Virus record (IMG/VR): IMGVR_UViG_3300032954_000021
Location: 1-51,864 of that record
Reading direction: 5' to 3' (one strand)
Length of the DNA: 51,864 bases
From: a virus
Lineage: Duplodnaviria; Caudoviricetes
Position numbers and translations under genes: made by a program. The notes beneath the pieces were generated by a model. The model worked only from the letters and a program-made list of their open reading frames with translations, was not told where the DNA came from and made no database searches. Positions within the stretch are counted from its first letter, which is position 1; the number at the start of each line of letters is the position of its first letter. This document shows, one piece after another, positions 1-51,864 of the stretch.

Positions 1-2539
1 GTGTACGCTGCGACGAAGATCGCTCGGTCCATATCGCCCTTGCGAATCTTCTGCAGCTTGTCGCCCGAGAGCGCCCACTGGCCGAGGTCCATAGCGCCGC
101 CCCCATACTCACGGAGGAAGCCCAGCTGCCACCCAAGCGACAGTGTATCCAGGACCGCCACATCCTTGATCCAGCGCTTCCAGAACAGCGTGCTGTAGTT
201 CATTTCTCCGTATCGGTTCTCGACCGACTTCCCGAGCTTCCGCATCGCAAGAAGGCGAGCGGCGTCGTTCTCCGCTAGTTCAGGGTTGCGTTGAAGGAGA
301 TTCTTCGCATCGCGGATAGCCGACGCCGCCTTTAATGCTGGTATCCAGTCCTCGAAGATCGGCTTCGACATGGCGCTGATGAGTGCCCAGGGCAGATGCC
401 ACGTCGCACGCATCACGTCTGTCGTAGCGCCGCCCGGCCTGCCCCCTCGCCACGATCCCTGTGCGTCGCGCAGCGCATTCATGAAGTTCGCCCTCGCGTT
501 CGACCGGAAGCGAGAACTCATCTCCGGCGCTACGCCCATCTCGGTCAGTGTCTTGAGCGCCGCTGCCGTCTCCGGCTTGATCTTGTCGGCAGGAATGCGC
601 CCCTTCCAGGCCTCCATCAGCTCCCACCCGAGCGGCTTCGTGAGACGGCGGACGCCGGGCAGCTCGGAGATCGGCCGATACATGAGCCCACTCTTGAGCA
701 TCTCTGCCAGCCCCTTGCCGGCCGGCACTGTGCCTGAGAGCATGCCAGAGAGGCCGCGAGTCATCCCCGCTGACATATCGATACCGAGCACGTGCAGCGG
801 GTGGAATAGAGAGAGCGCAAGCCTAATCGGCACGAGAGCATTCTTAAGGGACATAAAGCCCTTGAATGCCGACCCCGCAATGCCCTTATCTTCCCAAAGG
901 CTCTTGGACTTGAACGCGTTCTGCAGAATCGCGTCCGCTTGCGGCTCGACCCAGAACACGTCGCCATTGGGCGCCCTCCACCTGGCGTAGCTCTCAGGCC
1001 TCTCCGTTCCCGGCGTCTTCTTGACGCGGAAGCTAACCTTCCCCTCGCTGTCGACTTCCTTGACCAGCTCTTCCCTCGCTGCGACCTTTCGGATCGCGAG
1101 GCCGTAGCTGGCGAGATCGTTCAGAATCCCAATGTGCATCTCCGCTATGTCCGAGGCGTGCTGCCGGGCGAGCATGATATCTTCTGGATTATCATAGCGA
1201 GGGCGGAAGCCGGCCGCCACTGCCTCCTCATAGAGGTCGAACGAGCGATCCTTGATGAATCCTGGATCGCCCCACTTGCTGCCGTACTTCTTCATGAAGT
1301 ACGCGGAGACGCCCTCTGCGTCCTCGAAGATATGCGCGAGGTAGTTCTCGCGCGGCTCGTAGGAGAAGCCCAGGCGTAAGTCTCGATCGGCGATCTTCGC
1401 CCCCCAGTCCCTGTACTTGCGGGCGAAGTCGGCGAGCGCAGGATCAGAGAAGGCTCCGCCTTTCTCGAACTTCTTGATGAATTCCTGCGCCATGTCGGGC
1501 CGGGCTCTCCAGAACTTCAGCCTCGCCTGCGACCCAAAGCGCCACGCCGACTCTCTCTGCATCTGCTCTGTAATGCGTTGGGCGATCGCGGCAGCGGCGA
1601 GCTTCGCGTTGCGCCCGAGCGCCTCTGGCGCCATACCCCGCATCAGCTGTTCGAGCGATATCTTCAGAGAATCGCGAGCCCTTCGCACGCCTGCCGGGTC
1701 GATCAGCCGATTGATCTCTGTGACCGACTTCACGTCTCCGCGAGTCATTGCCCCGCCATCGTCCAGGCTCGCAATAACCTGATGGATGCCTCTGCCCGAG
1801 GGCGGCTTAAGCTCGGACTGCATCTTCATCAGCTGCGATCCGACGCGCATGGACTGGTTCAGCAGACGCAGTTCTCGCTGGTCTGTGATTCCGAGGTGCC
1901 GGCCGATCAGATTCCCCATCTGATTCAGCATGTTCTTCCACTTGTATCCGAACGAAGCGTACTTCTCCGAATTAGCGAGGAACTCCTGCAGAACTGGATT
2001 CGTGAAGACTTCGGAGAGGAATTCGTAGCGGGGAGACATGCGCCTGAATGCAATGTCGCGGATGCCGCCAGCAGCTTGGTTCTCGAGAGCCTTGAGTGGC
2101 GTCTTGTTGTATGCAGCGCCAAGAATACCGTAGCCGATATTGTGCTCTCCGAGCCGCCCGGCCTTCTGCGCCCTGATCTTCGCCTCCTTAATAATGCCGT
2201 CCAGCTCTTTCAGAATTGGCGATCGGGGGTTATTGATCGCTGACAGCTTCTCGGCCGGCGTTAGGTCACGCCCGAGCTCAGCCTTCGCCGACTTCAGATC
2301 ATTGTCGATCAGCGTATCCAGCATGTTCACAGAAGTGCCATGCACGATCTCGTGCAGGGTCGTCTGGATCGTGTCGCTCGCGAGCATGCCAGTACTGACA
2401 CGCACCTGATGGTACTCAGGAATGTACTGCCCCTGCGCGCCTGGCATTGACGCCCTGCTCAGGAACTTGATCGGCATGTTCGGATCGGCGTACTTGCTGA
2501 GCTTCTCCAGGAACGACTTCGCATACCCCTCTGCATGCG
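1..2539 (+). repeat. Terminal direct repeat, copy 1 (diverged allele of 49320-51864)
   Basis: gtgtacgctgcgacgaagatc at 1 and at 49320. The offset is 49319 at the left and 49325 at the right (6-nt indel), with many mostly synonymous SNPs. Confidence 0.95.
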
Positions 2540-3413
2540 GCAGCATGTCGTCCAGGACCGCAGCAGTCGTGAGGTTTGATCCGACTGGCAGCTTCCTGAG
2601 TGTCTCTCCAGTCACCTGTGTGACCTTATGAAAGCCCATGTCCTGCGCCACATCGCCCTTCACAACAGTGAGCTTCGGCTCAGGCGGCTTGACCGCCGTC
2701 GTCGTATCCTGCAGCGCCGTCCGCGCCCTCGCCGCCGCTCTCTCAGGAGTGACCTCCCTCGGTATCTCTCCACCTTTCGGCCCTACGAAGGCGACGCCGG
2801 CATTCACGAACCCTTCAATCGCCGCGTTCAGATTATCGACGAAGTTCTGTACATCCGCCTTATTGACCGCGAAGCCCGGCGCCCCTTTCGGATACGGCAC
2901 CCCTTCCCGCTGCTTCTGCGCGTTGTAGTTCGCATCCGCCACGTGCGCCTTCACCATATTGCCGCCCTGCTGTACCAGCGACTGCAGCGGCTTGATGATG
3001 CCGGTGTAGATCGGCGCCATGATCGGCGTGGTATAGTATCCGAGCAGGTCGTTGATCTTCTTCGCCTGATCGACAATGTGGCCGGCGAGGCCCTCTGGGA
3101 TGCGCTTAGCATCCTCGTCCAGGGCCTGCTTATAGTCCTGCACCATATCTCGGTAGTCATCCAGATATGGCTTGATTGCGGCCGAGTACGCTTCACCCGA
3201 CGCGAACGCCACCTTCGCACGAAGCGGCGCTGTCCGCTCGATAGTGCTCGAGACAACTTGCTTCCCCCGGTCGAGCAGGGAGGGCTGCTGCGGCTGCGCC
3301 TTCAGCACGTCCTCTACGCTCAGTCCAGGCTCTGCCTTCTTCGGCGGAAGAGGCGGCCTTTCGACTGGCTTCTTCTGCTCGGTCGCAAGAACATCAGCGA
3401 CATTGATCGGCAT
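1..3413 (-). CDS. N-terminal part of large (~1415 aa) virion/ejection polyvalent protein with HExxH metallopeptidase motif; continues across the circular junction
   Basis: ATG at 3413 (MPINVADVLATEQKKP) is in frame with MPIKFLSRAS at 2477, which equals the start of ORF 48485..51802. TLHEIVHG plus downstream EFLSE. Absent from the ORF track because it runs off the window edge. Confidence 0.8.
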   Translation of the reverse strand, partial: MPINVADVLATEQKKPVERPPLPPKKAEPGLSVEDVLKAQPQQPSLLDRGKQVVSSTIERTAPLRAKVAFASGEAYSAAIKPYLDDYRDMVQDYKQALDEDAKRIPEGLAGHIVDQAKKINDLLGYYTTPIMAPIYTGIIKPLQSLVQQGGNMVKAHVADANYNAQKQREGVPYPKGAPGFAVNKADVQNFVDNLNAAIEGFVNAGVAFVGPKGGEIPREVTPERAAARARTALQDTTTAVKPPEPKLTVVKGDVAQDMGFHKVTQVTGETLRKLPVGSNLTTAAVLDDMLPHAEGYAKSFLEKLSKYADPNMPIKFLSRASMPGAQGQYIPEYHQVRVSTGMLASDTIQTTLHEIVHGTSVNMLDTLIDNDLKSAKAELGRDLTPAEKLSAINNPRSPILKELDGIIKEAKIRAQKAGRLGEHNIGYGILGAAYNKTPLKALENQAAGGIRDIAFRRMSPRYEFLSEVFTNPVLQEFLANSEKYASFGYKWKNMLNQMGNLIGRHLGITDQRELRLLNQSMRVGSQLMKMQSELKPPSGRGIHQVIASLDDGGAMTRGDVKSVTEINRLIDPAGVRRARDSLKISLEQLMRGMAPEALGRNAKLAAAAIAQRITEQMQRESAWRFGSQARLKFWRARPDMAQEFIKKFEKGGAFSDPALADFARKYRDWGAKIADRDLRLGFSYEPRENYLAHIFEDAEGVSAYFMKKYGSKWGDPGFIKDRSFDLYEEAVAAGFRPRYDNPEDIMLARQHASDIAEMHIGILNDLASYGLAIRKVAAREELVKEVDSEGKVSFRVKKTPGTERPESYARWRAPNGDVFWVEPQADAILQNAFKSKSLWEDKGIAGSAFKGFMSLKNALVPIRLALSLFHPLHVLGIDMSAGMTRGLSGMLSGTVPAGKGLAEMLKSGLMYRPISELPGVRRLTKPLGWELMEAWKGRIPADKIKPETAAALKTLTEMGVAPEMSSRFRSNARANFMNALRDAQGSWRGGRPGGATTDVMRATWHLPWALISAMSKPIFEDWIPALKAASAIRDAKNLLQRNPELAENDAARLLAMRKLGKSVENRYGEMNYSTLFWKRWIKDVAVLDTLSLGWQLGFLREYGGGAMDLGQWALSGDKLQKIRKGDMDRAIFVAAY

Positions 3414-3418
3414 AGTCG

Positions 3419-4546
3419 CTATTCCTCTTGATCTTCCTGCTCGTCCTCGACTTCATCGTCCTTGTCGATCTGATCCAGCTCCTGCTCTGAGAAGAACTTA
3501 TCGCCCATGAGCAGGCGAGGCTCGCCCTGCACCATATACCACTGGTTCTGCTGCAGCTTCTTCTCCGCGTCCTTGCCTGTCGGGAGGTCGAGCGGCATGC
3601 CGGGCTTCGAGCCCTTCGCGATCGGGGCCTGTCGCAGGCCACCAAAGGCTCCCGCGGAGCGGGCGTTCTCGTACACTCGGACGGCGGCCTGGCTCTGTGT
3701 CAGATGCTGCTCCCGCATCATCTTCACCATCTCCTCGGCCAGCGGCCTCGCTCGGACGGAGGCGTCCGAGGGGTCTGCTCCTGGGTAGTCCCGCATGATC
3801 TGATCGAAGATCGCTTTTCGATCATCAGCCTTCACGACCGATCCACCTTCCTTATCAATATGCTTGTCTCGATCCTCAGCGAGCTTCTTCTGCGCGTCGA
3901 TCAGCCCTACTCTGTGCTGATCCACGACAGCGGCGGCCTGCGCATGCTTCGCTGCCTTCCCACGATAGTCGATCTCCGCCTGCTCCTTCCTCGTGACGAC
4001 GGCCTGCTGCAGCCTCGCAACCATCCCCGGCTGCCAGGGCTGCTTCATGAGCTTCTGAAACCCCGGGTCCTTCGCCACGCCAGGATCGGATGCCAGCATA
4101 GTCTGGAGTGCCAGCGCATAGCCCTGCGGCGTATCCGGTACGCCGCTCAGAATATTCGCGAACTTGCTCATTCGCTCGGTCTGCATCTTATAAGCGCGAG
4201 CGTCGATCTTCGAGCTGTTCTCGAGCAGGCGGGACGCCTCGCTGGCCGTCTTAGCAGCGGCGTCCGGCAGGCCGGCCTCGAGCTGTATCTGCGCAACCTG
4301 GCTCAGCACGCCGGCGAGCGAATCCGGATTATCCGCCTCGGTCGGCGGCTTCAGATTCTGCATCTTGCTCAGCACCGTCACCTGCTGCTGCAGCGCAATC
4401 TTATCCCTCTGCAGCTCAACTTCATTCTTCTGTAGCTCGATCGGCGCTTCTTTCAGCCGATAGTTATTGAGCATAATGTCTTGCATGGCGAGCGTCTGAT
4501 CCGCCATGCCGCCGGCAACCGAGCCGAGTGTTGGAAAGCCTGCCAT
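3419..4546 (-). CDS. Putative internal virion / DNA ejection protein
   Basis: 375 aa, helical and Ala/Gln-rich, lying between the pilot-like gene and the giant gene as in podovirus ejection modules. Confidence 0.6.
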   Translation of the reverse strand: MAGFPTLGSVAGGMADQTLAMQDIMLNNYRLKEAPIELQKNEVELQRDKIALQQQVTVLSKMQNLKPPTEADNPDSLAGVLSQVAQIQLEAGLPDAAAKTASEASRLLENSSKIDARAYKMQTERMSKFANILSGVPDTPQGYALALQTMLASDPGVAKDPGFQKLMKQPWQPGMVARLQQAVVTRKEQAEIDYRGKAAKHAQAAAVVDQHRVGLIDAQKKLAEDRDKHIDKEGGSVVKADDRKAIFDQIMRDYPGADPSDASVRARPLAEEMVKMMREQHLTQSQAAVRVYENARSAGAFGGLRQAPIAKGSKPGMPLDLPTGKDAEKKLQQNQWYMVQGEPRLLMGDKFFSEQELDQIDKDDEVEDEQEDQEE

Positions 4547-4547
4547 C

Positions 4548-5945
4548 TTACACTCCTCCGCCCCCGTAGTGCAGTCCGCCCATCGCCGCCGAGGTCGCTC
4601 CCATCGAGGCGTACTTCGAGTACATCTGCATCAGATTGCCCTTGTTGATTCCGTACTGAGCGAACTGGTCCCACATCTCAGGAGTCACTGCGTTCGGGTC
4701 CATCGCCGCTTGCTCTAGTACTCCCCAGCCGGCTTGCCCAGGCTGGAAGCCCTGTTGCATCGCTGCGTTCGTGCGCGCATAGGCGGTCTGATTAACCGTA
4801 TAGGCTGGCTGCGACATTCCATAGAGCACAGGTGCGAGGACAGCGCCGACTCCGAGAAGGCCAAGGCCGAGGCTACCAGTAGCCGCCGCTGCTCCAGCAT
4901 CCGCTCCACCTTCTGCTCCTGCCGCCGCCGCGACACTGCTCGGCAGGGCAGGTACACTCGCAGTTGCAGCGGCAACTTCGCTCCCTCCTATGTCTGTAAG
5001 CCCCACATCTAGACCTCCAGCAGCAGCCGCTTCGCCTCCTGCGACGGCTCCACCTGTGGCGGCTCCCCCGCCAGCGGGGCTAAAACCGAATAAGCTATCC
5101 ACTGAATCTCCTAGCCCCGCAGAAGGATCTAGCAGATTCTCCGATCCGTAAGTGTACATGCCAGAGCTAGCGGCGTCGGATGCTGCTGTCGCAGCAGTAG
5201 ACTGATCGAGCCCAGAGAGAGCCTCTCCCCATTGCGAGGCACTGACGCCAGATACGCCACCGCTGAGTAGATTACTGAGAGAATTGACTGCACTCGGTAT
5301 CGAGTTCGTCACGCCGGCGATCGAGCTGCCAAGGCTTCCCTGCGCGCCGCCGAGGGCGCTGAGTGCCTGCGCTGGATTCGCCGGAGGGAAGTTGGCGCCG
5401 GAGAGCTGCATCAGATTCTGTAGATCTGTCTGATAGAACGAAGAGGCGAGGCCCTGGCCGTACTGCTCCAGCGCTTGCATCTCTCCCCCCGAGCCGAGGC
5501 CAACGCCGCCCGGCGCTGCCGCTGACCGATCGATCGCCTGCACGCCCTGTCCCATCAGAAACTCATAGCCCGGCGTGCTCGTCACTGAGCTCGGATTCGC
5601 CATCAGCGCGTTCAGCTGATTCACATACGTAGGACGAGACGACGCAAAGGGATCGCTCTGCGACAGGACGCCCTGCGCCGCGCTGTTGAGCTGCGTCGAT
5701 CCATACAGACCATAGAGGCTGCCGAACATCTGGAGCAGGCTGCCAATGTCTCCTGCAGTCGAGCCGTCCTGTCCGGAAGTGCCTGCTTGCAGTGTTGTTG
5801 GCAGGCCCATACTTGTCGTGGAGACAGGCGCTCCAGTAAAGCCCTGATAGCCTGACACAGGAGCAGCCAGAGTTGTCAGATTCAGCCCAGACAGATTCGT
5901 CCCTGTCGCTGGATTCACACCACTCGTAGTCGCTATAGCAACCAT
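4548..5945 (-). CDS. DNA transfer/pilot-like ejection protein (P22 gp7-like)
   Basis: Gly/Ala/Ser-rich. Motif TPGYEFLMGQGVQAIDRSAAA...SGGEMQALEQYGQGLAS is typical of podovirus DNA-transfer proteins. Confidence 0.7.
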   Translation of the reverse strand: MVAIATTSGVNPATGTNLSGLNLTTLAAPVSGYQGFTGAPVSTTSMGLPTTLQAGTSGQDGSTAGDIGSLLQMFGSLYGLYGSTQLNSAAQGVLSQSDPFASSRPTYVNQLNALMANPSSVTSTPGYEFLMGQGVQAIDRSAAAPGGVGLGSGGEMQALEQYGQGLASSFYQTDLQNLMQLSGANFPPANPAQALSALGGAQGSLGSSIAGVTNSIPSAVNSLSNLLSGGVSGVSASQWGEALSGLDQSTAATAASDAASSGMYTYGSENLLDPSAGLGDSVDSLFGFSPAGGGAATGGAVAGGEAAAAGGLDVGLTDIGGSEVAAATASVPALPSSVAAAAGAEGGADAGAAAATGSLGLGLLGVGAVLAPVLYGMSQPAYTVNQTAYARTNAAMQQGFQPGQAGWGVLEQAAMDPNAVTPEMWDQFAQYGINKGNLMQMYSKYASMGATSAAMGGLHYGGGGV

Positions 5946-5946
5946 C

Positions 5947-6009
5947 CTATTCTCCTAAGCGAGCGCCGCTACCGATCTGGGGCTCATCGTCGTCGTACTC
6001 GGTTTCCAT
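5947..6009 (-). CDS. 20-aa mini-ORF METEYDDDEPQIGSGARLGE
   Basis: ATG overlaps the tailspike stop (TGATG). It fills the intergenic gap and carries the AGGAG RBS of the next gene. Confidence 0.4.
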   Translation of the reverse strand: METEYDDDEPQIGSGARLGE

Positions 6010-7676
6010 CAGGTTGCGCCTATCTGAACCCAACACGATCCGCCAGCCGCACCAGATGCTCCATCGTTCACGAACTCGTATATTTTCCCGGCGCTCATCG
6101 TAACGTTGGAGCCTACCCGGAGTCTGAATGCTCCGCCGGAGTTTCCATTGGTCAGAGTTGTATTGGAGTCTGAGGCAAGGATGTAGAGGTGCATACCAAG
6201 TTCGCCGCCAGCCAGCGAGGTGACGGTGGTCGAACCCCCATTAGACATACTGACCGCACTGTAGTAGCCACCCATTGTAGTCGAGACGCGGATGTCTGGA
6301 GTAGTTCCGGTCAGAGCCGTATTGAAGAAGTCCTTGAGCCCATCGACCTGACAGATCGGGAAGCTATTGCGTGTTTTCCCAAGCCACCAGTCATATTGAG
6401 GACCGGCACTGAAGACTTGGGTGGCGTTGTAACGGACCCACGGAACCGCAAGACTTTGTAGATTCCGCGCGGCTCGGATGGTGACTCCAGTACAGGTCGT
6501 ATCCGGCATCTCGAAGCAGGAAGTCGGCGCGCTTCCGAGCGTGAAGTGCGGTGACTCAATGACGATGCCAGACGTGTACTTGAACCGCACCGCGTAGGGA
6601 ACAGTGGTGGTCCCTGACGGACTTCCAAAGAGGCCACGGATGTGAACGTTGAGAACGAGAGCAGAGCCCGAAAGTCCTTGGCCTATGTCGATGTAGGGAT
6701 TGTTGCCTGGATTCTCTAACTCCAGACCGTCCAACACGATCCCTGTGCAAAAGAGCGAGGATTCCGACTTGCTCGCGATCTTGATAGGAGGCCCGCAGGA
6801 CTCAATCGCCATGCAATTACCCGTGAAGTTCGTACAGCGGTCGATCAGTAGACCCCCCACTGTTGTCACGCCTCCGGAAATACGGCTCCCTCTCCACAAC
6901 GCTGAAGTGCAGGAATCGAATTCCACCGACCCCTGAGACGCTGAGCCCATTCCGGTCACGAGACAATCCGCAAAGGCCGGAAGCAGACAGTTCAAGAAAT
7001 AGACTGCTCGGCCCTGACCTGAAGTCCCGGCAATCCAGACTTTATTCAGCTGTGGTTGATTGACGGAATTGCAATAGAACGCAGTGTTAGCCGTTCCGCT
7101 CATCTTTACGCCGACATTGAAAACAGTTCCGGCATAATAGTAGTTGGAAGAAGTTACTCCCCCAGTAGTCGCTCCTCCCCCAAGATAGATGAATCCATAA
7201 GTTGAACCCGTCCCAAAGGCAATCGAGTAGTTCGGCCAGCCCTGACCACGCATCGAAGCGCAGGGACCCCCAAAAGTCGACGCCGTGGGAACCGTAATAT
7301 CCGCACTGCAAAGGAATGTGTACCCGGCAGGGAAATAAACTTCTCCCCCGGCTTTACCCGCGACGTTGAAAGCGGCCTGCACGGCGACCGCATCATTGGT
7401 TATCCCATCTCCTACAGCCCCATAGCGAAGCGGGACGAGCGTCGGCCATGCATAGTTCGTCGGCGTCACCCCGGCTGCAATCTCAGCGGCGGTCTGGGGA
7501 TAAAGAAGGCTTCCTATCGTCTTCCCTGTCGCAAGATCTGTCAGCGCCTTCCACCACCTCTGACTGATCTTCTGCTGCCCCACTCCAACTCCAGACGAAC
7601 CCCCACTCGCCTGCCCCGTCTGCGGCTGCACCGGCTGTGCCAGCAGTGGCTCGTTCAGATTTGGAATAAGACTCAT
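6009..7676 (-). CDS. Tailspike / receptor-binding protein with pectate-lyase-like beta-helix
   Basis: LRYGAVGDGITNDAVAVQAAFN...GGEVYFPAG beta-helix entry motif; lower GC than flanks. Confidence 0.8.
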   Translation of the reverse strand: MSLIPNLNEPLLAQPVQPQTGQASGGSSGVGVGQQKISQRWWKALTDLATGKTIGSLLYPQTAAEIAAGVTPTNYAWPTLVPLRYGAVGDGITNDAVAVQAAFNVAGKAGGEVYFPAGYTFLCSADITVPTASTFGGPCASMRGQGWPNYSIAFGTGSTYGFIYLGGGATTGGVTSSNYYYAGTVFNVGVKMSGTANTAFYCNSVNQPQLNKVWIAGTSGQGRAVYFLNCLLPAFADCLVTGMGSASQGSVEFDSCTSALWRGSRISGGVTTVGGLLIDRCTNFTGNCMAIESCGPPIKIASKSESSLFCTGIVLDGLELENPGNNPYIDIGQGLSGSALVLNVHIRGLFGSPSGTTTVPYAVRFKYTSGIVIESPHFTLGSAPTSCFEMPDTTCTGVTIRAARNLQSLAVPWVRYNATQVFSAGPQYDWWLGKTRNSFPICQVDGLKDFFNTALTGTTPDIRVSTTMGGYYSAVSMSNGGSTTVTSLAGGELGMHLYILASDSNTTLTNGNSGGAFRLRVGSNVTMSAGKIYEFVNDGASGAAGGSCWVQIGAT

Positions 7677-9130
7677 CAGATCGTTCCGAGCATCATCTGA
7701 AGGTCGGACGAGCGAATGCGGAAGGAGGTCGCTCTCGCATGACGAAAGTGGTAGGCACGCTTAGTGAATGTCCCCTCATCGTCGATGTAGGGAGTCTTGT
7801 TCGCCAGTGAGCGGATGCGAGGGCGGCTCCACGTCTGATAGTCGTCATCGGAGTGGGAGATCTGGATCTGGCTGCCCGGCACCTGATCGGCGTTGATGTA
7901 CATGCGGGTCAGGGTCTTACCACGCCGCGTGCCGAAGTCCATGTTCGGCGTGTAGATATCGACCGGCGCTACGACTCCAGCATCAGTCGGAAACACATAG
8001 TCTCCGTCGAAATGATACACCTCTCCGCTAGATATATCCTGCATGAAATGGTTCGTGCCGTCAGAGGCCATTGCTATACCTCTAAAGTAATTACCGTCTG
8101 CATCGGTCCACTGATACCACAGCTGCTGGTCTATATCATAAACGAGAGTCAAATTAATGTACTGGCTGGTAATGCCGTAGAAGCGATGCCCTCCGTGCTT
8201 GAACGAAAAGCCGTAAGTGAAACCAAGGCCAGAAAAGGCAGCATCAAGAAGCTTTTCTACGGCTGGCGTACTGATAACACTCGGCACCAGATTATCAACT
8301 CGGATCACTTGCGGAGACACAGTTTTGTTAGAAGTGACGTACAGAAGAATTCCATCTATGACTTGCGGGGAGCCGTTAAACGCACAGCCATAATCGTTCG
8401 TAGCGCCGGCGATCTGCGACAGTGGCGAGCCCGTCGCGTTGCCAGCGTCGTAGAAGACTTCCATCCCCGACTCTCGCAGCGCTATTACGTAAGTAAGCTG
8501 CTTTACGAGAGCAGTAGTTCTACCTGGCGTAGACCTCGCGATGATGAGGTTCGTACCCTGCCAAGTTGTCGGATCGTCGATATTACTGCCCCAGATCTGC
8601 CCCAACTCATCCGAGATGTAGATGGTTCCGTCCAGATACACAGGTCCGATAATCTGCGATCCTCTTCCTGCAGGAAGAGCCGCTGTATCGACCGTGATCG
8701 TGGTTCCGTTGGTGTGGAACAGAGTGTTGTCTGTAGCGCCGACCAGCAACCTGTTAGCGGCCACCTGCTGCTGCGTCTCAATCCAGCCGGCAAGAGGAGA
8801 AGCGGCGAGCGGCGCTACGCCAAACGGAGACCCGAGCGCTATGCCGTCAGCGAACAGAACCAGCGCAGTGCCATTATCATACAGAGAATAGAGCTTTCCG
8901 GTCTGATAGTAGGAGCCTCCTCCAGACGCCCAGCCATACTGCCCCCAAGTTCCACCACCAGCACCAAGAGAAAACTCGTTCTCGTAGCCGATTCGCTTCT
9001 GTACTACCCACTCCCCTGTGTTTGGGTCTCGCTCCGCAAAAGCGTTGACGAGGCGGGCATCCTTTGTAAACTGGTCCGAACGATTGCTCGCCTGTGTAAC
9101 CAGCGGCCACTTCCGCAGGTTCGCTGCCAT
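7676..9130 (-). CDS. Tail nozzle / packaged-DNA stabilization protein (P22 gp10-like)
   Basis: Beta-rich ~485 aa with ISTPAVEKLL, GGHRFYGI, TLVYDIDQQLWYQW and SDDDYQTWS motifs; likely start MAANLRKWPL at 9130. Confidence 0.75.
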   Translation of the reverse strand: MAANLRKWPLVTQASNRSDQFTKDARLVNAFAERDPNTGEWVVQKRIGYENEFSLGAGGGTWGQYGWASGGGSYYQTGKLYSLYDNGTALVLFADGIALGSPFGVAPLAASPLAGWIETQQQVAANRLLVGATDNTLFHTNGTTITVDTAALPAGRGSQIIGPVYLDGTIYISDELGQIWGSNIDDPTTWQGTNLIIARSTPGRTTALVKQLTYVIALRESGMEVFYDAGNATGSPLSQIAGATNDYGCAFNGSPQVIDGILLYVTSNKTVSPQVIRVDNLVPSVISTPAVEKLLDAAFSGLGFTYGFSFKHGGHRFYGITSQYINLTLVYDIDQQLWYQWTDADGNYFRGIAMASDGTNHFMQDISSGEVYHFDGDYVFPTDAGVVAPVDIYTPNMDFGTRRGKTLTRMYINADQVPGSQIQISHSDDDYQTWSRPRIRSLANKTPYIDDEGTFTKRAYHFRHARATSFRIRSSDLQMMLGTI

Positions 9131-9144
9131 GTCTGGCACAGCGC

Positions 9145-9873
9145 TCACCTGTTGAATCTCCGGTTCTGGAACAGCCTCTGATCCGGCTGAGGGAAGATGC
9201 TCGTGTCCTGCTCCGCATCCCACTCATCCAGCTTCATCAGATAGTAGTCAGCCATCTGATCGCAGCGGGTCACGATTGCTTGGGGCTGACCAATAGCGAC
9301 CTCCTTCGCGAACAGCCACCCGAGCGTCAGGGCCCATTCAATCGGAAACTGCATCGAGTCCGTAACGCCGACGAAGTTCGTCACCTGCGTCTTGAGCGCC
9401 AGGTGCAGCGTGCCGGTCGCCTCATTCGCGTCTGGCACCAGCCACGTATTGATGTTCAGGGTGAGTGGCTGCGGATCGACGAAGATCTGCGTGACAGGCC
9501 CCTGCTGTGTCGCCACAGAGAGCATGTCCCACTCTTGCCGCGAGATCTTGAAGACCGGGCGCTTCGTTGCTCCGTTCGCGGCGGAGTACAGATAGTATTG
9601 ATCGACCACGCCGATCGGCTTGGTCATCACGACAGTGCCGCTCGGACCGAGCGTGTACAGCCCCGTGCCCGCGACGAGAGTGATCGGCGTGTCCTGGATC
9701 AGGAACAGCCGAATCCCTGTCGTCTGTACGAAGTTGATAATCTGATTGAGCTTGCGCATGTACAGCCCAAGCTCTTCGCTATCCGGGTCCTCTCCGAAGG
9801 GCAGCTTCTTCGCATTCCGCAGCCCATCAGTGATGATCGAATAGGCAGTATTCTCTGTTACTGGAGTGGTCAT
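9145..9873 (-). CDS. Head-to-tail adaptor (P22 gp4 / tail tubular A-like)
   Basis: TAYSIITDGLRNAKKLPFGEDP N-terminus and FPIEWALTL motif; synteny between capsid and nozzle genes. Confidence 0.7.
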   Translation of the reverse strand: MTTPVTENTAYSIITDGLRNAKKLPFGEDPDSEELGLYMRKLNQIINFVQTTGIRLFLIQDTPITLVAGTGLYTLGPSGTVVMTKPIGVVDQYYLYSAANGATKRPVFKISRQEWDMLSVATQQGPVTQIFVDPQPLTLNINTWLVPDANEATGTLHLALKTQVTNFVGVTDSMQFPIEWALTLGWLFAKEVAIGQPQAIVTRCDQMADYYLMKLDEWDAEQDTSIFPQPDQRLFQNRRFNR

Positions 9874-10256
9874 TGCTTGTCGAACTCCAGAAGAAGGATG
9901 AATGTCTTAGCCGAAGGCGGGTCCTGCGTGCGGAAGCTGGACAGAAACATCTTCCCATCCCACTCCTCTCCAAACCTCGGCGTCGGAATGCCCTCGTCGA
10001 GCCGGAGTCCATTCCGGCTCTCCATAACGAGTGCGAGGTCCTCTTCTCGCGCCTGTGCGCTCCACCAGAGGTAGAGGCCCATTTTCTCCTGAATGAGCCA
10101 AGCGGCCGAGTCGAGGCGGAGTCCTTTCCACCCCTCTCTCGGCGGCGTCAGCTTCGTCAGGTCGAAGAGCAGGTCCGGACCGAAGTCCTCAGTCGCGAAC
10201 CCCTTCGCGAGGAGGGAAAGGTTCTTTCCCCCCTCACGCAGGATCTGGACCTTCAT
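9870..10256 (-). CDS. Hypothetical virion-module protein
   Basis: 128 aa, ATGA overlap with the next gene. Confidence 0.6.
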   Translation of the reverse strand: MKVQILREGGKNLSLLAKGFATEDFGPDLLFDLTKLTPPREGWKGLRLDSAAWLIQEKMGLYLWWSAQAREEDLALVMESRNGLRLDEGIPTPRFGEEWDGKMFLSSFRTQDPPSAKTFILLLEFDKQ

Positions 10257-10259
10257 CGC

Positions 10260-11039
10260 CTAGCGCTCTTTCATCGCCCCGTGGAAGTCCACGGTCATGG
10301 TCTTGGCGGAGGCCGCCGTCCCATTCGACACTGCGAGAGTCGGTGACAGATTCGCAGTGCTGAGCGAGAGGCCAGAGATCTGCAGGCATCGTCCACGCAC
10401 CGGCGTGCTCGGGCCGCCGCCGGACTCCTGCTGATATCCGAATAGCTGTGAGCCGACGAACACGTTCAGGTTCCCATACCAGTCGATATAGAAAGCGAGA
10501 TCGATGCTCGTCGCGTTCGCCAGCGTGTAGGCGGACGTGGGGATTGCAGTCGTCGTCGCCGTGCTCGCAATCGTGCTGATGATGTTCAGCGTGGCCGAGC
10601 TGTTCGGCTTCTGGAAGTACACGCCGTCCGCAACCGCGGAGAACGGCGTGGTGGTGGTGTTGCAGAGCCCTGCGATCATGATTGAGTTCGTCACGTCGCT
10701 GAGCTGCAGCCGCCCCATCCAAAACAGCTTCTTCCCCGCGAGGGTACCTTGCGGCAGCGTGAAGCTCGCGGCCGGCAGCTGAATCTCAGCGAAGTTGCCC
10801 GCCGAGGCGCCAGTCGTGAAGAGGGCGAGACCGCCATCGCCGGCAGTGTGCGCCACCGAGCCGCTCGCCGCGGTCACGGTGTAGAGACCAGTTGCTCCGA
10901 GCGCGTTATCGAAGTCGTCGTAGAACTGGTGGTAGAAAGAAGGGTTGCCGTAGCCGCTGTCAGCCAGCGGTCCATAGGGCCAGTCTGTCGTGAAGCCTCC
11001 CGGATTACGGGAGGGAGTCGGGGATCGCTGTGCAGTCAT
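10260..11039 (-). CDS. Putative virion structural protein (beta-rich)
   Basis: 259 aa, Thr/Ala/Gly-rich, YHQFYDDFD motif, directly after the capsid gene with AGGAG RBS. Confidence 0.6.
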   Translation of the reverse strand: MTAQRSPTPSRNPGGFTTDWPYGPLADSGYGNPSFYHQFYDDFDNALGATGLYTVTAASGSVAHTAGDGGLALFTTGASAGNFAEIQLPAASFTLPQGTLAGKKLFWMGRLQLSDVTNSIMIAGLCNTTTTPFSAVADGVYFQKPNSSATLNIISTIASTATTTAIPTSAYTLANATSIDLAFYIDWYGNLNVFVGSQLFGYQQESGGGPSTPVRGRCLQISGLSLSTANLSPTLAVSNGTAASAKTMTVDFHGAMKER

Positions 11040-11063
11040 GATAGAAGACTCCTAGTTGCTGAG

Positions 11064-11103
11064 GGAAAATGCGGCCGGATTATGTTTGGCATAACCCGGC
11101 CGC
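11064..11103 (-). terminator. Hairpin downstream of major capsid gene containing the TTATG-N5-CATAA motif
   Basis: The minus strand reads GCGGCCGGGTTATG CCAAA CATAATCCGGCCGC followed by ATTTT. Confidence 0.6.
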
Positions 11104-11120
11104 GATTCATCCAGGCCCGA

Positions 11121-12041
11121 TTAAGGCCCGTTGCTTCCGTAGATTGCACGCGGGTCGGTGTTCCCCGCCGACAGACGCATGTAAGAACGGGCTTTCAGGT
11201 TCATCGTATCAAAATCATTGTCCTGGGCGAAGTCGGGGTGTTCGCGCCAGTAGAACTTCATGCCCTCCGGGCAGTTCGTCCGGATGAACCAGGCGTTGCT
11301 CGCCGTGAAGTAGTGGTTCATCTTGATTCCCGCAGGGAATGCGTTCACAGCCTTCAGCACGTTGATATCGTTGTTGGCGGTTCCGCTCTGGAGCACCGAC
11401 TTGAGGATACGGTGTGCGTTGAACCAGTTCTGCCGTGCGATGTGCAGGCTGTAAGGCATGATGTTGATGAGCAGCCCGCGATCATTCTGGAACCCCATGA
11501 TCGCGACGACGGCGTCTTCGAGAGCCGCCTCCGACATGTCCGCGCCCGGCGTGAGCGCATTGCTGTAGGTGCCGCCGGTCGTATTCGGGTGGGCGTTGTT
11601 GCACAGCGACACGCCATCACCGCCCACATAGTAGGCGCCGACGAACGCATCGTTGTAAGGAACGACCGCCACGTTCTCGACCGTCTGAATCATCGAGAAG
11701 GCGTTCGACTTCGCCCTTCGATGAGACACGACCTCGTACAGGTTGTCCGACAGTTCCTCATAGGTCACCTTGTACCCGAGGAAGTACGCGAGATGCGTAT
11801 ACCGGGTCACAGGGCCCTGAGTCTCCGTGTCGAAGTATCCCGTCACGCCCTCACCCTTGTACTGGGCGAGGCCGAACGGGGTCACCTGCACGTCTTCCTC
11901 CCAGGCCTGCTCCGAGTCCTCCACGTCGTAGAGGTCTCGGTATTCCCAGGGGTGCTCGTTGTACTGCTGGCCCCACGTCGCCTTGACGCCGGGCCAGAGG
12001 AGTTTTGGATGACTCCCAGTTGTGATTACGCCACCAGCCAT
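11121..12041 (-). CDS. Major capsid protein
   Basis: 306 aa. HPKLLWPG, GGDGVSLCNNAHP, DMSEAALEDA, GTANNDIN, DNDFDTMNLKARSYMR...DPRAIYGS motifs of HK97-fold podovirus capsids. Confidence 0.88.
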   Translation of the reverse strand: MAGGVITTGSHPKLLWPGVKATWGQQYNEHPWEYRDLYDVEDSEQAWEEDVQVTPFGLAQYKGEGVTGYFDTETQGPVTRYTHLAYFLGYKVTYEELSDNLYEVVSHRRAKSNAFSMIQTVENVAVVPYNDAFVGAYYVGGDGVSLCNNAHPNTTGGTYSNALTPGADMSEAALEDAVVAIMGFQNDRGLLINIMPYSLHIARQNWFNAHRILKSVLQSGTANNDINVLKAVNAFPAGIKMNHYFTASNAWFIRTNCPEGMKFYWREHPDFAQDNDFDTMNLKARSYMRLSAGNTDPRAIYGSNGP

Positions 12042-12080
12042 AGTTGCTGTCTCCTGTGTTGCTTACGGTGCGGGTGGCGG

Positions 12081-12728
12081 CTAGATGCCGACGACGCCGG
12101 TCCGGTAGTAGTGCTGATTGATCAGGCACAGCCACCGCTGCCACGGCCCCGGCGCATTGTCGATGCTCTGCTTGAGGCCGAGCAGCTTCAGTGCGAAGGT
12201 GGCAGTGACCGCAGCTGCGGTGCCATTGTCGATGAACGCCTGGCTGTAGTAGGGCGGCAGACCCGGCGGGTCCAGCGCCACACTGAACTGAGCGTTCTTG
12301 TTCGCGGCGGTCTGGGTGAAGTTCGTCCCTGCGCCGCCCGACGCCTGTTCCTGTGCCTCGAAGATGGTGTTCGGGTCGTCCGCCACCAGCGCGTAGTACT
12401 GCGAGGGGTTGTTCGCAGCCTGCGAGCCGCTCGGCCGGTACAGGATGTTGTTGAGATTCGCCGGGTTCACCCACGGTCCCAGTCCTCTCGGATTCGTCCC
12501 GATCGCCAGGACTACGCCCACGAGCGGCGTGGTGCCGACCGCTGCCCTGTCGATGCAGGGCAGATAGTACGAGCTATCCGCCCCCGCGATCAGAGTCACA
12601 GGGTCTCCGACGAACAGCGGGTTTGTGTTCGCCGCTGGAATCGCATAGATCCGACCTCGCCCGTCCCAATCTGCGCCGTTCAGATAGCCGACGGGAGTGA
12701 AGCCGTTCAGTTTGTTGGCATTTGCCAT
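12081..12728 (-). CDS. Capsid decoration/cement-like protein
   Basis: MANANKLNGFTPVG...LFVGDPV...VADDPNTIFEAQ; located immediately upstream of the capsid gene. Confidence 0.6.
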   Translation of the reverse strand: MANANKLNGFTPVGYLNGADWDGRGRIYAIPAANTNPLFVGDPVTLIAGADSSYYLPCIDRAAVGTTPLVGVVLAIGTNPRGLGPWVNPANLNNILYRPSGSQAANNPSQYYALVADDPNTIFEAQEQASGGAGTNFTQTAANKNAQFSVALDPPGLPPYYSQAFIDNGTAAAVTATFALKLLGLKQSIDNAPGPWQRWLCLINQHYYRTGVVGI

Positions 12729-12772
12729 TGCTCACACTCCAAGGTTAATGATGATGTTCAGGAAAAGAGTCT

Positions 12773-13456
12773 CTATTCTGCGGTCTTTCTGAATCGGCCG
12801 TTGGACATGTCGATCGTCGCTTCTTTCGTGTAGCGCGCCAGGTAGTCCTCGGACAGTTCCTCCGGAGCCTTGACCGGGGCACGCTTGTGGAAAATCTGCT
12901 GGATGATGGAGAGGTTCCGCTGCGCCAGCTTCTTCTGTGACGCCTGGAACCAGGGCAGGCGGATCTTCATGAGCACCAGCTGCTCGGGAAGACCCTGCTC
13001 ATTCACGCCCGCTACGCGCGCCACGCGGCTGCCGCCGATATCATCGGACGTAGTGCCCTTCGTCCGCCCTCCGATCGAGGTGTCGAGCGTGGGCTGCTCT
13101 TGCGGAGTCACGAACTCGTACCAGGCCTGCAGCGCAGCCGGTATGTTCCTCTCCAGGAACCAGTGCTGATGGTAGCCGGGCAGAGCCGGGACCTCGAGCT
13201 TCCTCGTCAGGGAGTCGATGCTCACCTGCGGTCCACGCTCCCGGAGCATCCTCTCGCGGGCCTGCTCCAGACTCTCGCCCGGATTGCTCTCCGCGGCGGC
13301 GCCAGCCTCTGCCTTTGGGTTGGGCAGCTCGGCGGCAGCTTTCACCGGCGGAGCCGGCTCGGGCGCAAGGGGGTTGAAGCCGGCATCCGCACCGGCAGTA
13401 ACCGCTCCGACAGGAGCCTTCGGCGGCTGCGGAAGGCCCTCATTCAGGTTCGTCAT
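12773..13456 (-). CDS. Head-module hypothetical protein
   Basis: 227 aa with LEVPALPGYHQHWF and LVLMKI motifs, between scaffold and capsid genes. Confidence 0.6.
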   Translation of the reverse strand: MTNLNEGLPQPPKAPVGAVTAGADAGFNPLAPEPAPPVKAAAELPNPKAEAGAAAESNPGESLEQARERMLRERGPQVSIDSLTRKLEVPALPGYHQHWFLERNIPAALQAWYEFVTPQEQPTLDTSIGGRTKGTTSDDIGGSRVARVAGVNEQGLPEQLVLMKIRLPWFQASQKKLAQRNLSIIQQIFHKRAPVKAPEELSEDYLARYTKEATIDMSNGRFRKTAE

Positions 13457-13459
13457 GAC

Positions 13460-14368
13460 TTACTCTCCTGCTCTCACGTTGATTGCTGAGGGGCCGAAAT
13501 ACTCCGCCGCGTAGAAGCGCTGGTAGTCCTCGACCTTCTTAAACGCCTTCTTCTCTCCGACGAAGCGCGCCTCATCTTTCTTGCACTTCGCCTTCGCCTC
13601 CGGAGGGAGGTCGGCGTAGGTCTTGCCATTCGCACGCGAGCCATTGCCTCCGCCCCCGCCAGTCGGCCTGCTCTCCTCCGACTTCGGAGGTGCATGCCGA
13701 CTGCTGTTCGCCCCGAGTATCCTCTCCACTTCTTCCTTCACCTCTTCGAACATGGCCCTGCCATCGACAGGTCCGTTACGGGTGTCGCCGGCGAGCTTCT
13801 TCTCCATCGTGATGGCGTTGAAGAGGCCCGCCTTCCGCGGAGTCTCGAAGAACTCCTTGTTCTCCTCCGCGTACTCCTTGATCCAGGGGATGACGGTCGG
13901 CTGCGTCGGCCTCACCGCCGCAGCCGGAGGCTTCTTCTCCGCCGGCTTCACGAGCTCCGAGAGCTCGTTCTGCAGCTCCGCCACCTTCACGTCATCGCCG
14001 GCCTCTCGGGCCGTCTTGAGGGCGACAGCGATCTCCGCCTTCCTCTGCTCCCGCCGATCGTTGCTGATCTCAGCGGCGAGCTCCGTCACTCCTTTCAGTG
14101 CCTCCTTCGTCGCCGCCAGCTCCTGCTCGAGCGCTGTCATCTTCGTGCTCGTGCCGGCCAGCTCCCTCTCGAGCCTCGCCCGATCATGCTGGACGTGCGG
14201 CAGGATCGTCTCCGACCTCTCCACATACGTCTCTGCATCGACCCAGTTGTCGGTCGGCCCTTTCCACTGCTCCTTCGGCTTCCAGCCGCGCTTGCGCGCG
14301 AGCTCTTCAGTCTGCTCCGGAGTCCGCTCTTGTGTCTGCTGCTCTGTGTTGTCCTCAGCCATTGCCAT
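13460..14368 (-). CDS. Scaffolding protein
   Basis: Charged coiled-coil with ARKRGWKPKEQWKG..WVDAETYV and KTYADLPPEAK motifs; start MAMAEDN. Confidence 0.7.
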   Translation of the reverse strand: MAMAEDNTEQQTQERTPEQTEELARKRGWKPKEQWKGPTDNWVDAETYVERSETILPHVQHDRARLERELAGTSTKMTALEQELAATKEALKGVTELAAEISNDRREQRKAEIAVALKTAREAGDDVKVAELQNELSELVKPAEKKPPAAAVRPTQPTVIPWIKEYAEENKEFFETPRKAGLFNAITMEKKLAGDTRNGPVDGRAMFEEVKEEVERILGANSSRHAPPKSEESRPTGGGGGNGSRANGKTYADLPPEAKAKCKKDEARFVGEKKAFKKVEDYQRFYAAEYFGPSAINVRAGE

Positions 14369-14687
14369 TCTCCTTCCGCTTCTTTCTCGCGTAGATTGCG
14401 TGGTCGGGAACCATCCGATAGATGTACCCATCTTCACCGACGATCACTCCGCCGGCGAGACGGGTAATCAGCACATGGTCCCCGACCTCCGCCCTGGGTG
14501 TCTCATTCTCCCCACTCCAGGCATCCTTCCCGATCTCCACTACGATTCCTTCGGAATCGCAGGTCGCAGAGCTCATCTGCGCACTCTCAGGAATGATGAT
14601 CCCGGATTCTGTCTTAGCCAGCTCTCGGGCCCGCAGCAGGACCGCGTGGCCCTCCGGCTGCCAGCCCGAGTTGTTCTCTACTCGCAT
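14355..14687 (-). CDS. groES: GroES-like co-chaperonin
   Basis: QPEGHAVLL...KTESGIIIP mobile loop...GIVVEIG...VGDHVL. Confidence 0.85.
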   Translation of the reverse strand: MRVENNSGWQPEGHAVLLRARELAKTESGIIIPESAQMSSATCDSEGIVVEIGKDAWSGENETPRAEVGDHVLITRLAGGVIVGEDGYIYRMVPDHAIYARKKRKENGNG

Positions 14688-14919
14688 CTATCTCCTCCTC
14701 GTTCAGTTGTTCCGCATCAATCTCTATCAACCGGCGTAGCAGTTGTACCTTCGCTACCGCCTCTACATTCGCGGCGTGCGTGACAGCAGGTTCGCTACTG
14801 TTGAGCCTCCCCTCCTGCCACTGCTCCGTTAGGCTTTCCGCCTCCCGACGCAGGTACTTCCACAGTGCTCTGCCCGCTGGATGATTCTTCAGGTCGTCCA
14901 GCTCCTCTTGCTGAATCAT
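14614..14919 (-). CDS. Hypothetical protein overlapping the portal 3' end
   Basis: MIQQEELDDLKNHPAGRALWKYLR is protein-like and covers the portal-GroES gap. Confidence 0.55.
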   Translation of the reverse strand: MIQQEELDDLKNHPAGRALWKYLRREAESLTEQWQEGRLNSSEPAVTHAANVEAVAKVQLLRRLIEIDAEQLNEEEIDASREQLGLAAGGPRGPAAGPRAG

Positions 14920-16936
14920 CGTCGCCTCCACTCTTTCTCATAGCTTCGACTCGATCGTTAATCATGTCGCTCAGACCGTGCAGGTGGGTCATGAGAGTAT
15001 CGAAGACCTCGACGGCGTGCGCCGCCTTCTCCGCTCCGATATCGGCGACCAGCTTCGCAGCCTGCGCCTTTATCAGGTCGATCTCGGCCAGAACCTTCTT
15101 CTGCCCGGCCTGCAGTTCCGTTACCGTCTTCCACTTCTCGTACTCGAGCTTCATCTGCACGCTCTGAGCCTTCGCCTGCTCAACCTGCATCTTCGGATTC
15201 GGCAGCGGATGTTTCTGATACCAGTCGGAGTACGCTCCGGGATAGATCTCCGAGATGTTATCGATGCCCAGCGACTCCAGATACTGCTTCTCAACCGCGT
15301 CGAGGTTGTAGCCCGGCACGCTGTGCGCGCCCTGGCGGACGGCAGCCGCTCGATTGATCCGCATCTGATCAGAGATCATCGCCGGATCGGCAGTCGGCAC
15401 CAGCAGGTTCGGGTCCGTCTTGTACATCTCCCGCGTCACTCGCTCGTTCCCAGAGCCAAACGTCTGGCTGTCATTCAGGAACTTCGCGTTCAACACATGC
15501 AGCTTCTTCCCCTCCTCCTTCATGCTGCGCCAGTAGCGCTTGAAGATGGAGCGGTAAATTTGGGCGCCCTGCTCCAGCATACCCTGGTACGTCTGGGCGG
15601 GCGTGTTCTGCCCCGGGTTCTCGCCCGCCATCGTCTCCGTCGAGCCGGCGAGGCGGTCGGCGTACTGGATGACGAGCTCGATCAGCTTGAAGTGGACGTC
15701 GGAGATCTGGATCTCCGGCCAGTTAATCATCCCCTTCCGAATGTCATCTCCGACGCCCTTCATCTGCTTGAACTGGCCAGGCGTCCGCGTGTAGACGCCG
15801 CTCTGCATCTTCGCCCCTGTCGCGACGAAGCCTCCGCCCAGCAGATTGCTCGTCGCGGCGTCGAAGATTTGGTTCAGAGAAGTGTTAACCGCTTCGTTCA
15901 GCGGTCCGAGGAGCACGCCGAACCCTATATCGTAGATCCCTCCATCCGGAGCAGGAATGAAGCCGTACTTGGTGTAATACTCGGTGGGGCGGATGCAGAT
16001 GATCTTCTTGCCATTGTCCGTCCGCTCTACGTCCTCTTCCCTGTCAACGCGAGCGACGATCCGGAGGATCGACCGAGACGCGGCCTCCTGTAGGACGATA
16101 TAGGGCTCGGCGTAGCCGTCGCCGTCGAGGTCGAGGTAGCGGTGCTGTTCGAGGCAGGTGAACGGGGTGTCTTCGTCGCCTTGCGGCGCGTCCAGCCCTA
16201 CACGCCGGTCGTGGTCCGTCTCACTCTTCGTCACCGCCTCGACGACGGAGACCCGAGCGTTCTCATTGAACCAGGCCTCGGACAGAATGTCCTTCCGATA
16301 GATACCGCGCTGGCACCGCTCGTAGATTTCGTTGCGGTAGAGCTTGATGATCTCCGTCTTCCGAGCGGCGTTCTCTACGCTGCGTGCAAAGTAGTCCATC
16401 ACGAGGTCTCGTGCCTGGACGAGCGTGCTCGTATTATGCTGGTCCGTGGTCGAGAAGCGCGTCTTGACGAACGAGGTCCCGACGATCGAGACGTTCATGC
16501 CGAGGCGGTCGTGCTGCTCCTCCCACGCTTCGTCCTCTTCCAGACACTGCCATGAGAGGTGCCGCCCGAGCAGCTTCGCCTTATCGAGGCGCTGCTGGCT
16601 CTGATCGCCCACCACTCGGTAGCGGTAGATCTCCGGCCCGCGGATCAGCTGCGAATAGCTGCGGGTCGAGAACTGCAGCGCCGCGATCGACACGAGCGGG
16701 AAGACGATATTCGAGCAATTCGGCCAGGGGAAGTTCTTGCTCTGCTGGATCTGCATCGCCAGGTCCATGCCAGCGCTGTTCCTCTCCTCCCAGCGCTGCC
16801 TCGACTGCTTATCCTTGACGAAGCCTTCCCACACCGAGGTGCCGATCGTCTGAATGTCGCGCGTGTCCAGCTCCGAACAGAGGTTCGGATTGTCGATCAC
16901 GTCTTTCGTGAAGCTGATTTTGTGCTCGAGATCCAT
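14795..16936 (-). CDS. Portal protein
   Basis: 713 aa directly after TerL; KNFPWPNCSN, LDLDGDGYAEPYIV and coiled-coil C-terminal barrel. Confidence 0.9.
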   Translation of the reverse strand: MDLEHKISFTKDVIDNPNLCSELDTRDIQTIGTSVWEGFVKDKQSRQRWEERNSAGMDLAMQIQQSKNFPWPNCSNIVFPLVSIAALQFSTRSYSQLIRGPEIYRYRVVGDQSQQRLDKAKLLGRHLSWQCLEEDEAWEEQHDRLGMNVSIVGTSFVKTRFSTTDQHNTSTLVQARDLVMDYFARSVENAARKTEIIKLYRNEIYERCQRGIYRKDILSEAWFNENARVSVVEAVTKSETDHDRRVGLDAPQGDEDTPFTCLEQHRYLDLDGDGYAEPYIVLQEAASRSILRIVARVDREEDVERTDNGKKIICIRPTEYYTKYGFIPAPDGGIYDIGFGVLLGPLNEAVNTSLNQIFDAATSNLLGGGFVATGAKMQSGVYTRTPGQFKQMKGVGDDIRKGMINWPEIQISDVHFKLIELVIQYADRLAGSTETMAGENPGQNTPAQTYQGMLEQGAQIYRSIFKRYWRSMKEEGKKLHVLNAKFLNDSQTFGSGNERVTREMYKTDPNLLVPTADPAMISDQMRINRAAAVRQGAHSVPGYNLDAVEKQYLESLGIDNISEIYPGAYSDWYQKHPLPNPKMQVEQAKAQSVQMKLEYEKWKTVTELQAGQKKVLAEIDLIKAQAAKLVADIGAEKAAHAVEVFDTLMTHLHGLSDMINDRVEAMRKSGGDDDSARGAGRPEESSSGQSTVEVPASGGGKPNGAVAGGEAQQ

Positions 16937-18399
16937 CAGTACCCCGTATGCGCGTTACGCTCTGAGATGTGTTGGGCCTCGAGCGCCGCCTGCCTGTGCG
17001 CGAGGGCGTTCTCCGAGAGCAGATCCTCGAAGTCCAGCTCCTCGAAGTACTTCTCAAATCCCATGCAGAGCAGGGAGTCAGCATCGAACTGATCATCCAG
17101 CGTCGATTCGCTCTGCCCAGTGAAGCGGAGCACCTCCGCCTCCCACCCCGCGTACCAGGACGCTTCCTTATCCGCCTTAAAGCCGCCCGCCCGGCTCCGC
17201 TTCTGGAAATACCTGCCCCGCACCGCCTTATCCTTCGTCGGCACGATCGGCCTGAAGTTGATCCAGATATCCCTCCGGTGCATCTCCGCCTGCACGGCAG
17301 GGTAGATCGCCTTCCAGATCGCGCCCTGCTCGACGAAGAACACCTCGATCTTCCAGCGCTGCTGGACGGACAGACACTCCTCGATAATGCTGCCGGCATC
17401 CCAGCGGCCTACACGGTTGTCCACCTTATGCAGCATGTTCTCCGCATCTTTACCACCGACGGTGATCGCAGTCCGATTCGCCCGGTCGGCAGTCGAGATC
17501 GCAAGGTCCATCGCCGCGCAGTACTTCTTCAGCTTCGCCCGATCCTCTTCCGTCATCGCGAGGATATCTTCCTTCCGGATGAAGCACTCGTCCGAGTCGA
17601 ACGGATCGTTCAGATATTCCTGCGAATAGCCGCTCGAGTCCATCCGGTCGATGAACTCCTGGCGAATGGCCCGGAGCCGCTCCTCCGGGAACTTGTCCGG
17701 CCAGAGGATGTTCGTGAACTCGTCGAAGCTGGTGTGGGCCTTGAAGAGGAGCCCGTGCCACTGCTTGATCAGATTCGCGAGCAGGGAATCCTCATGAAGG
17801 ATGGTACCGTGGACTCGTATGCGACCACCGTCCCGTAGGGCCTGCTTCGCCGCACGGAAGAACCAGTGCGCGAATTTGCGCCTCCGCTCCTTGCTCTCGA
17901 CCTGTTCGTCATCTTCCAGATCGTCGCCAACAATAAGTCCGGGGCGCTTGCCGCGCCACTTCCTGCCGCGAATCTTCTGCTCAGCGCCTCGAGCAAGGAT
18001 TCGGAATTGGTAGCCATCCAGACACTCCACGATTATATCTGTCTTTTGGTCCTGGATAAATCCCTTGATCTTGAAGTCGCGCCGCAGCTCTTCATTCTCC
18101 CTGAGCTCCATCGCAATGTCGCCCAGGCGCTCTACGGCCATCTCCTCGCTCGCTCCCATTACGATGATGTATTCTTCGATGCGGAAACAAGCGTTCGCGA
18201 GAATATAATCGTCGGTAAGGGCGGTGGTCTTAGCGTGGTTTCGGGGTGCAGCCAGAGCGCACGCTGGACGCTCTGAGCAATAATACCTCCACGCCTCACG
18301 ATGAAAGTCAGGGGTGGGTTGGGCTTGGTCGTATCGGGGGCTGAGGTAGGCACCGGAGAACGCCTCGATCATTTCCGCAGTTAGGAATCGAACGTCCAT
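16936..18399 (-). CDS. terL: Terminase large subunit
   Basis: Walker A APRNHAKTT, Walker B IVGDDLED, nuclease motifs AMDLA and DDQFDA; start MDVRFL at 18399. Confidence 0.93.
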   Translation of the reverse strand: MDVRFLTAEMIEAFSGAYLSPRYDQAQPTPDFHREAWRYYCSERPACALAAPRNHAKTTALTDDYILANACFRIEEYIIVMGASEEMAVERLGDIAMELRENEELRRDFKIKGFIQDQKTDIIVECLDGYQFRILARGAEQKIRGRKWRGKRPGLIVGDDLEDDEQVESKERRRKFAHWFFRAAKQALRDGGRIRVHGTILHEDSLLANLIKQWHGLLFKAHTSFDEFTNILWPDKFPEERLRAIRQEFIDRMDSSGYSQEYLNDPFDSDECFIRKEDILAMTEEDRAKLKKYCAAMDLAISTADRANRTAITVGGKDAENMLHKVDNRVGRWDAGSIIEECLSVQQRWKIEVFFVEQGAIWKAIYPAVQAEMHRRDIWINFRPIVPTKDKAVRGRYFQKRSRAGGFKADKEASWYAGWEAEVLRFTGQSESTLDDQFDADSLLCMGFEKYFEELDFEDLLSENALAHRQAALEAQHISERNAHTGY

Positions 18400-18722
18400 C
18401 AGACACCCTCCGGGAGGATGGCGAACAGACCTTCGAGCTTCTGATTCGTGCTGACGCTGCCGGTCGCACTTACAGTCACGAGATAGACGACGCCGGTCAC
18501 GCCGGCCTGAAGGCTCAGCGTCACGGTCTGCCCCGAGACGGCGGCGCTGCTCGTCACGTAGATCGCATTCGGAGTCGGATCGACGCCGCTCCAGACGCTC
18601 ACCGAGACAGCCGGAGCAGACAGCGTTTCGCCCGCCGCGCACTTCTCCGAGAAGTCAAAGGTAACCTGGACAGTCTCAGACTGCCGCTTCGGCGCCAGAA
18701 TCTGTCGGGAAGGAACTGTCAC
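18399..18722 (-). CDS. Small virion-associated beta-sandwich protein
   Basis: KRQSETVQVTFDFS...GETLS...GVTGVVYLVTV pattern; TGATG coupling to terL. Confidence 0.6.
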   Translation of the reverse strand: MTVPSRQILAPKRQSETVQVTFDFSEKCAAGETLSAPAVSVSVWSGVDPTPNAIYVTSSAAVSGQTVTLSLQAGVTGVVYLVTVSATGSVSTNQKLEGLFAILPEGV

Positions 18723-18853
18723 TTCTTCCTCTTAACCTCGCCGGCGTGCGACTTCCCGGACCTGAAGCACAGATGAATGTACTTGTGGTCGGGCAGCCGC
18801 TTCGTTCGCACGCGACCCCCCGACTTCACGCAACGGGTGAATGCAGCCGGCAT
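18719..18853 (-). CDS. 44-aa basic protein
   Basis: MPAAFTRCVKSGGRVRTKRLPDHKYIHLCFRSGKSHAGEVKRKK; GGAGGAG RBS; overlap-coupled at both ends. Confidence 0.65.
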   Translation of the reverse strand: MPAAFTRCVKSGGRVRTKRLPDHKYIHLCFRSGKSHAGEVKRKK

Positions 18854-19668
18854 CAGTATCTCCTCCCGAGTGCCATGCAGGACAAGCCAAGCGGGTGCAT
18901 CGGCGGGATTGTGCCTACGACAGGCACGCCATTCGTGAGTGCCCCCCGTATCCTGCCGCTCGCAAAGACAACTCCCTTTATCGAGGCGCTCGCAGTCAGC
19001 TCTCCGAGCACGTAGCCGGAGCCTCGCATGAGCCCGTACATCGTGCCGCTCGCGAGGCTGGTCAGCGCCCCATACGTGCCCGACCAGCCAAAGATGACGC
19101 CGGCGCCGGCCAGCTTTCCGGTCAGCTCGGACTGGACTCGGCCAGCCCCGAAGGCTCGGCCGGCGATCTGCGCTGTAGCTGTAAGGGCACCGAGCACGTA
19201 GCCCTTGCCCATCGCCAGCCCATAGATGGCGCCGGGCGTCAATCCTTGGAGCTGGCCGAGTATGGGCGAGGAGCCGAAGATGATACCGCCCGCCGAGAGC
19301 GATCCGACTATAGCACCGGAGACAGCGCCGAAGCTGGCCAGACGGCCAGAGAGGGCGCCGCTGCCGGCGATCGCAGCGGAGACGAAGCCGGCGCCGAACG
19401 CCCTGCCACTCAGAGTACCGAGGCCCCCGAGGCCTCCGAGGACGATACCTTCGCCCTTCAGAAGGGCGGCGATCGCCCCTTTGCCAGTCAGGCCGGCGCT
19501 CACGTTCGCGCTGCCCATCAGGCGGCCCGTAGCTGCGAGGTTGCCGGTAAGAGCGGCTTGTACGAATCCCTTCCCTGCCGCTCGCCCGTACATGGCGCCA
19601 GGATTGCTCGCAGCAGGATACTCGAACTCCTCGTCGAACCACTTCAGAATGTCGAGTTCCATGTCCAT
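18853..19668 (-). CDS. Gly/Ala-rich repetitive fibre-like virion protein
   Basis: Repeating G-x-L-x-G-x-A-x-G units, 271 aa. Confidence 0.65.
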   Translation of the reverse strand: MDMELDILKWFDEEFEYPAASNPGAMYGRAAGKGFVQAALTGNLAATGRLMGSANVSAGLTGKGAIAALLKGEGIVLGGLGGLGTLSGRAFGAGFVSAAIAGSGALSGRLASFGAVSGAIVGSLSAGGIIFGSSPILGQLQGLTPGAIYGLAMGKGYVLGALTATAQIAGRAFGAGRVQSELTGKLAGAGVIFGWSGTYGALTSLASGTMYGLMRGSGYVLGELTASASIKGVVFASGRIRGALTNGVPVVGTIPPMHPLGLSCMALGRRY

Positions 19669-19671
19669 GGT

Positions 19672-21498
19672 CTAGAACCAGCGCTTCACGATCAGGTCGT
19701 TGTTGAAGCTGCCCTCATCCCGAGGCAGGTAGTCAACGGACGAGCGCTTGGCAAGCTGCTCGGTCTGGAAGATGACCTGCGCCGGCTGCCCACTATTCAC
19801 TGTGGCATTACTGTCTGTTACCGCGCAGTACCACATTGCGCCGTAGTCCGCTGGGAAGTTCGGCGTGAATGTGTAGCTGGACGATGTGGCGCCGGCGACC
19901 GCAGTACCGGCCGAATACGGCGGATTTCCCGGCGCGATTCGATACCACTGATACGAGAGGCTACCGCTGCTCGCAGTTGCGGAGACAGAGAACGTTACAG
20001 ACTGACCAGGAGCAGCGTACTGGTTTGCCGGCGGAGTAGTGATAATCGGGCCGAGGCTGAACGAGACGTTCAGCATGTCGTAGCCGTTCGTGGAGACGCT
20101 GTTGTTGAACTGCCAGGTCTGGGCGGCGTTGCTGGTGAACTTGTACGTGGAGTGCATGTCGCCGTTGGTCAGACCGGACGTGTCCGTCTGTCCTGTGTAG
20201 GTCGGCGATAGGAACGAGCCCGCTGCGGGACTCGTCAGCCCGGCGGCTGGCCCCGTGGGTATCCCCACTACGTTGTATACCCGGCCTGCCCCCGTTATCG
20301 GAGTGAAAGAGACGGTCGGCGTCGAGTTGCCCGGCCCGAACGTCGTCGAAGAGTCGTTGTGCTGCGAGGTATCGAACGCTCCGCCATTCACTGTATCGTA
20401 GATCACAATGAACGCGTAGCCATGGCCGGCAGTGTCGTTGACCTGAAACCACAGCAGCTCGGTGTCACCAGCGAGGGCGCTGGTCTTATAAAGTGCTTGC
20501 GCGTCTGCCCCGCTCGACGAGATCGCATTCCATGGCCCGCTGATATTGCCAGAGACTCCAGCGAGCGCGATCGAGCTAAAGGGGTCGTCGCAGCAGACAA
20601 CTAACTGGTTGCCGACTGTCGGGCACTGCACTGGCACGTAGTTCCCATTCGTAGTGCCGTTGCCGTTGATGATCGTCTGCATCATGCCGAAGATGCGCTG
20701 GTCTGTCGCCGACGGCGCGGTGCCGAAGGCACCAGTCTTCAGCGCGATGGTGATGGATTCCCAGGTTGAAGGATACGCACTCTGCGTCGTCGCGACGCCA
20801 GGATTGACTCCACTCGCCTTCGACTGAATCCAGAACTGGCTGAAGAAGCCGTAGTTGAGGTCGGTGTCGACGAACTGGAAGCCAGGATTCTGCTTGGTAA
20901 GCAGAACGAGGCCATTGTTGTGGCCGGAGCCGCCACCACTGCCTGGCCCGTTGTCGGAGTTCCAGCCAATCTGGAAGATCAGGTCGCCGTCTGTCGCTGT
21001 CGTGATCTCGCCAGAGTTGACGACATTCACTGCTGCCGACGACAGCGTAATGCTCTGCGCCACTGCGGTAACATCCAGAGCGCTCGACGTGGCGATATTG
21101 CGGATCTCCCAGAACTTCGCGCTGAAGCCGGCGACCGCAGCAGAGAAGTTTATCGTGAATGCTGTCGCCCCGGCATTCGCTCCGAACACAGTGAACAGCG
21201 ATACTGTGACGCCATTGCCGCTATCCGTAGCGGTCCCGATCGGCGTCACAGACCAAGTGTTCGGCGTACCGGCGTTCGTCTCTGTGATGGAGCTGAGCGT
21301 GGCAGTACTCGGATAGTAGAGTGCGAGCAGCAGGCAATTATTCGCGAGCGTCGCATTCTCTTTCACTAGCTCGAGCAGGAATCCATTCCCGGACTCGTTC
21401 GAGTTGGCCCAGGAGGCGTGCTGGACGAAATAGTCCGTCGTTGCAGCCACGTTAGTGCTCAGCCACAGAAACAGAGACAAGAGGAGTCGAGACCACAT
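19672..21498 (-). CDS. 608-aa protein with N-terminal signal-peptide-like segment and C-terminal Ig-like domain
   Basis: MWSRLLLSLFLWLSTNVAA; PIITTPPANQ..PGQSVTFSVSA..LSYQWYR..DYGAMWYCAVT I-set motif. Confidence 0.75.
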   Translation of the reverse strand: MWSRLLLSLFLWLSTNVAATTDYFVQHASWANSNESGNGFLLELVKENATLANNCLLLALYYPSTATLSSITETNAGTPNTWSVTPIGTATDSGNGVTVSLFTVFGANAGATAFTINFSAAVAGFSAKFWEIRNIATSSALDVTAVAQSITLSSAAVNVVNSGEITTATDGDLIFQIGWNSDNGPGSGGGSGHNNGLVLLTKQNPGFQFVDTDLNYGFFSQFWIQSKASGVNPGVATTQSAYPSTWESITIALKTGAFGTAPSATDQRIFGMMQTIINGNGTTNGNYVPVQCPTVGNQLVVCCDDPFSSIALAGVSGNISGPWNAISSSGADAQALYKTSALAGDTELLWFQVNDTAGHGYAFIVIYDTVNGGAFDTSQHNDSSTTFGPGNSTPTVSFTPITGAGRVYNVVGIPTGPAAGLTSPAAGSFLSPTYTGQTDTSGLTNGDMHSTYKFTSNAAQTWQFNNSVSTNGYDMLNVSFSLGPIITTPPANQYAAPGQSVTFSVSATASSGSLSYQWYRIAPGNPPYSAGTAVAGATSSSYTFTPNFPADYGAMWYCAVTDSNATVNSGQPAQVIFQTEQLAKRSSVDYLPRDEGSFNNDLIVKRWF

Positions 21499-21504
21499 GC
21501 TGCC

Positions 21505-22392
21505 TCAGAAGTTCTCCAGCCTCGTAAACACCTGCCGGACGGTCCACGCCGCCGAGGTCCCGCCGTTCACTGACAGGCCGAGGTAGGTGTTCGCCGTGGT
21601 CGAATCGAAGCCGGATGTGGTGCCTGGCACATTCTTCACTGCGTTCGAGAAGCCGGTCGTGGTCAGGTTCGTGTCCATCGACGCCGTGCCCTGCATGACA
21701 GCAGAAGTGCCCGAGCCGACCGCCGTGAAGTAGGCGTCGAACGTCACATAGGCCTTGTCAGCAGCGACGGTGCCAACTGCGAACGTATATGTAGCGAGGC
21801 TCGCATCTGCCGTCGTCGCGTTCGTGCCGTAGCGGAATGTGAAGATCGGCGTGGCCGTACCGGCGGCAGTCTTCTCGACGTAGAACGACAGCAGGTAGCG
21901 AGTACCGACCTTCGGGCGGCTCGTCGGCAGCAGGATCGCTGAGCCGGTTAGATAAGTGTCGGACGAGAAACCGGCGCCCTGCGCCGCGGTCGAGTAGTTG
22001 AAGAGGACTGCCGGCTGTGTCGTCGCCTGGTAGATGCCGCCGTACTTGTCGAAGTGATAGGGGACGCCACCATTCAGAACCATCGACTCGCCAGCTAGGA
22101 GCGTGTACGAGGCAAGGATCTCTGTCAGCGAGCCATCGTAGTGCTGGACGGTGCAGAGGTTCGAGTTCGAGGCGTTCGCATTGAAGACTGTTACGAGGCG
22201 AGCGCTGCGCTGCTGACCGGAGCTCGGCGAGCCGCAGATGGTCGTCGTGGCGGCGGTCGTGATCTGGGTCGTGTTCGTCCGGTTCGGAGAGACCGTGCCG
22301 GCGTTGTTGTCCGCCCAGGAGACGTGCGCATCTATATTACCGGCAGAACCGGTAACGAGTTGCAGTACGTCTGTGGAGTTGAGGATCAGCAC
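21505..22392 (-). CDS. Putative virion structural protein
   Basis: 295 aa, Thr/Ala/Ser-rich beta protein in the fibre cluster. Confidence 0.6.
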   Translation of the reverse strand: MLILNSTDVLQLVTGSAGNIDAHVSWADNNAGTVSPNRTNTTQITTAATTTICGSPSSGQQRSARLVTVFNANASNSNLCTVQHYDGSLTEILASYTLLAGESMVLNGGVPYHFDKYGGIYQATTQPAVLFNYSTAAQGAGFSSDTYLTGSAILLPTSRPKVGTRYLLSFYVEKTAAGTATPIFTFRYGTNATTADASLATYTFAVGTVAADKAYVTFDAYFTAVGSGTSAVMQGTASMDTNLTTTGFSNAVKNVPGTTSGFDSTTANTYLGLSVNGGTSAAWTVRQVFTRLENF

Positions 22393-22395
22393 AGG

Positions 22396-23097
22396 TCAGC
22401 TCTGATAAGCGACGAGAGCGCCGATCGCGAAAGTGGGCGAGACGCCGTTCGAGACGGCGAGTGGCGTGGTCTGCTTGATCAGGTAGCCAGCCCCCACGCT
22501 GCTCGTATTGACCGGGTTGGCATTGCTGGCAGTCGTCGAGAGGGACACGACAATGCCGCTCGCCGTGCCGACGTAGTAGACAGTGCCCTCTGTGATGCCG
22601 GTCGGCAGGGTGCCGGCGGCGTCCGAGTACACTGACACTCGGTCATTGACCGCGAGGCTGGAGCCAGGCACAGTCAGACTGCCGGGCGACGCACTCGTGC
22701 AGGTGAAGTCGTAGGGGCCAGCCGGCGTCACTCCCACAGGACCAGAGGCGAGCAGCGTGCCGGCGCCGCTGGACGAGAGGCCGATACCGAAGTGAGTGAT
22801 CGTATCGCCGGTCGCTCCGCACTGCGGGAATGTCACGACTGCAGCGTTCGAGACGTTGACGAGCGGCGCTGAGCCTGCGACCGTGAAGCCGGCGCTGCTC
22901 CGCACCACCGCCACTCGGGCATAGTTGGTGTAAGCGGTCTCGTTCGTGGTCTGGCTGCCACTCATGCCGGGGTCGGCGTTGTGCAGCGAGAGATAGAGAT
23001 TCGTCGCTCCGGTCGAGGTAGCGATGCTCGCCCAGCTCACCGCTTGGTAGATAAGCTCGAGCAGGGATGTGACTGTCGCGCCGGTGTAGTTCGACAT
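22396..23097 (-). CDS. Putative tail/head fibre protein
   Basis: LYLSLHNADPG...NETAYTNYARVAV...ITHFGIG motif of phage fibre-associated proteins. Confidence 0.7.
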   Translation of the reverse strand: MSNYTGATVTSLLELIYQAVSWASIATSTGATNLYLSLHNADPGMSGSQTTNETAYTNYARVAVVRSSAGFTVAGSAPLVNVSNAAVVTFPQCGATGDTITHFGIGLSSSGAGTLLASGPVGVTPAGPYDFTCTSASPGSLTVPGSSLAVNDRVSVYSDAAGTLPTGITEGTVYYVGTASGIVVSLSTTASNANPVNTSSVGAGYLIKQTTPLAVSNGVSPTFAIGALVAYQS

Positions 23098-23100
23098 GCG

Positions 23101-23388
23101 TTACTCCAAAACCTTCTCACACCCTACGACGGTCATAGGGATGTTCTGAAACTCCTGTTGCGGGAGGCCGAAAGGAGTCAGGAAATAGGGGTCGGACAGA
23201 TAGGCGCCGGTCGCCTCATACGCTTCGCACGCCGCCTTCGTCGCGAAGCCGTGGCCGTAGTTGTTCGGGTCGCCGAGGGCGATCTTGAAGCTAGTAGTGC
23301 GAATCCAGACGCCGGCGCCGTCGTTCGCAGGGAAGAGCGGCGTGCTCTGCAGATTCAGCACGATCGTGATGACGAGGCCCCAGGTCAT
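23101..23388 (-). CDS. Hypothetical protein with hydrophobic N-terminus
   Basis: MTWGLVITIVLNLQ; GGAG RBS; ATGA overlap with the upstream gene. Confidence 0.55.
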   Translation of the reverse strand: MTWGLVITIVLNLQSTPLFPANDGAGVWIRTTSFKIALGDPNNYGHGFATKAACEAYEATGAYLSDPYFLTPFGLPQQEFQNIPMTVVGCEKVLE

Positions 23389-23705
23389 TCGCTTATCTCC
23401 CTTCGGAACTTCGAGGGCAGCTCCTCGTAGCTGACAGGGCGGAGGTCCTTCGCCTCGATCCGCACCTCTTCTGGAATGCGGAGCCGATCCTCCATCTTCC
23501 AGTGCGTGCTGGTATTCGGATAGTAGCTGCCGTCGGAGGTGATCGGCCTGACGCCGAACGCCCCGTCCGACTTCAGATGGTCGATGACGCCCATCCTGCC
23601 GTCCGGCAGCCACACCCACGCCTTGTGCTTCGCCTTCGGATCGGCCTCAGCGCAGACATGCGTCCGCATCCAGGGGAACTTGCCGCCAAGCTCTAAGCTA
23701 TACAT
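23385..23705 (-). CDS. Hypothetical protein
   Basis: 106 aa, overlap-coupled on both sides. Confidence 0.55.
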   Translation of the reverse strand: MYSLELGGKFPWMRTHVCAEADPKAKHKAWVWLPDGRMGVIDHLKSDGAFGVRPITSDGSYYPNTSTHWKMEDRLRIPEEVRIEAKDLRPVSYEELPSKFRREISE

Positions 23706-24000
23706 TAAGGATCACCGAGAGCTTCTGGCCGGGCTGCACGCCGAAGAATTCGGTCTGGTTCGCAGCGAGCCGCTTTGCGTTCGTGACTGCTGTCGGATTC
23801 GATCCGAAGAGGATCGAGCACACGACGTCACAATGGACGCGGACGAAGTTGGTCGTGCTGCCGAAAGCGGCAGATTGCGTCGGCGAAGCGGAGATTGAGA
23901 GGGCCTGTTCGACAGGAGCGGGCTCCTGCGCCGCCTGCGCGATCGCAACGCCGCCGACCGCGCAGACGGTCGTGTACTCGCTAACATACAGCGTAGACAC
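23698..24000 (-). CDS. Small virion-module protein
   Basis: MSTLYVSEY...QSAAFGSTTNFVRVHCD...RLAANQTEFFGV. Confidence 0.65.
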   Translation of the reverse strand: MSTLYVSEYTTVCAVGGVAIAQAAQEPAPVEQALSISASPTQSAAFGSTTNFVRVHCDVVCSILFGSNPTAVTNAKRLAANQTEFFGVQPGQKLSVILNV

Positions 24001-24003
24001 ACG

Positions 24004-24573
24004 CTAGCTTCCGACGCCCTGGAGGACAGCCATCGTCGCCACGCCGCCTGCGTATACACTAATGTTCAGTCGGACCGCGGTGATCGGCGTGCTGTAGCTC
24101 GTGTTGCCCTTCGTCGTCGAAGCGGCGAGGGTCGCGTTGTTGAACACTCGGAACGACTTAATCTTCGAGTTGTTGCCGCCAGTGGCGCTCAGCGAGTTCG
24201 GACTGGTGAGCGTGTAGCTGGTGGCGGAGATGATCGAGGCGACGGGGTACTCGCCGTCGATGCCGGCCTGCGTCGAGATCAGAATAACGTCGTCGCCGAT
24301 GCTGAGGCCGGAGCCGATGCCGGGCTGGCTCTGTGGGCCGGGCGGCCCAGTGTCACCAGTCACGGTGATAACCGTTGTGGTCTGGGAGATACCTACGCCC
24401 CCACGCACCTGCGTATCGTCTATGAGGTCGTAGGTGTGCTGCACTGTGTAGGTGAGAGAGGCGCCGCCCGAGAGCGTGACGGCGATGCCGACGCCGAAGC
24501 CCCACTGAAGCTGGCTGATCGGGACCCAGGGAGTATTGCCGACCGCCCCTAGTGATACGTAGGCGGGGCGCAT
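24004..24573 (-). CDS. Putative virion structural protein
   Basis: LTYTVQHTYD...PITAVRLN...VLQG; GGAG RBS. Confidence 0.65.
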   Translation of the reverse strand: MRPAYVSLGAVGNTPWVPISQLQWGFGVGIAVTLSGGASLTYTVQHTYDLIDDTQVRGGVGISQTTTVITVTGDTGPPGPQSQPGIGSGLSIGDDVILISTQAGIDGEYPVASIISATSYTLTSPNSLSATGGNNSKIKSFRVFNNATLAASTTKGNTSYSTPITAVRLNISVYAGGVATMAVLQGVGS

Positions 24574-24818
24574 CAGTATCTCCCTATCTTGATCGAGGCG
24601 CCGGCTGTGTGGCCCTTGAACTGCTTATGCTGCGACACTGGGTGCGCAGCGGTCGGCTCATTCTGATGGGGGACCTGGAAGTTCGGATTCATGTAGGGCG
24701 GGCGCTGGCCCTTCGGCTCGTAGCTGCCCGGCTTGGGCAGTCGCCCTTCGCCTGAGATCTGCGCCCCGTGCACTACGCTATGGCGCGGGCGCTGGCCGGA
24801 CTTCAGTCGCTTCAGCAT
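24573..24818 (-). CDS. Basic hypothetical protein
   Basis: 81 aa, AGGAG RBS, TGATG coupling. Confidence 0.55.
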   Translation of the reverse strand: MLKRLKSGQRPRHSVVHGAQISGEGRLPKPGSYEPKGQRPPYMNPNFQVPHQNEPTAAHPVSQHKQFKGHTAGASIKIGRY

Positions 24819-25347
24819 TGATGGTTACTCCTGTGACTTCGGCCCGCTTCCGATGCAGCAGGTCGACGAGGTTCGCTCCCAGTTCTTCGAGATGCACATG
24901 CGTCTCTTGCACGGAGACGCGCGGCGCTTGCAGGCCGAGATTCTGCCCTGTCATCTGCGCAACGCGCAGGGCGAGGTTCGCCTCTACGTCCTTCGGTTCC
25001 GCATCCAGCTTATGTCTGAGGATCTCGAGCGAGCGGGCATGCAGCCCCTCGAGCTGCTCTTTGATTGTGAGGCGCAGCTCAGGGTCGATGATCTCATCCC
25101 GGCGCTCGGCGAGTGCCGCCTGGAAGACGTCAGAGCGGATGATGGTCGAGATCCAGGAGGCGGTCTTATTGAAGACTCGCCCGAGCTCGTTCTGCGATAC
25201 GCCGGGGTTGGCGAGGATGTAGTCGATCATCGCCTTGTGCGAGTAGCGGACTTCGAGGAGCTTCGGACGAGGAGGCTGGGGGATAGGGTCGGCGGCAGGC
25301 GAGGCACGCTTCTCGCCGGAGACGAGACTCTGTAAGAGGGAGTTCAT
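24778..25347 (-). CDS. Putative terminase small subunit (HTH)
   Basis: HKAMIDYILANPGVSQNELGRVFNKTASWISTII HTH followed by a helical region; near the start of the late operon. Confidence 0.6.
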   Translation of the reverse strand: MNSLLQSLVSGEKRASPAADPIPQPPRPKLLEVRYSHKAMIDYILANPGVSQNELGRVFNKTASWISTIIRSDVFQAALAERRDEIIDPELRLTIKEQLEGLHARSLEILRHKLDAEPKDVEANLALRVAQMTGQNLGLQAPRVSVQETHVHLEELGANLVDLLHRKRAEVTGVTINAEATEVRPAPAP

Positions 25348-25350
25348 GAG

Positions 25351-25821
25351 CTAGCCCGCCATCCCTGGCGGGATGCCGCTCGAGCCGACGAAGCCGTGCC
25401 AGCCACACCGCCATGCCGGCGGCCGTTCTTCATCCTGCTCGAAAATCGAGGGGGAGAGAACGAGATCTTCGAGCCCCGTGCCGCGAGCCGCCCAGCGTAC
25501 TGGTTGCCCCTGCTTATTTGTTCCAATCCTTGAGGGGACTGGCGATCCTTCGAACCATACGCAGACGGTGTGAGTGCCCTCCCGCCCGCCGTTCTTTTCA
25601 AAGGACTGCGGACAGAGGAATTTGATTCCGTGAGCTTCAGCAAGAGTAGCAACGTTACGAAAGTGGTCCCAGACTGAAAGCGGACTCCACCCCCAAGGCT
25701 CACCATGCTCGTCTCTGAAAACATACTTCCCGTCAGCTCCCTGCTCGGTGGAAGAGACTGTGTACCATTGCAGAAAGCATGCGTCTAGCTCGCGCAGCGG
25801 AAACGGGCGCCGGCGAGCTAC
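25351..25821 (-). CDS. DUF6527-like Cys/His protein with no ATG/GTG/TTG start
   Basis: Hand translation: ...PLRELDACFLQW...AEAHGIKFLCP...GTHTVCVWF...RWAARGTGLEDLVLSPSI...CGWHGFVG...*. It fills the gap exactly and is absent from the ORF track. Confidence 0.7.
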   Translation of the reverse strand, partial: VARRRPFPLRELDACFLQWYTVSSTEQGADGKYVFRDEHGEPWGWSPLSVWDHFRNVATLAEAHGIKFLCPQSFEKNGGREGTHTVCVWFEGSPVPSRIGTNKQGQPVRWAARGTGLEDLVLSPSIFEQDEERPPAWRCGWHGFVGSSGIPPGMAG

Positions 25822-26027
25822 TGAGGAGGGGCAGGCTGCGCCGCGGGAGCTGGCGCTGCTGCGGGAGCGGGAGCGGGCTCCGGAGCCGGCGCCGGCTTCC
25901 TCCCCTCGAACCAGGCGAAGAGCTTCTTACACTCTGCCTCGCCCCAGTGCGCAATATGCGCAGGAGCCATATCAGCGAGAGCTCCCTCCAGCTCCTCGAC
26001 TCGCTGTTCCAGTGTCTTCTCAGCCAT
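25818..26027 (-). CDS. 69-aa first late gene with Pro/Ala tail
   Basis: Strong AGGAGG RBS, downstream of the leftward promoter. Confidence 0.7.
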   Translation of the reverse strand: MAEKTLEQRVEELEGALADMAPAHIAHWGEAECKKLFAWFEGRKPAPAPEPAPAPAAAPAPAAQPAPPQ

Positions 26028-26107
26028 TCGTGTGTCCTCCTGAGTCCAGCCACGCCGGCGAGATTCTGAGAGAGGCTGCCGGCGTGGCTTACACTAGCCT
26101 CCCCGTG

Positions 26108-26137
26108 AGTATGGCGCGTTCCGATGGGGGCTGTCAA
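26108..26137 (-). promoter_or_regulatory. Leftward sigma70-type promoter for the late arm
   Basis: TTGACA-N18-CATACT on the minus strand. Confidence 0.6.
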
Positions 26138-26177
26138 CCCAGTCAACACATAGCTGCCCGTTTATAATGTGGACGCA

Positions 26178-26192
26178 TTATGCCGAACATAA
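26178..26192. promoter_or_regulatory. Palindromic motif TTATG-N5-CATAA (also at 11080, 34048, 44907)
   Basis: ttatgccgaacataa; four intergenic copies with shared flanks. Confidence 0.7.
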
Positions 26193-26291
26193 CGCGGCCG
26201 TGTTATTTCAGGTCGCGAGTTTGGCCAGATGCGTTCGGGCGCGCGCGATGGTCAGTGAAATTTGCCCCCTCCCCTGGCCGCGGGCCGACCC

Positions 26292-26433
26292 TGCCGGCTG
26301 GCACGGATCTTGCGAGCGGCGTGCTGCGTCGGTGTTGTAGTTGAGTATAACACTGCAGCGCCGCGCATGTTGCAGCGCCGCACGGGCAGCCGGCAATGCT
26401 GCAGCGCACAACAGGCATGCAAGCGGCGTGCCT
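26292..26433 (+). ncRNA. Candidate structured non-coding element
   Basis: Nested stems tgccggctg/cagccggca and gtgttgta/tataacac, then aggcatgc/gcgtgcct; several mismatches are G-U on the + strand. Confidence 0.35.
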
Positions 26434-26444
26434 GCCGCCGACGG

Positions 26445-26470
26445 CGAACATTACAAATTCTTAATGTTCG
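26445..26470. promoter_or_regulatory. 9-8-9 inverted repeat, operator-like
   Basis: cgaacatta-caaattct-taatgttcg, ending 5 nt before the -35 box. Confidence 0.55.
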
Positions 26471-26475
26471 GACGG

Positions 26476-26504
26476 TTGACGGCAGCCTCGCGGCGTGGTA
26501 CGTT
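26476..26504 (+). promoter_or_regulatory. Rightward early sigma70-type promoter
   Basis: TTGACG-N17-TACGTT with extended TG. Confidence 0.6.
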
Positions 26505-26548
26505 GCCCGGCAAGTCGGGCATGTCGCCCGGCGCAATGGAGACTCGCA

Positions 26549-27091
26549 ATGACAACTGAACGCAAGCCCGTGGTCACGGTCACTCGTGACGACTCGGGCA
26601 TCTCGATTCTGGTGAACGGGGCCGGACGGCCTCCGATCGCGGTGCGTTGGTCCGCTCTCTCGGATGCGGTTCGCAAGGCCGCATTCGGATATGGCATGGA
26701 GGTGCGGCTCACGCGCGCCGCTGCCATGACGCGCGACACGAAGTCGGGCAAGGCGGCGTCGCCTCTCGACAAGTACGAGGCGATCAAGCGGCTCGCGGAC
26801 CACTATTCCAGCGGGGCCGATAGCTGGACCATGGCCAGCTCGGGCGGCGGTGGCGGGCTGTCGGCTGACACGCGCGCTCTCATCGAGGCGCTGGTCGCGG
26901 CGCTCGGCCTCGACGCAGATGTGGCCGAGGAGCAGGTGCGCGGCATGACGACCGCTGAGCGCGATGCGCTGCGCGTAGATGCGGAGATCAAGCCCTACTT
27001 GGACCTGATCTACGAAGAGCGCGCGAAGGCGGCGGGCGCGGCGACTGGCGACCTGAAGGCGAAGCTGAAGGGGCTGAGCGCGAAGGTCTAA
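26549..27091 (+). CDS. Early protein, paralog of 33271..33927
   Basis: GGAG RBS; shares the W..GGG..L..AL and LR.D..IKP blocks with the 218-aa ORF. Confidence 0.8.
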   Translation: MTTERKPVVTVTRDDSGISILVNGAGRPPIAVRWSALSDAVRKAAFGYGMEVRLTRAAAMTRDTKSGKAASPLDKYEAIKRLADHYSSGADSWTMASSGGGGGLSADTRALIEALVAALGLDADVAEEQVRGMTTAERDALRVDAEIKPYLDLIYEERAKAAGAATGDLKAKLKGLSAKV

Positions 27092-27104
27092 GCCAGCGGA
27101 GCGA

Positions 27105-27128
27105 GGGGCGGGGACTGACACCCGCCCC
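27105..27128 (+). terminator. GC-rich hairpin after the first early gene
   Basis: ggggcggg-gactgaca-cccgcccc; no U-tract. Confidence 0.35.
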
Positions 27129-27452
27129 AACCTCTGACCACCACCACCAACCTCAACGACTGGCCACCAGCTAGCGGGGGGCCGGTTGGTCGTGGACGCA
27201 TTATGCGCTCAGTCGCCGTACCGTCAGACGCAAGCTCGTCGGCGGGCTTCTCAGAGGCGTGGGGTCAGGGGGATTATTATAATATTTTTTTATATAGAAG
27301 AACAAGAACGCGGACCTGAGCACGGGCACTCGGCCTCCCTGACGCACGGCATACTGAGCACTCGGCGACTGAGGCATAACGCGGACATGGGCGGGCGGCA
27401 CCCCCCTAGTCGGTGGCTAGTCGTTGGTGTTGGTGGTGGTGGACGGTGTTGG
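27127..27452. repeat. ~325-nt imperfect inverted repeat with AT-rich centre (candidate origin or structured RNA)
   Basis: ccaccaccaccaacctcaacgactggccacc vs ggtggctagtcgttggtgttggtggtggtgg; inner ctcagtcgccg/cggcgactgag; centre attattataatatttttttatatagaagaacaagaa. Confidence 0.85.
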
Positions 27453-27482
27453 TCGTGGTGGGCAGCCAGCATCGAACTGGGC

Positions 27483-27511
27483 TTGTTAGCTGCCGCCTAG
27501 CGTGCGATAAT
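27483..27511 (+). promoter_or_regulatory. sigma70-type promoter
   Basis: TTGTTA-N17-GATAAT with extended TG. Confidence 0.55.
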
Positions 27512-27529
27512 GCGCGCAATGCCGCCCAC

Positions 27530-27949
27530 ATGGCTACGCAGATCGAGGACAGCATGAGGATGGAACGCAGGAAACGGCCCGGCTCCAAGATGACTCGCGA
27601 GGACGTGATCGAAATACGCCGCCTCGCCGCCGATACAGACATGTCCTACCGAGAGATCGGCGAGATGATGAACCTCGGTACGGAGCAAGTCGGCCGCATC
27701 GTTCGCGGGGAGCAGTGGCGCGACATTGATCTGATCCCTTCGGATACTGAGGTCGAGGCGCGCATGAGGCGCGAGGCGCCGCCACTCCCGAGCGAGATCG
27801 AACGGTCGCAGGAGCGGCTGAAAGCGCTCCTCGCCGCTGAGCCGGAGCTCATTCAGACACAGGTTCAGGATAGTCCTGAGCCTCCCAACGCCGCCGGCGA
27901 CGCCGAGCGGCAGGAGACGAGCGATGACCACGACAGCAAAGCAGAATGA
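27530..27949 (+). CDS. HTH DNA-binding protein
   Basis: SKMTREDVIEIRRL...SYREIGEMMNLGTEQVGRIVRGEQW. Confidence 0.75.
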   Translation: MATQIEDSMRMERRKRPGSKMTREDVIEIRRLAADTDMSYREIGEMMNLGTEQVGRIVRGEQWRDIDLIPSDTEVEARMRREAPPLPSEIERSQERLKALLAAEPELIQTQVQDSPEPPNAAGDAERQETSDDHDSKAE

Positions 27950-28121
27950 GGCAGAATTCGAAGCCTTCTGGCGTGAGTGGCAGAAAGCCTTCGCGACGAG
28001 CGCGGAGTACAGATCACTCGCCCGAGCCGCTTGGTTCGCAGGGCGGCTGGCGCTCTGTGAGAAGATGGTCGCAGAGCGGCGGCAGCAGCGCGCCAGCGAG
28101 CTGGCTGAGCTCGGAGTCTGA
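27924..28121 (+). CDS. Hypothetical protein
   Basis: 65 aa, AGGAG RBS. Confidence 0.6.
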   Translation: MTTTAKQNEAEFEAFWREWQKAFATSAEYRSLARAAWFAGRLALCEKMVAERRQQRASELAELGV

Positions 28122-28124
28122 GCC

Positions 28125-28343
28125 ATGCCCCGCTCAGTCGTAATCCAGTCCGCCAATACTCTCTCCCCTTGGTATGTCGTCGGCTTCGACTTCGACCGAG
28201 GTTCCATAGTCTGGGATCAGCCCGGCACAACGCCGCCCAAGCACTTCCCCAGCGCGGCCCACGCCCGAGCCTTTCTGAAGAAAGCCAATCACTCGGGCTG
28301 CGGCGTGCTGATCCCTTTCGCCCCCAAGGTCACGCAGCCATGA
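28125..28343 (+). CDS. Hypothetical protein
   Basis: 72 aa in a tightly packed early cluster. Confidence 0.55.
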   Translation: MPRSVVIQSANTLSPWYVVGFDFDRGSIVWDQPGTTPPKHFPSAAHARAFLKKANHSGCGVLIPFAPKVTQP

Positions 28344-28561
28344 CGCTCTATCGAGTCTGTAATGCGGATGGCGCTCTCATCATGACTGCGCCCCTCTACA
28401 CTCTCACCCTGCTCTGGAATATCAAGGGCGCGGACCTCGAAGCGGCGACCGTCGCCCTCGACGACAAGTACAATTTCTACACCTACGTATTCGGGCAGTG
28501 CTATGCGCAGCGCATGCCGCTCGAGATCGAGAATCCTCTTCTCCGGAGACAAGCATCATGA
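28340..28561 (+). CDS. Hypothetical protein
   Basis: MTLYRVC start; ATGA overlaps at both ends. Confidence 0.55.
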   Translation: MTLYRVCNADGALIMTAPLYTLTLLWNIKGADLEAATVALDDKYNFYTYVFGQCYAQRMPLEIENPLLRRQAS

Positions 28562-28896
28562 AAGAGACTCCCGTTACCTACAGCAAACAGCCGCCCGCGA
28601 CCATTCGCGCACTGCGATACATTCGCCAGTACGCCAATCGCGGCCCGAGTCCGAAGCGGACTCGCTTCGGCAAGCAGAAGCGAGCGGCCCTCCAGGCCGC
28701 CGGCATTCGCGACACCGCGCACACGCGCTTGGGCGCTGAGGTTCTCAAGAACCTGTTCGCGCTGAGGATCAGCCTGCCGCCCCTCAAGCCGCCCGCTCCG
28801 CTGCCACCTACTGGCACAGAGCCGATCGAGGGCAAGCCGGCTTCTTCCGGAAGATCTGGCCGCGCGTCAAGCTCAAGAGAGCGACCTACGAGGTAG
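28558..28896 (+). CDS. Basic hypothetical protein
   Basis: MKETPV start, GGAG RBS. Confidence 0.5.
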   Translation: MKETPVTYSKQPPATIRALRYIRQYANRGPSPKRTRFGKQKRAALQAAGIRDTAHTRLGAEVLKNLFALRISLPPLKPPAPLPPTGTEPIEGKPASSGRSGRASSSRERPTR

Positions 28897-28900
28897 TCAA

Positions 28901-29086
28901 ATGAACGAGCTAGAGTCACTCGTCCGACGTAACGCGGAGTCCTGCGAGCAAGCGAAGCACCGCGCATGCCGCTGCCACTGCCGGGGCAAACTGCACGGCA
29001 AGCCGCACTCGGAAGAGTGGGTGCAGAAGGCGATGGCGGAGATTGCAGACGAACGATGGGCAAAGACAGAGGAGGCGGAGCTATGA
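28901..29086 (+). CDS. Small Cys/His-rich protein
   Basis: CEQA...CRCHCRGKLHG; GAGG RBS. Confidence 0.6.
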   Translation: MNELESLVRRNAESCEQAKHRACRCHCRGKLHGKPHSEEWVQKAMAEIADERWAKTEEAEL

Positions 29087-30570
29087 ACCTGCACGATCAA
29101 GTCATCGCAGCTGATCGACCTGATACGAGACAGTGGTCCGACTACCAGCAGGCCATCTTCGAAGCCGTCCGCTCTTCGGACAGCAACCTGCTCATCCAAG
29201 CCGTCGCCGGCTCGGGCAAGACCACCACGATCATCCAGGCCACCAACTACGCCGCCAGCCCCGCTCTGTTACTCGCCTTCAACAAGGACATTGCGCTGGA
29301 CATTCAGGCGAAGCTCGAAGTGGGCACAGCGAAGACGCTCAACGCTCTAGGCCACCGCCTCTGGATGCAGAACGCCGCCGGCGCAAAGCTCGACGCAGAC
29401 AAGCTCGAGAAGCTCGCCGTTCGCGAGATGCCCTCTGATCTCTACCGGAAGTTCGGCTTCATGCTCAAGCGGATCGTTGGGCAGGCGAAGGCTGCCGGCG
29501 TCGGCATCGGCGCTCAGGTCAATTCGAGCGACTTCGACCACTTTATCACGAACGGAGAGTGGGATATCGACGATGCAGACATCGCCTCGCTCGCCCATTA
29601 CGCCGCTCGCGTCTTCAATGCGTCCAGATCGGACCTCCAGACGTTCGACTTCGACGATCAGATCTACGGGCCGGTCTATCATGACTGGAGCTTTCCAGAG
29701 TTCGGCACCGTACTGGTGGACGAAGCGCAGGACCTCAACCGCATCCAGCATCTCTTCCTCCAGAAGCTGTCCGAGGCCGGCGCTCGCATGATCGCAGTCG
29801 GGGACCGGTACCAGGCCATCTACGCGTTCCGAGGTGCGCTCTCGAACTCTCTGGACCTTCTCGCAGACCACTTCAAGATGGAAGAGCTCCCGCTCTCGAT
29901 CAGCTATCGCTGTCCGCTGTCTGTCATAAGAGAGGCGCAGCAGATCGTCCCTCATATCGAGGCCCGTCCGGGCGCTCCCGAGGGTCTCGTCCAGTACCGC
30001 TCGGACAGCGCGCCGAACGAGGAGTACGGCGAGGACCCGAAGCTGTTCGAGAAGGACCACCTCGTTATCTGCCGCAATAATGCGCCGCTCTTCGCGGCAG
30101 TGATGCGGCACGTTCGGGAGCGATCGCCCTGCCGCGTCCGCAGCAACGCCCTCGACGGCCTCAGCTCATTCATCAAGCGCTTCCGCACGAGCGACGCGAG
30201 AGAGATGCTCCTGCGCCTCGACCGATGGCTCGTCAAGGAGACAGCGGCTGCCGAAGCCAAAGGCATGCCTTGGAAGGTGGCGGCGCTCGAGGACAAGGCC
30301 AACACGATCCGCAGCCTCGCCGAGGGCTTCACCCTCGTCGATGAGGTGCTGGCGGTCCTCCGACAGCTATCTGAAGGCAGGACCGGCCCCATCTTCAGCA
30401 CGATTCACAAGGCCAAAGGGCTCGAGGCCGACCACGTGTATTTCCTCCGCCCCGACCTCGTGCCAGCCTGGTTTATCAAAGAGCCGGCGGCGTTGCAGCA
30501 GGAGCAGAACCTGCGCTATGTCGCCATTACTCGGGCGAAACAGTCACTGACATATGGAGTACGAAGATGA
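29083..30570 (+). CDS. UvrD/Rep-like superfamily 1 helicase
   Basis: AVAGSGKTT, VDEAQD, VGDRYQAIY, STIHKAKGLE, YVAITRA. Confidence 0.93.
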   Translation: MNLHDQVIAADRPDTRQWSDYQQAIFEAVRSSDSNLLIQAVAGSGKTTTIIQATNYAASPALLLAFNKDIALDIQAKLEVGTAKTLNALGHRLWMQNAAGAKLDADKLEKLAVREMPSDLYRKFGFMLKRIVGQAKAAGVGIGAQVNSSDFDHFITNGEWDIDDADIASLAHYAARVFNASRSDLQTFDFDDQIYGPVYHDWSFPEFGTVLVDEAQDLNRIQHLFLQKLSEAGARMIAVGDRYQAIYAFRGALSNSLDLLADHFKMEELPLSISYRCPLSVIREAQQIVPHIEARPGAPEGLVQYRSDSAPNEEYGEDPKLFEKDHLVICRNNAPLFAAVMRHVRERSPCRVRSNALDGLSSFIKRFRTSDAREMLLRLDRWLVKETAAAEAKGMPWKVAALEDKANTIRSLAEGFTLVDEVLAVLRQLSEGRTGPIFSTIHKAKGLEADHVYFLRPDLVPAWFIKEPAALQQEQNLRYVAITRAKQSLTYGVRR

Positions 30571-30938
30571 AAGAGCCGAAACAGATTCCCAGCGTTCTCG
30601 TCGATCTCGAGTGGGGCGTGGCCCGGATCAACTTCGAGCAGGGCGCAATGGATGAAGATGGAGACCTGCGCCAGTGGTACACGAAGGAAGAAGGAGAGCA
30701 GCAGCTGTACGTCCGAATGGCCAGCATCGACTTCTTCGCCCCGGCGCAGGAAGGCATGGCGGCGCAGAGTCTCTCTATCGGTCGCACTGGTATTGTTGCA
30801 CTGAAAGAAGCACTGAGCAATATTCACTACGAAGAGGAGTGGCCGTACCAGAAGAAGCTACAAGAGATAAAGGACGCCGCGCAGGCTCCGAAGTCAGTTA
30901 CGTCAGCGCCTATTACTGACGACGACATTCCCTTCTGA
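30567..30938 (+). CDS. Hypothetical protein with SSB-like DDDIPF tail
   Basis: Ends TDDDIPF. Confidence 0.65.
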   Translation: MKEPKQIPSVLVDLEWGVARINFEQGAMDEDGDLRQWYTKEEGEQQLYVRMASIDFFAPAQEGMAAQSLSIGRTGIVALKEALSNIHYEEEWPYQKKLQEIKDAAQAPKSVTSAPITDDDIPF

Positions 30939-30949
30939 AAGGAAGCACC

Positions 30950-31237
30950 ATGAGACTCACAATCCTCGCCCCTCTCGTCCTGAGCGGCTGCTCGGCCCTC
31001 GCCCCAGCCGCCCTCGACTTCGAGGCTCAGCACAACTCCCACCTGCTCCAGCATGACTGGATGACAGACTGGTCACGCCGACAGGCCGGCTACGACACTA
31101 TCGGCGCGGCGGCTAAGTGGGAGCCCTCCCGCTCTACCTACGTGAAGGTGGGGGAGTACTACTCGCCCGAGTGCCTAGACGGGCGGCATGAGGTGTTCGA
31201 GGCGACGTTCGGATATGAAGTGAGGTTGAAGCCATGA
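30950..31237 (+). CDS. Putative lipoprotein
   Basis: MRLTILAPLVLSGC lipobox. Confidence 0.6.
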   Translation: MRLTILAPLVLSGCSALAPAALDFEAQHNSHLLQHDWMTDWSRRQAGYDTIGAAAKWEPSRSTYVKVGEYYSPECLDGRHEVFEATFGYEVRLKP

Positions 31238-31602
31238 GCGATGCTAACAGTTCCTCAAATGAGCAGCTCCCTGAATTTACCTACGAGCAAATCGTAGAGG
31301 GGAAGCGCCCGCCAGTGCTTTCGGGGCCGTACATTCCGGCCTATCTCGCAAAGGCCGAAATCAAGCGGCTGGAGGACTGTATTCGCGGGCTATCCGACCA
31401 TGCAATGAAGTCGGCCCACGAGATCGGCATCATGCTCCAAGCGCTCAAGACGATTGCAGCGAACGACCGCATGACCGCTCCGCATCCAATCGGCCCCGCG
31501 ATGGGCGCGGGCATCAGTCAGGGCCTTGAATGGAACGCGAAGATCGCCAAGCAGGCGTTGTCTGCTGTCGAAGCCGCACCACGGGGCGAGGAGGCAACAT
31601 GA
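31234..31602 (+). CDS. Hypothetical protein
   Basis: 122 aa, ATGA overlaps. Confidence 0.6.
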   Translation: MSDANSSSNEQLPEFTYEQIVEGKRPPVLSGPYIPAYLAKAEIKRLEDCIRGLSDHAMKSAHEIGIMLQALKTIAANDRMTAPHPIGPAMGAGISQGLEWNAKIAKQALSAVEAAPRGEEAT

Positions 31603-32108
31603 GTGCGCACGACAAACCCTCAAATCAGCGCCTCGATGCTCAGATGCAGGTGCTAGCGATAGCCGAAGGACTCGGCATCCCCGATCCCGCATCGTGGACG
31701 TGGCTTGAGCCGGGACAGTTGAAACTCATCTGTCAGGCCATTGCGAAGCAGGCGGCGCAATCCGAGCGGCTGCGCGCGGCGCTGGTGAAGATCGGAACCA
31801 TGTCATGCGTCATGGGCTACGACAGGGGGCACGCCGGCATTGATGCTGTAGTGCGAGAGGCTCTTGGCGAAGCCGCACCACGGGACGAGACTGCGCCAGC
31901 CGATGAGACCAACCGTGACAAGGCCCTGCGAGGCGAGGTCGTGGTCATTAGCGAGGCGCGGCTGCGAGAGATGCGCGAGCAGGCGATTCGCTTTGAAGGG
32001 ATCGGTGACGGTACATATCACTGGCACTGGGCGGCGGCGCTTAATGAACTGATCGCCCTTCGCGAGCCGGTGCAACAAGTCGAGACGACAGCGGAGCATC
32101 AATCATGA
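31599..32108 (+). CDS. Hypothetical protein
   Basis: Start MSAHDK, GAGGAGG RBS. Confidence 0.6.
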   Translation: MSAHDKPSNQRLDAQMQVLAIAEGLGIPDPASWTWLEPGQLKLICQAIAKQAAQSERLRAALVKIGTMSCVMGYDRGHAGIDAVVREALGEAAPRDETAPADETNRDKALRGEVVVISEARLREMREQAIRFEGIGDGTYHWHWAAALNELIALREPVQQVETTAEHQS

Positions 32109-32653
32109 CTGAAGCGCAAGGTACATTCGCATGCCCGATCTGCGGCGTAGAGTCCCCGCACTCGCATTCCGAAGCCACGCAAGCGGCTTATCGAGAGGAG
32201 CAAATCAGCGGGCGGTTCTACGGTGAGGGCGACGGCTGGATTAGGACTGAGCTGCACAGGCCGAAAGAGCGGGGCTGGTATCTGTGCCTCGGAGTTGAGA
32301 TCGATGCCGATCAGTTCGGAAAACCGAAAGACATTTGGGAGCGCCACGACCGTTGGTCGCAACTCTCGTGGTTCAAGTGGGTGCGTCAAGGCGGCGCCCG
32401 CGGGCACTTGGAAAGCGACATTCCCGAGGTTCTGTACTACGACCCGTTCTACGGCGGCTGGCAGCTTCGCAACCTGCTCGGAAACGCCGTCTACTCCGGC
32501 GCTGAGAATCGCCACCGAGTGCAAGCGGAGCCGAAGTACTGGCGTGAGTTGCCTCCGTTCATCAAGAGAGGCACCAGTGAGATGGGCCGAGAAACAGCGA
32601 ATGACCCTGATCGCGGAAAGACTTTCGTCACAGGGTTGGATCAACCGAAGTGA
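32105..32653 (+). CDS. Hypothetical Trp-rich protein
   Basis: CPICG N-terminus; GWI...RP...YWRELP pattern reminiscent of DUF551-type phage domains. Confidence 0.6.
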   Translation: MTEAQGTFACPICGVESPHSHSEATQAAYREEQISGRFYGEGDGWIRTELHRPKERGWYLCLGVEIDADQFGKPKDIWERHDRWSQLSWFKWVRQGGARGHLESDIPEVLYYDPFYGGWQLRNLLGNAVYSGAENRHRVQAEPKYWRELPPFIKRGTSEMGRETANDPDRGKTFVTGLDQPK

Positions 32654-32807
32654 TCTGATGGACGCATTTGGCATCTCGACTCAGCAGGCGTCGAAAGACC
32701 TACAGACGTTTCTACGGCTGAATCCTCGGGCGATGCGCTATAACCTGAGTGCAAAGCGGTACGAAGCAGCACCACCGGAGAACGGGAAAGCGGAGCCTCG
32801 CTCATGA
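32577..32807 (+). CDS. Stand-alone winged-HTH resembling the N-terminal domain of CapW/BrxR WYL regulators
   Basis: GTG start with GAGG RBS; RWAEKQRMTLIAERL..QGWINRSDLMDAFGISTQQASKDLQTF...YNLSAKRY. Confidence 0.7.
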   Translation: MRWAEKQRMTLIAERLSSQGWINRSDLMDAFGISTQQASKDLQTFLRLNPRAMRYNLSAKRYEAAPPENGKAEPRS

Positions 32808-33178
32808 ACATCATCATCCAGACCATCGATCACTCTCAACAGCGCTACGACACCTGCGGAGACTGGCGGTTCGAGTCCAACGCCCTCGTCATCCGAGTCA
32901 GCTCTCTGAAGAACTGGCGCATGGAAGCCCTCATCGCCATCCACGAGCTGATCGAGGCAGTCCTCTGCCGAGGCTTCAACGTCGACCAGGGCGACGTGGA
33001 TCAGTTCGACCTCCAGTTCTCCGGCCCCGGGGAGCCCGGCGACCAGTTCGCCGCTCCCTACTACATGCAGCACCAGATCGCGACCGGCATCGAGCGCCTG
33101 CTCGCCGCCTACCTCATGGTGGACTGGCTCGACTACGAGAAGCGGGTGAATGGATTGGGGCAGACAGCAAAAGACTGA
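32804..33178 (+). CDS. Phage hypothetical protein
   Basis: QRYDTCGDW, IAIHELIE, EPGD...APYYMQH motifs. Confidence 0.65.
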   Translation: MNIIIQTIDHSQQRYDTCGDWRFESNALVIRVSSLKNWRMEALIAIHELIEAVLCRGFNVDQGDVDQFDLQFSGPGEPGDQFAAPYYMQHQIATGIERLLAAYLMVDWLDYEKRVNGLGQTAKD

Positions 33179-33179
33179 G

Positions 33180-33208
33180 TGGACGCGCGATTCGCGTCCG
33201 CGTATGAT
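33180..33208 (+). promoter_or_regulatory. sigma70-type promoter with palindromic spacer
   Basis: TGGACG-N17-TATGAT; ggacgcg..cgcgtcc dyad overlapping the -35 box and spacer. Confidence 0.6.
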
Positions 33209-33270
33209 CGCAGCTTCGGAATCGCGGGCCGCCGACTCAAAGGGTCCGCACACTGATAGGAGAAGAGAGA

Positions 33271-33927
33271 ATGAACGCAACAGCAGAACAGGCAGCCGGC
33301 GAAGCCGCCGCAGCTGCCCCCGCTCGCAAGAAGGCAGAGGTCGAGATCGTGGAGATGACCGATGGACGCAAGGTGTCGTTCTCGGGCAAGTCGAAGGTCT
33401 CGAAGGAGTTCCTGGTGAATGGGAAGCCCTTCGATGAGCTGACTCCCGAGGAGCAGGCCAAGGCGCACGTCGGCCATTCTGCCGTCCGCTTCGACTTCCG
33501 CAACGGCACGACTCGCACGTATCCGCTGAACACCGCGCTCGCCCTGCGCTTCGCAGGCCACGGTGCTCTGCAGAAGTACGGCGATGAGCTGGCCGGCGAG
33601 GACGCACCCGATCTCGATGACTGGGCTGCGACCACGGATCGGCTGCACGAGCGGCTGTCTGGCGGGGAGTGGACGAAGGCCCGCGTAGGCGGCGGCATGG
33701 CAGGCACCAGCGTGCTGCTCCAGGCCCTGATGGAGTTCACCGGGCGTACTGCCGACGAGGTCCGCGAGCACATCAAGGACTGGACGCCGCAGGACAAGCA
33801 GGCCATGCGCAACGATCCTGACATCAAGCCGATCGTCGAGCGCATCGAGAAGGAGAAGGCCGAGAAGGCTTCGAAGAACGTCGATACCGGCGCTCTGAAG
33901 GCCTCTCTAAAGAGTCTCGCCGCATAG
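33271..33927 (+). CDS. Early protein, paralog of 26549..27091
   Basis: 218 aa with its own promoter, AGGAG RBS and downstream hairpin. Confidence 0.8.
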   Translation: MNATAEQAAGEAAAAAPARKKAEVEIVEMTDGRKVSFSGKSKVSKEFLVNGKPFDELTPEEQAKAHVGHSAVRFDFRNGTTRTYPLNTALALRFAGHGALQKYGDELAGEDAPDLDDWAATTDRLHERLSGGEWTKARVGGGMAGTSVLLQALMEFTGRTADEVREHIKDWTPQDKQAMRNDPDIKPIVERIEKEKAEKASKNVDTGALKASLKSLAA

Positions 33928-33963
33928 CGGAGAGTCCTCGGATCGCGAGTCCCGAGGAGGAGT

Positions 33964-33981
33964 GGGGGCCGAAAGGCCCCC
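33964..33981 (+). terminator. GAAA-tetraloop hairpin
   Basis: gggggcc-gaaa-ggccccc followed by tctct. Confidence 0.5.
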
Positions 33982-34034
33982 TCTCTACTAGTAAGAGGAC
34001 CGGAAGGCGGGCGGCAGGCAGCAGCATACTGCCA

Positions 34035-34063
34035 TTGCACGTTCGCATTATGTCGGGCATAAT
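34035..34063 (+). promoter_or_regulatory. sigma70-type promoter whose -10 box lies inside the TTATG-N5-CATAA motif
   Basis: TTGCAC-N17-CATAAT; palindrome at 34048-34062. Confidence 0.65.
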
Positions 34064-34148
34064 ACCCACACGAATTGAAACCAGCTGCATGTCTCGCGCG
34101 GCGAGCGGATTACCGGCACTAGCAGCTCTAACCTAACAGGAGACAAGA

Positions 34149-34433
34149 ATGGCCCAGATCCCCAAGCAGATCATCCCGCACAAGCTCTACAAAGTCAATG
34201 CGAGCGCCCTCGGCCTCGGCACCGAAGGAGATGTCGAGGTCGTGCTGGAGCGCGACTGCGACTGGCTCAAGAACGAGGACGGTTCGCATGGCCGCGTGAC
34301 GCACTGGCTCGTCCGGCAGGTCACAATCCGCTCGGGTACCTTCCCGAACGCCGACTACTCCTTCGGAGAGCCGATCCGCGTCGCAGCGAGCGAACTCCGC
34401 CCCATGATGCGGACCATAAAGGCAGCCGCGTAA
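34149..34433 (+). CDS. Hypothetical protein
   Basis: 94 aa, AGGAG RBS. Confidence 0.65.
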   Translation: MAQIPKQIIPHKLYKVNASALGLGTEGDVEVVLERDCDWLKNEDGSHGRVTHWLVRQVTIRSGTFPNADYSFGEPIRVAASELRPMMRTIKAAA

Positions 34434-34798
34434 TGTCTGAGGGCAGCCTCGAGCGCCTCCAGCGCATTCTCGTCCGAGCCCGGCATCGCGCCGGCCTCGA
34501 GGCTGCCGCTCGCCGCGCACTGAAGCAGAAGCGGAAGGCAAAGACCGTTGCAGAGGACTACGCCGACCGGCTGGCAGAGAAAGCTCTGTATCGCCGGCTG
34601 CTCGAAGACCTCCGTCTGGATGGAATGCGCTTCCAGTTCTACTTCACCCGCATCTCGAAAGACGTTGATCTTACCGAGCTCCGTGCTTGGATAGATGCAA
34701 AGATAGCAGAGGAGACGAAGCGTGAGATGGATAAAAAAGCTGATCGACCGCTGGTTCGGATGGGAGACGCTGCCAGGTCCGAAGCCGGACCCGCGTAA
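34433..34798 (+). CDS. Hypothetical protein
   Basis: 121 aa, TAATG coupling. Confidence 0.55.
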   Translation: MSEGSLERLQRILVRARHRAGLEAAARRALKQKRKAKTVAEDYADRLAEKALYRRLLEDLRLDGMRFQFYFTRISKDVDLTELRAWIDAKIAEETKREMDKKADRPLVRMGDAARSEAGPA

Positions 34799-34847
34799 CT
34801 GGTCCGACGCTTACATGACCGAGTATCGGAAGGCGACGAAGGCCTAG
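34722..34847 (+). CDS. 41-aa peptide MRWIKKLIDRWFGWETLP...
   Basis: GTG start with GAGGAG RBS; fills the gap to 34849. Confidence 0.45.
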   Translation: MRWIKKLIDRWFGWETLPGPKPDPRNWSDAYMTEYRKATKA

Positions 34848-34848
34848 C

Positions 34849-35055
34849 GTGCCACGCCCTCCCGAGATAATCCGTCCTGTGTCGCTGCATACCTCGGTCC
34901 CCGAGGACTTGGCGACCTGGCTCACCGTCCACCTCTGGAGCAAGGCAGAGGGGAGAGTGCCGCATGGTGCGCGGCAGGCACTCATCTTGCAGCTACTGAG
35001 AGAGTATCGCGCCCGATTCGAGACGAGAGAGGTGTCCAGTGATTCAGAGTCCTGA
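34849..35055 (+). CDS. Small putative DNA-binding (RHH-like) protein
   Basis: MPRPPEIIRPVSLHTSVPEDL...EGRVPHGA...ILQLLREY. Confidence 0.55.
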   Translation: MPRPPEIIRPVSLHTSVPEDLATWLTVHLWSKAEGRVPHGARQALILQLLREYRARFETREVSSDSES

Positions 35056-35254
35056 GTTGCAAATGAAGATCGCCCATTGGCGGGACAAGCAGTCCCGCGG
35101 CGAAATGTCACCAGAGGACTGGATCGAAGCGATGACTGCCCTCCGTGAGCATCGCACCGGCGCCCAGGCCGCCTCTGCCGCCTCGAAGGCCCGCAAGGCG
35201 CCCGTCGATACGTCCGCGCTGAAGGACAGCCTCCGCGCGCTCAAGAAGATCTGA
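35039..35254 (+). CDS. Hypothetical protein with shared C-terminal tag
   Basis: Ends VDTSALKDSLRALKKI. Confidence 0.65.
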   Translation: MIQSPELQMKIAHWRDKQSRGEMSPEDWIEAMTALREHRTGAQAASAASKARKAPVDTSALKDSLRALKKI

Positions 35255-35284
35255 CCTGAAACGAAAGTCCGAAGGGAGCTACCT

Positions 35285-35476
35285 GTGGACTCAGACTCAC
35301 AGTACACGCCGATCTACCAAGTCGAATGCGCTGAGTGCGGTATAGCGCCGGTCGTCGGCATTCGCGCTCCCTCTGGAGTCATCATCTGTTCCGCGCTGTG
35401 CGGCCCGCACTTCTTCGGCGATCGGCTGATGCTGGAGCCGGAGCGGTGGAATCAGCAACAGGAGGCGACCGAATGA
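35285..35476 (+). CDS. Small Zn-finger-like protein
   Basis: CAECG...CGPH. Confidence 0.55.
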   Translation: MDSDSQYTPIYQVECAECGIAPVVGIRAPSGVIICSALCGPHFFGDRLMLEPERWNQQQEATE

Positions 35477-35859
35477 CAGACCGTCGCCCTACTATAGGCA
35501 GAAAGCGAAGTCGCTTTACAGGCAAGGTAGTTCGAGAACATATTCGGATTGCAGAGGAAGTGCTTGGACGCGCCCTACCGGCAGGTGCTGTCGTTCATCA
35601 CGTTGACTGCAATCCAGCAAATAATACGAGAAGCAATCTTGTAATCTGTCCGAACGAGGCTTATCACAAGCTGTTGCATAAGAGAACAGAAGCTATTGCT
35701 GCTACAGGCAACCCAAACTGCAGAAAATGTGTATTCTGTAAGCAGTGGGACTTCCCAGAGAACATGAAGGAACGAGGCAGCAGAGACTTTCACCACGCAC
35801 GCTGTGCAGCAGCTGCAGTACTGGAGAGATACTATGCTAAAAAATCCACCGTTTCCTGA
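35473..35859 (+). CDS. HNH homing endonuclease
   Basis: EHIRIAEEVLGR.L...VVHHVDCNPANNTRSNLVIC...YHKLLH; low GC. Confidence 0.85.
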   Translation: MTDRRPTIGRKRSRFTGKVVREHIRIAEEVLGRALPAGAVVHHVDCNPANNTRSNLVICPNEAYHKLLHKRTEAIAATGNPNCRKCVFCKQWDFPENMKERGSRDFHHARCAAAAVLERYYAKKSTVS

Positions 35860-36742
35860 AGTATTTGACAGTTCGATGATGGGAGCGTTGAAGAGCTGTC
35901 CTCAATTGTTCAGGAAAGTCTACATCGACAACTGGAAGTCTCGGGGCGAGAAGGTCGATCTGCACGCCGGCAAGGCCTATGCACACGGGCTCGAGATCGC
36001 CCGGCGCGCTTACTTCGAGCAGGGAGTCATGAAAGAGAAGGCGGAGGCGATGGGCCTCGCCGCCCTCCTCGAAGCCTATGGCGACTACGAATGTCCGGCA
36101 GACAATCCGAAGAGTCGGGAGCGCATGGCTGGCGCCTTCGAGTACGCCATGCAGGCCTATCCGCTCACCATGCAGACCGGCTTCCCGATCCAGCTCGCCG
36201 ACCAGAAGCGCGCCATAGAGGTCGGCTTCGTCCACCCGCTCGGTATCGACCATCCGGAGACAGGGCAGCCCCTCCTCTACTCCGGCCGGGCAGACATGAT
36301 AATCCAGTACGCCGGCGACCAATACGGCCTGGATGACAAGACCACGAAGCAGCTCGGGCCGACGTGGAGTCGGCAGTGGGAATTGCGGTCGCAGTTCATC
36401 GGCTACACGTGGGGCTTCCGCACCAGCGGCTATCGCATCGCCGGCTTCGTCGTCCGCGGCGTCGCGATCCTCAAGACCATGTACAAGACCGAGGAAGCGA
36501 TCGTTAACTTCTCCGAGTTCGAAGTGAATCGCTGGTACGGGGAGCTGCTCGAATGGCTGTCCGACGCGATCAGGTCGTGGAAGACTGGCCGGTGGCGATA
36601 CAATCTCGACCACTCCTGCACAGAGTACGGTGGCTGTGGATTCAGAGAAGTCTGTAAAATGGAGGACGAACAGCCCTGGCTGGAGCAGTTCTTCGAGCGG
36701 CGGAAGTGGAATCCGGTGACTCGCGAAGAGGAGAAGCTTTGA
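35834..36742 (+). CDS. PD-(D/E)XK Cas4-like exonuclease
   Basis: GRADM...DDKTT, QFIGY; LKSCP plus C-terminal CxxxxxCxxxxxC Fe-S ligands. Confidence 0.85.
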   Translation: MLKNPPFPEVFDSSMMGALKSCPQLFRKVYIDNWKSRGEKVDLHAGKAYAHGLEIARRAYFEQGVMKEKAEAMGLAALLEAYGDYECPADNPKSRERMAGAFEYAMQAYPLTMQTGFPIQLADQKRAIEVGFVHPLGIDHPETGQPLLYSGRADMIIQYAGDQYGLDDKTTKQLGPTWSRQWELRSQFIGYTWGFRTSGYRIAGFVVRGVAILKTMYKTEEAIVNFSEFEVNRWYGELLEWLSDAIRSWKTGRWRYNLDHSCTEYGGCGFREVCKMEDEQPWLEQFFERRKWNPVTREEEKL

Positions 36743-36951
36743 GTCGAAAGCCCACAGCACCGCCCGTCCTCGACCCCGAGGGCGCACGCCGCTTCGCCAC
36801 CCGCAGAGGACAGAAGGTCGGCGAGGGCTGTAAGCACTTCCTCGGCAATTGCAACTGTGACCCTCCCCACCACCTCCGCTGCGATTACATGTACAGAGGA
36901 GAGAGGTGCAGGCGAGGCGACGGACACTTCGGACCGCACAAGTTCAAATGA
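36739..36951 (+). CDS. Small Cys-rich protein
   Basis: TTG start overlapping the upstream stop; GGAG RBS. Confidence 0.45.
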   Translation: MSRKPTAPPVLDPEGARRFATRRGQKVGEGCKHFLGNCNCDPPHHLRCDYMYRGERCRRGDGHFGPHKFK

Positions 36952-37376
36952 AAGTCTGGATCAAGTTCCCGATAGAACACTCCAAGGTCTGGGAGATTAC
37001 TCGCCCAGAGCAGGACAGCTATCGTGGCTTCTGGATTCACTCCCGCGCGAAGGTCTGCCCGCATTGCCTCCAGATCTGGGCAACCATGACCACAGAGAAA
37101 GGCGGACCTTGGTCCATTGAGGGCCAGTCCTGTGCCGAGTGCAACGAGAGCCACTATTGCGTAGCCGGCTCGCTGCTGGAAGACCGCAGCTCGCAGACGT
37201 TCGACCTCGACCTCATTCGCTATCTGCCGCTCGAATTGCAGCAGAGAGAATTCGACCTACACGTTAGAGCATTACAGAAGGACTCGCAGAATGAACAGCC
37301 CCCTCCCATTGCATCAGAGCCACTCCTCGACAGCATCCTCGAGCCAGACAGCAGCGCCGCCATCCTCGGAGCCTAG
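36948..37376 (+). CDS. Zn-finger hypothetical protein
   Basis: CPHCLQIWA...CAEC...GSLL. Confidence 0.6.
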   Translation: MKVWIKFPIEHSKVWEITRPEQDSYRGFWIHSRAKVCPHCLQIWATMTTEKGGPWSIEGQSCAECNESHYCVAGSLLEDRSSQTFDLDLIRYLPLELQQREFDLHVRALQKDSQNEQPPPIASEPLLDSILEPDSSAAILGA

Positions 37377-38223
37377 CTTACTGCCGGGCGTCAATATCCT
37401 TCTGGAGGGTCCTGCCGGCACCGGCAAGACCTATCAGATCGGCAGCCTCGTCGAGACTGGCGTAGAGGTATTCTTCCTCGGTCTCGAGGCCGGCATCGAG
37501 TCGCTGGTCGGATACTTCTCCGATCCGCCTCGTAGCTGCGAGCCGCCGCCCAATCTGCACTGGCACACTCTGCAGTTAGCGATGCCGGGCGGCTTTGGGA
37601 AGATGGCAGAGAACGCGAAGCTGATCGCCAACAGCACCTATGCCGCGCTCTGCAAGGTCCAGGACTTCACTCGCGCTCAGAATAACCCGTTCGAGCGCAT
37701 GCTCTCAGTCATGAACAACTTCCGCGACCAGCGCACTGGCAAGGAATATGGGCCGGTCGATAGCTGGGGTCCAGACCGCTGCATCGTTATCGACGGTCTC
37801 ACAGGTCTGGGGGACTTCGCCATGGCGATGCAAGTCGGCATGCGCCCCGTGAAGGACAAGCCCGATTACATGGTCTCTCAGGACACTATTTCCCGCTTCA
37901 TCAAGTACTGCTGCGACGGGTGCAAGTGTCACTTCGTCCTGATCGCGCACATCGAGCGGGAGGTAGATGAGGCGCAGGGCGGATCGAAGATTTACCCGAG
38001 CGCACCGGGCCAGAAGCTCGGCCCCAAGCTCCCAAGCATGTTCTCCGACACCATTCTGACAGTCCGGAGGGGCGCAGAGTGGTCCTGGAGCACCGGCGAT
38101 CCGATGGCTGATCTGAAGACGCGCAACCTAAGCGTGAGCGAAAAGATCGAGCCCGGCTTCGCCCAGATCATAAGTAAGTGGAAGTCGCGCGGCGGGCGGC
38201 TTTCACCGAACGTTCGCGTCTAA
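37291..38223 (+). CDS. AAA-family (Sak4-like) ATPase/recombinase
   Basis: GPAGTGKT, IVIDGLT, VLIAH; located between the exonuclease and the SSB-like gene. Confidence 0.8.
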   Translation: MNSPLPLHQSHSSTASSSQTAAPPSSEPSLLPGVNILLEGPAGTGKTYQIGSLVETGVEVFFLGLEAGIESLVGYFSDPPRSCEPPPNLHWHTLQLAMPGGFGKMAENAKLIANSTYAALCKVQDFTRAQNNPFERMLSVMNNFRDQRTGKEYGPVDSWGPDRCIVIDGLTGLGDFAMAMQVGMRPVKDKPDYMVSQDTISRFIKYCCDGCKCHFVLIAHIEREVDEAQGGSKIYPSAPGQKLGPKLPSMFSDTILTVRRGAEWSWSTGDPMADLKTRNLSVSEKIEPGFAQIISKWKSRGGRLSPNVRV

Positions 38224-38250
38224 GCCCGCCACCACAAAACGGAGATTATC

Positions 38251-38736
38251 ATGAACGATACTGCAGCCGGCTTCAACGTCGGCAATTTCCTGAACGCAAC
38301 TCTGACCGAGCCGAACACACGCCGCCCTCCCATTCCTGCGGGTACGGCCGTCATCGGCATCTTCGGCAACGTGCCGGCGGAGCCCCGCCGTGTACAGGGC
38401 AAGGACGACCCTTCGAAGGTCTATTTCTTCCTCGAGATTCCTGTCGAGGTAGACCTCAATCAGAACCCGGCGCTGAAGGAGCACGTCGGGCAGGAGAAGG
38501 TCAACCTGCGCTACTCCCTCTCGCTCGACTTCACGCCGACCGGGCAGCTCGACATGTCGAAGGGGAAGAACGTGGGCCTGCGGCAGCTGCGCGAGGCGCT
38601 CGATCTGAACAAGCCGGGCGACACGTTCAGCTTTGCCATGGTACCGGGCCGGCCGGTGCTGTGCAAGATCAAGAACCGCTCCGGCGAAGGCGATGAGGTC
38701 TACGACGAAGTAGGCTCGATCGCTCGACCCCGCTGA
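38251..38736 (+). CDS. Putative ssDNA-binding protein (DUF669-like)
   Basis: PIPAG...KNVGLRQLREAL...YDEV; synteny after the AAA gene. Confidence 0.6.
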   Translation: MNDTAAGFNVGNFLNATLTEPNTRRPPIPAGTAVIGIFGNVPAEPRRVQGKDDPSKVYFFLEIPVEVDLNQNPALKEHVGQEKVNLRYSLSLDFTPTGQLDMSKGKNVGLRQLREALDLNKPGDTFSFAMVPGRPVLCKIKNRSGEGDEVYDEVGSIARPR

Positions 38737-38755
38737 TAGAAGAAGGGAGACTCAC

Positions 38756-38998
38756 ATGTTCACTCCTAATACGATCGCCGATCGCCTACGCTCGCTCGCC
38801 GAGCGGCTTGACGCGCTCCAGGACGATTACGATAAGGTCGAGCCCAGAATCGACGTAATCGACCTGGACGATGAGGTCGATATTGTTGCAGACAGTATCC
38901 AGAACCTGGGACACGAGATCACGCAGGCTCTCGAAGACCCCGAGGTCGAGGACGAGGACGAGGAGAGCGAGGAGGAGGAAGAGCCCAAAGCCGAATGA
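38756..38998 (+). CDS. Highly acidic 80-aa protein
   Basis: About 30 of 80 residues are D/E; GGAG RBS. Confidence 0.7.
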   Translation: MFTPNTIADRLRSLAERLDALQDDYDKVEPRIDVIDLDDEVDIVADSIQNLGHEITQALEDPEVEDEDEESEEEEEPKAE

Positions 38999-39007
38999 CC
39001 CCCTCTC

Positions 39008-39037
39008 GAGGGGGAGCCCATGTCCCCCTCTCTTTTT
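39008..39037 (+). terminator. Intrinsic terminator
   Basis: gaggggga-gcccatg-tccccctc followed by tcttttt. Confidence 0.6.
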
Positions 39038-39058
39038 CCTCAGACTCGGAGACTCGCA

Positions 39059-40375
39059 ATGCAACTCCACCTTCTCTCCGCTGACGAGATCACGGTTAAG
39101 AAGAATCGTCAGCGCCGCGAACTCGATCAGACGAAGATATTCGAGCTCGCCGCTTCGATCGGCCAAGTCGGCCTGATCCATCCTATCGTAGTTCGTTCGG
39201 TTGACGGCGAGTATACTCTCGTCGCCGGCGAACGCCGCCTCAAAGCTCTCGAGCAGCTATGGTTCCTCGGCTCCGAGGTAACCTACTCCGGGAAGGTCAT
39301 ACCCGAGGGCCAGGTCCCCTGCTCCTTCCTCGGAGAGATCGACCCGATTGATGCAGAAGAGATCGAGCTCGAAGAGAACATTCGCAGGGAAGATCTGAAC
39401 TGGAAGGAGCGCGCCGACGCCGTTGCGCGCCTCGCCGCCCTTCGGACTGCGCAGGCGAAGCGCGCCAACCTGCCCGCGCCGAGCGTCGCCGATATCGCCG
39501 AAGAGGTGAGCGGCCACCGCGAGGGCGACTACCAAGGTGACGTCCGGAAGGACATTATCCTTGGCAACGCTCTGAAAGATCCAGAGGCGGCCGCCGCCCT
39601 CGACGGCGCTACCAATCGCAACGACGCTTTCAAGAGGTTACGCCGTCATGAAGAATCCAAGAGAAATGCCGCTCTGGGGGCCTCGCTCGTACTTACCTCG
39701 GAAATGCACACTCTGCGAAAGGGCAACTGCATTCCTCTTATGCAGGAAATGCCAGCGGAGACTTTCGACGTTATTCTCTGCGACCCGCCGTACGGGGTCG
39801 GCGCAGATGAATTTTCTGACAGCGGCGGACGAACCGCTGGTGGTCATTTCTATAGCGACTCCTATGAAGAGTGGAAGCCTCTCGCCACCAGTCTTGCCGG
39901 CGAGTCCTATCGCCTCGCTAAGGGCCAAGCCCACGCATATGTATTCTGCGATATTGACCGCTTTGGAGAGCTCAAAGCGCTCTTCGCGCAGGCGGGTTGG
40001 TCGGTCTTCCGAACGCCGCTCGTCTGGGTCAAGCCAGGCGGCGTGCGCGCCCCGTGGCCTGAGATGGGACCTCAACGAAAGTACGAGATTATTCTCTTCG
40101 CAGTCAAAGGAAAGCGACCAGTAACGAGGCTCTACGGCGATGTGCTCACCTACCCGTCCGATCCTAACCTTGGCCACCCAGCGCAGAAACCTGTGGCGCT
40201 TCTCAGCGACTTACTACAGAGATCAGTCCGGCCGGGTGACACAGTGCTCGATCCGTTTTGTGGAACTGGTTCGACCTTGGTCGCCGCCCACCAGCACAAG
40301 TGCAGAGCGACAGGGATCGAGCTGAATGAGGCAGCTTACGGAATATCGCTTGTTAGAGTGAGGGAGCTCAAATGA
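39059..40375 (+). CDS. ParB/Srx N-terminal domain fused to N4/N6 DNA methyltransferase
   Basis: GLIHPIVV..LVAGERRLKA..EENIRRE; DPPY; HPAQKP; VLDPFCGTGST. Confidence 0.9.
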   Translation: MQLHLLSADEITVKKNRQRRELDQTKIFELAASIGQVGLIHPIVVRSVDGEYTLVAGERRLKALEQLWFLGSEVTYSGKVIPEGQVPCSFLGEIDPIDAEEIELEENIRREDLNWKERADAVARLAALRTAQAKRANLPAPSVADIAEEVSGHREGDYQGDVRKDIILGNALKDPEAAAALDGATNRNDAFKRLRRHEESKRNAALGASLVLTSEMHTLRKGNCIPLMQEMPAETFDVILCDPPYGVGADEFSDSGGRTAGGHFYSDSYEEWKPLATSLAGESYRLAKGQAHAYVFCDIDRFGELKALFAQAGWSVFRTPLVWVKPGGVRAPWPEMGPQRKYEIILFAVKGKRPVTRLYGDVLTYPSDPNLGHPAQKPVALLSDLLQRSVRPGDTVLDPFCGTGSTLVAAHQHKCRATGIELNEAAYGISLVRVRELK

Positions 40376-40524
40376 ACAAGCTGATCCTGTTCAATTGCTG
40401 GATCATGTTCAACTACCTCTGCACGGCGTGCTGGTGGGCCCTGCATAAGAAGTGGCCGGACATGCTCTACTGGCTCTCAGCACTCGCGATCACAGCAACA
40501 GTCACATTCGGGTACAAAAGATGA
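40372..40524 (+). CDS. 50-aa hydrophobic membrane peptide
   Basis: MNKLILFNCWIMFNYLCTACWWAL...YWLSALAITATVTFGYKR; ATGA overlaps at both ends. Confidence 0.6.
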   Translation: MNKLILFNCWIMFNYLCTACWWALHKKWPDMLYWLSALAITATVTFGYKR

Positions 40525-40940
40525 GTGATCTACCAGCAACTGTAGTTCATATATTCAGCCGCTGTGTAAGACGCGGAGCTTGTCTTATTTGGACTGGAGC
40601 TTCTTCTCGTGGGCATGGACAGCTAACAGGTGGCGAGTATGTACACAGAGTTGTTTATGAGCAGCTGAAAGGGCCTATACCAGAAGGATTGGAAATAGGA
40701 CATACTTGTGACGAAGGGCTCTGTGTAGAACCAGAGCATTTAGAGGCTGTTACTAGACAAAAGAACGTACAGGACGCCTTCTCTAGAGGCAGATATCAGC
40801 GAGGCAGATACTCTAATGAAGATATAGTAGCTTTACGCGCTGGTAAAATAAGCTCACATGCTTTTGCTGAGAAGTATGGCTTGAGCCAGAAGACTGCTTA
40901 TAACATCAAAAAGGGACACAAAGCAAAATGGCGATCATAG
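40521..40940 (+). CDS. HNH homing endonuclease
   Basis: CLIWTGA..HG..VHRVVY..GPIPEGLEIGHTCD..CVEPEHL..VT..N; low GC. Confidence 0.88.
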   Translation: MSDLPATVVHIFSRCVRRGACLIWTGASSRGHGQLTGGEYVHRVVYEQLKGPIPEGLEIGHTCDEGLCVEPEHLEAVTRQKNVQDAFSRGRYQRGRYSNEDIVALRAGKISSHAFAEKYGLSQKTAYNIKKGHKAKWRS

Positions 40941-43474
40941 TCCCTCCAGATGGTCCTCTCAATGCCAAAGTACTCATAGTCGGAGAGGCGCCCGGCGAGA
41001 CGGAGGAGATCCGCGGCGTGCCGTTCGTAGGCCCCTCCGGTATGGAACTAAATAGAATGCTGCAGGAAGCTGGTATGTCTAGGTCAGAAGTTTTCTGTAC
41101 GAACCTCTGCCGCTCGCGCCCCCCGCGCAACGACATAGAGCTCTACATTCGCAAGTCCTCAAAGTTCACAAAGAAGGTAACGAAGGCTGACCAGAAACGG
41201 ATCGACGCCGGCATCAATCCTTATAAATTCGTCCCCCTCCGCGATATGCTGGTCGATCCGAAGGTGATGGAAGGCTTCATCGAACTGAAGAAGGAGATCG
41301 AACTTGTCAAACCTCAGATCATTATTACGGTCGGCAATGCGTCTATGTGGGCGCTCACCGGCAGGTGGGGCATCACGAAGTGGCGCGGGTCGATGCTCAC
41401 TTACAGCAGCGCTGGAAAAGATACCAAGCTCATCCCCACTTATCATCCAGCCGCCATTCTTAGACAGTGGGACTGGAGAGCTATTGGTGTGGCAGACCTA
41501 CGTCGGGCCGCCCGCTTCCGAGATGGTACTCCTTATCCGACGCGCGAACGCCGCTTTATTCTTAGACCTAATTTTGATCAGGCTACGCATACCCTTGAGA
41601 CTCTCATTAGTCGCGCTGACCTCCTCGGAGATAACGCAGTACTTCGGCTCAGCTTCGACATCGAAACTCGTGCAGGCCATATTGCGTGCGCCGGAATCTC
41701 GTGGTCTTATAGCGATGCAATCTGCATCCCTCTCATGTGCGCAGAGCGGCGAGAAGGCTATTGGCTCCTGGACGAAGAAGTACGTATCGTACAGCTCCTA
41801 CAGACGCTACTTACGCACCGGCGAGTTCGAGTAGTCGGGCAGAACATTCTGTACGACTCCCAGTACACCTGGCGCTGGTGGCATTTCGTCCCTCGCGTGG
41901 ACCAAGACACGATGATCAGCCAGCACGCCATCTTCTCCGACATGCCCAAGTCTCTCGCTTTCCAAGCGAGCATGTACGCCGACTTCTACGTATTCTGGAA
42001 AGAGGAGGGCAAGGATTGGGAGAAGAACATGCGAGAGGAGGAGCTCTGGCATTACAACTGCCTCGATTGCGTCTACACCGATGAGGTCGGCCAGGTCGAG
42101 CTGGAGACAATCCGTAGTCTCGGCCTGCAGAACGTCCACGACTTCCAGCAGAGCATGTTCTGGCCCGTCTTGCAAGCGATGCAGCGCGGCGTGAGAATCG
42201 ACCTCAAACGCCGCAACGAACTCATCATCGAAGTGAAGGGCGAGATAGCTCGCCGGCAGACCTTCATAGATAAGATCCTCGGCCATCCGCTTAACGTGGA
42301 CAGTCCGAAGCAGATGCACGCCCTGTTCTACGGCGACTTCCGCATGCCGGTTCAAATGAAGAGAGGTAAGAAAGGTGAACCATCTCGACCAACTCTGGAC
42401 GACGACGCTCTTCAGAAGCTTCGCCGTATTGAGCCTCTGCTTACTCCTCTGGTCAACTCTATCGCGGACATACGGACGCTGGGGAAGTTTCTATCTAATT
42501 TCCTCTGCCGTCCTCTTGATACTGATTCGAGGATGCGTTGCGCCTTCAACATAGGAGGATCTGAAAGTGGCAAGTCAGCACCCAAGACATATCGCCTTTC
42601 GAGTTCGGAGAACGCCTTCGGGTCTGGAACAAACCTCCAAAATATACCGTCTGAGAAATCTAAAAGCCTGGGCAAAGCAGCGGCGCGAGGAGGGTTCGAC
42701 GGTATTGGCGATCCGTATCAGTTCCCCAATATCAGAGAAATCTTTGTACCAGATCCTGGCTATACCTGGTTCGACCTTGATCTGGAAAGGGCCGACCTCT
42801 TTGTGGTATGCTGGGAAGCGGAGGACGAGCAACTCAAGTCGGCCATGCGACTCGGAGTGGATATCCATCTCCTTAACAGCTTCGTCATCACCGGCAAGGA
42901 GCCGCCGCCGCTCGAAGAGCTAGTCGAGACGCACAGCAAGTACAGAGATCATCGCGGCCCAATGAAGCTAACTCGCGAATTCGCAAAGGTATTCTGCCAT
43001 GGCACCAACTACGGCGGCGGGGCGCGCACGATGGCTGCCCATACTGGACGATCTGTTGCAGAGATTGAGAGAGCGCAGAGGATCTGGTTTGCAGCACACC
43101 CTGGAATCAAGAGGTGGCACGATCGCGTTAAGAGTCAGGTTGTTGCCCGGCGATTCGTGGAGAATCACTTCGGATACCGATGGTACATCTTTGATCGAAT
43201 TGACTCTATCATCCCAGAAGCGATCGCCTGGATTCCTCAATCCACAGTCAGCATCGTCATCAATCGAATCTGGGAACGCATCTACCGCGAGCTGCCCGAA
43301 GTCCAAGTCCTGATGCAGGTGCATGATAGTCTGCCAGGCCAGTTCCCGACCAGCCAAGCGCAGTCTTTATTGCCCCGCATTCGAGAGTGTGCGAAGATAG
43401 TCGTACCCTACGCTGATCCGTTAGTGATACCTGTGTCGATCAAGACGAGCGAAAAAAGCTGGGGGCATTGCTGA
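40928..43474 (+). CDS. polA: Uracil-DNA glycosylase (family 4-like) - 3'-5' exonuclease - family A DNA polymerase fusion
   Basis: IVGEAPG..E...PFVGPSG and TYHPA (UDG); FDIET, GQNILYD, YNCLD (exo); RLSSS, NLQNIP, DLERAD, REFAKVFCHGTNYG, QVHDS (pol). Confidence 0.93.
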   Translation: MAIIVPPDGPLNAKVLIVGEAPGETEEIRGVPFVGPSGMELNRMLQEAGMSRSEVFCTNLCRSRPPRNDIELYIRKSSKFTKKVTKADQKRIDAGINPYKFVPLRDMLVDPKVMEGFIELKKEIELVKPQIIITVGNASMWALTGRWGITKWRGSMLTYSSAGKDTKLIPTYHPAAILRQWDWRAIGVADLRRAARFRDGTPYPTRERRFILRPNFDQATHTLETLISRADLLGDNAVLRLSFDIETRAGHIACAGISWSYSDAICIPLMCAERREGYWLLDEEVRIVQLLQTLLTHRRVRVVGQNILYDSQYTWRWWHFVPRVDQDTMISQHAIFSDMPKSLAFQASMYADFYVFWKEEGKDWEKNMREEELWHYNCLDCVYTDEVGQVELETIRSLGLQNVHDFQQSMFWPVLQAMQRGVRIDLKRRNELIIEVKGEIARRQTFIDKILGHPLNVDSPKQMHALFYGDFRMPVQMKRGKKGEPSRPTLDDDALQKLRRIEPLLTPLVNSIADIRTLGKFLSNFLCRPLDTDSRMRCAFNIGGSESGKSAPKTYRLSSSENAFGSGTNLQNIPSEKSKSLGKAAARGGFDGIGDPYQFPNIREIFVPDPGYTWFDLDLERADLFVVCWEAEDEQLKSAMRLGVDIHLLNSFVITGKEPPPLEELVETHSKYRDHRGPMKLTREFAKVFCHGTNYGGGARTMAAHTGRSVAEIERAQRIWFAAHPGIKRWHDRVKSQVVARRFVENHFGYRWYIFDRIDSIIPEAIAWIPQSTVSIVINRIWERIYRELPEVQVLMQVHDSLPGQFPTSQAQSLLPRIRECAKIVVPYADPLVIPVSIKTSEKSWGHC

Positions 43475-43665
43475 TGGAACACGATTTCAGTATAAAGATG
43501 AGCTGGTGCCGTCGATGCGGCCGGCCTCTGTATGAGATAGTAGATAACAATATTCCTGAATGTGATGGACTACCAGGTGTAGTACATGCTCGCTTCCTAA
43601 AAGCTGAGGCCGATATGGAGAAGATATTCGGTCCTATTATAGATGAAATTCTTGGATTGCACTAA
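43474..43665 (+). CDS. Small Zn-ribbon protein
   Basis: WCRRCG; TGATG coupling to pol. Confidence 0.55.
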   Translation: MEHDFSIKMSWCRRCGRPLYEIVDNNIPECDGLPGVVHARFLKAEADMEKIFGPIIDEILGLH

Positions 43666-43668
43666 GCT

Positions 43669-44892
43669 ATGCCGACGAACGGAGCGGCAGGCGAGCGGAA
43701 CTTCCCGGACTGGCTCTCCGCCTACGTCCAGTACGCTGGCTTCTCTGAAGCTCCCCGACGCATGCACTATTGGTCCGGGGTCAGTGCGATCGCTGGTGCA
43801 TTGCGCCGCCATGTCTGGTTCGACATGGGCTACTTCCGCTGGTTCCCCAACTTCTACATTATTCTCGTAGCGCCGCCCGGTGTTGTATCTAAGTCCACGA
43901 CTGCCAGCATCGCCATGACTCTGCTGCGGAAGGTCCCCGACATAACCTTCGGCCCCGAAGCCGTTACGTGGCAGGCCCTCCTCGAACGCTTCGAGCAGTC
44001 TACTCAGTCCTTCCTAATCGGCGCCACCTATTACACGCAGAGCGCCATGACTATCGAGTCGGCCGAGTTCGGCAACCTGATCGACCCCTCGAACAGAGAG
44101 CAGATCGACTTCCTCGTCAACCTCTGGGATTCGAAGGTCGGCTCTTTCCAGAAAGTCACAAAAGGCTCAGGGATCAACAATGTTGAGAATCCTTACATCA
44201 ATCTCATTGCTTGCACTACTCCTGCATGGATCGCAGGGAACTTCCCCGAGTACGTCATTGGCGGAGGATTTACCTCTCGTTGTCTCTTTGTTTACGCGGA
44301 CCAGAAAGAGAAGTTCATTGCCTATCCCGCACGTCATATGCCAAAGGAGATGGGGGAAGTGCAGCACGCACTGGTCCAAGACCTCGAGCGCATGTCCGCT
44401 AAGCTCGTCGGCCCCTATATCATCAGCCCGGAGGCGGTCGAGTGGGGGGAGAAGTGGTACGCGGAGCACTGGAGCGGGAAGATGCCGGACGAGCTGGACG
44501 ACGACCGCTTCGGCGGCTATCTCGCCCGGAAGCAGACGCACGTGCATAAGACGGCCATGTGCATTGCTGCTTCCCGGCATGACGACATGGTGCTATATAG
44601 GCAGGACCTTGAGGACGCTTACGCCGCCGTGACGGAGCTGGAGAAGGACATGGTAAAGGTGTTCGCAAGGATCGGCAGGACGCAAACGTCCGTGCAGGCC
44701 GAACGCTTCATCCGCTTCGTACAGAAGCGCGGCGCCTGCACCTACGCCGAGGCCTACGCATTCATCCATTCCAGCTTTCCGAGCGCGAAGAACTTCGAAG
44801 ATATCGTCGTCGGAGCGACGAGGTCTGGCTACATCAGAATGCAGCCGGCGGGCAGCAGCTATATCTTAGAGGCAGTGAAGAAGCCAGCTTGA
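43669..44892 (+). CDS. DUF3987-like P-loop protein (putative replicative helicase)
   Basis: PNFYIILVAPPGVVSKST, NLIACTTP, GGGFTSRCLFV. Confidence 0.75.
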   Translation: MPTNGAAGERNFPDWLSAYVQYAGFSEAPRRMHYWSGVSAIAGALRRHVWFDMGYFRWFPNFYIILVAPPGVVSKSTTASIAMTLLRKVPDITFGPEAVTWQALLERFEQSTQSFLIGATYYTQSAMTIESAEFGNLIDPSNREQIDFLVNLWDSKVGSFQKVTKGSGINNVENPYINLIACTTPAWIAGNFPEYVIGGGFTSRCLFVYADQKEKFIAYPARHMPKEMGEVQHALVQDLERMSAKLVGPYIISPEAVEWGEKWYAEHWSGKMPDELDDDRFGGYLARKQTHVHKTAMCIAASRHDDMVLYRQDLEDAYAAVTELEKDMVKVFARIGRTQTSVQAERFIRFVQKRGACTYAEAYAFIHSSFPSAKNFEDIVVGATRSGYIRMQPAGSSYILEAVKKPA

Positions 44893-44894
44893 AT

Positions 44895-44930
44895 AATGCG
44901 GCCGGATTATGTCCGGCATAACACGTCCAC
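44895..44930. repeat. Copy of the dispersed palindromic element
   Basis: aatgcggccggattatgtccggcataac matches 11068-11095 at 26/28 nt; its reverse complement resembles 26169-26200. Confidence 0.8.
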
Positions 44931-44944
44931 ATAAAGGAGCTACT

Positions 44945-45187
44945 ATGCAAATCATTGTAACGCAAGACGACAGTCACGAGTGTGCGATCAGCGCGGAGAT
45001 CATCACCTTCGTCCACCGGGCGGCAGAGAACAAGCTGCTCACCTACGTCGTGACCGGCGTGCCTGGACCGAAAGGGCCGATGGCATTCCTCGTAAAGGAA
45101 TCCCCAATCGAAGTGGCGCGCCGCATCAATAACGCGCTGAAGAGCGAGGTCCACCCAGCTCTGCTGGGCTTCCCCGAAGCGAACTAG
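44945..45187 (+). CDS. Hypothetical protein, last early gene
   Basis: AAGGAG RBS; ends LVKESPIEVARRIN; converges on the spanin gene. Confidence 0.6.
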   Translation: MQIIVTQDDSHECAISAEIITFVHRAAENKLLTYVVTGVPGPKGPMAFLVKESPIEVARRINNALKSEVHPALLGFPEAN

Positions 45188-45651
45188 TGCGGCCAGCTAT
45201 CGTAGCACTGCTGCCCACTGATCAAGGCTTCCCCGTACTTGGCAATGTAAGCGTCCCACATTGGCCTGATGTCGACAGGTTGCATAGCCGGCTGCTGTCC
45301 TGCAGAAACTGGTCCAGGGTTGGCAGGCTGTGCTGCGGGGCTGCCGGCGGCGGCTGGCAGAGGCTGGCCTTTGCCGGCAGGCTGCTGCACGATGATAGGG
45401 CGATTGCTGACAGCAGTAAGAGCATCGTGAAGAGCCTTCTGCTGATCGAGAGCTGTCTGTAGTCCATCTGTCACTCCTTTCTGCCATCCGGCCTGTTGAG
45501 CGGCGTTCTGCTTCACCGCTTGCACGTCCGTCTTGAGCTGCGACACATTATCGCTATTGCCGCGCGCATTCCAGACGAACCAGGCAATGAAGCCGATCGC
45601 CGCCACGACGAAAGTCTCTTTGATGATCCCGAAGATTGCTGTGAATGTCAT
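45184..45651 (-). CDS. Inner-membrane spanin (Rz-like)
   Basis: N-terminal TM helix and coiled coil; last gene of the lysis cassette; contains an embedded lipoprotein ORF. Confidence 0.7.
   Translation of the reverse strand: MTFTAIFGIIKETFVVAAIGFIAWFVWNARGNSDNVSQLKTDVQAVKQNAAQQAGWQKGVTDGLQTALDQQKALHDALTAVSNRPIIVQQPAGKGQPLPAAAGSPAAQPANPGPVSAGQQPAMQPVDIRPMWDAYIAKYGEALISGQQCYDSWPH
45222..45467 (-). CDS. Embedded outer-membrane spanin (Rz1-like lipoprotein)
   Basis: LLLLSAIALSSC lipobox, Pro-rich, fully inside Rz in another frame. Confidence 0.65.
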   Translation of the reverse strand: MDYRQLSISRRLFTMLLLLSAIALSSCSSLPAKASLCQPPPAAPQHSLPTLDQFLQDSSRLCNLSTSGQCGTLTLPSTGKP

Positions 45652-45848
45652 TCTCGTTCATCCTTCTGTTTGTCGTCTCTGATCGTCAACCAGTGGTAGA
45701 TGCCGCCCATCGTGGCGCATATCCCACCCCAGGCCGTCATCAGCGCAACGGCATTCTCCTTCGATCCGAAGCGGAATATAAATACTGTGCCGGCGGCCCA
45801 AATGCCGCCGACCAGTATCATGATGAACCAGTCCCTGGAGTCCTTCAC
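45648..45848 (-). CDS. Two-TM holin-like protein
   Basis: Two hydrophobic helices and a charged C-tail. Confidence 0.5.
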   Translation of the reverse strand: MKDSRDWFIMILVGGIWAAGTVFIFRFGSKENAVALMTAWGGICATMGGIYHWLTIRDDKQKDERE

Positions 45849-45985
45849 ACCTTCTTCTCCACCTCGCTGGCTGTCTCGCTCGCCGCCTTCTCCACGTCTC
45901 CGACGACAGCCGCCGGCCCCTGCTTGCCAGCCCAGAACCCCAGGCCGAAGCCCACCAACAGTGAAATCGCGATTGCCCAGATCAT
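45845..45985 (-). CDS. 46-aa single-TM protein
   Basis: MIWAIAISLLVGFGLGFWAGKQG...; AGGAGG RBS. Confidence 0.6.
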   Translation of the reverse strand: MIWAIAISLLVGFGLGFWAGKQGPAAVVGDVEKAASETASEVEKKV

Positions 45986-45994
45986 TTGCTCCTC

Positions 45995-46234
45995 CTAGTC
46001 GTGATTGCCATTCGCATCCTCAGGGTCGAAAGTAACCCCGAGCTTCTTACAAACCTGCCTCATCACAGAGATGAGAAGGACAGTCTGCCGCCCGCGCGCA
46101 TTCGCCTCCTTACGCAGACCTCTCAGCTCGCTGATCATCCAAGCTCCGATCGCGCCGACAACTGTCGCGAAGCCGATCAAGAGCAGGTCCGTTGGGATAC
46201 CTGTTACATTATAGCCGTGCGTAGGGTCCATCAC
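45995..46234 (-). CDS. Single-TM holin/antiholin-like protein
   Basis: LLLIGFATVVGAIGAWMI, adjacent to the endolysin. Confidence 0.5.
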   Translation of the reverse strand: MMDPTHGYNVTGIPTDLLLIGFATVVGAIGAWMISELRGLRKEANARGRQTVLLISVMRQVCKKLGVTFDPEDANGNHD

Positions 46235-46671
46235 GCTACCATCCTAGCGCGGAGGCCGGCGTACCGCTGCGCGTCGAGCTTCGGATCTTGTGTGCGGCAT
46301 TCATTCGCCGCTGATGCGTAGTCGGGCGGCGTTTGCGAGAGGAAGGAGATCATTCTCGGATAGTGCAGCAGGCCGCCGAGCCCGGCATTGTAAGCTATGT
46401 CGATCAGCACCGACTGGCAGGAGACCGACAGCCCTGGATACCAGCTGTACTTCATCAGCACATCTTCGATCAGCTCCGCACGATGCTGCGTCAGCCACGC
46501 AACCTCCGCATCATCTAGACCATTCTCCAGATTGATGCCCACGCCGATCGAAAGGTTGCCGATCGGCCTGCACGTCACCCTGATGCCTGTCGCATCATTA
46601 TAGGCGAACTTCCTATATCCTTCTTCCGTGAGGATATGAGACATGAAATCCTGCATTGCTGAAGAGCTCAC
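46231..46671 (-). CDS. Endolysin, T4-lysozyme-like (GH24)
   Basis: EEGYRKFAYND...LSIGVGINL...VLIDIAYNAG. Confidence 0.85.
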   Translation of the reverse strand: MSSSAMQDFMSHILTEEGYRKFAYNDATGIRVTCRPIGNLSIGVGINLENGLDDAEVAWLTQHRAELIEDVLMKYSWYPGLSVSCQSVLIDIAYNAGLGGLLHYPRMISFLSQTPPDYASAANECRTQDPKLDAQRYAGLRARMVA

Positions 46672-46681
46672 AGAGAACCTC

Positions 46682-47149
46682 CTAAACGAGTGTAGTCCAG
46701 CTCCACATTGGCCAGCCTCTACGATACACGAACTCGATCGTATCGCCTGGGTTCAGCGTCAGCTTCCCATCCGCCGTGCTCCCGATCGAGACGCCATTAT
46801 GCAGGATGTTCGACACCTGCGCACTCTCAGCCTGCGCATACCAGCGCGCGACCATCGCGACTGCGAAGGTGTTCGTAACCGCAACGCCGCTCGCCGGGAA
46901 GGGCGGCGCTATGTAGTTGAGGTCCGTATCCTTCTGCGCAACAGGTATCGTCATCTCCCTCGAGTTGATCGAGTGGACGAAGTCCTGGGGCGGCCTCTCT
47001 TCGTTGCACTTGACGTGCCGCCACATGCCCTGCCAGTTCCGCACAGCCTCGCCAAACTTCAGCTTCGTATCACAAATACTGCAGTAGATGTTCCAATCGC
47101 CAGGAACGAAGCGATCTTCCGGACCACGCGCCAGCGCACTATTACCCAT
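46682..47149 (-). CDS. Phage protein with N-terminal Zn-finger-like motif
   Basis: GDWNIYCSIC..K...WQG...C.EERPPQDFV. Confidence 0.65.
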   Translation of the reverse strand: MGNSALARGPEDRFVPGDWNIYCSICDTKLKFGEAVRNWQGMWRHVKCNEERPPQDFVHSINSREMTIPVAQKDTDLNYIAPPFPASGVAVTNTFAVAMVARWYAQAESAQVSNILHNGVSIGSTADGKLTLNPGDTIEFVYRRGWPMWSWTTLV

Positions 47150-48509
47150 ACTTCATCCCCCGCACGTAGCCGTGCTTCTGCAGGAGCGGCAATTCCTTCT
47201 CCAGCCGCTCGCCTATATCTGTTCTGAACATGGTATTCGAAGGCATCTTCAGCCCCCACGTAGTCGTGTAGGCATCGTCCGAAGCCGCCTTCACCGTCTT
47301 CCCTGTGCCAGTGACGACAAGCGGATAGTTCCCTGCGGTGACCGGCATGGTGATCTGCGTAATGCCCTCGTCTAAGAGCATCGGCACTTGCCGCTCGCAC
47401 GCCTGCTGCCAATGCAGCTGATGTTCAATCCTGCCGCTCACTCCATAGATCGGGTAGCCGACCCAGGTATCGAGTGTGTCCTTTGGCCTCGAGTCGGCTG
47501 GACCGCCTCTCGGGAAATCTCCGTGAGTGACGCAAACACCCATCGCGACGTCAGGAGAGACGGCCAGCCTATCCTCACCTCCTAGAAGCGCTGCCATCCA
47601 CTCGACCGGGTCCTTCTGTATCACAGCTTGCCGTATGCAGAAGTCCGGCCACCCTAGCCGCATAGTGAACTCCAAAGGCCACGCACGACCCTCGCCGTCC
47701 ACCATGCAGTTTACCGAACAGTCCCCCACATAGTTGACCGAGTGCAGATAGTCCGAGACCGGCTCCAGCACCTCGTCGAACAGCTTACTCTGCATAACGT
47801 GTCGGATGACAGTGCCCATCTCGCCGGTGTTCTCTCCGAGGTCGTCGTTCAGGAACTTCTTATGCTCGAACGACTCCTCTAGCGCCCGGCACCAGCCGCC
47901 CGGACCGAACATGCCTGAGATGCCGACCTCGATTCCATCGACCTTCTCCTGCATCATCAGCTGACCTTTCCACAGCCCATCACGCCGCCAGCGCATGATA
48001 GTGAAGATAGCATCGTCTGCCGTCCGACTGACATACGTCATGTGCTTGTTCGAGTCCCCTCCCCAGGGCTTCATCGCATACGCCTTACGAGTGCGGACCA
48101 CGAGGTCGAGCGCCTCCTCCGGGGAGCTACACACAGAGAAAGGAATCGTCTCGACCCCGCAGTCCTTTAAGACTTTCTGCCCCATCTCGCGGTTGAGCTC
48201 GAGCTCAGCAGCCTTCGGATTAGTTCCGAAGATCGGGAAGCCGCGTCCGAAGTATTCGCTGAGCTCCGACATATAATCGGTGTTGCCGGTCAGGATGATC
48301 AGCTCCGCCCACGTCATGTGGGGCTTCCACTCGAGCGGCTTATAGATCATGCCGTCACCATACGGACGCCGCTTCCCGGTCTTAAACGGGGGCAGCCAGA
48401 AGCGAACGTCGTGGCCGGCCTCTTGCGCCCGAAGGGCGACGTCCAGCCCCGTACCCTCGCCGGCGTTATCGAGAACGAGGACTCTCACTCTGCCTCCTTC
48501 GGCTGCCAC
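47142..48509 (-). CDS. PurD (GAR synthetase)-like ATP-grasp ligase
   Basis: AAELELNR, MQEKVDGIEV, EHKKFLNDDLGENTGEMG, PLEFTMRLGWP, FRTDIG. Confidence 0.85.
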   Translation of the reverse strand: MAAEGGRVRVLVLDNAGEGTGLDVALRAQEAGHDVRFWLPPFKTGKRRPYGDGMIYKPLEWKPHMTWAELIILTGNTDYMSELSEYFGRGFPIFGTNPKAAELELNREMGQKVLKDCGVETIPFSVCSSPEEALDLVVRTRKAYAMKPWGGDSNKHMTYVSRTADDAIFTIMRWRRDGLWKGQLMMQEKVDGIEVGISGMFGPGGWCRALEESFEHKKFLNDDLGENTGEMGTVIRHVMQSKLFDEVLEPVSDYLHSVNYVGDCSVNCMVDGEGRAWPLEFTMRLGWPDFCIRQAVIQKDPVEWMAALLGGEDRLAVSPDVAMGVCVTHGDFPRGGPADSRPKDTLDTWVGYPIYGVSGRIEHQLHWQQACERQVPMLLDEGITQITMPVTAGNYPLVVTGTGKTVKAASDDAYTTTWGLKMPSNTMFRTDIGERLEKELPLLQKHGYVRGMKYG

Positions 48510-51500
48510 ACATTCCGGACGTGCTCTCTGTTTGCATGCGGCAGCAACTCAGCAACCTCGTCCGGCGTCGCTTTGTCGAGGACCTTGATCTGCTCCTGCC
48601 AGGGCAGCCGCATGAACATGCGCTGCGTGCCGGTGAGCTGAGAGTTGAGCGATCGGATCAGCCGGCGTTGGTCCTTCCCTGACAGCTCGTACTGCGCGAC
48701 CATCTTGTCCAGAATCTCTCCGTACTTGTCCGAGCCGGTCTGATACGCATTCCGCAGCATCGTATAGTCCTTCGAGTACTCCGCTCGTTCGTAGGGCGTT
48801 TCCTTCGGATTCACGTAGGCGCGGAACGCCGCCTTGATGCTCGCATCCGTCTTGGTCTCAGTCAGATACTTCGGAGCCGGCGTGAAGCCAAGCGCAGTCA
48901 GGACGCCCTGCTTGAGCGGCTGATCTGTGACGTTCTCCTGAATCGCCTTCATCGAGATCGGCTCGAGGTCGCTCAGCGAATAGGCGAGCGTCTGCTCCAG
49001 CTTCGTAAAGGCGTCGGCATCCGGGTCTCGAATGTGCTCTCCCCAGCTATTAATACCAGTCGTCCACTCATGCATCAGCCCGAACAGCCCCGAGCCCTTA
49101 TTCAGCACAAGCTCACTGAGCCCAGGCACCGCCCCCTCATTCTGCATGTGCTTGTACAGCGAGGCGAATTCCCGCGAATAGAACATAGTCGAGACTCGCT
49201 GCGGAGTGCCGTCCGGGTTCGTCTCTCCAGTCTTCGGAGAGATGTAGTCGAGCAGCTCGGTGGGCGGCTTACCGGTCATGCCATACGTCATGAGCCCTGA
49301 CACACCTGCGCCCAGCGTCGTGTACGCTGCGACGAAGATCGCTCGGTCCATATCGCCCTTGCGAATCTTCTGCAGCTTGTCGCCCGAGAGCGCCCACTGG
49401 CCGAGGTCCATAGCGCCGCCCCCATACTCACGGAGGAAGCCGAGCTGCCATCCGAGCGACAGTGTATCCAGGACCGCAACGTCCTTGATCCATCGCTTCC
49501 AGAACAGCGTGCTGTAGTTCATTTCTCCGTAGCGGTTCTCGACAGACTTCCCGAGCTTCCGCATCGCAAGAAGGCGAGCGGCATCATTCTCCGCCAGCTC
49601 GGGGTTGCGCTGCAGGAGATTCTTCGCGTCGCGGATAGCGCTCGCCGCCTTCAGCGCCGGTATCCAATCCTCGAAGATCGGCTTCGACATGGCGCTGATG
49701 AGTGCCCAAGGCAGGTGCCACGTCGCACGCATCACGTCTGTCGTAGCGCCGCCCGGCCTCCCGCCACGCCAAGAGCCCTGTGCGTCGCGCAGCGCATTCA
49801 TGAAGTTCGCCCGAGCGTTCGATCGGAAGCGAGAACTCATCTCCGGCGCTACGCCCATTTCTGTCAGCGTCTTGAGCGCCGCTGCCGTCTCCGGCTTGAT
49901 CTTGTCTGCAGGAATGCGCCCCTTCCAGGCCTCCATCAGCTCCCACCCGAGCGGCTTGGTCAGCCGGCGAATGCCCGGCAGCTCGGAGATCGGCCGATAC
50001 ATGAGCCCACTCTTGAGCATCTCTGCCAGCCCCTTGCCGGCCGGCACTGTGCCTGAGAGCATGCCCGAGAGACCGCGGGTCATCCCTGCTGACATATCGA
50101 TGCCGAGCACATGCAGCGGGTGGAATAGAGAGAGCGCAAGCCTAATCGGCACGAGAGCATTCTTAAGGGACATAAACCCTTTGAATGCCGACCCCGCAAC
50201 GCCCTTATCTTCCCAAAGGCTCTTGGACTTGAACGCGTTCTGCAGAATCGCGTCCGCTTGCGGCTCGACCCAGAACACGTCGCCATTGGGCGCCCTCCAC
50301 CTGGCGTAGCTCTCAGGCCTCTCCGTCCCCGGCGTCTTCTTGACGCGGAAGCTAACCTTCCCCTCGCTATCGACTTCCTTGACCAGCTCTTCCCTCGCTG
50401 CGACCTTTCGGATCGCGAGGCCGTAGCTGGCGAGATCGTTCAGAATCCCAATATGCATCTCCGCTATGTCCGAAGCGTGCTGCCGGGCGAGCATGATATC
50501 TTCTGGATTATCATAGCGAGGGCGGAAGCCGGCTGCCACTGCCTCCTCATAGAGGTCGAACGAGCGATCCTTGATGAATCCTGGATCGCCCCACTTGCTA
50601 CCGTACTTTTTCATGAAGTACGCGGAGACACCTTCAGCGTCCTCGAAGATATGCGCGAGGTAGTTCTCGCGCGGCTCGTAGGAGAAGCCCAGGCGTAAGT
50701 CTCGATCGGCGATCTTCGCCCCCCAGTCCCTGTACTTCCGAGCGAAGTCAGCCAGCGCGGGATCAGAGAAGGCTCCGCCTTTCTCGAATTTCTTGATGAA
50801 TTCCTGCGCCATATCGGGCCGGGCACGCCAGAACTTCAGCCTCGCCTGCGATCCAAAGCGCCACGCCGACTCCCTCTGCATCTGCTCTGTAATGCGCTGG
50901 GCGATCGCCGCAGCGGCAAGCTTCGCGTTGCGCCCGAGTGCCTCCGGCGCCATGCCCCGCATCAGCTGTTCGAGCGAGATCTTCAGAGAATCGCGAGCCC
51001 TTCGCACGCCCGCAGGGTCGATCAGCCGATTGATCTCTGTGACCGACTTCACGTCTCCGCGAGTCATCGACCCGCCATCGTCCAGGTTCGCAATAACCTG
51101 ATGGATGCTTCGACCCGAGGGCGGCTTGAGCTCGGACTGCATCTTCATCAGCTGCGACCCGACGCGCATGGACTGGTTCAGCAGGCGCAGCTCTCGCTGG
51201 TCTGTGATTCCGAGGTGCCGGCCGATCAGATTCCCCATCTGATTCAGCATGTTCTTCCACTTGTAGCCGAACGAAGCGTACTTCTCGGAGTTCGCGAGGA
51301 ACTCCTGCAGAACTGGATTCGTGAAGACTTCGGAGAGGAATTCGTAGCGGGGAGACATGCGCCTGAATGCAATGTCGCGGATGCCGCGAGTCCGCAAGCC
51401 GGTGCCTTCTAGATCTGCATTCTTCATCTGATCAAACGCAGCGCCGAGGATTCCGTAGCCAATATTGTGCTCCCCGAGCCGCCCGGCCTTCTGCGCCCTG

Positions 51501-51864
51501 ATCTTCGCCTCCTTGATAATGCCGTCCAGCTCTTTCAGAATTGGCGAACGAGGGTTGTTGATCGCTGACAGCTTCTCGGCCGGCGTTAGGTCACGTCCGA
51601 GCTCAGCCTTCGCCGCCTTCAGATCATTATCGATCAGCGTATCGAGCATGTTCACAGAAGTGCCATGCACGATCTCGTGTAGAGTCGTCTGCACAGTGTC
51701 GCTCGCGAGCATGCCAGTACTGACACGCACCTGATGATACTCAGGAATGTACTGCCCCTGCGCGCCTGGCATTGACGCCCTGCTCAGGAACTTGATCGGC
51801 ATGTTCGGATCGGCGTACTTGCTGAGCTTCTCCAGGAACGACTTCGCATACCCCTCTGCATGCG
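48485..51864 (-). CDS. C-terminal part (allele 2) of the large HExxH virion/ejection protein
   Basis: 1105-aa ORF open to the window edge; TLHEIVHG...EFLSEVF. Confidence 0.8.
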   Translation of the reverse strand, partial: HAEGYAKSFLEKLSKYADPNMPIKFLSRASMPGAQGQYIPEYHQVRVSTGMLASDTVQTTLHEIVHGTSVNMLDTLIDNDLKAAKAELGRDLTPAEKLSAINNPRSPILKELDGIIKEAKIRAQKAGRLGEHNIGYGILGAAFDQMKNADLEGTGLRTRGIRDIAFRRMSPRYEFLSEVFTNPVLQEFLANSEKYASFGYKWKNMLNQMGNLIGRHLGITDQRELRLLNQSMRVGSQLMKMQSELKPPSGRSIHQVIANLDDGGSMTRGDVKSVTEINRLIDPAGVRRARDSLKISLEQLMRGMAPEALGRNAKLAAAAIAQRITEQMQRESAWRFGSQARLKFWRARPDMAQEFIKKFEKGGAFSDPALADFARKYRDWGAKIADRDLRLGFSYEPRENYLAHIFEDAEGVSAYFMKKYGSKWGDPGFIKDRSFDLYEEAVAAGFRPRYDNPEDIMLARQHASDIAEMHIGILNDLASYGLAIRKVAAREELVKEVDSEGKVSFRVKKTPGTERPESYARWRAPNGDVFWVEPQADAILQNAFKSKSLWEDKGVAGSAFKGFMSLKNALVPIRLALSLFHPLHVLGIDMSAGMTRGLSGMLSGTVPAGKGLAEMLKSGLMYRPISELPGIRRLTKPLGWELMEAWKGRIPADKIKPETAAALKTLTEMGVAPEMSSRFRSNARANFMNALRDAQGSWRGGRPGGATTDVMRATWHLPWALISAMSKPIFEDWIPALKAASAIRDAKNLLQRNPELAENDAARLLAMRKLGKSVENRYGEMNYSTLFWKRWIKDVAVLDTLSLGWQLGFLREYGGGAMDLGQWALSGDKLQKIRKGDMDRAIFVAAYTTLGAGVSGLMTYGMTGKPPTELLDYISPKTGETNPDGTPQRVSTMFYSREFASLYKHMQNEGAVPGLSELVLNKGSGLFGLMHEWTTGINSWGEHIRDPDADAFTKLEQTLAYSLSDLEPISMKAIQENVTDQPLKQGVLTALGFTPAPKYLTETKTDASIKAAFRAYVNPKETPYERAEYSKDYTMLRNAYQTGSDKYGEILDKMVAQYELSGKDQRRLIRSLNSQLTGTQRMFMRLPWQEQIKVLDKATPDEVAELLPHANREHVRNVWQPKEAE
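49320..51864 (+). repeat. Terminal direct repeat, copy 2
   Basis: Colinear with 1-2539. Confidence 0.95.

Follow-up and report, generated by a model that had tools for sequence, protein, structure and literature searches.

We identified a rod-like imperfect inverted repeat of ~330 bases, with a T-rich centre, in an untranslated gap of the genome of an uncultured phage (positions 27137–27465, hereafter the rod). Our preferred reading, which we hold tentatively and stop short of calling probable, is that the rod is a single-copy, cis-acting site at the level of DNA, most likely a replication origin or the unwinding module of one. The rod has the signature of a family-wide cis element: it is unique, contains the least stable duplex, lies behind promoters, and keeps its complementarity while its sequence is replaced.

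The window, which is the whole stretch of DNA analysed, is an IMG/VR record of 51,864 bases, rated 100% complete, with a GC content of 0.52–0.65 per kb. GC3-guided ORF calling and family scans placed the structural genes, including those for the portal, the large terminase and a podophage fibre-like protein, on the − strand (roughly 3–26,030 and 45,648–51,802). The + strand block (26,549–45,462) encodes an HTH protein, a ParB_N-methylase and an HNH protein, together with replication genes for a UvrD-like helicase, an exonuclease, a Sak4-like protein, a family A DNA polymerase (PolA) and a DUF3987 protein. The rod stands at the head of this block, in the gap between gene A (26549–27091), the first + strand gene, and the HTH gene (27530–27949). 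A 1137-aa ORF at 3–3413 on the − strand runs off the start of the record; the record is therefore cut inside a gene, and its ends reflect a permuted or broken assembly and not physical ends. The rod and its surroundings comprise the following features.

26169–26202, no strand assigned: mini-hairpin of 34 nt with both half-sites of the rod mid-stem, among the divergent promoters that precede gene A
26549–27091, + strand: gene A, a GC3-rich ORF for a 180-aa protein, with homologs beside the rod in all relatives
27105–27128, + strand: small GC hairpin of 8 bp, just past the gene A stop codon, from folds
27137–27271, no strand assigned: left (5′) arm, with a G-poor outer part of CCA-type low complexity and an inner part of unique-sequence stems
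27192–27206, + strand: left-arm 15-mer GTGGACGCATTATGC, with an identical copy at 26169–26183
27272–27311, + strand: AT-rich core with a T7 run (27285–27291) at the rod apex, a candidate unwinding element
27312–27465, no strand assigned: right (3′) arm, with inner stems followed by C-poor TGG/GTT-type low complexity (27423–27462)
27483–27511, + strand: sigma70-like promoter TTGTTA-17-GATAAT with a TG extension, reading away from the rod
27530–27949, + strand: 139-aa helix-turn-helix protein, the first gene after the rod, from translation

The initial annotation had placed an inverted repeat at 27127–27452, and the arms, the inner stem and the comparison of folds with shuffled sequences all confirm that it is real. 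Ungapped, the arms (27115–27206 and 27374–27465) extend over 92 nt with 71% complementarity. The ~80% proposed for outer arms with CCA/TGG runs is matched by a gapped alignment (71/90, 79%), and another gapped alignment pairs 114/148. Two pairs of sub-arms, 27134–27151/27448–27465 (89%) and 27137–27151/27423–27437 (93%), carry the CCA/TGG runs, and the left outer arm contains at most 2 G between 27118 and 27157. The inner stem (ctcagtcgccg/cggcgactgag, 27208–27218 and 27363–27373) is exact. The region 27095–27480 folds into a single rod capped by the AT-rich tract. Its z-score is −9.07 for ssDNA, −12.79 for RNA of the + strand and −7.86 for RNA of the − strand; none of 100 shuffles was as stable in any of the three cases. 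A sliding scan of the whole window found no second inverted repeat of this strength, and a search of the genome with the rod itself returned only matches of arm against arm. A miniature mobile element (MITE) was rejected, as the rod is single-copy within the phage genome and occupies a fixed syntenic place in all relatives.

The claim of an AT-rich tract holds equally well. With 32/40 A/T, 27272–27311 is the richest 40-mer among the 51,864 bases (the runner-up has 28/40), and no 50-bp duplex in the genome is less stable than 27259–27308 (−57.8 kcal/mol, compared to a mean of −76.4 and a standard deviation of 4.6). Inverted repeats thus flank the most easily melted segment, as in palindromic, AT-centred origins, and the core is where supercoiling would open the genome first. 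We also considered the T-run of the core as an intrinsic terminator and rejected it, since the run lies at the apex of the rod and a terminator-like hairpin accompanies it inconsistently across relatives: a local hairpin of −7 kcal/mol or stronger ends within 4 nt of the T-run in 6 of 13 elements (L007, L011, L012, L013, L014 and L025), the window not being one of them.

The rod is conserved in place. Relatives were sought with gene A and the helicase in viral and metagenome contigs, which yielded 12 distinct complete elements (the window and 11 relatives). In addition, L013 is cut by the contig end, while L021 stops inside gene A and is uninformative; several loci are duplicates of one another. 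The rod occurs at the same place in all 12 complete elements and in the truncated L013. The order is the same in 13/13 informative loci: gene A (180–200 aa), a small GC hairpin, the left arm, and the T-run core, which is on the gene A strand in every case. Where the sequence continues past the core, the right arm follows and then a + strand sigma70-like promoter. As ssDNA, the 12 complete elements fold with z-scores from −5.3 to −14.5, and 0/30 shuffles were as stable for each. In four of five 11–15 kb loci from relatives, no large inverted repeat other than the rod occurs; in the fifth, the short-armed L022 falls below threshold.

The sequence of the arms is replaced while their pairing is kept. 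The arms differ completely between relatives, being of CCA-, CAA- or CCT-type low complexity. For example, the gene A proteins of L004 and L015 are 91% identical, their element DNA is 60% identical, and the arm type is CAA/CCA in one and CCT in the other. In 11 of the 12 elements, the left arm contains a run of at least 34 nt with no more than 2 G, and the right arm a run of at least 27 nt with no more than 2 C. The pooled arms show a period of 3, with autocorrelations of 0.52, 0.52 and 0.50 at offsets 3, 6 and 9, compared to 0.31–0.42 elsewhere. We know of no model that explains this combination of period 3 with G-free 5′ and C-free 3′ arms. A putative Chi-like reading of the GT-rich arm was also considered. 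By-eye comparison of the close relatives L008 and L009 reveals new complementary segments in both arms simultaneously. The arms probably co-evolve by slippage and arm-to-arm templated correction.

Such gains also bear on the view that the pairing has no function, the arms being a microsatellite-like quasi-palindrome that persists by slippage and template switching around a T-rich core that is itself functional, for example as an upstream promoter element. The period-3 low complexity of the arms, the simultaneous gains in L008 and L009, and the commonness of transversion-type mismatches (96/161) are consistent with this view, as are the similar T-runs that serve as terminator-plus-promoter spacers in unrelated AT-rich phages. 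If mutational bias could keep the arms complementary without selection, this would also count against the origin reading. However, the repeat has been kept in place in 12/12 elements, as well as in the distant subfamily with its gene A identity of only ~20%, and long palindromes are generally hazardous to replicons, as known from the SbcCD literature. We therefore regard functionless pairing as decidedly improbable.

The distant subfamily was found by scanning viral contigs for the T-run motif. The 36 loci obtained comprise two known relatives, one new distant locus (L039) and, for the rest, AT-rich phages; in the latter, which are unrelated, the T-run motif follows a terminator hairpin, no gene A homolog occurs in any, and only L034 has a moderate repeat score. 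L039 (GC 0.53) encodes two distant gene A homologs (hhalign E 1.5e-5 over 141 columns), and gene A is ~20% identical in this subfamily. The gene A paralogs are convergent beside the element (188–655 on the + strand and 798–1289 on the − strand of L039; also in L066–L068). In L039 and two relatives, an A/T-run is flanked by inverted arms, forming a shorter version of the rod, with ssDNA fold z-scores of approximately −2.2, −6.7 and −5.5 (two of the three pass). Examined by eye, these arms consist of short, iteron-like repeats at roughly helical spacing. A promoter scan of L066 and L068 showed that in these two loci the rod fills the spacer between strong divergent promoters, both reading away from it (scores of 11 and 10 of 12 in L066, and of 12 and 10 of 12 in L068). 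The arms end ~46 nt upstream of each −35 by a by-eye estimate.

Promoters adjoin the rod throughout. A looser in-house script placed a + strand promoter candidate at the equivalent position in all 12 complete elements; a stricter scan confirmed it in the window and L005 and did not list it in L025, where it gave a weak internal candidate that overlaps the T-run. Upstream of gene A, the exact recurrence of the 15-mer GTGGACGCATTATGC is accompanied by that of its partner 10-mer CATAACGCGG, located at 27375–27384 and 26188–26197. Since both recur, the mini-hairpin at 26169–26202 resembles the rod in its mid-stem. A promoter-like site on the − strand (26206–26177) overlaps this mini-hairpin, which may be a putative shared protein-binding site that links the divergent promoter region to the rod.

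These observations bear most directly on an alternative in which the rod is a transcription-control site, with the arms as arrays bound by a regulator (gene A protein or the HTH protein) that wraps or loops DNA around a bent T-tract and switches one or more promoters. The constant adjacency of a promoter is in accord with this, as are the recurrence of the mid-stem half-sites in the divergent promoter region between gene A and the late genes, the presence in L006, L014 and L015 of a −35-adjacent palindrome and a −35-proximal motif shared with a second promoter, and, in the distant subfamily, the location between two divergent promoters with arms ending ~46 nt upstream of the −35s (by eye) and short repeats at about helical spacing (judged by eye). 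Against it, the complementarity spans the whole 100–450 nt, extending beyond the repeats, and a regulator needs no such pairing; moreover, low-complexity arms that swap fully between phages with 91%-identical neighbouring proteins are ill-suited to specific recognition. We consider a control site unlikely.

Several elements near these promoters are recorded in their own right. A palindrome of the type AGACATC-n-GATGTCT lies directly upstream of the −35 of the post-rod promoter in L006 (3717–3745), with equivalents in L011, L014, L015 and L020, and is probably an operator bound by a regulator of the phage. In L006, L014 and L015, a second, upstream promoter shares the −35-proximal motif. Just upstream of gene A in the window, the stretches 26354–26408 and 26446–26469 contain three direct copies of TGCAGCGCC, the third differing at its last base, and a palindrome with 8-bp arms, GAACATTA...TAATGTTC. 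These repeats look iteron- or operator-like and are a candidate regulatory or origin-related site.

On balance, the rod is better read as a DNA site than as an RNA gene. The long structured ncRNA suggested in the initial annotation is disfavoured by the lack of an Rfam match, of a positionally conserved internal promoter, and of a bias of G·U over A·C. A search of Rfam (E ≤ 1, positions 26000–29000) gave only a chance-level match to a fungal sRNA, outside the rod. Among 12 elements, no internal promoter is conserved in position; weak internal candidates (8–9 of 12) overlap the core in 6/12, because its AT-rich composition predicts them, and the sole conserved promoter is outside the rod and reads away. 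The pooled alignment of the arms of 11 elements (excluding the later-found L025), with arm limits hand-chosen from the folds, contains 671 matches, 71 gap columns and 161 mismatches (30 G·T, 35 A·C and 96 other; p = 0.62). Wobble pairing in an RNA of one strand is therefore not favoured, and the lack of a strand bias is as expected if both strands matter equally. In the window alone, there are 8 G·T and 2 A·C mismatches, which speaks for RNA.

The RNA need not be a gene product in its own right: the hairpin could form in transcripts reading through from gene A, where cleavage by RNase III or a block to exonucleases would separate or retro-regulate the gene A message. No T-tract accompanies the small hairpin behind gene A, either in the window or in most relatives, so that read-through transcription of the rod from the gene A promoter is possible, which also counts against the origin reading. 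Furthermore, the + strand RNA of the window folds strongly (−228.8 kcal/mol, z −12.8), in 8 of 11 elements the + strand gives the more stable RNA fold (strongly so in the window, −245.6 vs −207.9), and a natural variant, 27142 C to T in run X2, would by our reading give a T·G pair on the + strand. Yet the − strand folds better in 3/11 elements, the mismatches show no preference for G·U over A·C, no Rfam family matches, and the flanking promoters of the distant subfamily read away from the rod. In L005 and L025, the equivalent small hairpin is followed by a T-tract, forming a canonical intrinsic terminator before the rod. A role in read-through messages is thus quite improbable in our estimation.

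The rod is also not expected to extrude as a cruciform under supercoiling, as had been envisaged for it. The two hairpins of 27137–27465 have energies of −94.1 and −83.7 kcal/mol, compared to a duplex nearest-neighbour energy of −504, and hence regain only about a third of the duplex energy. The cost of extrusion is approximately +326 kcal/mol. Relaxing 329 bp in a 51.9-kb domain releases ~230 kcal/mol at a sigma of −0.06 and 108 at −0.03; the estimate mixes two parameter sets, but the gap is large. In addition, the arms are ~79% complementary and do not form a near-perfect palindrome. A supercoil-extruded cruciform was therefore rejected, and, since the cost exceeds the supercoil energy, the arms pair only once the strands have been separated.

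The part of the initial annotation that is supported in outline is the symmetric, origin-like element at the level of DNA with an unwinding core. It is single-copy, contains the least stable duplex, is conserved in 12/12 elements, and lies in a terminator-to-promoter gap or, in distant relatives, between divergent promoters. The cruciform, the ncRNA and priming without a phage primase are not supported. As to the last, the DUF3987 ORF (43669–44892) has a PHROG match labelled DNA primase (E 9e-82; Pfam gives DUF3987 only), and the absence of a phage primase therefore cannot be claimed.

For the origin reading, we infer the following mechanism, in all of its steps, from the anatomy observed. The oligo(dT)-rich core would be the easiest melting point in the genome. 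It sits immediately behind a single strong promoter or, in the distant subfamily, in the space separating two divergent ones, and transcription departing from these would underwind the DNA there. Melting would begin at the core, and a helicase would widen the bubble. The separated strands, each able to fold on itself because the arms are complementary, would keep the bubble open and provide folded single-stranded DNA at which loading or priming could occur. Hairpin formation would thus be a consequence of unwinding and not of supercoil-driven extrusion. The sequence of the arms would be free to change, with only complementarity, period-3 low complexity and the G-poor 5′ and C-poor 3′ composition being kept.

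A more elaborate version describes a new type of phage origin with unconstrained arm sequence and an oriented oligo(dT) core for unwinding or priming. The triplet-periodic, G-free (5′) and C-free (3′) arms would fold as twin hairpins only after opening by the helicase, may be single-strand tracks that set the register for a protein binding three nucleotides per subunit (the Sak4-like RecA-fold protein or an initiator ATPase), and would be kept complementary by arm-to-arm correction. We regard this full version as rather unlikely.

Some results do not favour the origin reading. GC skew gives no support, with the cumulative minimum near 19–20 kb and the rod near a local maximum at ~28 kb. No DnaA boxes were found near the rod, and the genome as a whole has two one-mismatch matches (7.5 and 12.9 kb), fewer than expected by chance. 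The arms in the window's subfamily show no conserved repeat to which an initiator might bind. An initiator protein was likewise not identified among the products, which counts against the reading. The protein encoded by gene A has no Pfam or PHROG match. Neither Foldseek nor VIA-align matched its predicted model (pLDDT 80.6) to a PDB structure (best Z 5.0, from common helical arrangements), and the sole viral matches in the fold search are uncharacterised proteins. A protein atlas returns only viral hypothetical clusters, none of ~250 metagenomic homologs is named, and tblastn against the phage collection gave no match. The 139-aa HTH protein has weak Sigma70_r4/TnsD and HNH-associated HTH matches, and homologous HTH ORFs occur downstream of the rod in L004, L005, L015, L018 and L025.

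Among known systems, single-strand initiation signals, the single-strand origins of RCR plasmids and Frpo of the F plasmid are imperfect rod-like hairpins of 150–330 nt that act only as ssDNA. The rod resembles them in shape and size; these sites are strand-specific, whereas the mismatches of the rod have no strand bias. We know of no single-stranded stage for this phage. The rod also resembles AT-centred palindromic sites of the origin type, with a function that is predicted accordingly. In HSV-1, the boxes of OriS are inverted on either side of an AT-rich spacer, and unwinding lets it adopt a hairpin (OriS*) (PMC12543377). The likeness of the rod to OriS and OriL includes the inverted arms, the AT-rich spacer, a hairpin after limited unwinding, and a helicase in the replication set (PMC12543377). 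In contrast, the HSV arms are described there as short, sequence-conserved boxes for a known origin-binding helicase around an (AT)n tract (PMC12543377). Those of the phage are hypervariable, of low complexity and 50–200 nt long, and its core is a T-run of fixed orientation.

The origin of Ceduovirus (c2-type phages of Lactococcus) lies in a non-coding region between the divergent early and late modules, by the early promoters (PMC7150918). A gap of this kind is also the position of the rod in the distant subfamily. In the window, by contrast, a single gene, gene A, separates the rod from the divergent region. The passages on the c2 origin give no long rod-like palindrome, and the likeness rests on position, not sequence (PMC7150918).

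The injection stop signal (iss) region of T5 provides a further comparison, and with it the possibility that the rod serves the mechanics of the genome, as a physical end, a packaging site, or an entry pause that separates the first-entering gene from the rest. The rod is unique, non-coding, repeat-rich and conserved, and it follows the first + strand gene. The iss region is likewise a conserved untranslated region rich in inverted repeats after the first-expressed genes (10.1101/866236). As described there, however, it lies in the terminal repeat and has sequence-conserved repeats and eight DnaA boxes (10.1101/866236); the arms of the rod are not conserved in sequence and no DnaA box is nearby, and an injection stop signal of the T5 type was rejected on these grounds. 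Long contigs of three relatives run through the rod at different permutations, and consistent contig ends at the core occur in none of the contig sets. About 9 kb separate the rod from the large terminase gene, whose nearest matches include terminases of Mu-like phages. A role in genome mechanics is, in our view, as improbable as functionless pairing.

No known counterpart of the rod was found in Rfam or, at the level of DNA and of gene A, in the phage collection, and a full-text literature search on phage inverted-repeat origins returned no description of it. The DNA of 26400–28400 has no similarity to cultured phages. The nearest cultured helicase relatives (the Pseudomonas NP1 group, ~36%) and a terminase relative (an Alcaligenes phage, 36%) show no synteny and lack any comparable inverted repeat. 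To our knowledge, origins of uncultured phages are almost never recognisable from sequence. If the rod is an origin, it would provide a sequence-independent way to spot origins in metagenomic phages, and it would be a natural long palindrome that is tolerated and renewed, not purged.

The five sequencing runs that carry the phage are wetland DNA metagenomes, analysed as assembled contigs; no RNA run is listed among the carriers. In the four that were compared, the phage is present with a few variants, and unitig breaks fall inside the repeat.

Other observations concern the relatives and the rest of the window. The element contains six GGCGCC palindromic hexamers in L008 (3570–3860) and L009 (330–620), three of them within ATAACAGGCGCC direct repeats by hand count, and tandem GGCTCG hexamers adjoin the small hairpin. 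In a group of AT-rich phage contigs (L030, L033, L037, L047, L048, L052, L054, L055, L057–L059 and L064, most of ~40–70 kb), the T-run motif, T8-A-T9, stands between a short CCCACA/TGTGGG hairpin on its 5′ side and a −35-like hexamer, TTGATT, on its 3′ side; this arrangement is a recurrent, predicted terminator-plus-promoter junction. A second AT-rich region of the window, at 43.5–43.7 kb, appears to be coding, with a small zinc-finger-like ORF by a by-eye reading. The family A DNA polymerase (40928–43474) carries an N-terminal domain of the uracil-DNA-glycosylase superfamily (UDG-like).

What the first reader, a model, noticed from the sequence alone, without database searches (positions are those of the whole stretch)
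27192..27384. 'Filled' versus 'empty' version of the dispersed palindrome
Seen: 26169-26197 reads gtggacgcattatgc-cgaa-cataacgcgg. At 27192-27206 the identical 15-mer gtggacgcattatgc occurs and at 27375-27384 the identical cataacgcgg, but 168 nt of self-complementary sequence with the AT core replace the 4-nt centre. When folded, the same TTATG/CATAA stem forms. Inference: the recognised entity may be a stem in ssDNA or RNA rather than a duplex operator, or the 168 nt are an insertion into an att-like site. This links the repeat network to the putative origin as one system.
Basis: partly seen in the sequence, partly recalled or inferred. Interest (0 to 1): 0.8.

Follow-up and report, generated by a model that had tools for sequence, protein, structure and literature searches.

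The report
Operator half-sites inside a phage palindrome
An uncultured wetland phage carries a conserved 320-base DNA palindrome with a T-rich centre, possibly a replication origin, and in this phage its two arms hold the two halves of a small binding site that also sits on the early promoter.

Summary
26169-26183 equals 27192-27206 (15/15). 26188-26197 equals 27375-27384 (10/10, 13/15 when extended). In a single-strand fold the same TTATG/CATAA stem forms.

The 168 nt between the arms are not an insertion. They are the centre of a larger imperfect palindrome, 27134-27450, with a DNA-fold z of -8 to -10. This palindrome lies just after a 180-aa early gene in every relative whose contig reaches that far. 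All copies have a T-run at the apex and inverted arrays of lineage-specific 3-12-nt repeats in the outer arms. None of the relatives carries this phage's arms.

The small palindrome belongs to a family of 15-bp dyads, TTATN-N5-NATAA. There are four in this genome and five in a complete relative. One dyad sits in the early-promoter region of 8 of 11 lineages. Four of nine dyads cannot form a useful hairpin, so the family looks like duplex operators.

In 3 of 8 lineages (this one, L010, L017) the large palindrome contains that lineage's own half-site. The link between the two elements therefore recurs but is not universal.

Best reading: one sequence-specific protein binds full dyads at promoters and single half-sites beside the T-rich core of an origin-like element. 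The function is inferred, not shown.

The parts
26163..26168 (+). TATAAT, a likely -10 box of the rightward early promoter, immediately left of site B
   Evidence: Read directly from the sequence. It aligns with GGTATAATG in relatives L019 and L021. The consensus scan did not list it, so this is an inference.
26169..26197 (.). Site B, the small ('empty') palindrome. Core dyad is TTATG (26178-26182), CCGAA, CATAA (26188-26192).
   Evidence: DNA hairpin energy -8.0 kcal/mol. A strain variant in run X2 keeps the dyad, and its 26177 A>G change turns the A.C mismatch into a G-C pair.
26549..27091 (+). First early gene, 180 aa, unknown function, flanked by site B and the large palindrome
   Evidence: 39 homologs. 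No Pfam, PHROG or convincing NCBIfam family. AlphaFold2 pLDDT 87, no PDB fold match (best E 0.28), and only unnamed viral proteins in BFVD.
27105..27128 (+). GC-rich hairpin after the gene's stop codon (GGGGCGGGG-N8-CCGCCCC), with no T-run behind it
   Evidence: An equivalent hairpin follows the gene in the relatives.
27134..27450 (.). Large imperfect palindrome, an origin-like element
   Evidence: dG -112 kcal/mol, z -8.1; z -10.1 with a second shuffle set. Self-alignment 27127-27452, E 7e-25. Present at the same place in all relatives that reach it.
27137..27149 (+). (ACC)n array in the left outer arm, the inverted partner of the (TGG)n / GTTGGT array at 27423-27461
   Evidence: The relatives have arrays of other units at the same place.
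27192..27206 (+). Left half-site, identical to 26169-26183
27207..27374 (.). The 168-nt centre: inner arms, a G-run, and an AT/T-rich core at about 27271-27301
   Evidence: The inner left arm GGCGGGCTTCTCAGAGGCG...GGGGGATT is conserved in sequence in L020, and more loosely (CTnAGAGGC ... AT-T-run) in L016 and L017. It is single-copy in the window.
27375..27389 (+). Right half-site, matching 26188-26202 at 13/15 with the first 10 exact
27483..27511 (+). Sigma-70-like promoter TTGTTA-17-GATAAT with an upstream TG, directly after the palindrome
   Evidence: The same promoter (TTGCCG or TTGCAC, 17 nt, TGnGCCATAATGCGCG) follows the palindrome in 8 relatives.
27530..27949 (+). 139-aa helix-turn-helix protein, one candidate binder of the dyads
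   Evidence: Weak TnsD and Sigma70_r4 hits, and hits to the HTH parts of endonuclease PHROGs. The single-sequence model shows helices 23-35, 40-46 and 51-58. In relative G003 a dyad lies 14 nt before this gene's ribosome-binding site.
11071..11103 (.). Dyad site A, between two late genes
   Evidence: Kept in the 96%-identical contig L005.
34047..34063 (.). Dyad site D (ATTATG TCGGG CATAAT), lying inside a TTGCAC-17-CATAAT promoter-like stretch
   Evidence: The promoter reading comes from the sequence and is an inference.
44898..44928 (.). Dyad site C, between the stop of the DUF3987 primase-like gene (44892) and the next start codon (44945)

Best explanation
The window is a complete phage contig. 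At 27134-27450 it has a conserved origin-like element. The element is a long imperfect palindrome whose outer arms are inverted arrays of short, lineage-specific repeats, and whose centre is an easily melted T-rich tract.

Separately, the phage group uses 15-bp dyads, TTATN-N5-NATAA, with half-sites one helical turn apart. I read these as duplex operators for a dimeric, sequence-specific DNA-binding protein. One dyad, site B, overlaps the start region of the rightward early promoter.

In this phage the two middle arms of the large palindrome each carry one half-site of site B, 176 bp apart and symmetric about the T-rich core. I propose that the same protein binds full dyads at promoters to control transcription, and binds single half-sites beside the core. 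That would couple early-promoter control to the activity of the element, either by helping or blocking opening of the core, or by looping out the 1-kb segment that holds the 180-aa gene.

Shown: the sequences, their conservation, their statistics and their positions. Inferred: that a protein binds them, which protein it is, and that the element is an origin.
For: 1. Twelve related loci representing 11 relatives (L008 and L022 are near-identical), plus the near-identical L015, have the element at the same place. L018 and L027 are truncated contigs that show only the left arm and T-run. DNA-fold z for the nine relatives folded is -4.7 to -12.6. The more distant G003 has a weaker version (z -2.1).
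2. Apex T-tracts of 9-24 nt lie on the gene strand in the relatives folded or read. The window's own core is degenerate by comparison: its longest T-run is 7 nt and no run of 8 or more exists.
3. In 9 of 10 sequences analysed the outer arms are paired inverted tandem arrays with a different unit in each lineage: ACC/TGG, CAA/GTT, CCT/AGG, ACCACA/TGGTAC and others. L021 has an array on one side only. This matches the anatomy reported for SaPI origins, with short iterons on both sides of an AT-rich centre pointing in opposite directions (PMC9371898, passages read).
4. Arm mismatches show no + strand wobble bias: G.T 27 against A.C 36. That argues against an element selected only as + strand RNA.
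5. The dyad family has 4 sites here, 5 in G003 and 2 in G004, with 0 for the reversed control pattern. A dyad lies 370-600 nt upstream of the 180-aa gene in 8 of 11 lineages, with half-sites changing together on both sides: TTATG/CATAA, TTATA/TATAA, TTATC/GATAA. Spacer length is fixed at 5.
6. The lineage's own half-site occurs in its own large palindrome in the window (13/13 and 11/13), L010 (12/13, three copies) and L017 (11/13). Each match was reached by 0-4 of 200 shuffles.
7. A natural strain variant of site B keeps the dyad.
Against: - In 5 of 8 lineages tested (L008, L019, L021, L025, G003) the large palindrome holds no copy of the local half-site. The coupling is therefore not a general property of the element.
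- No binding protein is identified. The 180-aa protein has no known fold and the HTH protein is only a candidate.
- No initiator or helicase gene adjoins the element. The UvrD-like helicase starts 1.5 kb downstream and the DUF3987 gene is 16 kb away.
- The half-site's reverse complement, CATAATGCG, equals the group's consensus -10 box plus the following bases. The sites could be promoter elements rather than operators.
- The near-identity of site B and the arms (15/15) could reflect recent gene conversion with no function.
- There is no replication, transcription or binding data of any kind.
Confidence: 0.4

Rival explanations
1. The half-sites are host sigma-70 -10 elements rather than sites for a phage protein. 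Each dyad would be two back-to-back -10 boxes. The large palindrome would carry outward-facing promoters on either side of the T-rich core, whose divergent transcription helps open it or makes antisense or primer RNA. The identity with site B would reflect promoter consensus plus gene conversion.
For: - The reverse complement of the half-site, CATAATGCG, matches the conserved promoter after the palindrome, TGnGCCATAATGCGCG.
- In L008, L019 and L021 the right half of the dyad is itself TATAAT.
- The consensus scan lists CTGACG-16-CATAAT on the minus strand at 27227..27200 and ATAACA-18-CATAAT at 26206..26177.
- Site D lies inside TTGCAC-17-CATAAT (read from the sequence).
Against: - The copies in the large palindromes include lineage-specific GC-rich flanks: GGCGCC in L010, CCCGGGG in L017, GGACGC here. 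Sigma-70 does not read those.
- Three of the four window dyads have CATAAC, lacking the essential final T, on one strand.
- Sites C and G003(3) lie 14-30 nt from a start codon, too close for a promoter serving that gene.
- The -35 matches are poor (4 of 6 at best).
Confidence: 0.2
2. The recognised form is a hairpin stem in single-stranded DNA or RNA. Site B and the large palindrome present the same mismatched stem (CGC, unpaired A/C, TTATG) to a structure-specific protein. This could happen when the large palindrome extrudes, or when it is exposed as a single strand and used for priming from its T-rich loop, as at mitochondrial OriL.
For: - The same stem with the same unpaired A/C forms in both elements.
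- The large palindrome is strongly selected for self-complementarity across relatives even though the arm sequences differ.
- The T-run is always at the apex and on one strand. OriL is a stem-loop in which the primer starts in a T-stretch of the loop (PMC4256270, passages read).
- Sites A and B, and G003's site at 45296, are good hairpins (-14.0, -8.0 and -11.6 kcal/mol).
Against: - Four of nine dyads have hairpin energies of -0.4 to -2.7 kcal/mol, and site C's best fold is a different hairpin.
- The arms beyond the 5-bp core are not complementary at site D or at three G003 sites.
- The spacer is fixed at 5 nt, as expected for a dimer on duplex DNA.
- In L010 the half-sites on the two sides of the T-run are direct, not inverted, and in L017 only one arm has a copy. 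Neither can form the stem.
- The likely early transcription start falls inside site B's left arm, so that RNA would lack the hairpin. This last point is an inference from the sequence.
Confidence: 0.15
3. The large palindrome acts as RNA: a long hairpin between the first early gene and the next promoter. It would serve as a terminator, an insulator or an RNase III processing site, and the shared arms would be incidental.
For: - It lies between two genes on the same strand, after one hairpin and before a conserved promoter.
- In L016 and L019 a local hairpin directly precedes the T-run, as in an intrinsic terminator.
Against: - No + strand G.U excess: 27 G.T against 36 A.C.
- In most relatives the T-run is at the apex, not behind a stem, and the terminator scan found none here.
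- No Rfam family matches.
- This reading does not explain why the local half-sites recur in 3 lineages.
Confidence: 0.12
4. The 168 nt are a mobile insertion, MITE-like or integrated, into a site-B-like target, so the two loci are a filled and an empty site.
For: - The 15-nt and 10-nt arms flank the 168 nt exactly as they flank the 5-nt loop in site B.
- In relative G003 the HTH gene is preceded by an 'empty' dyad with a similar left flank: TTGGTCGCATTATA there, TTGGTCGTGGACGCATTATG here.
Against: - The inner arms and core are homologous to the centres of the relatives' palindromes, which lack these arms.
- Self-complementarity continues about 60 nt outside the arms.
- There is no second copy of the 168 nt.
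- No integrase or transposase among the 62 ORFs scanned.
- No joint across 27206/27375 or 26183/27207 in the contigs of 4 runs.
- G003 has its own large palindrome 2 kb away from that dyad.
Confidence: 0.03

Closest known systems
Replication origins of self-loading helicase replicons (SaPI-type ori)
   Same: Short repeats of 3-6 nt on both sides of an AT-rich centre, pointing in opposite directions, with the repeat sequence differing between related elements (PMC9371898, passages read).
   Different: Here the whole 250-330 bp is one imperfect palindrome that includes non-repetitive middle arms. The centre is a homopolymer-like T-tract of up to 24 nt in the relatives. No rep or helicase gene lies immediately upstream; the upstream neighbour is a 180-aa protein of unknown fold. 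Binding and origin activity are untested.
Iteron plasmids, in which the initiator binds repeats at the origin and an inverted pair of half-repeats at its own promoter (pPS10 RepA, F RepE; recalled, not read here)
   Same: The same half-site is used as an inverted dyad at a promoter and as single copies at an origin-like element. The 180-aa gene sits between the two.
   Different: No Rep-like initiator is identified. The half-sites in the large palindrome number one to three, not an array. The arrangement is seen in only 3 of 8 lineages.
Palindromic viral origins with an AT-rich centre flanked by inverted initiator sites (HSV oriS/oriL, SV40 core origin; recalled, not read here)
   Same: A palindrome with an AT-rich centre and inverted recognition sites on the two arms.
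   Different: Those are eukaryotic viruses with unrelated initiators and much shorter palindromes (45-144 bp). Nothing here has been tested.
Mitochondrial OriL and other single-strand initiation hairpins
   Same: A stem-loop with a T-stretch in the loop on one specific strand (PMC4256270, passages read). The replisome is phage-type, with a family A polymerase.
   Different: The OriL stem is about 11 bp, whereas this one has about 140-nt arms. Nothing indicates strand-displacement replication in this phage. Priming is untestable here.
Operators of dimeric helix-turn-helix repressors (lambda, 434 and P22 type; recalled)
   Same: A 15-bp dyad with 5-bp half-sites whose centres are 10 bp apart, several copies per genome, and one overlapping an early promoter.
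   Different: The sites are scattered through late and replication modules. The phage has no integrase or recognisable repressor among the 62 ORFs scanned. Some copies lie within 14-30 nt of a start codon.

Membership tests
SaPI-type iteron origin | Short penta- or hexanucleotide repeats on both sides of an AT-rich centre, with at least two per side in opposite directions | tested here: met
   TRF finds inverted arrays of period 3-12 nt flanking the core on both sides in 9 of 10 sequences. L021 has an array on one side only.
SaPI-type iteron origin | Lies immediately downstream of the rep (initiator-helicase) gene | tested here: not met
   The upstream gene is a 180-aa protein with no helicase or winged-helix match. 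The DUF3987 gene is at 43669-44892.
SaPI-type iteron origin | The cognate initiator binds the repeats and melts the centre, and the element supports replication | not testable with these tools
   No host, no protein assay.
Dimeric-repressor operator | Dyad-symmetric half-sites at a fixed one-turn spacing, conserved as sequence rather than as a stem | tested here: met
   TTATN-N5-NATAA at 4 window sites, 5 G003 sites and 2 G004 sites, and at 8 of 11 early-promoter regions. Four of nine sites lack hairpin potential.
Dimeric-repressor operator | Overlaps or adjoins a promoter that it controls | tested here: inconclusive
   Site B follows a TATAAT box and site D lies inside a promoter-like stretch. 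Sites A and C, and G003's site before the HTH gene, lie between a stop codon and a ribosome-binding site with no clear promoter.
Dimeric-repressor operator | A cognate DNA-binding protein | not tested
   The only candidate is the HTH protein at 27530-27949.
MITE or integrated element in a target site | Several copies, terminal inverted repeats at its ends, a target-site duplication, empty sites in relatives, and a recombinase | tested here: not met
   Single copy. The palindrome extends beyond the supposed ends. Relatives have the centre without the arms. No recombinase among the 62 ORFs scanned. No joints.
Intrinsic transcription terminator | A GC-rich stem directly followed by a T-run | tested here: not met
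   The T-run is at the apex of the long stem. The scan of 25500-35500 lists no terminator in 27100-27480. A local pre-T-run hairpin is seen only in some relatives.
Protelomerase target (telRL) | A perfect palindrome with a self-complementary centre, plus a protelomerase gene | tested here: not met
   The centre is asymmetric, T-rich on one strand. The small dyads have odd, non-complementary spacers. No protelomerase family was hit in the 62 ORFs scanned; not every ORF was scanned.
Any Rfam RNA family | Reaches the family's gathering score | tested here: not met
   0 matches over the whole window.
OriL-like single-strand priming hairpin | A stem-loop with a T-stretch in the loop on the template strand | tested here: met
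   This is structure only.
OriL-like single-strand priming hairpin | Primer synthesis starts in the loop when the strand is displaced | not testable with these tools
   No replication data.

The most novel reading that the evidence does not exclude
The conserved 250-330-bp palindrome with an oligo(dT) apex is a new kind of phage replication origin. Once opened or extruded, it offers a T-rich loop for priming, as at mitochondrial OriL, and inverted iteron arrays for helicase loading. In some lineages it has also taken up half-operators of the early-promoter switch, so that one protein times both early transcription and origin firing.
Probability: 0.15. Interest if true: 0.75.

Novelty: new variant of a known kind. 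Interest (0 to 1): 0.5.

Why it matters
Replication origins are known for very few phages, and for none from uncultured groups like this one. No match was found among 50,697 deposited phage records to the 4 kb around the locus or to the neighbouring 180-aa protein, and the best helicase match was 37% identical.

This is a conserved, easily recognised non-coding element: a long palindrome with a T-run apex and lineage-specific repeat arms. It sits at the head of the replication module and gives a concrete candidate origin that can be cloned and tested.

The recurrent sharing of lineage-specific half-sites between the early promoter and this element suggests a simple coupling of transcription control and replication. 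The same logic is known from iteron plasmids but is not described for lytic podophages.

If the element proves to be only a regulatory or RNA feature, the result is still useful. It shows that the apparent filled and empty sites are one binding motif used at two spacings, not a mobile insertion.

Tried and rejected
- DNA search of 25000-29000 against deposited phages: no match.
- tblastn of the 180-aa protein against phages: no match.
- Single-protein scans of IMG/VR with the two flanking proteins: nothing. An alignment of homologs was needed.
- Rfam: nothing.
- My first ungapped palindrome finder missed the element because of its unpaired core. I replaced it with a self-BLAST.
- A ten-sequence MAFFT alignment of the palindromes (A2) was too poor outside the core for pair-by-pair covariation counts, so I built no covariance model. 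The case for structure rests on per-sequence fold z-scores and on arms that differ between lineages yet stay complementary.
- Sequencing runs: 7 wetland metagenome runs hold part of the stretch and no RNA holder is listed. Four were laid, all as contigs. No joint removing or inverting 27207-27374 or 26184-27206 was seen. Contigs drop rare variants, so this does not exclude them.
- The minor strain variant of site B in run X2 could not be linked to its own copy of the large palindrome. The left arm in X2 is covered only by a contig of different depth carrying the window's sequence.
- Structure of the 180-aa protein: confident model, no PDB match, and only unnamed viral proteins in BFVD. The protein atlas returned viral hypothetical proteins only.
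- The HTH protein's single-sequence model had pLDDT 67, so I did not send it to a fold search.
- The DUF3987 protein has no sequence relative in the PDB.
- Literature: two full-text searches for phage origins with palindromes gave nothing on this kind of element. That is no proof that it is absent from print.
- Earlier notes of this scan hold nothing on this genome or sequence.
- Cumulative GC skew cannot separate the element from the divergent transcription switch 1 kb away, so I did not use it.
- Supplements of the papers were not opened.

Full report
**What the window is.** The 51,864 bases are one whole phage contig. Its ends overlap, with 1-2539 matching 49320-51864 at 94.4%, so the genome unit is about 49.3 kb and the contig wraps round with strain variation.

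Late genes run leftward from about 26.1 kb: terminase 16936-18642, portal 14795-16936, head closure 7676-9223, tail spike 6009-7676. Early and replication genes run rightward from 26.5 to 45.2 kb:
- UvrD-like helicase, 28966-30570
- exonuclease, 35804-36742
- Sak4-like protein, 37291-38223
- ParB-methyltransferase, 39020-40375
- family A polymerase with an N-terminal UDG domain, 40928-43474
- DUF3987 primase-like protein, 43669-44892

No integrase, transposase or protelomerase family turned up in the 62 ORFs scanned. Deposited phages have no match to the 4 kb around the locus or to the 180-aa protein, and the best helicase match is 37% identical.

**The observation.** It is correct. GTGGACGCATTATGC stands at 26169-26183 and at 27192-27206. 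CATAACGCGG stands at 26188-26197 and at 27375-27384, and this match extends to 13/15. The 168 nt lie between. A 15-nt word shared between the 800 nt upstream of the gene and the large palindrome was reached by 0 of 200 shuffles. In the single-strand DNA fold, 27201-27205 pair with 27375-27379 (probability 0.95-1.0), with A27200 and C27380 unpaired, just as in the small palindrome.

**The large palindrome is bigger and older than the finding implies.** Self-complementarity runs from about 27134 to 27450 (dG -112 kcal/mol, z -8.1; z -10.1). The matching arms therefore lie in the middle of each long arm.

The upstream gene (26549-27091, 180 aa) has 39 homologs at 47-99% identity. An alignment of 31 of these plus the window's protein brought in related loci from IMG/VR and JGI metagenomes. 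Gene order is conserved: a leftward gene, the divergent region, the 180-aa gene, the palindrome, sometimes the HTH gene, then the helicase.

Every relative whose contig reaches far enough has a 150-330-nt imperfect palindrome directly after the gene's GC-rich hairpin:
- L008/L022, L009, L010, L016, L017, L019, L020, L021 and L025 show it in full, with DNA-fold z -4.7 to -12.6.
- The truncated contigs L018 and L027 show the left arm and the T-run.
- The more distant complete genome G003 has a weaker version (z -2.1).
- L026 ends inside the gene and could not be judged.

Three features are shared. There is a T-tract of 9-24 nt at the apex, always on the gene strand; the window's own core is degenerate, with a longest T-run of 7 nt. 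In some relatives the inner arms are partly conserved in sequence (CTnAGAGGC ... GGGGGATTTT). The outer arms consist of inverted tandem arrays whose unit differs from lineage to lineage: ACC/TGG here, ACCACA/TGGTAC in L020, CAA/GTTGAT in L017, CCT/AGG in L010, and others.

None of the relatives except the near-identical L015 has the window's arms. The 168-nt centre is single-copy in the genome. These facts rule out the reading that 168 nt were inserted into a small palindrome.

**The small palindrome family.** ATTATG-N5-CATAAC occurs four times, centred at 11087, 26185, 34055 and 44914. All four sites are intergenic. The pattern TTATR-N5-YATAA occurs 5 times in the complete relative G003 and twice in G004, against 0 for the reversed control.

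A dyad of this kind lies 370-600 nt upstream of the 180-aa gene in 8 of 11 lineages. The half-sites change together on both sides: TTATG/CATAA here; TTATA/TATAA in six lineages; TTATC/GATAA in L010. L009 has two six-spaced versions. Within the species, a minor strain in run X2 changes five bases of site B yet keeps the dyad, turning the A.C mismatch into G-C.

The spacer is fixed at 5 nt and is not self-complementary. The bases beyond the 5-bp cores are complementary at some sites and not at others. Four of nine sites have hairpin energies of only -0.4 to -2.7 kcal/mol.

The conserved unit is thus a 15-bp dyad with half-site centres one helical turn apart. That is what a dimeric DNA-binding protein on duplex DNA would read. 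A hairpin is not needed to explain the family.

Site B directly follows a TATAAT that aligns with the GGTATAATG of L019 and L021. It would therefore cover the start region of the rightward early promoter.

**Is the link to the large palindrome real?** For eight lineages with an identified site-B dyad, I searched each lineage's own large palindrome for its own 13-nt half-sites, with 200 dinucleotide shuffles as control.
- The window scores 13/13 (0 of 200 shuffles) and 11/13 (4 of 200).
- L010 scores 12/13 (0-1 of 200). GATAACAGGCGCC lies at 5747, with further copies at 5682 and 5576.
- L017 scores 11/13 (1 of 200).
- L008, L019, L021, L025 and G003 score at chance.
- L010 also shares a separate 18-mer between the two regions.

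Three lineage-specific hits in eight trials, each with odds of about 1 in 100, are unlikely to be chance. The two elements are therefore connected, but not in every lineage.

The geometry differs between lineages. The half-sites are inverted and symmetric here. In L010 they are direct repeats on either side of the T-run. L017 has a single copy.

**RNA or DNA?** Across ten palindromes the arm mismatches are 27 G.T against 36 A.C on the gene strand, beside 562 Watson-Crick pairs and 90 other mismatches. A hairpin selected as + strand RNA should favour G.U, and this one does not. Rfam has no match. The terminator scan lists nothing in the element, and the T-run sits at the apex rather than behind a stem. 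A conserved sigma-70-like promoter follows the palindrome in the window (27483-27511) and in eight relatives.

**Mechanism.** I commit to the following, at about 40%. The palindrome is an origin-like DNA element with an easily melted T-rich centre between inverted arrays of lineage-specific short repeats. This anatomy is reported for SaPI origins, where self-loading helicases bind 5-6-nt iterons on both sides of an AT-rich centre (PMC9371898, passages read). The dyads are operators of a phage-encoded dimeric protein. In this phage, L010 and L017, single half-sites of that operator lie beside the core. One protein could then tie early-promoter control to the opening of the element, or loop out the 1-kb segment carrying the 180-aa gene.

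The logic of a dyad at the promoter and single sites at the origin is that of iteron plasmids; I recall this and did not read it here. The binder is unknown. The HTH protein encoded just after the palindrome is one candidate, and in G003 a dyad lies 14 nt before its ribosome-binding site. The 180-aa protein has a confident model but no known fold.

**What weighs against this reading.**
- Five of eight lineages lack the half-sites.
- No initiator gene adjoins the element.
- The half-site's complement, CATAATGCG, is the same as the group's -10 box plus the following bases, so the sites might be promoter elements.
- The 15/15 identity could be recent gene conversion.

The rivals are set out with their odds in their own section. 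The most novel reading still open is an OriL-like priming hairpin with a T-stretch in the loop (PMC4256270, passages read), combined with an origin and switch of a new kind.

**Variation in public reads.** Seven wetland metagenome runs hold part of the stretch. In the contigs of four of them no joint deletes or inverts the centre or the segment between the direct repeats. Contigs cannot show rare forms, so this is recorded as tried, not as evidence.

**Verdict.** The filled-versus-empty picture is better described as one binding motif used at two spacings, inside a conserved and apparently undescribed origin-like palindrome of an uncultured phage group. Function is inferred from anatomy and conservation only.

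Noticed in passing
window 1-2539 and 49320-51864: The two ends of the contig are 94.4% identical direct repeats that run off both ends. The contig probably wraps round a 49.3-kb genome and joins two strain variants. The large minus-strand ORFs 3-3413 and 48485-51802 are the two versions and differ at their N-termini.
   Followed up: partly
window 26226-26275: A non-coding block of about 50 nt (GCGTTCGGGCGCGCGCGA ... GAAATTTGCCCCCTCCCC) is conserved almost letter for letter in the divergent region of relatives that share only 50-65% protein identity in the neighbouring gene. Its function is unknown.
   Followed up: no
window 26345-26497: TGCAGCGC occurs three times at 26345-26410. An 80-nt inverted repeat at 26420-26497, around CGAACATTACAAATTCTTAATGTTCG, lies just before the TTGACG-17-TACGTT promoter-like stretch of the 180-aa gene. 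A 55-nt inverted repeat is at the same place in L016, L018, L020 and L026. Some relatives have TTCCACGTGGAA palindromes there instead.
   Followed up: no
L016, L019-L022 and L025 after the palindrome; L021 and L025 divergent region: A second small palindrome, AGACAT-N3/4-ATGTCT, abuts the GGGTTG -35 region of the promoter after the large palindrome. In L021 and L025 a related copy abuts the leftward promoter. It may be a second operator type. The window has only a degenerate version at 27461-27485.
   Followed up: no
L010 4434-4451 and 5796-5813: An 18-mer, ATCCTCGCAGACTCGGAT, is shared in inverted orientation between L010's divergent region and the right arm of its large palindrome. Its first 10 nt also occur in the left arm at 5666. 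This is a second motif linking the two regions in that lineage.
   Followed up: partly
L011, L012, L013, L014 (match at about 5001-5440 in each): Relatives carry a second, distant paralog of the 180-aa gene (31-36% identity) about 2 kb downstream of the helicase gene. I did not check whether the window has one.
   Followed up: no
window 35335-35859 and 40452-40940: Two HNH_3 endonuclease genes sit in the replication module, one directly before the polymerase gene. They are likely homing endonucleases.
   Followed up: no
window 40928-43474: The family A DNA polymerase carries an N-terminal uracil-DNA-glycosylase-superfamily domain, residues 6-182.
   Followed up: no
window 47142-48509 (minus strand): An ATP-grasp protein resembling GARS_A sits among the late genes, next to the large virion-protein gene.
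   Followed up: no
window 27185-27195 and 27448-27458: GTTGGTCGTGG is a direct 11-nt repeat. One copy lies just left of the left half-site and the other at the outer end of the right arm. G003 has TTGGTCG directly before its dyad upstream of the HTH gene.
   Followed up: no
window 27268: The contig of run X1, which may be the source sample, has one G fewer in the G-run before the AT core. This is homopolymer length variation or an assembly difference.
   Followed up: no
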